This document shows positions 1 through 35,206 of a stretch of DNA of 35,206 nt, one piece after another (within the stretch, counting starts at the first letter, position 1; every line of letters starts with the position of its first letter). Under the pieces are notes generated by a model. The model saw only the letters and a program-made list of their open reading frames with translations, was not told the origin of the DNA and ran no database searches. The translations under genes were made by a program, and so were the position numbers. The stretch covers positions 1 through 35,206 of the forward strand of contig JBKJLC010000212.1 in assembly GCA_046597055.1 (NCBI GenBank). Direction: 5' to 3'. The DNA is from Kofleriaceae bacterium. GTDB taxonomy: Bacteria > Myxococcota_A > Polyangia > Haliangiales > Haliangiaceae.

Positions 1-1271
1 GCGGCCATCTCGGCGAGCCCGGCGGCGACCGAGGTCAGCTCCTCGCCGCCGACGATGCGGTCGGCGCCGAAGCGGGCGGCCAGGGCGCCGCGGACGGCGG
101 GCACCATCGACGAGCCGCCGGTGGTGAACACCCGGTCGACGTCGCGGACGTCGGCGCCAGCGCGGGCCAGCGCGTCGGTGACGGCGGCGTCGATCGCCTC
201 GAGCTCGGGCGCGAGCCAGCCGTCGAAGTCGGGACGGGCGACGTCGGCGATCACGCGAACGCCGGGCCGGTCGAACGCCAGCGGCGCGCGCACGCTCGCC
301 GACAGCGCGACCTTGGTCGCCTCGACCGCGTCGTGGAGCGGCAGGCCCAGGTCCTCGTCGACCACGCACACCAGCTGCGCGATCGCCTTGGGATCGAGCG
401 CGCCGCGCTGGACCCGCTCGAGCAGGCGCAGGGTGTCGGCCGACTTGAGGAACGACAGGTGGTGCCAGCGGCGCAGGTGGTTGAACAGCCAGGTCGGCAC
501 CGGCGCCTCGCCGCCCATCTCGACCTGGTAGCGGCTGCCCTTGCCGAGCGCGGGCGAGATGACGTGGTCGACGATGCGGCCGTCGAAGGCGTCGCCGGCG
601 AGCGCGACGCCGGTGGTCGCGCGCACGTGGGCGCCGCGGGCAGGTCCGACCTCGACCAGCGAGAAGTCGCTGGTGCCACCGCCGAAGTCGGCGATCAGGA
701 CCAGCTCGTCGTGATCGAGCCGGGTCGCGTAGCGGTGCGCGGCCGCGACCGGCTCGAACGCGAACGTGACCTCGTCGAAGCCGGCCATCGTCAGCGCGGT
801 CCGCATGCGGCCGATCGCGCGGTCGTCGTCCTCCTGATCGTCGGCGCCCCAGTAGCGCACCGGCCGGCCGACCACCGCGCGGTTGCCGAGCTCGATCGGC
901 GCGGCGGCGCGCAGCGCGCGCAGGTAGCCGCCGACCAGCTCCTCGACCCGGAAGCGCTTGCCGAAGATCGCGGTGTCGACGAACGACGACGACGCCAGGT
1001 GGCTCTTGATCGACTGGATCAGGCGGGCCACGCCTTCGCTCTGGGCGTAGCGGGCCAGGCCGGGCGCACCGGCGGTCATCCGCATCGGCACCCCGTCGTC
1101 GGCGGGCTCGAAGCACATGACCGTGCGCCAGTGCGTGACCGGGCCGTCGGGGCCGGGCAGGGGCAAGACCCGGGCGGGACCGTCGCCGGTCGCGACCGCG
1201 ATCGCGCTGTTGGTGGTTCCGAAGTCGATGCCGATGGCCGGCCGGGACGGGGAGGGAAACTGGGATGGCAT
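1..1271 (-). CDS. yegD: Hsp70-family protein, YegD-like (C-terminal few residues run off the window start)
   Basis: Not in the ORF track; translated by hand from ATG at 1271: MPSQFPSPSRPAIGIDFGTTNSAIA..., later VLIADFGGGTSDF, VFTTGGSSMVPAVR and GEELTSVAAGLA. These are the Hsp70 ATPase motifs. About 425 aa with no DnaK substrate-binding domain, as in YegD. Start overlaps the upstream stop (TGATG). Confidence 0.88.
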   Translation of the reverse strand, partial: MPSQFPSPSRPAIGIDFGTTNSAIAVATGDGPARVLPLPGPDGPVTHWRTVMCFEPADDGVPMRMTAGAPGLARYAQSEGVARLIQSIKSHLASSSFVDTAIFGKRFRVEELVGGYLRALRAAAPIELGNRAVVGRPVRYWGADDQEDDDRAIGRMRTALTMAGFDEVTFAFEPVAAAHRYATRLDHDELVLIADFGGGTSDFSLVEVGPARGAHVRATTGVALAGDAFDGRIVDHVISPALGKGSRYQVEMGGEAPVPTWLFNHLRRWHHLSFLKSADTLRLLERVQRGALDPKAIAQLVCVVDEDLGLPLHDAVEATKVALSASVRAPLAFDRPGVRVIADVARPDFDGWLAPELEAIDAAVTDALARAGADVRDVDRVFTTGGSSMVPAVRGALAARFGADRIVGGEELTSVAAGLAEMA

Positions 1272-2041
1272 CAGCGAGCCACGCGCTCTACCACCTGGGT
1301 GCCGCTGCAGGCGGCGCAGTGGGCCGAGAACATCACCGGCGCGTCAGCGGCGGCGGTGCCGGCGAACCGGGTCTGGGCCATCACCGACGGTGGATCGAGG
1401 GTTTCGGCCAGCCCGCAGCTCGTGCACGGTGCGATCCGCCATGAGCCTCGCTCGGCCAGGTAGGCGTCGGTGACATACAGCGGATGGCGGCCGCCGGGCG
1501 CCGGCAAGAACCGCAGGTGGTCGCCCTGATGCACTGTCGTCAGCTGGCGCGGCGTGCTCAGCAGCTCGCCGAGATAGACCCGGCGCTCGCCGTCCTCGCT
1601 GGCGATCACGCGCAGCCAGCACACCTCGGCGGGCTTGCCGGTGCGGCGCGGCTCGCCGTCGTGGACCAGCACCTGGAGGTCGTCGGGGAACGACTTGTGG
1701 AAGCGCCCGCGCAGCGCCGGATCGGTGCGCCACGGTCCGTCGGGGGCTGGCTGGGGCCCGTACAGCGTGACCCAGCCGGGCCGGTCGGGCAGCCCACGCG
1801 CCCGCGCCTCGTCGGCGGTGAGCACCTTGCTGGGCACGCCGATCGGCAGCCGCACGGTGAGCCCCGGCTGCTCGACTTGATCGGGATCGCCGGCGCGGCC
1901 GCCCTTGGCCGACATCCCGACCTGGGCGTCGAGGTACACGAACCCGACGAAGGGCTCGGCCTCCGACCACGGCGCGTCGGGCAGCGCCAGCTCGATCCAG
2001 CGCAGCAGCGCCGTACCATCGATCGATCCCGGAGCGGTCAT
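1271..2041 (-). CDS. Hypothetical protein with a DUF2314/YegJ-like segment and a C-terminal CxxC...CxxC Zn-ribbon
   Basis: Start reassigned to ATG 2041 (MTAPGSIDG...). Segment EVCWLRV...YLGELLSTP...VHQGDHLRF resembles the DUF2314 pattern. CTSC and CAAC lie near the C-terminus. Translationally coupled to the Hsp70 gene. Confidence 0.7.
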   Translation of the reverse strand: MTAPGSIDGTALLRWIELALPDAPWSEAEPFVGFVYLDAQVGMSAKGGRAGDPDQVEQPGLTVRLPIGVPSKVLTADEARARGLPDRPGWVTLYGPQPAPDGPWRTDPALRGRFHKSFPDDLQVLVHDGEPRRTGKPAEVCWLRVIASEDGERRVYLGELLSTPRQLTTVHQGDHLRFLPAPGGRHPLYVTDAYLAERGSWRIAPCTSCGLAETLDPPSVMAQTRFAGTAAADAPVMFSAHCAACSGTQVVERVAR

Positions 2042-2107
2042 CGCGGCATCGTGCCACGAGGACGGCGACGTGACATCCCGGTGCGGGTCGGGGAGACTCG
2101 GCCGGCC

Positions 2108-2587
2108 ATGACGCTGCGCCCCGCCGACGAGCTGCTCCCCCGTGCCCGCCTGTGCGCGCTGGTCTCCCTGGTCGGCCGGGGCTTTCCGGTCGCCGAGGCC
2201 GCCGCTGACCTCGAGCGCCACGACCTCGAGCCGGCGATGACCGACGACGAACGGCGCTGGCTCGGCGGTCAGGTCGCCGACGCCGACCCGTGGATCGGCG
2301 ACGTCGCCATCATGCTGTCGTGGGCGCTCGGGCTGTCGAGCGACCTCGATCCCGACCTCGACGCCGCCCGCCACATGATGGAGGTCTTGTTCACCCGGTC
2401 GCCGCCGGTGAAGCCGCGCGCCGAGGAGGAGATCGCCGCGCTGCGCCGCGACCTCGAGCTGATCGCGGCGAATCCGCTCGGCCTCGATGCGGTCCGCTGG
2501 CGGCTGGCCGCGCTGCGCTGGGCGCTCGATCCGGCCGCGGCCTGGCCCCCGGCCGCCGCGGCCTCGCCGTCACCGCTTCCGCAGTGA
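2108..2587 (+). CDS. Hypothetical helical protein, weakly DUF4272-like
   Basis: ATG 2108, 159 aa. Motifs MTDDERRWL, LSWALGL, PRAEEEI and RLAALRWAL recall a shortened DUF4272. Family call is tentative. Confidence 0.6.
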   Translation: MTLRPADELLPRARLCALVSLVGRGFPVAEAAADLERHDLEPAMTDDERRWLGGQVADADPWIGDVAIMLSWALGLSSDLDPDLDAARHMMEVLFTRSPPVKPRAEEEIAALRRDLELIAANPLGLDAVRWRLAALRWALDPAAAWPPAAAASPSPLPQ

Positions 2588-3262
2588 CCAGGCCTCGCCG
2601 GCGACCGCGACCTCGCGGCGGCGAACCCGGTCGCGCAGCTCGAAGGCATCCTCGACCGCATCGGGGACCGCGCCGCGCGGCGCCAGCTCGCGGCGCTCGT
2701 AGCTGATCCAAACCCGCGGATCGTTGCGGCAGTCGAACTTGCGGCAGATCGCGGGCCGGTGCTGATAGACGGTGCAGCCGTGGCCGGCGCGGTCGTTGTG
2801 CGTGCAGAGGCCGTCGGCCTCGTGACGGATGAGGTACGGCTGGCCGTGATCCCAGCGGATCACGCCCTCGTCGAGATCCTGCGACGACAGCGCGAAGGTG
2901 AACGAACAGCAGCGCGCCTCGCAGATCGGCAGGAGCTCGAGGCACGGCGGGCCGTCGTCGTTCACGACCTCGTACTTGTCCTCGAAGTCGGCCAGCTGCA
3001 GCCGGCCCTGGGCCTCGAGATCGGACATCTGGATCAGCGGGGTCAGCGCCTCGGCCCGCGCCTCGAGCCGGGTCGCGACGTCGGGCTCGTCGTCGACCGC
3101 GACCGCGCCGCCGAGGCGCTCGACCTCCTCGGTCAGCGCCACCACCTGGGCCGCCAGCTTGAGCAGGTCGGCGCGGGTCTCCTCGACCGCGAGCAGCGCG
3201 GCGCGCACGGCGCGCGTCAGCCGGGCCGGCTCGTCGTCGGGCGGCCCGCCGTCGCCGGCCAT
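2570..3262 (-). CDS. YkgJ-family (CxxCxxCC-type) cysteine-cluster protein with N-terminal coiled coil
   Basis: Start at ATG 3262 (TGATG overlap). Cys pattern CLELLPICEARCC...LCTHND...GCTVYQHRPAICRKFDC is typical of this putative Zn/Fe-chelating family. Confidence 0.85.
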   Translation of the reverse strand: MAGDGGPPDDEPARLTRAVRAALLAVEETRADLLKLAAQVVALTEEVERLGGAVAVDDEPDVATRLEARAEALTPLIQMSDLEAQGRLQLADFEDKYEVVNDDGPPCLELLPICEARCCSFTFALSSQDLDEGVIRWDHGQPYLIRHEADGLCTHNDRAGHGCTVYQHRPAICRKFDCRNDPRVWISYERRELAPRGAVPDAVEDAFELRDRVRRREVAVAGEAWSLRKR

Positions 3263-4254
3263 CAGAAGTCGAGGCCGCCCGAGACCGTGATCGTGCGCTG
3301 GCTGCCGGCGCGATCCGGCGAGTCGCAGTTGCTGGTGCGGCTTCCGACCGTGCACTCCTCCTCGCCCGAACGCTCGTCGACCGAGCTGCCGGCCAGCGCG
3401 AAGTCGGCCTCGAAGGTCAGCTGGAACACGTGGTACTGCAGCTTGGCGCCGACGAAGATCCGGTGCCGGACGATGTCGTCCTGATCCTTGAACACGAAGT
3501 TCAGGTCGCGGTCGTCCATGTTCATCGGGTCGAGCGCGTCGATCTCCGGGGTCGGGTCGATCACCTCGGACCGCGGGATCATGACCAGCGTGTTCCAGCC
3601 GGCGAACGGGTCGACGCTCCAGGTCCCGGCCACGCCGAGGTGCTTGCTGACGCTGGCGTCGAACGACACGATCGTGAGGTCGAGCTCCTTCTGGCCGATC
3701 AGGCGGGAGGCGCCGGCGCGGACCGCGAGCGAGGGCAGCGGCCAGCTGTGATAGCCCTCGAGCAGCGCGAGCTTCAGGTAACTCTGCGCGGTCCACATCT
3801 TGGAGTCGAGCAGGTGGACGGCGCCGACGCCGAACTCGAGCGACGGCACCGGGAACCAGATGCCCTTGCGGACGAACCCGCCCACGGTCGGCAGGCTGGC
3901 CGGGCCGTGGTCGGTGGGGCTCATCGCGTCGGGCGCGGTCGACGAGCGGCGGGCCCGCCACCAGGTGCCGTCGGGCGTGATCGAGGTCGACGCCATGTCC
4001 ACGCTGACCTGGAAGCCGCCAAAGCCGAGGGTGTCCGACGGGGTCAGCAACCGGGGCGCCAGGGCGACCCCCAGCTCGCTGACCAGCGCGCGCAGGTCGA
4101 GGCTCTGCCCGACGGTGCGCGGCTTGGACCCGGGCTCTTCGATGACGACCGCGAGGCGGCCGAGGACGACGTCGTTGTCGCCGGCGTTGGCTGGGCTGGG
4201 CGCGGCGCCGAGCACGGCGGCGAGCGCGGTCAGCGCGGTGGCGACGGATCGCAT
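3262..4254 (-). CDS. Putative outer-membrane beta-barrel protein
   Basis: Signal peptide (MRSVATALTALAAVLGAAPSPANA), alternating amphipathic strands, C-terminal ...ITVSGGLDF ending in Phe (beta-signal-like), and a Cys pair in the last loop. Confidence 0.75.
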   Translation of the reverse strand: MRSVATALTALAAVLGAAPSPANAGDNDVVLGRLAVVIEEPGSKPRTVGQSLDLRALVSELGVALAPRLLTPSDTLGFGGFQVSVDMASTSITPDGTWWRARRSSTAPDAMSPTDHGPASLPTVGGFVRKGIWFPVPSLEFGVGAVHLLDSKMWTAQSYLKLALLEGYHSWPLPSLAVRAGASRLIGQKELDLTIVSFDASVSKHLGVAGTWSVDPFAGWNTLVMIPRSEVIDPTPEIDALDPMNMDDRDLNFVFKDQDDIVRHRIFVGAKLQYHVFQLTFEADFALAGSSVDERSGEEECTVGSRTSNCDSPDRAGSQRTITVSGGLDF

Positions 4255-4262
4255 GGGAGCGG

Positions 4263-4292
4263 AGCGTAGGTCGCGGTCGGCGCCCGCGTCAA
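4263..4292 (-). promoter_or_regulatory. Candidate sigma70 promoter TTGACG-N18-TACGCT for the 3262-4254 gene (near-leaderless)
   Basis: Minus strand reads TTGACG (4292-4287), 18 nt, TACGCT (4268-4263), 8 nt, ATG (4254). No Shine-Dalgarno. Confidence 0.5.
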
Positions 4293-4362
4293 CCGGACCC
4301 GCCGCGACGGTCGCAGCCGGCGATGGACGACCCCGGGACGCCTACGGTAGGGTCGCGGCCGC

Positions 4363-5136
4363 GTGTACAGCACCATTCTCGTCGACGGCAGCGCCCCCGT
4401 GGCCCGGATCACCCTCAACCGGCCCGAGAAGCGCAATCCCATCGGGCTCGAGACCTGCGGCGAGCTGGTGCACGCCTTCGAGGCGGTGCGCACCGACCCG
4501 ACCCTCCACGCGGTCGTGATCACCGGCGCCGGCTCGGTGTTCTCCGCGGGTGGCGACCTCGGCTCGATGCAGCCGACCGCGCCGCGGCCCGACGCGATCC
4601 GGCCGGCGACGCTGGTCGAGCTGTTTCCCGCGATGCACGAGCTGGGCAAGCCCATCATCGCGATGGTGAACGGCCACGCGCTCGCCGGTGGGCTCGGCCT
4701 GATGGTCGCCTGCGACCTGGCGATCGCCGCCGACACCGCGACCTTCGGCACCACCGAGATCGCGGTCGGCCTGTGGCCGATGATGATCACCGCCGAGCTC
4801 ACCCGCAACATCGGCCGCAAGCGCACGCTCGAGATGATGCTCACCGGCCGCCGGTTGTCGTCGGCCGAGGCGCTCGAGGCCGGCCTGGTCAACCGGGTGG
4901 TCCCGGCCGCCGACCTCGAGGCGACCACGATGGCCCTGGCCCACGAGCTGGCCGCCAGGAGCCCGGCCGCGATCGCGCTCGGCCTGCGCGCCTTCTACCG
5001 GGCCCAGGACATGGAGTTCGAGTCGGGCCTGCGCTACCTGCAGGGCGAGCTGGGCCGGGTGCTCGCGCTCGAGGACGCCGCCGAGGGCATCTCGGCGTTC
5101 CTCGGCAAGCGCGCCCCGGTGTGGAAGGGTCGCTAG
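4363..5136 (+). CDS. Enoyl-CoA hydratase/isomerase (crotonase) family protein
   Basis: ITLNRPEKRNPI, FSAGGDL, KPIIAMVNGHALAGGLGL, FGTTEIAVGL, EDAAEGISAFLGKRAPVWKGR. GTG start. Confidence 0.95.
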   Translation: MYSTILVDGSAPVARITLNRPEKRNPIGLETCGELVHAFEAVRTDPTLHAVVITGAGSVFSAGGDLGSMQPTAPRPDAIRPATLVELFPAMHELGKPIIAMVNGHALAGGLGLMVACDLAIAADTATFGTTEIAVGLWPMMITAELTRNIGRKRTLEMMLTGRRLSSAEALEAGLVNRVVPAADLEATTMALAHELAARSPAAIALGLRAFYRAQDMEFESGLRYLQGELGRVLALEDAAEGISAFLGKRAPVWKGR

Positions 5137-5140
5137 CGCT

Positions 5141-5557
5141 GTGGAGCTCGCCTGGACCGCCCACCCGGCCAAGCGCCAGCCCGAGCAGATCGCGCTGATC
5201 GCGGCGATCGTCCTGGTGACGGCGTGGGTGGTGATGGTGACCCTGGAGTCGCCGTGGCTGGCGCTGGTCGCCGCGGTGATCCTGGTGGTGTCGGTCGGGC
5301 AGTTCCTGTTCCCGACCCGGTACCGGCTGACCGACGCCGGGGTGGAGGAGCGCCGCCTGCTCGGGCGCAAGTTCCGGGCGTGGAGCGATCTGCGCCGGAT
5401 CCAGGTGGGCCCCGGCGCCGCGCTGGTGTCGCCGTTCGCGCGACCGAGCTGGATGGACCGCTACCGCGGGATCATGCTGTACCTCGATGGCGCCGATCGC
5501 GACGCGGTGGTCGCGGCCCTGCGCGCGCGCATCCCGGCCGCGGACCCGGCGCCGTGA
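5141..5557 (+). CDS. Two-TM membrane protein with a C-terminal bacterial PH-like domain
   Basis: Two hydrophobic helices followed by TRYRLTDAGVEERRLLGRKFRAWSDLRRI, a typical bacterial PH-like pattern. Starts 4 nt after the previous stop. Confidence 0.75.
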   Translation: MELAWTAHPAKRQPEQIALIAAIVLVTAWVVMVTLESPWLALVAAVILVVSVGQFLFPTRYRLTDAGVEERRLLGRKFRAWSDLRRIQVGPGAALVSPFARPSWMDRYRGIMLYLDGADRDAVVAALRARIPAADPAP

Positions 5558-5841
5558 CCGTCCCGCCCGAGACGCTCGAGGCCAGCCTGTCCGAGGCCGA
5601 GCGCGAGCTGCTCGACAGCCTGGCCGACGGCATCGCCCGGCGCCGGCTGACCCCGGCCGCGCTGTTCTTCCTCGAGTCGATGAAGCCGATGGGCTTCCTC
5701 GGCAGCCAGATGATGGTGTTCCTGCGCCCGATCGTCGCCATCATCTGGCGCGACCCGGCGCGCTGGGACCAGCTCCAGGCCATCCTGGAGCGGCGCGGCT
5801 CGATCGAGTTGCTGCTGCGGCGGCTCGAAGCGCGCTCGTGA
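5554..5841 (+). CDS. Small helical hypothetical protein (95 aa)
   Basis: GTGA overlap with the upstream stop. Translation MTVPPETLE...LTPAALFFLESMKPMGFLGSQMMVFLRP...IELLLRRLEARS. Strong GC3 bias. Confidence 0.8.
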   Translation: MTVPPETLEASLSEAERELLDSLADGIARRRLTPAALFFLESMKPMGFLGSQMMVFLRPIVAIIWRDPARWDQLQAILERRGSIELLLRRLEARS

Positions 5842-5857
5842 TACACCCGGCCGGCCG

Positions 5858-7693
5858 ATGTCGAGCCACGCCACGCCGAGCTACCCGCCGATCGATCCCG
5901 CGCGCGTCCGGTCGGTGATCGCCACCGACTGCGGATCGACGACGACCAAGGCGATCCTGATCGAGAAGAACGAGCAGGGCGAGTACCGGCTGCGCTCGCG
6001 CGGCGAGGCGCCGACCACGGTCGAGGCGCCGGTCGAGGACGTCACCCGCGGCGTCATCAACGCCGTCCGCGAGATCCAGGAGCTGCGCGGCCGTCAGTTC
6101 CTCACCGACGACGGCACCGCGATCATCCGGCCCGAGAAGGACGGGGTCGGCACCGACCTGTACCTGTCGACCTCGTCGGCCGGCGGCGGGCTGCAGATGA
6201 TGGTCGCCGGCGTCGTCAAGAAGATGACCGCCGAGAGCGCTGCCCGCGCCGCCCTGGGCGCCGGCGCGATCGTGATGGACTCGATCGCCACCAACGACAA
6301 GCGCCTGCCGCACGAGAAGATCGACCGCATCCGCCAGCTGCGGCCCGACATGATCCTCATGGCCGGCGGCACCGACGGCGGCACCGTCAAGCACGTGGTC
6401 GCGATCGCCGAGCTCCTGCGCGCGGCCCAGCCCCGGCCCCGGCTCGGCCAGGGCTACGACCTGCCGGTGATCTACGCCGGCAACCGCGAGGTCCGCGCCG
6501 AGGTCGAGCGCATCCTGGGTGGCAAGGTCGCGCTGCAGTTCGTCGACAACCTGCGGCCGACCCTCGAGGAGGAAAACCTGGGCCCGGCCCGCGACGCGAT
6601 CCACGACCTGTTCATGGAGCACGTCATGGCCCAGGCCCCCGGCTACGGGAAGCTGATGACCTGGACCGACACGCCGATCATGCCGACCCCGGGCGCGATG
6701 GGCCTCATCATCAAGGCGCTGGCCGAGCGCGACAAGGTCAACGTGGTCGGCGTCGACATCGGCGGCGCCACCACCGACGTGTTCAGCGTGTTCGACGGCA
6801 GCTTCAACCGCACGGTCTCGGCCAACCTCGGCATGAGCTACTCGGTGTCGAACGTGCTCGCCGAGGCCGGCATCGATCAGATCCAGCGCTGGGTCCCGTT
6901 CGACCTGCACGAGGCCGAGCTGCGCGACCGGATCGGCAACAAGATGATCCGGCCGACCACGATCCCGCAGACGCTCGAGGAGCTGAAGATCGAGCAGGCG
7001 ATCGCGCGCGAGGCGCTGCGGCTGTCGTTCATCCAGCACAAGCAGTTCGCGGTGAAGCTGACCGGCGGCCAGAAGGAGAGCTCGATCTCCGACGCGTTCA
7101 GCCAGGGCACCACCAACACGCTGGTCGACATGATGACGCTCGACCTGCTGGTCGGCTCGGGCGGCGTGCTCAGCCACGCCCCGCGCCGCAGCCAGTCGAT
7201 GCTCATGATGATCGACGCGTTCCAGGTCGAGGGCATCACCGAGATCGCGGTCGACTCGATCTTCATGATGCCGCACCTGGGCGTGCTGTCGACGGTGCAC
7301 CCGGCGGCGGCGACCGAGGTGTTCGAGAAGGACTGCCTGGTCCGCCTGGGCACCTGCGTCGCGCCGGTCGGCGTGGCCAAGCGCGGTCCGCCGTTGACGA
7401 TCGAGCTGCGCATGCCCGGCGGTACCACCAGGACCGAGCGGCTCGCCGCCGGCAGCCTGACCCACCTGGCGCTCGGCGCGGGCGAGACCGCCCATGCCAT
7501 CCTGACCCCGGCCCGCGGCGTCGACGTCGGCGGCGGCCCCGGCGAGAAGGTCGAGCGCACCCTGCGCGGCGGCGTGGTCGGCCTGGTCTTCGATGCCCGC
7601 GGGCGCCGACCGATGAACGTGCCGACCGCCCACGACGCGCGGGTCACCGCCAACCTGGCCTGGACCGGCGCGATGGACCTGTACCCGGCCTGA
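5858..7693 (+). CDS. glmL: GlmL/MutL (glutamate mutase L) family ASKHA-fold ATPase
   Basis: Phosphate-1 ATDCGSTTTK, family motifs STSSAGGGLQM, AARAALGAGA, PDMILMAGGTDGG, VIYAGN and IMPTPGA, phosphate-2 GVDIGGATTDVFS, RTVSANLGMSYS, adenosine motif VGSGGVLSHA. The symbol indicates family only. Confidence 0.88.
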   Translation: MSSHATPSYPPIDPARVRSVIATDCGSTTTKAILIEKNEQGEYRLRSRGEAPTTVEAPVEDVTRGVINAVREIQELRGRQFLTDDGTAIIRPEKDGVGTDLYLSTSSAGGGLQMMVAGVVKKMTAESAARAALGAGAIVMDSIATNDKRLPHEKIDRIRQLRPDMILMAGGTDGGTVKHVVAIAELLRAAQPRPRLGQGYDLPVIYAGNREVRAEVERILGGKVALQFVDNLRPTLEEENLGPARDAIHDLFMEHVMAQAPGYGKLMTWTDTPIMPTPGAMGLIIKALAERDKVNVVGVDIGGATTDVFSVFDGSFNRTVSANLGMSYSVSNVLAEAGIDQIQRWVPFDLHEAELRDRIGNKMIRPTTIPQTLEELKIEQAIAREALRLSFIQHKQFAVKLTGGQKESSISDAFSQGTTNTLVDMMTLDLLVGSGGVLSHAPRRSQSMLMMIDAFQVEGITEIAVDSIFMMPHLGVLSTVHPAAATEVFEKDCLVRLGTCVAPVGVAKRGPPLTIELRMPGGTTRTERLAAGSLTHLALGAGETAHAILTPARGVDVGGGPGEKVERTLRGGVVGLVFDARGRRPMNVPTAHDARVTANLAWTGAMDLYPA

Positions 7694-7720
7694 GCGCGCC
7701 GACGGGCTGACCCGGCGCGC
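7694..7720 (+). terminator. GC-rich hairpin directly after the glmL-like stop (possible terminator or processing stem)
   Basis: GCGCGCCG ... CGGCGCGC inverted repeat. No U-tract. Confidence 0.35.
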
Positions 7721-7809
7721 GACGACCTCGCGGCGTGCTGCCCGGGATCGATCGCGGCGTCGCCGTATCTATAGATGAAGCAGCGGGAAGGCTCGGAGGG
7801 CTGGCGCGG

Positions 7810-7837
7810 TTGACCCCAAAGGGCCCCTGCGTATGAT
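7810..7837 (+). promoter_or_regulatory. Candidate internal sigma70 promoter TTGACC-N16-TATGAT
   Basis: TTGACC 7810-7815 and TATGAT 7832-7837, both 5/6 consensus. ATG is 12 nt downstream with no SD. Perfect palindrome ATCTATAGAT at 7767-7776 upstream. Confidence 0.6.
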
Positions 7838-7849
7838 GCCCCCGCCTTC

Positions 7850-8962
7850 ATGGGAGACGCCTACACACCTGGCCTCACGGTCACCCGCAGCACGGTCGTG
7901 CGCAAGAGTCGCCGGCTGCCGCTGCCCGGCGACGTGCTCCGCAAGGTCGGTGATCGGGTCGAGTCACACGACGTCATCGCCCGCACCGATCTGCCCGGCA
8001 AGGTCCACCTGCTCAACCTGGCCACCGCGCTCGGCGCTCTGCCCGACGAGCTCGCCGGCAAGCTGCTGATCCAGCCGGGCGCCGCGATCCGCAAGGGCCA
8101 GTCGATCGCCGAGAGCAAGAGCTTCTTCGGGCTGTTCACCGCCCGCGCGCTGTCGCCGATCGACGGCACGCTCGAGTCGGTGTCGGAGGTGACCGGCCAG
8201 GCCGTCCTGCGCGAGCCGCCGGTGCCGGTCGAGGTCAAGGCCTACGTCGACGGCAAGGTCGTCGAGATCCTGGCGGGCGAGGGCGTGGTCGTCGAGACCG
8301 AGGGCGCGCTCATCCAGGGCATCTTCGGGCTGGCCGGCGAGGTGGTCGCGCCGCTGGTCATGATCGCGACCCGCCCCGATCAGCCGCTCGAAGCGTCGGA
8401 TCTCAAGCCCGAGCACAAGGGCCGGGTGGTCGTCGGCGGGGGTCGGGTCAGCCTGGCCGCGATGCGTCGCGCGATGGAGCTCGGCGTCGCCGCCGTGGTG
8501 TCGGGCGGCTTCGCGTACCAGGACGTGAAGGAGCTGCTCGGCTACGACGTCGGCGTCGCGATCACCGGCGGCGAGGCGCTGGCCACCACGCTGGTGGTGA
8601 CCGAGGGCTTCGGCGACATCGCGATGGCGACCGCCACCTTCGAGCTGCTGCGCAGCCTCGAGGGTCGGATCGCCTCGGTGTGCGGCGCGACCCAGATCCG
8701 CGCCGGCGTGATCCGGCCCGAGGTCGTCATCCCGGGAACCAGCCAGGGCAACCGCGCCCAGGCCGAGGCCGGCGGCCTCGACATCGGCGCGCCGGTCCGC
8801 TGCATCCGCGCGCCGTACTTCGGCCGGATCGGCACCGTCAGCGCGCTGCCGGTCGAGCTGGAGACCATGCCGTCCGAGACCCGGGTCCGCGTCCTCGAGG
8901 TCGACCTCGGCGGCGAGAAGATCCGGGTCCCGCGCGCCAACGTGGAGGTGATCGAGCGATGA
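7850..8962 (+). CDS. Uncharacterised soluble protein: barrel-sandwich-hybrid repeats, central alpha/beta domain, C-terminal KOW/SH3-like domain
   Basis: GDVLRKVGDRVESHDVIA and PGAAIRKGQSIAE...SPIDGTLESV resemble biotinyl-lipoyl/RnfC-N hybrid motifs. C-terminus LDIGAPVRCIRAPYFGRIGTV...RVPRANVEVI is KOW-like. Confidence 0.85.
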   Translation: MGDAYTPGLTVTRSTVVRKSRRLPLPGDVLRKVGDRVESHDVIARTDLPGKVHLLNLATALGALPDELAGKLLIQPGAAIRKGQSIAESKSFFGLFTARALSPIDGTLESVSEVTGQAVLREPPVPVEVKAYVDGKVVEILAGEGVVVETEGALIQGIFGLAGEVVAPLVMIATRPDQPLEASDLKPEHKGRVVVGGGRVSLAAMRRAMELGVAAVVSGGFAYQDVKELLGYDVGVAITGGEALATTLVVTEGFGDIAMATATFELLRSLEGRIASVCGATQIRAGVIRPEVVIPGTSQGNRAQAEAGGLDIGAPVRCIRAPYFGRIGTVSALPVELETMPSETRVRVLEVDLGGEKIRVPRANVEVIER

Positions 8963-10407
8963 GGCGGTGTGCCCACGCGTGTCTCGCCGGCTTGCCGGCC
9001 CTCGTCCTCGCGAGCGCGATCGCGTCCGCCCAGCCGCTGCCAGCGGGCGCCACGCCGGGCGGCGCCCCCGCCGGTGCCGAGCAGCCGGCCACCGACCGGC
9101 TGGCGCCTGTCGATCAGCCGGTGTCGCCGCCGCCGGTCGAGCCTGTGCCGCCGGTGCCCGCCGCGCCGCCGCGGGTCGAGGCCCTGCGGTCGCTCGACGT
9201 GCAGCCGCTGAAGAACGACGACGGCAAGCACCTGCAGCTCACCTTCGAACGGCCGGTGCAGGTCGCTCAGGACATGGTCTCGACCATCGCCTTCCGCCGC
9301 AAGCACGGCGTGGCGAACGCCCCGCCGGCGTACCCGGTCGTGGCCGAGCCGGTCGCTGGCACCCTGCGCTGGTCGCCCGACTTCCTCGCCGGCGCCGCGC
9401 CAGCCGCCGCCGAGGCCGCGCCCCTCGACGCCTCGACCCCGCTCAAGGCCGGCGACACGGTCGGTCCGTGGACGGTCGCCGCCGTGCTCGAGGCCGGTGA
9501 GACCAGCCTCAAGGACGAGGTCGCGCCCAGCACCGCGTACGAGTACGTCGTGGTCGAGGCCCGCCGCGACGGGGACGGCAAGCTGCTCGCGATCTCGCCC
9601 GGGCTCGTGATCGGCCCGCGCGTGCCCGAGGCCGCGCTGTTCCACACCGAGCGCTGGGGCTACCTCCTCATCGTCCTGCTCATCTCCGGCCTGATCGCCT
9701 TCTACATCCGGCTGGCCAAGGCGCGGCCCAAGGAGATCTTCATCCGCCGCATGCCGGGCGTCGATGCGCTCGAGGACGCGGTCGGTCGCTCGACCGAGAT
9801 GGGCCGCCCGGTCCTGTACGTGACCGGCCTGGAGGAGATCCAGGACATCATGACGATCGCGTCGCTGCTCATCCTCGGCCATGTCGCCGAGTTGACCGCG
9901 CACTACGACACCGAGATCAAGGTCGCGAACTACTTCCCGCTGACGATGGTCGTCGCCGAAGAGATCGTGCGCCAGGGCTACGCCAACGCCGGTCGTGCCG
10001 ACGCCCACCGCCCCGAGAACGTCCTGTTCATCACCGCCGAGCAGTTCGCGTTCGCGGCCGGCGTCAACGGCATCATCCTGCGTGACAAGCCGGCGACCAA
10101 CATCTACTTCGGCAAGTTCTTCGGCGAGTCGCTGCTGCTGGCCGAGACCGGCTACATGACCGGCGCGATCCAGATCGCCGGCACGGCCGAGCTGCCGCAG
10201 CTGCCGTTCTTCATCGCCGCCTGCGACTACACCCTGATCGGCGAGGAGCTGTACGCGACCTCGGCGTACCTGTCGCGCGAGCCGACGCTGCTCGCCAACC
10301 TCAAGGCGGGCGACGCCTTCAAGCTGCTCGCGATGCTGTTCATCGTGGTCGGCACCGCGCTGGCGACGGCAGGCGTCTTCCACCTGGCCCCCAAGGTGTT
10401 TCCATGA
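8959..10407 (+). CDS. Membrane protein, DUF6754-like: signal peptide, Pro-rich/FN3-like exported part, TM, soluble domain, TM
   Basis: ATGA overlap at 8959. Signal peptide, Pro-rich linker, FN3-like strand LKDEVAPSTAYEYVVV, TM YLLIVLLISGLIAFYI, then IRRMPGVDALEDAVGRSTEMGRPVLY...LPFFIAACDYTLIGEELYATSAYLS, which I recall as DUF6754-type. Confidence 0.8.
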   Translation: MRRCAHACLAGLPALVLASAIASAQPLPAGATPGGAPAGAEQPATDRLAPVDQPVSPPPVEPVPPVPAAPPRVEALRSLDVQPLKNDDGKHLQLTFERPVQVAQDMVSTIAFRRKHGVANAPPAYPVVAEPVAGTLRWSPDFLAGAAPAAAEAAPLDASTPLKAGDTVGPWTVAAVLEAGETSLKDEVAPSTAYEYVVVEARRDGDGKLLAISPGLVIGPRVPEAALFHTERWGYLLIVLLISGLIAFYIRLAKARPKEIFIRRMPGVDALEDAVGRSTEMGRPVLYVTGLEEIQDIMTIASLLILGHVAELTAHYDTEIKVANYFPLTMVVAEEIVRQGYANAGRADAHRPENVLFITAEQFAFAAGVNGIILRDKPATNIYFGKFFGESLLLAETGYMTGAIQIAGTAELPQLPFFIAACDYTLIGEELYATSAYLSREPTLLANLKAGDAFKLLAMLFIVVGTALATAGVFHLAPKVFP

Positions 10408-11315
10408 AGAAGCTGGTGCCGCTGGTCTTCGGCATCCTGTTCGGCCTGTACGCGGTCGCCGAGTTCTACATCCCGCATCACGACGTCGGCGAGCTGACCG
10501 ACGAGTTCCGCAACTGGGCTGGCATCCTCACCGCCGCCGCCTTCGTGCTGGGCGGGCTCAACATCCTGCAGGTCACCTGGCCCAAGATCCGGCGCCGCGA
10601 GCCGGACTGGGGCTACAAGGTCCTGCTGCTGTCGGCGGCCGCGGTCATGGTGCTGGTCGGCCTGCCCTGGCACAAGCTCGGCGATCGCGCCGAGCCAACC
10701 TCGGCGATCACCGCGGCGACCGACGTCGCGGCCGGCCAGGCGCGGGTCGTGGTCGAGGCGCCCGCCGACGTGGTGGTCCAGGTCGGCAGCGTGGTCGCTG
10801 CCGCGAAGGATGCCGGCGGCAAGCCGTTCACGGTCGAGGTCGCCCCCGGCTTGATCGAGATCAAGCTGTCGCGCCGCGCCGCCGGCTACGAGGCGCAGGT
10901 CGCGACCGTCACCGTGGCCGCCGGGCAGCTGGCAACCGTCGCCGGTGACCCGCCGACCCTGTGGGGCAAGGAGGGCCGGGTCTTCGTCTGGCTCTACGAC
11001 CACGTGTTCGCGCCGTGCAACTCGACCATGTTCGCGTTGCTGGCGTTCTTCGTGGCGTCGGCGGCGTTCCGCGCCTTCCGCGCCCGCAACACCGAGGCGG
11101 CGCTGCTGCTGACCGCGGCGATCGTGATGATGCTCGGTCGCGCGCCGCTGGGCCGCGCGCTGTGGGATGCGCTGCCCGACATCGCGCAGTGGCTGCTCGA
11201 CGTCCCCAGCAACGGCGGCCGGCGCGCGATCATGATGGGCGCGGCGGTCGGCGCGATCGCCACCGGCCTGCGCGTGATCGTCGGGCTCGAGCGCTCGCAC
11301 CTGGGGAGCGACTGA
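10404..11315 (+). CDS. Polytopic membrane protein with a PEGA-like loop insertion
   Basis: ATGA overlap. About 6 hydrophobic helices. Motifs STMFALLAFFVASAAFRAFRAR and GGRRAIMMGAAVGAIATGLRVIVGLER. Beta-rich insert at about 10731-10940. Confidence 0.85.
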   Translation: MKKLVPLVFGILFGLYAVAEFYIPHHDVGELTDEFRNWAGILTAAAFVLGGLNILQVTWPKIRRREPDWGYKVLLLSAAAVMVLVGLPWHKLGDRAEPTSAITAATDVAAGQARVVVEAPADVVVQVGSVVAAAKDAGGKPFTVEVAPGLIEIKLSRRAAGYEAQVATVTVAAGQLATVAGDPPTLWGKEGRVFVWLYDHVFAPCNSTMFALLAFFVASAAFRAFRARNTEAALLLTAAIVMMLGRAPLGRALWDALPDIAQWLLDVPSNGGRRAIMMGAAVGAIATGLRVIVGLERSHLGSD

Positions 11316-12214
11316 TGGCGACCAACCCGTCCACGCCGCACTGGACCGACCGGCTCCAGTCGTTCGACCGCCGCTGGATCTTCCTGGCGATGAGCCTGGC
11401 GATCGTGGTGCCGCTGTTCTTCCCGCTCGGCCTGCCGGCCAAGCCCGATCAGATGACCAAGGCCGCCTACAACGCGGTCGAGGCGCTGCCCCCAGGCGCG
11501 CGGGTGTTCGTGTCGCTCGACATGGACCCGGCGTCGACCCCCGAGCTCGAGCCGTTCTTCAAGGCGGTGATGCTCCAGCTCAAGCGCAAGAACGCGAAGC
11601 TGGTGTTCGCGACCACCTGGTACTCGGCGCCGCCGCTGGTCGAGCGCTACATGCGCGAGTCGGTCGAGGGCACGCTGGCCCCGGCCGGGACCGAGGGCTA
11701 CAGCGGGCTGCCCGACCGGCCGTACGTGAAGAACGTCGACTACGTCAACCTCGGCTTCCGCGACGGCAAGGGCGCCATCATCCAGCTGTTCGGCTCCGAC
11801 CTGCGCAAGGCGTTCGACGGCCGCGCCAACGACGGCACCGCGCTCGACCGCATCCCGATGCTGAGCGGCATCAAGCAGCTCAAGGACTTCGATCTGATCG
11901 TGCTCGTCAACGCCGGCTTCCCCGGCGCCAAGGAGTACGTCCAGTTCGTCGGTACCCGCTACAAGCTCAAGATGATCACGGCGTGCACCGCGGTGTCGAC
12001 CACCGACCTGGCGCCGTACTTCCAGACCGGCCAGCTGGTCGGCCTGGTCGGCGGCATGGCCGGCGCCGCCGGCTACGAGCACCTGGTCGGCAAGAAGGGC
12101 GCGGGCACCTCGGGGGCTGACGTGCTCAACGTCGGCAACCTGGTCGTGATCCTCGCGATCGTGCTCGGCAACATCATCTACTTCGTCAGCCCCAAGAAGC
12201 GGGGACGGAGGTAG
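11315..12214 (+). CDS. Membrane protein: TM, about 230-aa alpha/beta domain, TM
   Basis: Start at ATG 11315 (TGATG overlap, GGGGAG SD). DRRWIFLAMSLAIVVPLFFP...DYVNLGF...LAPYFQTGQLVGLVGGMAGAAGYEHLV...VVILAIVLGNIIYFV-SPKKRGRR. Confidence 0.85.
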   Translation: MATNPSTPHWTDRLQSFDRRWIFLAMSLAIVVPLFFPLGLPAKPDQMTKAAYNAVEALPPGARVFVSLDMDPASTPELEPFFKAVMLQLKRKNAKLVFATTWYSAPPLVERYMRESVEGTLAPAGTEGYSGLPDRPYVKNVDYVNLGFRDGKGAIIQLFGSDLRKAFDGRANDGTALDRIPMLSGIKQLKDFDLIVLVNAGFPGAKEYVQFVGTRYKLKMITACTAVSTTDLAPYFQTGQLVGLVGGMAGAAGYEHLVGKKGAGTSGADVLNVGNLVVILAIVLGNIIYFVSPKKRGRR

Positions 12215-12216
12215 TC

Positions 12217-13215
12217 ATGCCCGCGCTCGCGCTCATCGACGTCGTCGGCGTGTGGTTGGGGATCTTCCTCACCTTCTGCATCCTGTCGTTCCTCTACGAC
12301 GACAACCCCTTTTACAAGCTGGCCGAGCACCTCTTCATCGGGATCTCGGTCGGCTACCTGATGGTGCTGCAGTACAACGACAACCTTCACCCCAAGCTGT
12401 TCGTCGCGCTGGGCGAGAAGGAGGGGCTCGATCTGTTCCTGCGCCTGGTCGGCGCGGTCCTGGTCGTCATGCTGTTCGTGAAGGCGATCTCGCGGAAGTG
12501 GGCCTGGGTCGGCCGCTTCCCGCTGGCGTTCGTGGTGTCGTTCTACGCCGGCCTCCAGATCAACGCGGTCGCGCAGGCCGAGCTGGGCGCGCAGATCGCG
12601 TTCGCGGCCGGCACCCTCGACGAGACCAAGGTCGACCTGAACACCGCGCCGCCCGACAAGCTCACCGCGGTGCCGGGCTCGTCGCCGCTGATCGCCGAGA
12701 AGCTGCTGGTCGCCCGCGCCGAGCGGCCGTTCATCAGCCTCGACGACGCCGCCACCCGGCCGACCCTGACCCCGGCCGAGCAGGCCGACCTGGCCGCCGC
12801 GCGGGGTCCGCTGGTCGGGCTCGACGCCAACGCCGACGTCCGGCCGGGCCAGCGCAACTGGTTCGGCGTGGTCTCGAACGTCCTGCTGCTGCTCGGGCTC
12901 CTGACCTCGCTGGTCTACTTCTACTTCTCGGTCCCGCACACCGGCGCGGTCGGGCGCATCTCGCGCATCGGCGTCTGGGTGCTGATGGTCGGGTTCGGCG
13001 CCAGTTTCGGCCTCACCGTGCAGGGGCGCCTGGCCCTGGCGATCGGCCGCGCGTACGAGGTGCTCGGCCGCACGTTCAGCCCGGCCGACGCGGCCCAGAT
13101 CCGCGCCCCCTACGTGTCGGTGATCTCGATCGCGATCATCATCCTCGGCATCGCCGGCTGGGAGCTGCGTCGCCGCAAGGACGCGGGCCACGCTGGCACC
13201 GCCGGGAAGACCTGA
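12217..13215 (+). CDS. Polytopic membrane protein with an inserted ComEA-like helix-hairpin-helix domain
   Basis: GGAGG SD. About 7 TM segments. Motifs LSFLYDDNPFYKLAEHLFIGISVGY and LMVGFGASFGLTVQGRL. Insert VDLNTAPPDKLTAVPGSSPLIAEKLLVARAERPFISLDDA. Confidence 0.85.
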   Translation: MPALALIDVVGVWLGIFLTFCILSFLYDDNPFYKLAEHLFIGISVGYLMVLQYNDNLHPKLFVALGEKEGLDLFLRLVGAVLVVMLFVKAISRKWAWVGRFPLAFVVSFYAGLQINAVAQAELGAQIAFAAGTLDETKVDLNTAPPDKLTAVPGSSPLIAEKLLVARAERPFISLDDAATRPTLTPAEQADLAAARGPLVGLDANADVRPGQRNWFGVVSNVLLLLGLLTSLVYFYFSVPHTGAVGRISRIGVWVLMVGFGASFGLTVQGRLALAIGRAYEVLGRTFSPADAAQIRAPYVSVISIAIIILGIAGWELRRRKDAGHAGTAGKT

Positions 13216-13233
13216 TAGGTTCTCGGCGCACGG

Positions 13234-14631
13234 ATGTCGTACGAGTGGCAGATCGGTTGGCGCTACCTGTACGCGGGCAAGCGCGATCGCGGCATGCTCA
13301 CCGGCTGCCTGGTCTCGCTCGGGGTCTCGGCGGCCGGGCTCGGCCTGCTCGCCGTGTCCGACGGCGGCTCGCCGGTCGGCGTGGTGACCTTCCTGCTCGG
13401 GCTGATCTCGGCGGCGGTGTTCGGGCTCTTGTCGGTGCTGTCGGTGTCGGTCGCGGTCGCCGTGCTCGGGGTGGTGCTCGGCGTCGCCGCGCTCACCGTG
13501 GTGCTGTCGGTGACCAGCGGCTTCCAGGACCAGTTCCGCGAGAAGGTGCTGGGGGTCAACGCCCACGTCATCATCATGAAGAGCTCGACCGACTTCGCGG
13601 AGTACCGCGAGGTCATGGACACCGCGCGCACGATCGATCGTGACGTGATCGCGGTGCAGCCGTTCATCTTCGTCGAGATGCTGGCGACCACCGGCAAGGG
13701 CCGCATCGCCGGGGTCGCGATCAAGGGCGTCGATCCCGACCGGGTCCGCGGCGTGCTCGATCTCGACAAGCACATGATCGAAGGCTCGGTCGCGGCGCTG
13801 TCCGAGCCGCCGGCCGAGGGCCAGTCGCCGCCGATCATCATGGGCAAGGAGCTGGCCCGCAAGCTGCGCGCGAAGATGGGCGACGAGATCACGGTCGTGG
13901 TCCCGATGTCGAACGTCGACCTCGAGACCTGGCGGACCACCGCGGCGGCGCCGCGCACGCGGCGGTTCAAGGTCGCCGGGGTGTTCTACAGCGGCTTCGA
14001 CGAGTACGGCCGCCGGCTGATGTACACCAGCCTGCGCGAGACCCAGGCCCTGCTCGAGCGCGGCGACAAGGTCATGGGCGTCGAGCTCAAGGTCCGCGAC
14101 GTGGCGCGGGCCCAGGCGATCGCCAACAAGCTGTCGGTCCGCCTGGGTGAGCCGCCGTTCCAGGTCCAGGACTGGTACGAGCTCAACCACAACCTGTTCA
14201 AGGCGCTGACCATGCAGAAGGCGGCCTTGTTGATCGTGCTGTTCCTGATCATCGCGGTCGCCACGGTCAACCTGATCTCGGCGATGGTGATGATGGTGAC
14301 CGAGCGGATCCGCGAGATCGCGATCCTGAAGTCGATGGGCTCGCCGTCGCTCGAGATCGGCTTCGTGTTCACCATCGTCGGCACCGCGATCGGCGCGGTC
14401 GGCACGCTGGTCGGCATCGGCCTCGGCGTCTCGACCTGCGTGGTCGTGCGCAGCTACGGCTACCGGCTCGACCCCAAGGTCTACCTGATCGACCAGCTGC
14501 CGATCAGCGTGCGCCCGTCGGAGATCGCGCTGGTCGCCGGCATGACCATGCTGATCTGCCTGGTCGCGACGCTGATCCCGACCTTCAAGGCCGCCGCGCT
14601 GCGCCCGGTCGACGGCCTGCGCCACGACTGA
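13234..14631 (+). CDS. lolC: Lipoprotein-releasing ABC transporter permease, LolC/E family
   Basis: YEWQIGWRYL, LGVAALTVVLSVTSGFQDQFREKVLGVNAHV, DWYELNHNLFKAL, ERIREIAILKSMG, VYLIDQLP, AAALRPVDGLRHD. LolC versus LolE is not resolvable. Confidence 0.92.
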   Translation: MSYEWQIGWRYLYAGKRDRGMLTGCLVSLGVSAAGLGLLAVSDGGSPVGVVTFLLGLISAAVFGLLSVLSVSVAVAVLGVVLGVAALTVVLSVTSGFQDQFREKVLGVNAHVIIMKSSTDFAEYREVMDTARTIDRDVIAVQPFIFVEMLATTGKGRIAGVAIKGVDPDRVRGVLDLDKHMIEGSVAALSEPPAEGQSPPIIMGKELARKLRAKMGDEITVVVPMSNVDLETWRTTAAAPRTRRFKVAGVFYSGFDEYGRRLMYTSLRETQALLERGDKVMGVELKVRDVARAQAIANKLSVRLGEPPFQVQDWYELNHNLFKALTMQKAALLIVLFLIIAVATVNLISAMVMMVTERIREIAILKSMGSPSLEIGFVFTIVGTAIGAVGTLVGIGLGVSTCVVVRSYGYRLDPKVYLIDQLPISVRPSEIALVAGMTMLICLVATLIPTFKAAALRPVDGLRHD

Positions 14632-14633
14632 CG

Positions 14634-14650
14634 CGCGCGGTGGCCGCGCG
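14634..14650. terminator. Short hairpin between convergent genes
   Basis: CGCGCGG-TGG-CCGCGCG in the 39-nt gap between two stop codons. Confidence 0.3.
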
Positions 14651-14670
14651 GCGCGGCCGAGGCCCGCGAA

Positions 14671-15333
14671 TCACGGCTCGATGACGTCGGGCGTGGCGGT
14701 GACCACGTCGAGCGCGAGGTCGTGCAGCACGACCAGCTCGCCGAGGTCGTCGATCACGCCGTCGACCCGAGCGGTGATCGATGCGTGCATCTGACCCGCG
14801 GCGTCGCGCGTGACCGCGACCGCGAACGGCGCGCTGGGGATGCGGCGCATCGCCAGCGGCAGCACGTCGCCGCGCCACGACAGCATCGCCCAGTCGAGCA
14901 GCAGGTCGGCCCGGCCGTAGCCGATCATCGTGTTGCTGTCGTCGGGCAGGTTGCCGAGCGGCTGGATCGCGAGCTGGGTGCCGAGACGGAGCGACAGCTC
15001 GGTGATCGTGACCGGCCGGTTGCCGAGCAGGCCGGCGGGCACGATGACGTCCTCGAGCGGGAGCTCGAGGTCCTCGACCAGGAGCCAGCCGTCGGTGGTG
15101 GTGCGCAGCACGGCTTCGCCGCCGAGCACCGACGGGTCGACCGCGACCATGCGGCCGCCGGCCGCCATCGCCGACACGTCGACGTTGCTCTGGGTCGACA
15201 CGTCGAGCGTGACGCGGCGGCGCAGCTGGGCCGCCAGGTCCTCGTCGCCGGCGGCCGGCTCGAAGGTGCAGCCGGTGCCGGCGAGGGTGAGGCCGGCGGC
15301 GGCCGCGAACAGGAACGATCGGACGTTGGTCAT
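14671..15333 (-). CDS. Putative lipoprotein, beta-rich, unknown function
   Basis: Start ATG 15333 (GGAGG SD, ATGA overlap with the TetR stop). MTNVRSFLFAAAAGLTLAGTGC has a lipobox-like Cys. Confidence 0.75.
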   Translation of the reverse strand: MTNVRSFLFAAAAGLTLAGTGCTFEPAAGDEDLAAQLRRRVTLDVSTQSNVDVSAMAAGGRMVAVDPSVLGGEAVLRTTTDGWLLVEDLELPLEDVIVPAGLLGNRPVTITELSLRLGTQLAIQPLGNLPDDSNTMIGYGRADLLLDWAMLSWRGDVLPLAMRRIPSAPFAVAVTRDAAGQMHASITARVDGVIDDLGELVVLHDLALDVVTATPDVIEP

Positions 15334-16007
15334 GGTGCCTCCACGCGGGTGGGGGATAGGGACAAGGGATACGGGCGCGCGGCGGCCGCGAGCACGTCGA
15401 CGATGGCGGCGAGCCGCTCCTCGTCGAGCTCGGGACGCGAGCGGGCCGACCAGCCGAGCTTGGCGGCCCAGTCCTCGGCGGACAGGTGCCACGAGACGCA
15501 CAGGTCGACGACGGTGATGAGCAGGTGCGGGGCCGACACGTCCTTGCGCAGGGCGCCGGTCGCCTGACCCTCCTCGACCCGATGAACCAGCCGCGCCATC
15601 AGCGCGCGGGTCAGCTCGAGATGGGCACCCTCGCCGAGCAGGATGCGGCGCATCGCGAGCGTCCACCCGAGCAGGCGGACCAGCTCCGGGTGGCGGCCGA
15701 GGAACCGGAAGAAGCTGCGGGTGCCTTCGCACAGCCCCTCGAGATCGGGCCGGGTCTGAAGGAACTCCAGGTGCGACTCGAGGAACGCGGTCAGCGGGCG
15801 GACCAGCACCTGGTCGAACAGCGCTTCCTTGGTGCGGAAGTAGTGATGGACCAGGCCGCGGTTGACCCCGGCCTTGGTGCTGATGTCATCGATGCTGGTC
15901 GCGCCAGGCCCGAGCCGGGTGAACAGGTCGGTCGCGGCAGCGAGAATCCGGGCCTTGGTCCGCTCCGCATCGCGGATGCGGGGCTCGGTCGTAACGCGCC
16001 GCGGCAT
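15330..16007 (-). CDS. TetR/AcrR-family transcriptional regulator
   Basis: RDAERTKARILAAATDLFTRLGPGATSIDDISTKAGVNRGLVHHYFRTKEALF is a TetR HTH. ATG 16007 preferred over GTG 16016. Confidence 0.93.
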   Translation of the reverse strand: MPRRVTTEPRIRDAERTKARILAAATDLFTRLGPGATSIDDISTKAGVNRGLVHHYFRTKEALFDQVLVRPLTAFLESHLEFLQTRPDLEGLCEGTRSFFRFLGRHPELVRLLGWTLAMRRILLGEGAHLELTRALMARLVHRVEEGQATGALRKDVSAPHLLITVVDLCVSWHLSAEDWAAKLGWSARSRPELDEERLAAIVDVLAAAARPYPLSLSPTRVEAP

Positions 16008-16010
16008 GAG

Positions 16011-16032
16011 GAACACAATTAGTCGTGTGTTC
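16011..16032. promoter_or_regulatory. Candidate TetR autoregulatory operator GAACACA-N8-TGTGTTC
   Basis: Perfect 7-bp inverted repeat 3 nt upstream of the TetR start codon, inside an AT-rich island. Confidence 0.55.
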
Positions 16033-16259
16033 TATTCAGGCAAGGGGCAGACGCTGAAACTATACTTAAGCTGCTGTAATTGCTTACATAAAAACTGAAT
16101 AAAAGTTCATGAAACAGACTCGGAAATCTCGTTCATCGCCCAGCTGGGCCGTCCAGGACGGGCGAATTCCGTTCACGGAACCGACCAGGGACGACGGCAG
16201 GTGGGATCGCTCGATCCCGTGGCGACTCGTCATCGAGGCTGAGGGCAGGGGCGAGCCGC

Positions 16260-18197
16260 TTACAGGTCGAGCCCGTCGGCCTTGCAGGCGCGCCGCACGG
16301 CGCGCGTGACCTGCGGACGCGAAACCCGTCGCAAGGCCGCCGACGCTGCCTCGCGATCCCCGAGGGCACACGCTGCCCGCGCCCGCAGCGCCCACGCGTT
16401 CTGAGCCTTGGGATGTTCGTTGGTCAGCCGCTTGGCGATCCGCAGCGCCTCGTCCGGATCCCCGCTCGCGAGCGCGCGGTCGCCGGCCGCGATTCCCTGG
16501 CGCAGGGTCGGGTCGTCGTCCCCGCCCGCGTCAGGGTCGGCCGCCACACCCGCATCCGGCTTCGCCCGCGCGGTCCCCACGTCGACGCGCGGCCGCGCAC
16601 CAGCATCGGTCGGCGCAGCCGTGCCCGCATCGACCGCGACCGCCGGACCGCCCTCGAGCCCGTCGACGCCCGCCGGCGCAGCGTCCGCCATGGCGAGCGC
16701 GTTCGGGCCTGCATCGACCCCGAGTCCAGCCGCGACGGCACTACCGCCACCGCTGTTGCCGGCGCTGCCGCTGCCGCTGCCGGTGCTGCCGCTGCCGCTG
16801 CCGCTGCTGCTGCTGCTGCTGCTGCCGCTGCTGCTATTGCTGCTCGTGTTGGCCGCGCCACCGCCGCCACCCCCGACCGCCAGCACCACCGCGACCGCAA
16901 CCCCGGCCGCCAGCACCGCCGTGACCGCAATGATCACCCCGGTCCGGCTCTTCCCGCCCGCCCCCGGTTCCGTCCTCCCCCCCGGTATCGGCACGGTATC
17001 CGCGGGCCCCTCGTCTCCCATCACCCCCATGCCCGCCAACGTCCCGCCCCCGCCGCTCCCCATCACCCCTCGCGCACTCTCACCCGCACCGCGGTCCCCT
17101 GGCACCCCGGCCATCGTCTGCGCGGCCGCCAGTGACGTCCGCACGTCCGCCACCATCGCGCCCGCGTGATCGCCAGATCCGACGGTCGCCGCGAACGCAT
17201 CCTGCCCGGTCGCCCGCGGCCCCCCGAGGCTCCCGCCGGGCCCGCCCGCCCCGCCCGGGCTCAGCGCCGCGGTCGCCACACCACTCGGCGTGCCATCACC
17301 CGGCGCGGCCACCAGCCCGCGCCGGCCTGTCTGCAGCGGAGCGCCGGTGAGCGCCTCGACGAAGCTGCCCACGTCGTCCCACCGATCGGCCGACTTCTTT
17401 TCGAGCGCGCGGTGCACCGCCGCGACCACGTACGGCGGCAGCCCCGGCATCCGGTCCGCCAGCGACGGCGCCTCCTCGTACACCACCTTGAACACGACCT
17501 CGGGAATCGTCATCCCGCCGAACACCGGCGCCCCGCACAGCATCTCGTACACGACCGCGCCGAGCGCGAACACGTCGGTGCGGCCGTCGACCGCGTCGTG
17601 GCGGCCCGTCGCCTGCTCGGGCGACATGTACTGCGGCGTGCCGAGCATCGCGCTGTCCTGCGTCTTCACCGTGGTCGAGCCGCGGATCTTCGAGATGCCG
17701 AAGTCGAGGACCTTGGCCTTGACGCCCATCCCGTCGTCGGTCGGGACCAGGAAGATGTTCTGCGGCTTCAGATCGCGATGCACGATGTGCTCGCGATGCG
17801 CGGCGGCCAGCGCCGAGCCGACCTGGCGCACCACCAGCGCGACCTCGTCGAGCGACATCGGCCCGCGGCGCAGGCGGTCGGCCAGCGACTCGCCGCGCAG
17901 CAGCTCGAGCACGATGTACGGCGTGCCGTCGGGCAGCTGGTTCCAGTCGTGGACCTCGACGATGTTGGGATGACCCAGCCGGGACGCGATCTCGGCCTCG
18001 CGTCGGAAGCGGGCGAGCGCCTCGCTGTCGGCGACGTCGGGGTGCAGCACCTTGATGGCGACCTTCTTGCCCGGCAAGCGCGCGTGGCTGGCGATGAAGA
18101 CCTCGCCCATCCCGCCGGTCCCGATCAGCCCCTCGATCGTGTACGTGCCCGCGATCACGGACCCCACGGCCAGCGCGCGGGCGGATGAATGGGCCAT
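16260..18197 (-). CDS. Membrane-anchored Hanks-type Ser/Thr protein kinase with a C-terminal TPR-like helical domain
   Basis: IGTGGMGEVF, VAIK, HRDLKPQN, DFG, GTPQYMSPE, TDVFALG. TM VIIAVTAVLAAGVAVAVVLAV, Ser/Gly linker, two Cys in the terminal helical hairpin. Start is 18197 or 18206. Confidence 0.95.
   Translation of the reverse strand: MAHSSARALAVGSVIAGTYTIEGLIGTGGMGEVFIASHARLPGKKVAIKVLHPDVADSEALARFRREAEIASRLGHPNIVEVHDWNQLPDGTPYIVLELLRGESLADRLRRGPMSLDEVALVVRQVGSALAAAHREHIVHRDLKPQNIFLVPTDDGMGVKAKVLDFGISKIRGSTTVKTQDSAMLGTPQYMSPEQATGRHDAVDGRTDVFALGAVVYEMLCGAPVFGGMTIPEVVFKVVYEEAPSLADRMPGLPPYVVAAVHRALEKKSADRWDDVGSFVEALTGAPLQTGRRGLVAAPGDGTPSGVATAALSPGGAGGPGGSLGGPRATGQDAFAATVGSGDHAGAMVADVRTSLAAAQTMAGVPGDRGAGESARGVMGSGGGGTLAGMGVMGDEGPADTVPIPGGRTEPGAGGKSRTGVIIAVTAVLAAGVAVAVVLAVGGGGGGAANTSSNSSSGSSSSSSSGSGSGSTGSGSGSAGNSGGGSAVAAGLGVDAGPNALAMADAAPAGVDGLEGGPAVAVDAGTAAPTDAGARPRVDVGTARAKPDAGVAADPDAGGDDDPTLRQGIAAGDRALASGDPDEALRIAKRLTNEHPKAQNAWALRARAACALGDREAASAALRRVSRPQVTRAVRRACKADGLDL
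16764..16844. repeat. Low-complexity (GCT)n/(GCTGCC)n tract encoding the kinase Ser/Gly linker
   Basis: gctgccgctgccgctgcc...gctgctgctgctgctgctgctg encodes SSNSSSGSSSSSSSGSGSGSTGSGSGS on the minus strand. Confidence 0.9.
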
Positions 18198-18223
18198 CGC
18201 GGTCATCGTATAGTGAAGATCAC

Positions 18224-19021
18224 ATGCGCGCAGCCCCGTCCGCCGTTGCCACCGCCGCGATCGCCTCGTTGCTCCTCGTTGCCACCCACGAGTCGGCCTC
18301 GGCCCGGCCGCGCAAGAAGACGGTCAAGGACGACGTCGAGGACATCAGCAAGGCCAAGCCGGACCTGGTGGTCCTGCGCGACGACGAGGGCGACGTCTAC
18401 GTCCTGGAGAACGCCTGGAAGGCCGAGCACTGGCTGTTCTACGGCGACGGCAAGACGATGTACCGGCAGCGCGTGTTCGGCGGCGGCGCCGACGGCTCGG
18501 CCGGCACGTTCTCCTACAACATCTGGTCGCCGCGGGTCGCGCGCGCCGAGCTCGGCAAGCGCAAGGGCAACGAGTACTACCTGACCTGCGGCGACGAGGA
18601 CGTGATCCTCAAGAAGGTGCCCGACGCCGACGCGCGCAAGGTGCTCGACGGCGCCGCCTTCAAGAAGTCGTACTGGAAGCGCCAGGCCGCCGCGCTCGCC
18701 CGCGACGACGCCGGCAACTACTACTACGTCGACCGCATGCGCGACGAGTTCGGTGGCAAGGCCCACCGCACCTTCGCCGGCCCCAAGGGCGGCATGAAGG
18801 AGCTGCCCATGACCAACGTGGTCTCGGATTCGGTCGGCGAGATCTACGCGACCAAGCGCGGCGAGCTGCGGTTCGTGACCTCGGGCGGCACCGCGAAGTG
18901 GATCAAGGGCAACGTCAAGCTCGACCTCACGATCATCCCGCCGTCCGACAACATCCAGCTGATCTACAGCGAGCTCGGCGTGTACGACGGCTCGCTCGGC
19001 ACGCCCTGCGACGACATGTGA
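18224..19021 (+). CDS. Secreted hypothetical protein, beta-rich
   Basis: ATG 18224. Signal peptide MRAAPSAVATAAIASLLLVATHESASA. Motifs LFYGDGKTMYRQ, LARDDAGNYYYVD, NVVSDSVGEIYAT and C-terminal LGTPCDDM. Very strong GC3 bias. Confidence 0.85.
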   Translation: MRAAPSAVATAAIASLLLVATHESASARPRKKTVKDDVEDISKAKPDLVVLRDDEGDVYVLENAWKAEHWLFYGDGKTMYRQRVFGGGADGSAGTFSYNIWSPRVARAELGKRKGNEYYLTCGDEDVILKKVPDADARKVLDGAAFKKSYWKRQAAALARDDAGNYYYVDRMRDEFGGKAHRTFAGPKGGMKELPMTNVVSDSVGEIYATKRGELRFVTSGGTAKWIKGNVKLDLTIIPPSDNIQLIYSELGVYDGSLGTPCDDM

Positions 19022-19346
19022 TCACCCTCCGGGCGTGGCGGGCACGCGCCGCGACGCCGCGGGTCCGGCGGGGTGAGCGTGGCGTCGCTGGCGGTGGGCT
19101 CCGGCGGGATCGCAGGCAGCCGGGGCTCCGGTTCGTCACGCGAGCGCGACCGTGCCGCCCCAGGGCGGACGTGAACCAAGGTGACGACGCCGGGGTTCCC
19201 GGCCAGGACCACCCCGGGCCGCGCGACGAACGCAAGGCATCGAACCGCCTTGCCATGGCCGCATGATCCGCCGGCGGTCGGGCCGGTGCGCGCGCCCGCC
19301 GGGCGTTGAGCCGCTCGCGGGCGCGGTATACGCTGGCGACGTGCAA

Positions 19347-20786
19347 ATGAGACGGGTTCTCGCCGTGGCGACCATGGCGATCGGGACGCTGGCCTCCAGC
19401 TGTTTCACCGTGACCAACGAGCTCTTCTGTTGCTCCACCGAGGCGTCGTGCGCCGACCGGGGCGTGACCTCGATCAAAGGTTGCGACCCCAGGTCGAAGT
19501 TGAACGTCTGCGACGACCAGGGCGTGATCGGTGGCGTTTCCAACACGTGCGTCGAGGATCCGATCAGCTCGCCGTGCGACGAGGTGCTCATGTGCGCCAC
19601 CCCGGCCCGGCCGGTGTGCGACGATGACACCGACAGCTGCGTGCGGTGCACCGCCTCCGCCGAGTGCGCCGCCTTTCCGGCCGAGCCGCTGTGCTCGCCG
19701 ACCAGCGGCGAGTGCGTCGAGTGCCTGACCGCGTCCGACTGCGCCGATCCGGATCGACCGGTCTGCGGCAGCAGCAGCGCGTGTCGCGCGTGCGTCGCGC
19801 ATGACGAGTGCGCGTCCGGCGCCTGCGACAAGGTGACTGGCGCGTGCGTGGCCGAGGCCGAGCTGGTCTTCGTCGACCCGACCGGCGGCGGGACGGCCTG
19901 CACGCGGGCGGCGCCGTGCGCGACCATCGCCGCCGGCGTCGCCGCGACCAGCATCACCCGCCGCTTCGTGCAGGTGAGCCCGGCCAGCTACAGCGAGCGG
20001 GTCGCGGTCGTGGGCCGCAGCTTCACGCTGCTCGGCGCGGGCGCCGATCTCAGCGCGATGACGATCGGCCCACTGTTCGACATCCAGGCCGCCAGCACCG
20101 TGACCATCGAGGGCTTGCGCATTCACGACGGTGCCGGCTCGATGGCCGCCACCCTGGGCGACGGTGTCCGCTGTTCGGACAACAACGGGCCGTCGACGGT
20201 GACGCTGCGCGACGTCCGGCTCGAGAACAACAGCGGGCGTGGGGTGGTCGCGACGAACTGCACGGTCACGGTGGCCGGTGGTCGCGTCTCCGGCAACGTG
20301 GTCGGCGGCGTCCAGGTGACCGGCGGCAACGCGACGATCCGGAACAACTTCATCGCGCGCAACGGCGGTCCCAATTCGACCATCGGCGGAGTCGACCTGG
20401 TCACCCCGGCCATGCTGGTCTTCGAGTTCAACACGGTCGTCGACAACATGACCACGACCGGCTTCGCCGCCGGCGTGCAGTGCCGGTCGGGCATCGCGCG
20501 GACGCTGGCCAACAACATCGTGGTCGGCCAGGTGTCCGATCAGGTCTCGGCCACCAACTGCACGTTCGCGTACACCCTCTCCAACGAGGTGATCGGCGGG
20601 GCCACCAACAGCACGACGGCGCCCGGCTTCGTGGATGGCCCGTCGGGCGACTTCCACCTGGTGCCCGGCTCGGCCGGGATCGACGCCGCCGACCCGGCCG
20701 CCACGCTCGCGGTCGACATCGATGGCCAGCCGCGTCCGGTGCCGGGGGCCGGGCGCGCCGACATCGGCGCCGACGAGGTCCAGTGA
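19347..20786 (+). CDS. Cys-rich lipoprotein with right-handed parallel beta-helix repeats and a choice-of-anchor-Q-like C-terminus
   Basis: Lipobox LASSC. Repeats CVRCTASAEC, CVECLTASDC, CRACVAHDEC. Motif CTRAAPCATI. Asn-ladder strands (IRNNFIARN, FNTVVDN). C-terminus DFHLVPGSAGIDAA...DIDGQPRP...DIGADE. In-frame GTG at 19341 is an alternative start. Confidence 0.85.
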   Translation: MRRVLAVATMAIGTLASSCFTVTNELFCCSTEASCADRGVTSIKGCDPRSKLNVCDDQGVIGGVSNTCVEDPISSPCDEVLMCATPARPVCDDDTDSCVRCTASAECAAFPAEPLCSPTSGECVECLTASDCADPDRPVCGSSSACRACVAHDECASGACDKVTGACVAEAELVFVDPTGGGTACTRAAPCATIAAGVAATSITRRFVQVSPASYSERVAVVGRSFTLLGAGADLSAMTIGPLFDIQAASTVTIEGLRIHDGAGSMAATLGDGVRCSDNNGPSTVTLRDVRLENNSGRGVVATNCTVTVAGGRVSGNVVGGVQVTGGNATIRNNFIARNGGPNSTIGGVDLVTPAMLVFEFNTVVDNMTTTGFAAGVQCRSGIARTLANNIVVGQVSDQVSATNCTFAYTLSNEVIGGATNSTTAPGFVDGPSGDFHLVPGSAGIDAADPAATLAVDIDGQPRPVPGAGRADIGADEVQ

Positions 20787-20807
20787 AGCGGTGTCGCCCG
20801 TCCTCGA

Positions 20808-22226
<1,419 letters not shown>

Positions 22227-22358
22227 CCCGGATTGGTACCGCCTTCTGTGCCTGGGAACCAGGCCGAGTGCCGGGCCGACCTGCCCGAAATGTCGGGTGG
22301 GTCGGCGGGTGCGAGCCGCGACGAAGTGGGCCAGAATAGTCGGGTCATGGTGATCCGG

Positions 22359-22691
22359 ATGTCCGACGAGAAGAAGCCGCCCCCGTCGACGCGGGGCGAG
22401 ACCGGCGTCGCTCTCGAGGAGCGCACCCGCACCAAGAAGCCACCGATGTACAAGGTGCTGCTCCACAACGACGACTACACGACCAAGGAGTTCGTGGTCT
22501 TCGTGCTGCAGAGCATCTTCCAGCGCAGCGAGCCCGAGGCGGTCTCCATCATGAGCCACGTGCACGGCCACGGGGTCGGGGTCGCGGGCGTCTACACCTT
22601 CGAGATCGCCGAGACCAAGGTCACCAAGACCGTGCAGCTCGCGCGCTCCCACGAGTATCCCCTGCAGCTCTCGATCGAGCCCACCGAGTGA
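22359..22691 (+). CDS. clpS: ATP-dependent Clp protease adaptor ClpS
   Basis: PPMYKVLLHNDDYTTKEFVV...VHGHGVGVAGVYTFEIAETK...YPLQLSIEP, directly upstream of clpA. Alternative start 22347. Confidence 0.97.
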   Translation: MSDEKKPPPSTRGETGVALEERTRTKKPPMYKVLLHNDDYTTKEFVVFVLQSIFQRSEPEAVSIMSHVHGHGVGVAGVYTFEIAETKVTKTVQLARSHEYPLQLSIEPTE

Positions 22692-22709
22692 CCACGGAGT
22701 AATCTCGCC

Positions 22710-25022
<2,313 letters not shown>

Positions 25023-25044
25023 AAGGCGCGTGGGACCCGGGGGC

Positions 25045-25317
25045 TCAGCGGGTTTGAAGCAGCGTGCGGTCTGCCTGGACCAGGATCGCGTGCGAGATCA
25101 GGATGCCGGCCACGCTGGCCTCGATCCAGCCCAGGGGCCGGATGGCCTCGGCCACCGCCATCAGGTGTTCTGGCGTCGTGATCCGGATGAGCTTGGCGCC
25201 CTTGAGGGTGCTCGACAGCAGCATCGACCCGCGCTGTTCGCCCAGGTAGTGGGTGAAGCGCGACGCGGCGAAGTCGTGGAGATCGAGGCGCACGCCTTGT
25301 CCCAGAGCAACCTGCAT
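25045..25317 (-). CDS. Small helical hypothetical protein (about 90 aa)
   Basis: MQVALGQGVRLDLHDFAASRFTHYLGEQRGSMLLSSTLKGAKLIRITTPEHLMAVAEAIRPLGWIEASVAGILISHAIL. GC3-biased codons. Start uncertain. Confidence 0.65.
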   Translation of the reverse strand: MQVALGQGVRLDLHDFAASRFTHYLGEQRGSMLLSSTLKGAKLIRITTPEHLMAVAEAIRPLGWIEASVAGILISHAILVQADRTLLQTR

Positions 25318-25472
25318 GCCCACCGTTACCCCGGGATTTCGATGCGGGACCGATGCAGGAGCGCACACGTGCGGAAAACCGGCACGCGCCCTGCGCCCAC
25401 GGTCCGGACTTTCCGTATGTACGGATACGGACTCAACTTCACCATGTGCTACCAAAGGACGCGGAGGCCCTG

Positions 25473-25577
25473 ATGACCCGTCAACCGTCCAAGAATCTGC
25501 GCTGGGATCGCATCCTCATCGTCCTGCTCGTGATGGGCGGGGCTGGTTTCGCGGCCTACTGGTTCGGCTTGAAGTGA
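25473..25577 (+). CDS. 34-aa single-TM small protein
   Basis: GGAGG at 25463-25467 then ATG. MTRQPSKNLRWDRILIVLLVMGGAGFAAYWFGLK: basic N-terminus followed by a TM helix. Confidence 0.65.
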   Translation: MTRQPSKNLRWDRILIVLLVMGGAGFAAYWFGLK

Positions 25578-25684
25578 CCCTCGATCGCCTCGGCAACCCG
25601 TAGCGGGTTGGCCATGATGGTCAGCGTGAACGGCGCCGCGCCGGCCGAGGGCCTGCGACGGACGTGGTAACGGTCGGACAGGCG

Positions 25685-26551
25685 ATGCGTCCTCCCCGGC
25701 CCCCTCCGCGACCGCCTTGGCCGGCGCGCCGGCCGCCGCGCGATCGCGGCTACCTGTACGTGCCGGATCACGTCGACGGCTCGGACCGCGCCGAGATCCT
25801 GGCCTGGCTGGCGACCCTGCAGCCGCTGTGGGAGCAGCGCTACTCGACGCGGCGCCCGCCGCCGCCCGGCAAGGAGCCACGGCCGCTGCTACGCCCGGTG
25901 TACTGGCTCGGCAACTGGCAGTTCGCCTGCCTCGGCTATTACGAGCCGCCCGGCGGCGTCCGCGATCGCTGCGTCGAGGCCGAGCCGTTCCCGCCGGTGC
26001 TCGCGCGCCTGGTTGCTGATGTGGAGGCGCGGGTCCGGCGCACGTTTCCGCCAGCCGACGTGCCGGCCGACTGGCACCTCAACACCTGCCTGGTGAACTT
26101 CTACGGCAGCCGGCGCGAGGGCACGCGCTGGGTCGACGTGGCCCGGGTCGGCGAGCATCGCGATCGCGAGCCGGGGCCGGTGGCGTCGATCTCGATCGGC
26201 GAGCGTGCGCTGTTCCAGTTCATCGCGCCGGGCCGCGGCGCCGATCGCGCGCCAGTGCGCACCCAGTGGCTCGACGACGGCTCCTTGCAGGTGTTCGCCG
26301 GCCCGCAGTGGAAGGACCAGCTGCTCCACCGGGTGCAGCGGGTCGACGATCGCCGCTCGATCGAGCTGCCGCCGGCGATCGACGGGTTCCGCACCCGGCG
26401 CGTCAACTTCACGTTCCGCTTCGTGCCAGATCGCCACATCGTGCCGTATCGGGGCCTCGGCGCCGACGCGCAGGCCGACGTGCGCGGGTATCTCGAGCAG
26501 CTGGCGGTGAGCGTGCCCCACTTTCGCGACGCGTTGACTGCCGCGCGGTGA
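25685..26551 (+). CDS. AlkB-family 2OG-Fe(II) dioxygenase
   Basis: LNTCLVNFY, VGEHRD (HxD), VASISIGERALF, LLHRV (His) and RRVNFTFR (2OG-binding Arg motif). Confidence 0.88.
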   Translation: MRPPRPPPRPPWPARRPPRDRGYLYVPDHVDGSDRAEILAWLATLQPLWEQRYSTRRPPPPGKEPRPLLRPVYWLGNWQFACLGYYEPPGGVRDRCVEAEPFPPVLARLVADVEARVRRTFPPADVPADWHLNTCLVNFYGSRREGTRWVDVARVGEHRDREPGPVASISIGERALFQFIAPGRGADRAPVRTQWLDDGSLQVFAGPQWKDQLLHRVQRVDDRRSIELPPAIDGFRTRRVNFTFRFVPDRHIVPYRGLGADAQADVRGYLEQLAVSVPHFRDALTAAR

Positions 26552-26654
26552 GACCTGGCGAAGCTTCGACAGGTGCCGTCGGGTACCGCGACGGGTCTGT
26601 CACGTGGTAGCTCCAACGCCGCCACCATTCGCACCCTTGGGCGTTGGGTGTGTG

Positions 26655-26670
26655 TGGTCCATTGCTTGCT
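26655..26670 (+). promoter_or_regulatory. Candidate sigma54 (-24/-12) promoter TGGTCCATTGCTTGCT
   Basis: GG (26656-26657)-N10-GC (26668-26669) in a TGG...TTGCT context, 34 nt before the ATG. AGGAG SD at 26692-26696. Confidence 0.55.
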
Positions 26671-26704
26671 CTGCGCCACCTCGACCAAGTCAGGAGCTCT
26701 CGAC

Positions 26705-27340
26705 ATGCGGACTCTCGCGCTCGCGCTGGCGTTGGCCCTGCCCGGCTGCGCCCTACTCAGCGCCAAGGCACCCAACCCACAACGACGGGTCGACCAGGCA
26801 CCGGATTGCCACTCGGGCAAGACCGGCGTCGCGGTCGACGGAATCATGACCGGTACCTTGGGGCTCATGGCGATCGGGATCAGCGGCGAGTCCGCCGGGG
26901 CCGGAGTCGTGACCGGCTTGATCGCGGCCGCGTACCTCGGCTCGGCGCTCTCCGGCAACAGCTCTGCCGACAAGTGCCGCGCAGCGGTGGCGGAGCACGA
27001 TGCGCACGCGGCCCGGCGCGGGCAGCTCGGCGGGCTCCCGATCGCGCCACCGTCCGGCTCACCGGACGAGGACGGCGACGATCCCGACGAGCGGAACCGG
27101 CGGCGCCCCCCGCTGGCGGTACGGCCGGCGACGCCGACCCCGGCGCGACCGACCGCCCCGGCCCCGGCCCGGCCCACCGCCCCGGCGCCCGGGCGGCCGA
27201 CGGCGGCTGCGCCGACCCCGCCCGCGGCTCCCGCCGCGACCGCGACCGGCGATGACGAGACCGACGATGCCGCCCCGGCACCGGCTGACGATGCCGGCGG
27301 CGATCTGTGGAACGACTTCTGGCAGGAGGTGCCTCGATGA
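26705..27340 (+). CDS. Putative lipoprotein with a Cys-flanked Gly-rich hydrophobic hairpin and Pro-rich tail
   Basis: MRTLALALALALPGC lipobox. Cys...two Gly-rich hydrophobic segments...Cys, then Pro/Ala repeats and acidic-aromatic end DLWNDFWQEVPR. Confidence 0.78.
   Translation: MRTLALALALALPGCALLSAKAPNPQRRVDQAPDCHSGKTGVAVDGIMTGTLGLMAIGISGESAGAGVVTGLIAAAYLGSALSGNSSADKCRAAVAEHDAHAARRGQLGGLPIAPPSGSPDEDGDDPDERNRRRPPLAVRPATPTPARPTAPAPARPTAPAPGRPTAAAPTPPAAPAATATGDDETDDAAPAPADDAGGDLWNDFWQEVPR
27143..27214 (+). repeat. Three degenerate 24-nt tandem repeats (ARPTAPAP / ARPTAPAP / GRPTAAAP)
   Basis: Read directly in frame within the lipoprotein linker. Confidence 0.8.
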
Positions 27341-28938
27341 GTCTCCGTGCGATGAGCGGTGCGGCCGTGGCCGCGCTGGTGATGGCGGCCACCGCGGCGC
27401 GCGCCGACGTCGTGGCCCCCGGCGTGGTCGTCAAGGTCGATGCCGGCGAGATCTACGTCAACCTCGGCAGCAACAAGGGGGTCGCCGATGGCGCCGCGCT
27501 GCGACTCAAGCGTCCGATCGTGCTGCGTCATCCGGTGACCCGGGCCCCGGTGCGCGACTGGCTGCCGCTCGGCTCGGCGACCATCACCAGCGCCGGCGGC
27601 ACGCTGGCGATGGCGGTGCTCGACGACGTCCTGCATGCCCAGGTCAGGGTCGGCGATCTGGTCGAGGTCTATGTCGAGCGTGAGGAGTCGCGGCCGGCAC
27701 CTGCGGCGCCCGCGCCGGCCCCGCCGCCCGACGCGCAGGGCCCGCTGCCCGCGATCGACGCCGACACCGCGTCGGTCCTGCAGGTCTGGGCCGCGCAGTC
27801 CGGCCAGTCGCTCGACCGTCGCGTCGCGGCCTGGGAAGGCTGGCTCGCGACCCACGCCGACTCGGCGCTCGCGGCCGGGGTCCGCGACGACCTCGAGGTG
27901 CTGCGCGCGCAGCGCGAGGCGGCCACGCCCCGGCGACCCACCGCCGGCGGCGCCACCGCGGCGCTCGGGCACATCGCCCCGACCCGCGCCCAGATCGGTG
28001 ACGACATCCCGCTGGTGTTCGTGATGGAGGATCCCGGCCGGGTGGTGACGGCGTCCCTGCACTACCGCGTCGCCGGTGCGCGGACCTACCGCCGCCTGCT
28101 GCTCGGGCGCGAGCACGACCTCTACCTGCGCGGGACCATCCCCGCCGCGGTGGTCGCGGCGCCCGGCGTCGAGTACTTCGTCGAGGCGACCCTGGCCACG
28201 GGCGCGAGCGGCGCCGCCGCGGGCACCCCCGACCAGCCGCTGAAGGTGACGGTCGCGCCGCCGCCGTTGATCGATCGGTTCGTCGGCACCCGCAACCGCA
28301 CGCGGATGTCGATCATGGCGAGCTACCTCGACTTCGGAAACCTCGACGACCGCCCGGGCGACCGCACCGATCGCTTCTATCTCGGCGAGGTCGACGTGCT
28401 GTTTCGCATCGGCGACGTGCTGTGGGGCGTGCGCGCGGGCTACGGCTCGTACGGCGGCCGCGGTGGCCTCGCCAACCAGGTGTGGACCGAACCAGCGCCG
28501 GCGCCGGAGGTCGGCTTCCAGTATGGCTACGCCGAGGCCGAGGTCCGGGCGCCGAGCGCGAAGGGCCCACCCCTGGGCGCCGCCGCGCGCCTGTACGCCG
28601 GCGTCGGCAACGAGGGCTTCGGCCTCGGCATCGCCGGGCGGGTCCGGATCGGCGACGCCGATCTCACCAACCTGTCGGCCAGCGTCTCGACGATCGATCA
28701 GGTCGGCTTCTTCTCGGATCTGCGGCTCGAGGCCTGGCCGGATCGCCGGCTCCCGGTCGGCATCTCGGTCGGAGTCACCGACCAGCCGGGCACGGGCGAC
28801 CTCGGCGTCCGCCTCGCGGCCGACCTCGGCTGGCGCGCGCGGTCGTGGATCCAACCCACCGTGCGGCTGTCCTGGCAGGGCCGGACCGCCGTGCACTCGG
28901 GCCTGGGCGGCGGCCTCGGCTTGGTCTTCGACTGGTGA
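27337..28938 (+). CDS. Putative outer-membrane protein type A: FlgT-C-like beta domain, helical pair, Ig-like domain, beta-barrel
   Basis: ATGA overlap, GGAGG SD, signal peptide. Motifs VVKVDAGEIYVNLGSNKGVADG...HPVT...VRVGDLV and LHYRVAG...GTIPAAVVAAPGVEYFVEA. Ends GLGLVFDW. Confidence 0.8.
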   Translation: MSLRAMSGAAVAALVMAATAARADVVAPGVVVKVDAGEIYVNLGSNKGVADGAALRLKRPIVLRHPVTRAPVRDWLPLGSATITSAGGTLAMAVLDDVLHAQVRVGDLVEVYVEREESRPAPAAPAPAPPPDAQGPLPAIDADTASVLQVWAAQSGQSLDRRVAAWEGWLATHADSALAAGVRDDLEVLRAQREAATPRRPTAGGATAALGHIAPTRAQIGDDIPLVFVMEDPGRVVTASLHYRVAGARTYRRLLLGREHDLYLRGTIPAAVVAAPGVEYFVEATLATGASGAAAGTPDQPLKVTVAPPPLIDRFVGTRNRTRMSIMASYLDFGNLDDRPGDRTDRFYLGEVDVLFRIGDVLWGVRAGYGSYGGRGGLANQVWTEPAPAPEVGFQYGYAEAEVRAPSAKGPPLGAAARLYAGVGNEGFGLGIAGRVRIGDADLTNLSASVSTIDQVGFFSDLRLEAWPDRRLPVGISVGVTDQPGTGDLGVRLAADLGWRARSWIQPTVRLSWQGRTAVHSGLGGGLGLVFDW

Positions 28939-28946
28939 GGCACCTC

Positions 28947-30083
28947 ATGCGCATCCCATCTCACATCGCAACCGGCCGGCGGCTCGTGCGCCGCGCCGCG
29001 CTGACGGCGGCGACCGCGCTCGCGCTCGCCGCGCTGACCCCCGCCGCGGCCAGCGCCGGCGGCGTCCGCCACCTGCCACCCGCCGAGGCCACCGCTGGCG
29101 AGGTGCTCGCGCTCACCGTCGAGGTCGCCCGCGCCAGCGAGCGCACGCTCTACCTGCGCTATCGCCCGGTCGGGGCGGTGTCGTGGTCGACCCTCGAGTT
29201 CGCGCGGACCGATGACGACGGCTGGGTCGCCAAGGTGCCGGCGGCCCAGGTCGCGCCGCCCGGGATCGAGTACTTCATCGCGTCGAGCGAGAAGGATGGC
29301 CCCGAGGCGACCGAGTTCGCCTCGCCGGCCGCGCCCCACCGGGTCGGCGTGCTCGCCACCAGCGTCGAGCTGCGCCGCGACCGCGATCTGGCGCGCGTCA
29401 AGCAGCGCCGCTCGCGCGTGCACGTCGCCGCCGAGTACGTCAGCTACGGCGACCGGCAGCGACCGACCGCCGGCGGCGAGGTGTCGATCGCCGATCATTA
29501 CTACCGGGTCGACGCCGCCTTCAGCTATCGCCTGCTGACCTATCCGCTCGAGGAGATCCGCTTCGGCTACACCCGCCTCGAGGGCACCGTGCCCAATTCG
29601 CCGCGCGAGCTGGCCGAGGTCTGCGCGAGCGACGCCGAGGACGAGGGCTGCCGCCTCGCCGCCGGCTTCAAGGTCGGCGGCTGGTTCGAGCTCGGCCTGG
29701 CGCCGATCGAAGGCGTGCGCTTCGACGCGCGCGGCATGTTCACCGCCAACCAAAAGGGCTTCGCGGTCGGCGCCCGCGGCGAGCTGCGCACCGGGCTCCG
29801 CGACGGCAACCACGTCGCGATCGGCGCCGAGTACATGGCCGACGTCGGCACCACCGGCTTCTTCCGCCTCGGCTGGGACACGGTGCCCATGGTGGCGATG
29901 GCCGCCACCGTCGAGGTCACCGACATGCCGGCCAGCGTGCGCGCGACCGGCGTGCGCCTGCTCTACGACGCGTTCGTTCCGCTCTCCAACGGCCTGCGCC
30001 TCGGCGCACGCATCGGATACGCCGCCCGCGATCAGCGGATCGGCGGCCCCACCGCTGGCCTCGGCGCCAGCTTCGACTTCTGA
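28947..30083 (+). CDS. Putative outer-membrane protein type B: Ig-like domain plus beta-barrel
   Basis: ATG 28947 with GAGG SD. Arg-rich signal peptide. HLPP...LRYRPVG...VPAAQVAPPGIEYFI...FASPAAPH. Ends GLGASFDF. Confidence 0.8.
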   Translation: MRIPSHIATGRRLVRRAALTAATALALAALTPAAASAGGVRHLPPAEATAGEVLALTVEVARASERTLYLRYRPVGAVSWSTLEFARTDDDGWVAKVPAAQVAPPGIEYFIASSEKDGPEATEFASPAAPHRVGVLATSVELRRDRDLARVKQRRSRVHVAAEYVSYGDRQRPTAGGEVSIADHYYRVDAAFSYRLLTYPLEEIRFGYTRLEGTVPNSPRELAEVCASDAEDEGCRLAAGFKVGGWFELGLAPIEGVRFDARGMFTANQKGFAVGARGELRTGLRDGNHVAIGAEYMADVGTTGFFRLGWDTVPMVAMAATVEVTDMPASVRATGVRLLYDAFVPLSNGLRLGARIGYAARDQRIGGPTAGLGASFDF

Positions 30084-30090
30084 GGACCCC

Positions 30091-31830
30091 ATGCAGAAGC
30101 TCGCGATCACGATGGTCTTTCTCGCGGCCGCCGCCGTCCCGGCCGCGGCCGAGCCGGTGGTGCTCTCGGTCGAGCGTGGCCTGGTCTACGTCGACCTCGG
30201 CAGCCGTGACGGGGTCGGTGACGGCACCGAGCTCGAGCTGGTGCGCGAGGTCGTCGCGCGCGACCCGGTCAGCGGCCAGGTCCTGCGCGACAAGTTCGCG
30301 CTCGGCACGCTGGTCGTCACCAAGGCCGGCGACCGGGTCTGCGCGGCGCGGCCGTCGGAGGCGATGGCCGGCCGGGTCCGCGCCGGTGACGAGATCCGGC
30401 TCTCGTCCGAGAAGCGGACGTTCATCGACCCCTGGGCCCAGCGGGTGCTGGCGTCGCAGCAGCCGGCCGACCGGCCGGGCCCGGCGGTCGCGATCGGACC
30501 CGGCGCCGACCGGGCCGGGGCCACCCGCGCGGTCGAGGAAGCGGTGGCGGCACAAGCCGTGTGGGCCGCCACCCTCGGCAAGGATCCTGCCGCGCGGGCC
30601 GGTGCCTGGCGCAGCTTCCTCGCGGCGCGCCCGACCACGCCCTACGCCGCGGCGATCCGCGCCGAGCTGGCGAGCCTCGAGGCCCAGGCGCTCGCGCTCG
30701 AGCGGGCCGAGGCGGCCGCGCGCACGCCGACCGTGGTGGTCGACCGCCGCCGGGCGCTGGCGGATGCGCTGGCCGCGCTGGTCGGCGAGGCGAGCGGCGC
30801 GCTGTGGGCGTCGGCGCCGACCCGGGTCGGGCCCGGCCAGCCGGTCACCCTGGCCTTCACGCAACGTGGGCGCCTCGAGGGCGCGGCCTGGCTGTACGTG
30901 CGACCGGGCGGCACCGAGGCCTTCCAGCGGATCGCGCTCGTCCCCGAGGGCGACGGCTATCTGCGCGCGACGATCCCGGCCGCCATGGTGACCGGCGACA
31001 GGGTCGACTGGTTCGTCGAGGTCGGCGAGAGCTCGCCGGGGATCGGGAGCCGGGCCGAGCCGCGCACGATCGTGGTCGACCGCGAGGTCGGCGAGGCGCC
31101 GCCGGCCACGGGCCGCAGCCAGATCGCGCTGCGCATCGACTACGTCGACTTCGACGGTGGCTTCGAGAAGGGCTTCGACCAGTACCGCCAGTTCGAGGCC
31201 GAGTTCGCCTACCGGTTCCTGCAGCCGGTCCACACCGTGCGGCTCGGCTTCGGCTCGCTGTCGGGCAAGGGCGGGCCCAAGGACGTCATCGATCTCGACA
31301 AGGAGATGTGCATCGATGCCGGCGGTGCCCATCGCTGCCGGTCGGTGGAGTTCACCTACGTGTTCACCGAGATCGAGCTGCGGCCGCGCAAGATGATCGC
31401 GGTGATGCTGCGCCCGCAGGCCGGGCTGCTCACCACCAACCGCGTGCGCGAGCGGGTCGAGGCCTCGGACTGCCGCGACACCAGCGACATCGAGAACTGC
31501 GAGTTCTTCGCCGGCTTCGGCTTCCGCGGCCGGGTCCGCTTCGGCGAGGAGGACTCGACCAACCTCGAGCTCAGCGCCGCCTTCACCGACCGGGTCGGGA
31601 CCCTGTTCGAGGCCGCCTACAACTGGGCGCCGCGCTACGAGTTTCCGATCCACCTCGCGGTCCAGGTCACCGATCTGCCGGTGCCCGAGGACCTCGGCGT
31701 CCGCCTCATCACCGAGGTCGGCTGGCGTGAGTGGTCCCGCGTCTATCCCTCGCTGCGCCTGTCCTACCAGGCGCGCGACATCGATCACCTCGGCGTGTCC
31801 GGGGGCGTCGGCCTCAACTTCGACTGGTGA
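30091..31830 (+). CDS. Putative outer-membrane protein type A' (paralog of 27337-28938)
   Basis: Signal peptide. VLSVERGLVYVDLGSRDGVGDG...DPVSG...VRAGDEI, AWRSFLAARPTTPYA, YLRATIPAAMV. Ends GVGLNFDW. Confidence 0.82.
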   Translation: MQKLAITMVFLAAAAVPAAAEPVVLSVERGLVYVDLGSRDGVGDGTELELVREVVARDPVSGQVLRDKFALGTLVVTKAGDRVCAARPSEAMAGRVRAGDEIRLSSEKRTFIDPWAQRVLASQQPADRPGPAVAIGPGADRAGATRAVEEAVAAQAVWAATLGKDPAARAGAWRSFLAARPTTPYAAAIRAELASLEAQALALERAEAAARTPTVVVDRRRALADALAALVGEASGALWASAPTRVGPGQPVTLAFTQRGRLEGAAWLYVRPGGTEAFQRIALVPEGDGYLRATIPAAMVTGDRVDWFVEVGESSPGIGSRAEPRTIVVDREVGEAPPATGRSQIALRIDYVDFDGGFEKGFDQYRQFEAEFAYRFLQPVHTVRLGFGSLSGKGGPKDVIDLDKEMCIDAGGAHRCRSVEFTYVFTEIELRPRKMIAVMLRPQAGLLTTNRVRERVEASDCRDTSDIENCEFFAGFGFRGRVRFGEEDSTNLELSAAFTDRVGTLFEAAYNWAPRYEFPIHLAVQVTDLPVPEDLGVRLITEVGWREWSRVYPSLRLSYQARDIDHLGVSGGVGLNFDW

Positions 31831-31838
31831 GGACCCTC

Positions 31839-32939
31839 ATGCGTCTCCTCGCGGCCATCATCGTCACGCTCCTCGCCACGCCGGTCGCGGCGCAGGCGCC
31901 CTCGCCACTCGCGGCCAACGCCGTCGAGCCGGCGCCCACCCCGGCCGCCCCGGCCACCGCCGCGGCCGCGCGCGCCACCGTGCTCCACGTGCCGGTGGCC
32001 GAGGCCATCCCGCACCGGCCGATCGAGATCATCGCGACCATCGACGGCGCCTGGGCCGAGCCGATGCTGGTGGTGCGCTGGCGCGCCCGCGGCACCGGCG
32101 CCTGGCGCGACACCCCGTTCGAGCAGTCATCGGCCGGCGGCTGGTACGCGATCCTGCCGCCCGCGGCCAGCGTGCCACCCGGCGCCGAGTACTACATCGT
32201 CGGCACCGGCGGTCCGGGTCGCGAGGTCCCGCACTTCGCGTCGGCGGCCGCGCCGCAGGCCATCCGGATCGAGCCGGGGCTGGTCGATCGTCTCGAGCTC
32301 CTCGACGACGGTCGCACCGGCGGCCGCACCGAGTCGGTGTCGTTCGACGTCGATGGCCACGACTTCGGCAACCGCTACGGCGAGCAGGACCGGTTCGCCC
32401 GCGCCGAGCTGCGCTGGAGTCATCGGGTATCGCGGAAGTTGCACGCGGTCAGCTTCGGGTTCGTGTCGATCTGGGGCAAGACTCCCGACACGGTCGGCCC
32501 GTTCGCCGGCACCGCCACCACGCTCGCGCGCTATGGCAATGCTGCCGTCAGCCTGCGGCCCCATCCGTCGGTCTTCGTCGACGCCCGGCTCGCGCTCGGC
32601 GTCTCTCACGAGGGCTTCCTCAAGGGTGTCGGTGGCACCGTGACCTTCGGCAAGCCGTGGCGGGCCAACCTGTCGATGGGCGCCGATCTGCTCGACGACC
32701 TGGGCCCGACCGCCTTTGTCCGCCTGCAGTGGGACACCGCGGTGCCCCTGATCATGGGTGCGTCGGTCGTCCGCACCGACCTGCCGGGCGCGGTGGTCGA
32801 AGCCGACGGCCTCTACGTGAAGTACGACGTGGCCTGGGCGCTACGGCCGGCGTTCACGGCGCGCGCGGCGTTCTCGTACGGCGCGCGCGATGGGGCCGGG
32901 CGCTTCGGCGGTGGCCTCGGCGTCCAGACGGACTTCTGA
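31839..32939 (+). CDS. Putative outer-membrane protein type B' (paralog of 28947-30083)
   Basis: ATG 31839 with GAGGA SD, signal peptide. HVPV...VRWRARG...VPPGAEYYI...FASAAAPQ. Ends GLGVQTDF. Confidence 0.8.
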   Translation: MRLLAAIIVTLLATPVAAQAPSPLAANAVEPAPTPAAPATAAAARATVLHVPVAEAIPHRPIEIIATIDGAWAEPMLVVRWRARGTGAWRDTPFEQSSAGGWYAILPPAASVPPGAEYYIVGTGGPGREVPHFASAAAPQAIRIEPGLVDRLELLDDGRTGGRTESVSFDVDGHDFGNRYGEQDRFARAELRWSHRVSRKLHAVSFGFVSIWGKTPDTVGPFAGTATTLARYGNAAVSLRPHPSVFVDARLALGVSHEGFLKGVGGTVTFGKPWRANLSMGADLLDDLGPTAFVRLQWDTAVPLIMGASVVRTDLPGAVVEADGLYVKYDVAWALRPAFTARAAFSYGARDGAGRFGGGLGVQTDF

Positions 32940-32950
32940 GTTCGCGACGC

Positions 32951-34300
32951 TCAGGCGTCGTCGTCGCCGACGCCCAGCAGGCGCACGAGCTCGCCGCCGG
33001 CGGGCGCGAGCTTCTGCAGGCTCGCCAGGTGATGCAGGAGCAGCGCGCGGTTGTCGCCGACCGACAGGTTCTGCAGCTCGAGCGCGCCGATGCGATCCTC
33101 GGGCGTGAACGCCGGCGCCTCGACCCGCTCCATCGATAGCTTGTCGGGTGCGTACGCCATGTACTCGGCGCGGGTCGCCACGATCGTGTAGTCGTCGCCG
33201 CGGCGCAGCTCGAGCGTGACCTCACCGGTCACCGCGGGCGCAACCCACCGGGTCAGCGCGTCCTTCAGCATGCACGCCTCGGGGTCGTACCACTTGCCCT
33301 CGTAGAGCAGGCGGCCGAGCCGGCGACCCAGCGAGGCATACAGGTCGAGGGTGTTCTCGTTGTGGATCGCCGACAGCAGCCGCTCGTAGACGATGTGGAG
33401 GAGCGCCATCGCCGGCGCTTCGTAGATGCCGCGGCTCTTGGCGTCGATCACCCGGTTCTCGATCTGGTCGCTCATGCCCAGGCCGTGGCGGCCGCCGATG
33501 CGGTTGCACTCGACGAACAGGTCGAACATGGAGTCGAAGCGACGGCCATCGAGGGTCGCCGGCCGACCCTGCTCGAAGCCGACCGTGATCTCCTCGGCCG
33601 CGATCGCGACGTCGGTCCGCCACGGCGCCACGCCCATGATCGGGTTGACGATGCGCATCCCGGCGTCGAGCCGCTCGAGGTCCTTGGCCTCGTGGGTGGC
33701 GCCGAGCAGGTTGGCGTCGGTCGAGTAGGCCTTCTCGACGCCGGTCCGATACGGCTTGCCGATCCGCGCCAGGTACTCGGCCATCTCGGTGCGGCCGCCG
33801 AACGCCTGGACAAAGGCGGCGTCGAGCCACGGCTTGTAGATGCGCAGCCCGGGGTCGACCAGGATGCCGTACCGGTAGAAGCGCTGGATGTCGTTGCCCT
33901 TGTGGGTCGAGCCATCGCCGAAGACGTGGACGTCGTCCTCGACCATCGCGCGCACGATCGCGGTGGTGGTCACCGCGCGGCCGAGCGGCGTGGTGTTGAA
34001 GTACTTCTTGCCGCCGCTCGACAGATGGAACGCGCCGCAGTGGATCGCGGCGAGGCCCTCGCGGACCAGCGCGTCGCGGCAGTCGACCAGCCGGGCGACC
34101 CGCGCGCCGTGCTCGAGCGCGCCGGGCGGGATGTCGGCCGCGCTCGCCTCGTCGGGCTGCGCGAGGTCGGCGGTGTACGCGTACACCTCCATGCCTTGCT
34201 CGGTCAGCCAGGCGACCGCGCAGCGGGTGTCGAGCCCACCCGAGTACGCGATCGCGAGGCGAGTGCCCTTGGGCGGCAGCGAGCGATAGATGCGGCTCAT
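32951..34300 (-). CDS. argG: Argininosuccinate synthase (E. coli-like type 2)
   Basis: [64 protein letters not shown]. Start ATG 34300. Confidence 0.97.
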
Positions 34301-34388
34301 GCCGTCTCGTACCACGACGCCAGCCGCCGCAACCGACGACGGCCCGCCGCGAGCGGCGAGCCGTCCTGAGCCGCGTTTTTGGCGGGGA

Positions 34389-35206
34389 TCAGAGCTGGCA
34401 GGCGACGCCGGCGCCGGTGACCGCGCGCCGCTTCGAGTGGGTCCACAGCGGGTTCCAGTAGCTGGTGCGGATCGTGGCCGAGGCGCTCGCGCTGTCGACC
34501 ACGTGACCGTACTCGGTCAGGCCGGCCGGGTACAGGTTCTGCGAGCCGATGTAAAAGGCCGCGTCGTCGACGAACAGCAGCTTGGCGTGGTTGCCGGGGA
34601 TGCCGCCGGTCGACCAGGTGTCGTCGGCCGAGAACCGCAGCGGCGCGAGGTTCAGGCGCTGGCAGACCAGGGCGTCGAGCGCGGCGCCGGTCGGCATGCC
34701 GGGCTGCTCGGCCATGATGTCGCGCATCTTGCGGGCGATCTCGACCAGGGTCCAGTAGTTCGAATACAGCGCGGTCGAGCCCGGGCCCCCGACGCGCGAG
34801 GCCGGGTCCGACACCACGATGTAGACGTCGACCCCGCGCGCCATCGCGGCGCCGAGCGCCTCGATGACCTCGCGCGGCCAGTCGGAGATCGGGAAGCCGA
34901 CCACCGGCACCTTGAACGGGCCGATGTCCTGCTGCGAGATGCGCACCGTCTTCTCGGCCGCCTCGATCATCGCGACCTGGGCGAGGTCACCCTGGTTCGC
35001 GTCGTTCTCCTTGTCGACCCACGCGAGCCGACCGGCGGCGATGATGGTGGTGTCGCCCCCGGTCGCGACCGCGGCGGGCAGGGTCAGGTCACCGGGGCAG
35101 CGGTCGGTGATGGCGCCCGCCGACCAGGTGAACGCGGTGACCGACCAGGTCATGCGGGTGATCCAGGTCCGGTTGGCGCAGGTCCGCTTCGCCAACGTGC
35201 AGTGGA
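34389..35206 (-). CDS. Phospholipase D-family protein, C-terminal half (5' end outside the window)
   Basis: [21 protein letters not shown] is an HxKxxxxD...GSxN motif. Also VRISQQDI and [11 protein letters not shown]. Resembles Streptomyces-type PLD. Frame is open to the window edge. Confidence 0.88.

Follow-up and report, generated by a model that had tools for sequence, protein, structure and literature searches.

A conserved GlmL/MutL-family ATPase locus with multi-copy membrane cassettes: a possible modular importer of undescribed type

ECF transporters combine a common EcfAA'T module with exchangeable S components, and some ABC importers pool one ATPase. In the PilM, FtsA and MreB systems, membrane platforms serve as docking sites for actin-fold ATPases, and the reactivase of diol and glycerol dehydratases (DdrA/GdrA) is an ASKHA ATPase with a swivelling domain. 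For GlmL, the reactivation of glutamate mutase is given as a figure-legend statement citing a diol dehydratase study (PMC4682846). Here, we analyzed a locus built around a GlmL/MutL-family ATPase in a 35,206-nucleotide window, the whole stretch of Kofleriaceae DNA under analysis (contig JBKJLC010000212.1). The best explanation for this locus is a modular ATP-driven solute importer of undescribed type, to which we give a probability of roughly 50%. The features of the locus are as follows:

g1, 5141-5557, + strand: 138 aa; two N-terminal hydrophobic helices and a PH-like domain
g2, 5554-5841, + strand: 95-aa small helical protein of no known family
g3, 5858-7693, + strand: 611-aa ASKHA (actin/Hsp70-fold) ATPase, long GlmL/MutL-family clade
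sigma-70-like site, 7810-7837, + strand: TTGACC-16-TATGAT, 12 nt upstream of the g4 start
g4, 7850-8962, + strand: 370-aa soluble partner; barrel-sandwich hybrid, swivelling and KOW/SH3 domains
g5, 8959-10407, + strand: 482 aa; signal-like N-terminus, variable outer region, then DUF6754
g6, 10404-11315, + strand: 303-aa polytopic membrane protein, about six helices
g7, 11315-12214, + strand: 299 aa; TM, outer Rossmann-like domain, TM
g8, 12217-13215, + strand: 332-aa polytopic membrane protein, six to seven helices

The original prediction, made from sequence alone, described eight co-directional genes with overlaps and short gaps, and a check of the reading frames and junctions found exactly this arrangement. 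All eight ORFs are on the + strand with a GC3 of 0.95-0.98, and the junctions from g1 to g8 are, in order, a GTGA overlap, gaps of 16 nt and 156 nt, two ATGA overlaps, a TGATG overlap and a 2-nt gap. The idea of a single operon fared less well: as the 156-nt gap after g3 holds the sigma-70-like site, the genes probably form two transcription units, with this site the probable internal promoter for g4-g8. The pattern search yielded three such sites compared to 0.4 expected, and CGTAT of the -10 box of the site before g4 is kept in 4/4 aligned relatives. The co-directional run also includes an enoyl-CoA hydratase gene (4-nt gap) and a LolC/E-like gene (18-nt gap), which were found at 3/80 and 4/80 loci, respectively, and lie outside the conserved set.

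The ATPase matches PF13941 with an E-value of 7.9e-128 (427 bits), the next-best Pfam family being Hydantoinase_A (E 2.5e-7). The motifs DCGSTTTK (D24-K31), VDIGGATTD (D300-D307) and GSGG (G433-G436), which we take to be the phosphate-1, phosphate-2 and adenosine motifs of ASKHA proteins, are invariant in g3 and in 37/37 aligned relatives. Judged by these motifs g3 is a member of the ASKHA superfamily, in agreement with the earlier description of an ASKHA ATPase with intact motifs. GlmL/MutL and Or-4 have in common with g3 the ASKHA family, the three motifs and an inserted alpha/beta domain. They differ from it in lacking its seven fixed partners, while g3 lacks a mutase, and g3 falls under the cut-offs of NF040745 for GlmL/MutL (235 bits vs 475), TIGR01319 (174 vs 204) and NF040744 for Or-4 (217 bits vs 600). 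Because branches toward GlmL and Or-4 were saturated in a 24-row tree, percent identities were used to describe the relationship: 62-80% to members of its own clade, which carries approximately 110 additional C-terminal residues, and 27% to true GlmL and Or-4. No PDB relative of g3 was detected by sequence search.

Relatives of the locus are numerous, with at least 581 GTDB species-level matches for g3 and, for g7, 5,569 clusters at 50% identity. Both the order and the content of the genes are kept across many phyla, bearing out the suggestion that the set is conserved in unrelated lineages. DUF6754 and g4 are each present in 49 of 50 g3 genomes, as is g2, and g1 in 41; neither g1 nor g2 occurs in 10 control genomes. 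Of 201 genomes from the host's own phylum, DUF6754 was found in 23 and PF13941 in 23, with both in 22, one only in 2 and neither in 177. The proposed association of the ATPase with the membrane genes is upheld by this co-occurrence and by gene fusion, with g4 and a g3 paralogue joined in one protein in 2 genomes. The ATPase may thereby power the membrane proteins. In the host's order, the system was found in 21/61 genomes (2/32 in one genus), a patchy distribution that indicates a dispensable system, as a nutrient system would be. No g5 relative was found on viral contigs, and neither g5 nor g4 had a relative on plasmids. A literature search, covering main texts from mostly non-subscription journals, yielded no description of the system and no paper naming DUF6754 or PF13941.

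The copy numbers divide the locus into two parts. The genes g1-g4 are almost always single-copy, with one g3 match in 47/50 genomes, and the g5-g8 cassette occurs as up to six old paralogues; 2-6 DUF6754 matches were found in 19/50 genomes, 17 of which have one g3. Paralogues within genomes are 57% identical in the inner g5 domain (59 pairs) and 38% in the outer g7 domain (45 pairs), so that the cassette is conserved inside and variable outside. The neighbor survey covered 87 of 147 neighbor representatives of g3 loci and the genes around 28 separate cassettes. Neighbors vary by lineage: LolC/E genes lie beside the set in the window and at four other loci (L001, L004, L074 and L211), Tol/Exb genes adjoin five loci, one cassette class is near ptsI, and one paralogue class adjoins sugar-ABC and D,D-peptidase genes, the latter association probably coming from one lineage. 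The survey revealed no cross-phylum substrate clue or common catabolic theme, and no solute-binding protein is found within the conserved set.

The structure model of g4 (pLDDT 87.9) contains barrel-sandwich hybrid repeats, a swivelling beta/beta/alpha domain and a KOW/SH3 domain; the prediction of a hybrid-barrel/KOW protein thus named two domains correctly and overlooked the swivelling one. In fold searches, the swivelling domain best matches PTS enzyme I (Z 9.6, rmsd 2.7, 105 residues), the hybrid domain matches RnfC and NqrA (Z 7.4-7.5), and the C-terminal domain matches the NusG KOW domain (Z 8.4, 53 residues, 28% identity) about equally well as it does NdhS, PsaE and Tudor domains. Thermotoga NusG, the top Foldseek match, was rejected as an identity for g4, as its TM of 0.15 reflects small domains in common, and a PDB sequence search with g4 gave no significant match. 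Across 39 g4 sequences, no His or Cys is conserved; the tip of the hybrid hairpin is hydrophobic (F92-F93-G94-L95-F96) and has no Lys, with K90 present in only 27/39. The likeness to the PTS consists of an enzyme I-like domain and a soluble module common to several membrane complexes, but the phosphocarrier His and PEP-binding barrel of enzyme I are missing and ATP-type motifs are found instead; mannose-family IIC/IID were included in this comparison. With Rnf and Na+-NQR, the system has in common a hybrid domain and several membrane subunits, but it has no flavin, Fe-S or NADH-binding parts, and the membrane subunits are unrelated. DdrA/GdrA similarly combine an ASKHA ATPase with a swivelling domain, here placed on two genes or fused, but no dehydratase partner is nearby, hybrid and KOW domains are added, and the pair goes with a membrane cassette. 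Among the best 50 g4 fold matches listed, which do include the swivelling fold itself, DdrA was absent. Of the small proteins, g2 has no Pfam or NCBIfam match, carries a conserved PA.FLE.KP motif and is a core member of the single-copy module, of which g1 is a usual but dispensable member. In g1, earlier described as a PH-like membrane protein, the hydrophobic helices are present and the PH-like domain has only a weak match to bPH_6 (E 6.5e-4), under the Pfam cut-off.

The cassette begins with g5, which matches DUF6754 with an E-value of 7.6e-104 in a region ordered as TM, conserved cytoplasmic alpha/beta domain and TM. K+R is 4.35 after TM1 vs 1.73 before it, and the K+R pattern of g7 places both of its termini inside; by this charge bias, g5 and g7 would have opposite topologies. 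Among relatives, g5 carries FN3, PQQ-propeller or RHS appendages, and many have almost no outer appendage (263-312 aa); one compact cassette, at L048, has approximately 990 residues. A Cys is found in 46/49 g5 cores and a Thr in the other 3, and there is no IIB family match. Hydropathy and charge place the helices of g6, which has a conserved RAFRAR loop, a GxERSxLG tail, a 100-aa lineage-specific outer insert and no Pfam family above cut-off. Of the soluble parts of the cassette, g7 (model pLDDT 89.0) varies the most; its best fold match is a generic Rossmann fold (Z 8.9), its matches to binding-protein lobes (Z 7.3-7.7) are no better than those to unrelated Rossmann folds, and its relatives contain CARDB and HEAT inserts. 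Invariant LYxDNP and YFxFS motifs mark g8, in which residues 136-187 form a ComEA-like helix-hairpin-helix insert (HHH_3 E 9.3e-5, under cut-off); HHH_3 is found in 94/120 g8 relatives, but with a motif that is mostly PGxSP rather than an intact GxG. This insert, the predicted opposite topologies of g5 and g7, and the ratio of one ATPase to many cassettes had been overlooked earlier.

Together, g5-g8 have approximately 16 helices, with conserved polar residues in or at them (E37, R271 and R278 in g8; H275 and N286 in g7; D235 and K238 in g5, core-alignment numbering), and g7-g8 fusions occur in 3/150 representatives. The order of secondary structures looks similar by eye in g5 vs g7 and in g6 vs g8, and these pairs may have a fold in common. 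An internal duplication of the cassette along these lines (g5/g7, g6/g8) was rejected by sequence comparison, as hhalign gave probabilities of 1.5-4.6% and HMM scores stood at background. PDB sequence searches with g5 and g7 yielded no significant match, and searches of the Atlas returned unnamed clusters only for g7 and no usable match for the g5 core. The prediction that the membrane genes match no characterized complex held in Pfam, NCBIfam, and PDB sequence and fold searches, and a scan of all eight proteins for Walker A, LSGGQ, CxxC and FMN-attachment patterns was empty, as expected from the earlier claim of no ABC, Fe-S or flavin motif.

In a modular importer, the single-copy cytoplasmic module of g3, g4, g2 and, usually, the membrane-anchored g1 would dock on the conserved inner face of the cassette, and g4 would probably complete or activate the g3 ATPase. 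Coupling of the nucleotide cycle to the membrane path would run via the DUF6754 domain together with conserved inner loops in g6 and g8, and the variable outer domain of g7 with the appendages of g5, g6 and g8 may determine which solute is captured. Several cassettes per genome could then be driven by one ATPase module, in the manner of ECF S components. The analogy to ECF and ABC importers would lie in this single energizing module for several scattered membrane modules, as seen in 17 genomes; those importers use a P-loop ATPase, whereas here Walker A and LSGGQ are absent, no subunit is homologous and the exchangeable unit is four proteins. Against an importer, no subunit matches a transporter family or a solved transporter, and to our knowledge no transporter is energized by an ASKHA ATPase. 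The FN3, propeller, CARDB, HEAT and HhH appendages are of scaffold type and suit an envelope machine or receptor equally. As for the substrate, peptide or cell-wall fragments would be a weak guess. A shade more tentative than the importer itself is the wider possibility that primary active transport has a further, new class, in which an actin/Hsp70-fold motor takes the place of an ABC, P-type or rotary ATPase and runs several interchangeable four-subunit permeases in many uncultured phyla.

PF13941 membership and the acyl-CoA mutases present in 37/50 g3 genomes could suggest that g3 serves as a reactivase of the GlmL type whose B12 mutase is encoded elsewhere, with the membrane genes as unrelated passengers. 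This explanation is largely refuted and very improbable. Searches covered three B12-mutase families, those of glutamate mutase, lysine/ornithine aminomutase and acyl-CoA mutase: glutamate mutase E (PF06368) was above cut-off in 0/50 g3 genomes and lysine/ornithine aminomutase (PF09043) in 1/50, neither was found in the host's own genome (94% complete), and twelve genomes (G006-G017), eight of them single-chromosome assemblies, keep the system without any of the three families. The PF09043 search gave no match in 14 control genomes, but did give one in G049. True GlmL and true Or-4 were seen beside their mutases (at L095 and L094), and the one genome with both in such positions has no DUF6754, g4, g2 or g1. 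The expectation that this long GlmL clade is independent of a B12 mutase in trans is supported by these searches. The earlier statement that no mutase or B12-binding gene lies in the window is confirmed, with all 8 B12-binding matches of the genome on other contigs.

The docking of PilM, FtsA and MreB is a precedent for an envelope or surface machine, in which g3 would organize a membrane platform that serves secretion, adhesion, motility or the remodelling of the wall, and the outer appendages (FN3, PQQ propellers, RHS, CARDB, HEAT, HhH) and LolC/E, Tol/Exb and D,D-peptidase neighbors are in keeping with it. We consider this unlikely: those systems likewise tie an actin-fold ATPase to inner-membrane proteins, but g3 matches none of their families, pilNOP, ftsQZ and mreCD are absent among the 87 neighbors scanned, and the survey found no constant neighbor among pilin, secretin, MreC/D, SEDS or PBP genes. 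In addition, up to six cassettes accompany one ATPase, many relatives are nearly without outer appendage, and the set was not found in 40/61 genomes of the host's order. A membrane-bound ATP-dependent enzyme, with g3 transferring phosphate to a substrate in the manner of hydantoinase-A/oxoprolinase relatives (for group translocation or activation at the membrane), or a g3-driven Na+/H+ pump is quite improbable; it would account for Hydantoinase_A as second-best family, the two carrier-type folds of g4, the g5 Cys and the ptsI neighbor, but g4 has neither the conserved His or Cys nor the hairpin Lys, Fe-S and flavin motifs are missing, and pumps rarely retain six divergent membrane sectors. The many-to-one cassette ratio with its variable exterior, together with the NusG-like KOW match, would also fit receptors converging on a g3/g4 switch, with the KOW domain as its contact to the machinery of transcription or translation. 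Such signalling is highly doubtful, as the C-terminal domain of g4 matches other small barrels similarly, divergent g3-g4 fusions lack the KOW domain, so many helices with conserved polar residues exceed the needs of a receptor, and no regulator or output gene accompanied the set in the neighbor survey.

This set is widespread, very conserved across phyla, and labelled after a B12 enzyme to which it has no link. Metabolic reconstructions of Poribacteria, Marinimicrobia and Zixibacteria, among others, can go astray on the name "glutamate mutase L". Whatever the function, the set offers a defined complex for expression and assay, given its eight parts, their predicted topology and the fusions found in nature, and if it is a true transporter, it would represent a new mode of coupling ATP to membrane transport.

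The eight open reading frames, their lengths and their junctions, when re-read, agreed with the original prediction. They lie, with the features listed here, in a window of 70-75% G+C that is closest, among named relatives, to Kofleriaceae and to other Myxococcota.

5141-13215, + strand: g1 (PH-like), g2 (small), g3 (long-clade GlmL/MutL-family ASKHA ATPase), g4 (soluble partner) and the membrane cassette g5 (DUF6754), g6, g7 and g8
12622-12777: ComEA-like helix-hairpin-helix (HhH) insert of g8
13234-14631: LolC/E-like permease (lolE) with additional N-terminal helices, immediately 3' of g8
15330-35195: ordinary genes for TetR, M20 peptidase, clpS-clpA, 2OG-Fe(II) oxygenase, argininosuccinate synthase and a PLD-like protein
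16260-18206, - strand: Ser/Thr kinase with TPR
26000-33000: several long open reading frames without a Pfam family

The genome itself holds one copy of each of g1-g8. Pattern matching in the 156-nt gap between g3 and g4 found TTGACC-16-TATGAT, ending 12 nt upstream of the g4 start, with its CGTAT core preserved in 4/4 aligned relatives. As this site is promoter-like and g3 and g4 are often apart in close relatives (L001, L002, L003, L029), the sequence suggests that the run is probably two transcription units, ech-g1-g2-g3 (ech, an enoyl-CoA hydratase gene) and g4-g8-lolE. The permease is likewise present in L001, L004, L074 and L211; no LolD-type ATPase was found among the neighbouring open reading frames scanned.

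In Pfam profile searches, g3 matched PF13941 (E 7.9e-128) and, weakly, Hydantoinase_A, g5 matched DUF6754, g1 and g8 gave sub-threshold PH-like and HhH matches, and g2, g6 and g7 gave none. Yet g3 fell short of the cut-offs of the GlmL profile (235 bits versus 475), the Or-4 profile (217 versus 600) and TIGR01319. It is 62-80% identical to its own clade but 27% identical to true GlmL and Or-4, and its C-terminus is ~110 residues longer than theirs. The one paper found to name GlmL describes it in a figure legend as a reactivating chaperone, with a diol dehydratase study cited for this (PMC4682846). A corresponding role for g3, as a reactivase in trans for a B12 mutase, is close to excluded. 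Acyl-CoA mutases were present in 37/50 g3 genomes and lysine/ornithine aminomutase in 1/50; glutamate mutase E exceeded the cut-off in 0/50, and G006-G017, eight of them single-chromosome assemblies, carry the system without any of the three families, in keeping with a long clade that does not depend on a B12 mutase in trans. Neither GlmE nor PF09043 was found in the window's own genome.

A GTDB scan with g3 returned at least 581 relatives, of which the best 80 (61-87% identity), labelled Myxococcota, Poribacteria, Marinimicrobia, Zixibacteria, Ignavibacteria, Eisenbacteria, Latescibacteria, WOR-3, Sumerlaeota and Planctomycetota, were used for loci. Within up to 10 kb of g3 in these best 80, the window's own locus excluded, we found g4 in 49, g2 in 48, g5 in 42, g6 in 40, g7 in 38, g8 in 36, g1 in 26, lolE in 4 and the flanking hydratase in 3, with g3-g8 all together in 35/80; short contigs and split clusters account for many of the misses. 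In an independent 80 metagenome loci chosen by g8, g7 was present in 75, g6 in 60 and g5 in 48, the order was always g5-g6-g7-g8, and the 5 loci lacking g7 all start at a contig edge. These two samples confirm that the gene order is conserved elsewhere. Unrelated genes lie between g6 and g7 at L207:7166-8344 (phosphatase-like protein) and L208:5071-7622 (DNA methylase and STAS protein). Between g3 and g4, 7 loci of one lineage encode a protein that looks secreted, has a helix at its C-terminus and belongs to no Pfam family (265 aa at L075:11840-12634).

Whole-genome searches covered 50 of the 80 genomes, chosen to include g3-alone cases and thin close relatives; DUF6754, g4 and g2 were each present in 49/50 and g1 in 41/50, compared with 0/10 for both g1 and g2 in controls without the cassette, counts given without a P value because the genomes are kin and not independent. 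In Poribacteria the set is scattered far over the chromosome with all parts retained. G048 is the exception: apart from g3 and a truncated g4 the set is missing, which looks like decay. A Planctomycetota chromosome (L099:2786-5284) carries an intact g3 and a truncated g4, possibly a decaying copy; g1, g2 and DUF6754 were not found in that genome. Among 201 genomes of the window's own phylum, drawn irrespective of g3, DUF6754 and PF13941 each occurred in 23, shared by the same 22, and 177 had neither. G104 (94% complete) has the cassette, with g3 and g4 not found. G118 has two short PF13941 proteins, encoded next to glmS/glmE/mal and oraS/oraE, which are true GlmL and Or-4, and searches there for DUF6754, g4, g2 and g1 found none.

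A single g3 match was found in 47/50 genomes, and the copy number of g4, g2 and g1 tracks that of g3. There were 2-6 DUF6754 matches, a few of them fragments, in 19/50 genomes, 17 of which have one g3. The cassette paralogues are old, forming groups that span genomes. Between paralogues of the same genome, identity in the inner g5 domain is 57% (median, 59 pairs), against 38% in the outer g7 domain (45 pairs). The charge bias around the first g5 helix (K+R of 1.73 before it and 4.35 after it) predicts a cytoplasmic DUF6754 domain, and that around the g7 domain (1.4 and 1.7 flanking it, 3.6 and 3.9 at either end) an outer one. This predicted topology agrees with the FN3, PQQ propellers and RHS appendages on g5 ends and the CARDB and HEAT within the g7 domain of relatives. 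An added helix joins g7 to g8 in 3/150 representatives. In two genomes a divergent g3 paralogue (43-45% identical) is fused to the g4 hybrid and swivelling domains, keeping the TQ.R.GV.RP loop with the KOW domain absent. These fusions (L104:467-3007, + strand; L105:9946-12651, - strand) have no g3 C-terminal domain and no cassette nearby, and both genomes also carry the ordinary set. At L102:8620-9549 a DUF6754 gene stands without adjoining g6-g8, the full cassette being elsewhere in the genome (L103), and in P0318, the single such fusion among 120 long forms, DUF6754 follows a PMT-type glycosyltransferase membrane domain.

The g4 model (pLDDT 87.9) bears out the predicted hybrid-barrel/KOW protein, with hybrid domains resembling RnfC and NqrA (Z 7.4-7.5, rmsd 2.0-2.6, 64 residues), a KOW/SH3 domain resembling NusG (Z 8.4, rmsd 1.4, 53 residues), and a swivelling domain resembling enzyme I (Z 9.6, rmsd 2.7, 105 residues) and RraA (Z 9.6, rmsd 3.1, 126 residues). 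A phospho-, biotinyl- or lipoyl-carrier role for g4 was rejected, since the residue conservation check found no conserved His or Cys and the hairpin at the carrier-Lys position is a hydrophobic FFGLF. The connect-1 region, which in many ASKHA ATPases contributes a catalytic Glu, reads PTPGA in g3, and the invariant g4 loop GATQIRAGV.RPE is a candidate element for activating g3. The g7 model (pLDDT 89.0) is a Rossmann-like domain flanked by two helices, for which the fold search gave no specific match (best Z 8.9).

The HhH insert of g8 lies in a predicted outward-facing loop; PF12836 is annotated in 94/120 of the closest g8 relatives, and the insert was seen in 20/21 loci of the order, the remaining one not being caught by the pattern. 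DNA binding is doubtful, as the motif is mostly PGxSP instead of GIG, although the insert of L074 looks intact (E 1.1e-10). In alignments the outer loops hold different domains in other lineages, and the HhH insert is this lineage's own feature.

Neighbouring genes differ among cassette paralogues. One group adjoins D,D-peptidases (7/9 tree rows and L197) and sugar-ABC genes, another lies near ptsI, pgi and metK, and others near glycine-cleavage, Opp or Tol genes. Members of one cassette class lie ~6 kb or less from a peptidase S11 D,D-peptidase in L196, L197, L199, L200, L203, L206, L209 and L110, and an amidase, DgcN or the binding protein and permeases of a sugar-ABC system are frequent there too. 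In L032, L033, L035, L043, L051, L066 and L067, glycine-cleavage genes lie 5' and a lipoate ligase 3' of the cluster, probably by chance, as g4 has no lipoyl Lys. Each association is probably that of a single lineage, so no substrate was assigned from them. An envelope machine is conceivable but unlikely; a membrane-bound phosphotransferase or pump, set beside the enzyme I-like fold of g4 and its lack of carrier residues, is rather less likely, and we give a receptor system, for all its variable outer domains, little credence.

No description of the gene set was found in the literature searched, the main texts of papers outside subscription journals. As g3 belongs to a named family yet falls below its cut-offs, and as no known machine matches, the set is new as a gene system, with a function that is predicted only; the expectation that its membrane genes resemble no characterised complex was likewise upheld. 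Although its subunits have no transporter homology, the set includes no binding protein and catabolic neighbours are not common to lineages, a modular importer is the best-fitting reading (probability about 0.5), given the shared motor, the modules conserved inside and variable outside, the polar residues conserved among the ~16 helices and the patchy, dispensable distribution (21/61 genomes of the order). In such an importer, one conserved soluble motor would run several membrane modules, constant inside and variable outside.

Follow-up and report, generated by a model that had tools for sequence, protein, structure and literature searches.

A duplicated pair of predicted 12-stranded outer-membrane barrels with Ig-like and beta-roll domains: a candidate heteromeric envelope module of myxobacteria

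What do four related, apparently exported proteins encoded in tandem behind a lipoprotein gene do in the cell envelope, and do they act together? The question is raised by a window of 35,206 nucleotides (the whole stretch of DNA analysed) from a Kofleriaceae bacterium, in which the open reading frame listing gives a five-gene set on the forward strand at 26705..32939, in the order lipoprotein L, A, B, A' and B' (Table 1). The L and A genes overlap in an ATGA, the remaining intergenic gaps are 7-8 nt, and the four large proteins end in FDW, FDF, FDW and TDF, respectively. Signal peptides and the lipobox were assessed by eye and by conservation. Tat export of B was ruled out, as its Arg pair is unconserved, and a pattern search found a Tat-type motif at 0 of 185 starts of downstream genes. 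A promoter scan of the locus returned 0 sites and a terminator scan no more than chance level; a look-up of RNA holders listed none, a result that says nothing about expression.

Table 1. Genes of the locus and domains of A and B (positions in the window).
Feature	Position	Strand	Description
L (lipoprotein)	26705..27340	+	211 aa ORF
A	27337..28938	+	533 aa; signal peptide, beta-roll, Pro linker, three helices, Ig-like domain, 12-stranded barrel, final W
A beta-roll	27406..27675	+	residues 24-113; FlgT_C/TsaP-C-type, conserved finger hairpin (H65-P66, D74)
A three helices	27760..27924	+	residues 142-196; conserved R162, W166, D/E185
A Ig-like domain	27958..28257	+	residues 208-307; putatively periplasmic
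A barrel	28300..28935	+	residues 322-533; 12 strands; predicted to meet B through strands 2-5
B	28947..30083	+	378 aa; signal peptide, Ig-like domain, Arg-rich helix, 12-stranded barrel, final F
B domains			Ig-like, residues 40-136; Arg-rich helix, 139-150; barrel, 156-378
A'	30091..31830	+	579 aa; A paralogue (by alignment); extracellular loops longer, with Cys pairs
B'	31839..32939	+	366 aa; B paralogue (by alignment)

The original prediction held the four large proteins to be paralogues, and all six pairwise comparisons agree: each lies 9-78 SD over 200 shuffles and exceeds every shuffle, with BLASTP E-values of 6e-56 for A-A', 1e-29 for B-B' and 1e-7 to 4e-12 for the cross pairs. The A and B family profiles align with probability 100 and E 2e-58 across the Ig-like domain and the barrel. 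The motifs listed in that prediction were also recovered: all four proteins have TD[QML]P and [YW]x[AG]R, B shares FAS.AAP and F.RL.WDT with B', and A shares TD.P...DLGVRL...GWR with A'; the pattern given for the Ig-like block stood in part, being schematic as written with its halves some 17 residues apart, and its PG.E[YW] half is absent from A'. The terminal residue is W in 57/57 A and 51/51 A'-like proteins, F or Y in 58/58 B and F in 45 of 46 B'.

That the C-terminal regions are outer-membrane barrels was borne out by two confident AlphaFold2 models (pLDDT 91.3 for A and 92.7 for B), each with an Ig-like domain and a 12-stranded barrel whose strands show an alternating hydrophobic pattern; folds were modelled for A and B, and the barrels of A' and B' are assigned by alignment. 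The models support A and B as barrels that BAM would insert. The barrel lumen is polar and charged (8-13 Arg/Lys and 8-11 Asp/Glu among 55-58 inward positions), and a conserved D332/D345/R516/H520 group lies at the outer mouth of the A barrel. In a fold search the A Ig-like domain matched the PPAD Ig domain with a Z of 11.9, and in L064 an Ig homologue forms an N-terminal extension before the plug of a TonB-dependent receptor. Since this homologue is N-terminal in such a receptor, and since in the predicted complex the linker from Ig-like domain to barrel meets the partner chain in both proteins, the Ig-like domains are probably periplasmic. TonB-dependent receptors themselves have a 22-stranded barrel and a plug domain; A and B, with 12 strands and no plug match, were set apart from them.

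The earlier failure to assign a known family holds within the libraries searched (Pfam, NCBIfam, PDB and ESM Atlas). Pfam gave no match for the four window proteins and none above cut-off among 60 relatives, NCBIfam none for the window barrel proteins, and PDB sequences nothing significant (best E 0.25, the PPAD Ig domain). The ESM Atlas held only unnamed Myxococcota clusters at 0.98, with no usable match for the N-terminal part; a plasmid search returned no family match, and a viral fold search generic matches only. Literature searches found no paper on the barrel family, subscription papers and supplements (e.g. myxobacterial proteome tables) lying outside their scope.

By fold, the barrels resemble KdgM/NanC, autotransporter beta-domains, COG4313, FapF and LpxR (Z 13-16, rmsd 3-4 A); they differ from these other 12-stranded barrels in that identity is 6-14%, that no family is matched, that the model has neither a helix in the lumen nor the LpxR catalytic loop, and that they are paired paralogues with putatively periplasmic domains. 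The main rival to the structural role proposed below is a solute-selective channel of KdgM/NanC/COG4313 type, in which the barrels would be pores of two or four specificities and the Ig-like domains would capture periplasmic glycans. The top structural matches include KdgM (Z 16.1, rmsd 3.3, 167 aligned), VhGalP (15.9) and NanC (14.6), Arg, Asp/Glu and Gly are abundant in the lumen, and the Ig matches include several N-domains of alpha-glucan enzymes (Z 9-10). KdgM/NanC porins have an open, basic-lined pore that passes acidic oligosaccharides; the lumen modelled here holds many Arg and nearly as many acidic residues. However, autotransporter barrels score equally high (BrkA 16.1, AIDA-I 15.0, NalP 14.8), so that Z reflects strand number; no member scanned has a Pfam match; the neighbours share no transporter or hydrolase genes; and the beta-roll and the pairing are left unexplained. 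We consider a channel unlikely, although it could coexist with a structural role.

The autotransporter matches raise a different possibility, that the Ig-like domain and beta-roll are displayed outside the cell by classical autotransporters, as the order of N-terminal domains followed by a C-terminal 12-stranded barrel, with a helix preceding the barrel in B, might suggest. This helix is, however, just 12 residues long in B and 5 in A, the best autotransporter alignments begin at the barrel, linker residues meet the partner chain and not the lumen, there is no Autotransporter Pfam match, and the Ig homologue is periplasmic in the TonB receptor. Secondary-structure and contact lists of the models lack the long lumenal helix of type Va autotransporters, which were rejected; the display reading is very improbable.

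Hardly more probable, and very unlikely in our view, is that the proteins act as LpxR-like enzymes of the outer membrane or as export pores of FapF type. The fold matches (LpxR Z 13.9, FapF Z 14.3) and the polar group at the mouth of A would fit, and one ESM Atlas cluster of the barrel family is auto-named DUF2219, by which the LpxR family formerly went. Against it, HHalign with five LpxR-family sequences gave a probability of 0.6 and E 0.095, strand 1 has D-F and not the N-D calcium site of LpxR (PF09982), and no cargo gene for a FapF-like pore is common to the neighbours. In LpxR the catalytic H122 sits on a loop-3 helix, according to the accessible text of bioRxiv 10.1101/309096; A has a short turn at loop 3, so this helix has no counterpart there, and membership of the LpxR family was rejected.

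A further clue comes from the N-terminal domain of A, which in its model is a six-stranded beta-roll of FlgT_C/TsaP type with a finger. It superposes on 8z5n with Z 12.6 and rmsd 2.7 over 93 aligned residues (VIA), Foldseek retrieves FlgT (3w1e, E 2e-4), and HHalign matches it to a LysM+FlgT_C protein of the same genome (E 1.9e-5); the window proteins do not reach the PF16538 cut-off, though a score of 16.3 bits was obtained for one relative and another is annotated with this domain. Sequence similarity to TsaP and FlgT is thus weak but real; however, these are soluble periplasmic ring proteins on the secretin or LP ring, whereas the domain of A is fused to its own barrel, has no LysM and is not distributed in step with FlgH. 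The fingers of TsaP make ring contacts, as stated in the accessible part of bioRxiv 10.1101/2020.05.29.123786.

A flagellar accessory (a FlgT-like ring) or a gliding one (a GltAB equivalent) could be imagined from this domain, from the FlgH encoded in the source genome and from gltK-B-A-C, which likewise combines a lipoprotein with two barrels (PMC9946355, PMC3169522, as far as their accessible text goes). Yet FlgH was found in 19 of the 70 barrel-positive genomes, compared with 158 of 401 overall, and of the 29 genomes in one family (f23), 20 have the barrel and 0 have FlgH; with no such co-occurrence with the L-ring, a flagellar H-ring component was rejected. The GltK-GltB-GltA-GltC system of Myxococcus xanthus is the nearest organisational analogy, analogous and not homologous: the accessible text of PMC9946355 describes a myxobacterial operon of a lipoprotein and two interdependent barrels forming a heteromer. 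GltA (256 aa, OmpA-like) and GltB (275 aa) have unstructured N-termini, in contrast to the Ig-like and beta-roll domains, 12 strands and patchy distribution seen here, and identity with them was rejected on size and fold as described for the Glt proteins. The barrel was not found in two Corallococcus genomes in which every candidate was scored, and a full pair was found in just three of the 31 genomes sampled from the Corallococcus family. We judge either accessory role quite improbable. Heteromers of paralogous outer-membrane barrels are rare, GltAB being the myxobacterial example in the partly accessible literature consulted.

The original prediction proposed that A and B form a heteromer, and a controlled complex prediction together with the adjacent A-then-B pairs across the phylum favours it. 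The best of three controls scored 0.36, whereas the A+B complex had ipSAE 0.78 in three runs. This mark was attained by 116 of 157 solved pairs and by 2 of 215 mismatched ones, counts that apply only roughly since our alignments were custom-made. The runs had at least 93% of contacts in common and a partner pLDDT of at least 85. Strands 2-5 of A pack on strands 7-10 of B, the B motifs FAS.AAP and F.RL.WDT fall within this interface, and both Ig-to-barrel linkers contact the partner chain and do not fill the lumen. These predictions support binding of A and B side by side; because A and B are homologous and the comparison did not extend to homodimers, the score does not speak for A-B specificity.

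Conservation gave a mixed picture. Inter-chain mutual information placed 0 of the top 40 pairs in the modelled interface, with subfamily structure dominating at an effective depth of 83. In a post hoc and insensitive test that took strands 1, 6 and 12 as the reference, outward positions were more conserved on strands 2-4 of B (p 8e-5) and on strands 8-10 of A' (p 0.005); A strands 2-4, in the modelled contact (p 0.32), and B' strands 2-4 (p 0.31) were not significant, nor was any face in single-pair genomes.

Across the phylum, searches that scored 5-7 candidates per genome (a miss being 'not found') placed the barrel in 70 of 401 genomes, about one in six sampled. The original prediction asked whether A and B always co-occur as adjacent pairs: they do so in 56 of the 70, and the remaining 14 lack an adjacent pair, some being fragmented and some having single-gene relatives. 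In the two-gene loci fetched, A precedes B, and the pair has no neighbouring gene in common between lineages. Of the 57 Kofleriaceae-type loci, 48 show the complete A-B-A'-B' order, and contig ends truncate the remaining nine. Three grades occur (single gene, pair, and duplicated pair with lipoprotein), a natural series from barrel oligomer to heteromer. The expected duplication of the A+B module as a unit is supported in Kofleriaceae: a quick tree of 106 of 258 rows, with SH-aLRT as its only support measure, is compatible with it at moderate values (88-89) at the nodes joining the copies. Carriers include many uncultured myxobacteria; a workable host might come from Polyangiaceae or the Myxococcaceae sample, both of which have members of the family. 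The interface is predicted here at residue level.

Taking these results together, we hypothesize that heteromeric A-B barrels serve as a structural envelope platform, a reading to which we give about an even chance. Sec would export A and B and BAM would insert both, the barrels packing side by side in the membrane with their periplasmic Ig-like necks also touching, while A would hold its beta-roll on a flexible Pro-rich tether. Known beta-rolls of FlgT_C/TsaP type form rings or dock onto envelope machines; the one of A may organise the assembly or bind a periplasmic partner, with the variable outer loops facing the environment. In Kofleriaceae the four proteins would probably form one A-B-A'-B' assembly with the lipoprotein. 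Whatever its role, the family shows a new domain combination.

As the predicted A-B contact is head-to-tail, it could extend to a chain or large ring. Such extension would need a B-A' contact, which the conserved B and A' faces partly support. On the 12-stranded barrel the donor face is separated from the acceptor face by about five strands, or some 150-165 degrees when crudely estimated from the contact list. This spacing points to a gently curved chain, or to a large ring in which about 12 or more barrels alternate, in preference to a compact tetramer. That the barrels polymerise, from A through B and A' to B' and onward, with the beta-rolls forming a periplasmic crown, is a rather doubtful proposal; if true, it would amount to a novel kind of superstructure in the outer membrane, made of paralogous barrels in alternation. 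Such a ring could surround lipid, or form a belt on another machine in the way that TsaP belts PilQ. A precedent for barrels joined laterally is PopA of Bdellovibrio, whose radial porin-like oligomers are homo-oligomeric, 16-stranded and have a helical plug in the accessible text of PMC12228718; membership of the PopA superfamily was rejected on the 12 strands of the A and B models.

The gene neighbours give no functional clue, and the charged lumen resembles a channel. Next to the locus lie clpA, a 2OG-Fe(II) oxygenase gene and argG, which is local synteny only. L accompanies only the four-gene form of the barrel locus, lying upstream of A in 49 of 51 such loci with room for it (46 by BLAST, three by eye), and may be an added component that binds the putative Kofleriaceae assembly. 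It has a lipobox with Cys15 in an xGC that is conserved in the lipoprotein alignment, a Pro-rich linker, a Cys35/Cys91 pair flanking two Gly-rich hydrophobic segments, and a C-terminal W-x-x-F-W motif; 45 of 47 homologues carry W..FW close to their terminus.

The five genes of the operon lie where the original prediction had placed them, as confirmed by the ORF coordinates in the window. The lipoprotein gene (L) and A overlap by an ATGA, the remaining intergenic gaps are of 7-8 nt, and the GAGG ribosome-binding sites of B, A' and B' each overlap the stop codon of the preceding gene (window 27305-27340, 28930-28950, 30078-30094, 31822-31842), the A-B and A'-B' junctions being near-identical. 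The terminal E-V of L may be fixed by the ribosome-binding site of A; its W-x-x-F-W is not dictated by that site. The source genome encodes another lipoprotein that shares the Cys-flanked Gly-rich hairpin of L but lacks the W-x-x-F-W tail (G000:C285, minus strand, near offset 51905 of the reverse complement). Paralogy of the four large proteins was clear, since all six pairings outscored all 200 shuffles (Z 9-78), with A-A' and B-B' the closest, and the motifs and aromatic C-terminal ends first read by eye were found in the proteins. L, A, B, A' and B' have no Pfam match and no NCBIfam match at cut-off; the profiles of A and of B gave no significant match to PDB sequences, and those homologues that carry a name are annotated 'hypothetical protein', in Kofleriaceae, Polyangiaceae and other Myxococcales-type genomes.

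Coordinates of the operon genes (window) and of related features in fetched loci (L plus number, own coordinates) or proteins (P plus number)
Feature	Location	Strand	Remark
Lipoprotein L	26705-27340	+	ORF in window
A	27337-28938	+	ORF in window
B	28947-30083	+	ORF in window
A'	30091-31830	+	ORF in window
B'	31839-32939	+	ORF in window
Ig-like domain fused to TonB-dependent receptor	L064 7890-11012	+	
Ig-like domain in TPR proteins with C-terminal membrane-type segments	L130 856-2508, L131 958-2472	+	
Ig-like domain in up to 20 copies, proteins of 3000-4000 aa	P0241-P0246		
LysM plus FlgT_C protein, TsaP-like	L118 1366-2664 (G000:C18)	-	flanked by TPR gene and DprA-like gene, both judged by eye
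Single-gene relatives (examples from L135-L144)	L135 5251-7182, L138 5077-6999, L141 4674-6407	-	
Single-gene relative (same set)	L140 4698-6260	+	

One genome scan yielded 67 loci, and 57 close relatives of A were counted (a further fragment, from the genome that also gave L057, is not included). The order A-B-A'-B' was complete in 48 of the 57 loci, cut by contig ends in nine and rearranged in none, and the lipoprotein preceded A in 49 of 51 loci with room for it; its profile had no match in single-pair loci. Among the 401 genomes of the phylum sample, a barrel-only profile matched 70 and the B profile, at E 1e-25, matched 68. A and B do co-occur as neighbours: an adjacent same-strand pair was present in 56 of the 70 barrel-positive genomes, and A precedes B in the fetched two-gene loci. 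Gene neighbours vary by lineage; one genome of the same order holds two pairs on separate contigs, and 3/31 genomes of the Corallococcus family hold the full pair (two Corallococcus genomes searched for the barrel gave no match). In one locus (L108 8147-8851, minus strand, G080:C41) the B gene is apparently split into two frames, an Ig part and a barrel part. In a quick tree of 106 sequences spanning Ig domain and barrel, the split between A and B has support 100; A and A' are grouped at 89, B and B' at 88, and each of the copies is a separate clade. This is compatible with a single duplication of the A-B pair, the duplication as a unit proposed from the sequence.

AlphaFold2 modelled A from an alignment of 103 homologues (pLDDT 91.3) and B from one of 108 (92.7). 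Each model finishes in twelve strands matching closed barrels over their full length, so that modelling supports the membrane-type C-terminal barrels. Folds matching the barrel of B included KdgM (Z 16.1, rmsd 3.3, 167 aligned), BrkA (16.1), VhGalP (15.9), NalP (14.8), NanC (14.6), FapF (14.3) and LpxR (13.9), with similar values for A; in these models such ties denote a 12-stranded barrel and no particular family. An autotransporter reading was rejected on linker length and contacts, LpxR on profile comparison (E 0.095) and absence of the catalytic loop described in bioRxiv 10.1101/309096, and PopA on its 16 strands, as described in PMC12228718, against 12 here. Cysteine pairs are present in B and A', and the outer loops are variable and partly disulphide-capable. 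In A and B an Ig-like domain precedes the barrel, with Z 11-12 against the Ig domain of PPAD. Giant proteins carry many tandem copies of this domain, TPR proteins of the source genome contain it, and in a Corallococcus TonB-dependent receptor it lies N-terminal to the plug; these occurrences point to a periplasmic spacer.

Complex prediction of A(24-533) with B(37-378), on paired alignments of 128 rows, gave an ipSAE of 0.78 in three runs against 0.36 for the best control, with at least 93% of contacts common to all runs and partner pLDDT of at least 85; the ipSAE mark is reached by 116/157 solved complexes and 2/215 mismatched pairs, counts that are only roughly valid for these alignments. 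This controlled prediction supports, and does not show, the proposed binding of A and B. The predicted interface comprises outward residues of strands 2-5 of A (354, 356, 365, 367, 369, 397, 399, 419, 421, 423) and of strands 7-10 of B (290, 306, 308, 310, 320, 322, 324, 336, 338), and A 211-217 is predicted to contact the Ig region of B (39-47, 122-136). Both B-specific motifs read from the sequence (FAS.AAP and F.RL.WDT) fall within this interface, and the A-specific DLGVRL sits on the free face of A. Of the 40 inter-chain pairs ranked highest by mutual information, 0 lay in the interface; this measure added no independent support.

Because the contact joins different faces of A and B, it can repeat. 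Outward positions, assigned by hand from alternation (12-15 per face; p values uncorrected), were compared with strands 1, 6 and 12: in four-gene loci, strands 2-4 (p 8e-5) and 8-10 (p 3e-4) of B, 8-10 of A' (p 0.005) and 8-10 of B' (p 0.018) were more conserved, and strands 2-4 of A (p 0.32), A' (0.13) and B' (0.31) and 8-10 of A (0.09) not significantly so; in single-pair genomes no face reached significance. As a lead from conservation, the pattern would match A-B-A'-B' in a row. The test gave no support to ring closure, and we consider it unlikely that the barrels form a polymeric chain or a large ring.

The extra beta-roll of A resembles FlgT (Z 12.6 to 8z5n; Foldseek E 2e-4 to 3w1e) and, by profile comparison (E 1.9e-5), the C-domain of the source genome's LysM+FlgT_C protein, which I take from its domains to be TsaP. 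The finger of the FlgT_C-type domain is described as making ring contacts around PilQ in TsaP (bioRxiv 10.1101/2020.05.29.123786), and FlgT_C as scaffolding the T-ring in Vibrio (bioRxiv 10.64898/2025.12.02.691832); finger residues H65-P66 and D74 rank among the best-conserved positions of A-type proteins. The flagellar L-ring protein FlgH is encoded by the source genome (G000:C73:41483-42028) and by 158/401 genomes overall; a flagellar role was rejected, FlgH occurring in 19/70 barrel carriers, kin not being independent. Relatives encoded by a single gene also occur in some genomes; they combine the barrel with one or two Ig domains and, at the N-terminus, a domain whose match to the beta-roll was made by profile for L140-L142 and by eye for the others. 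In L135-L144 the barrel ends in F and no partner barrel gene lies within the fetched stretch, making them candidates for a homo-oligomeric form.

The reading we favour, at an even chance, is that A and B are a structural envelope platform, in which the barrels, as heteromers, would stand on Ig necks and expose variable outer loops that can in part form disulphides, with a tethered ring-type docking domain on A. A solute channel, which the charged and Gly-rich lumen favours, seems rather improbable; it is compatible with the structural platform, and both could hold. The operon organisation recalls gltK-B-A-C, whose barrels are described as stabilising each other (PMC9946355); however, both GltA (OmpA-like) and GltB are of smaller size according to PMC3169522. 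Literature searches, at the level of search results, found no publication on this barrel-pair family; the folds are already known; neither the way they are combined nor the alternating pairing of paralogues seems to be. The window also holds a plus-strand gene run (5858-14631) that encodes one GlmL-like and one biotin-lipoyl-like protein, four membrane proteins, of which one is DUF6754 and three have no family name, and a LolC/E-type permease.
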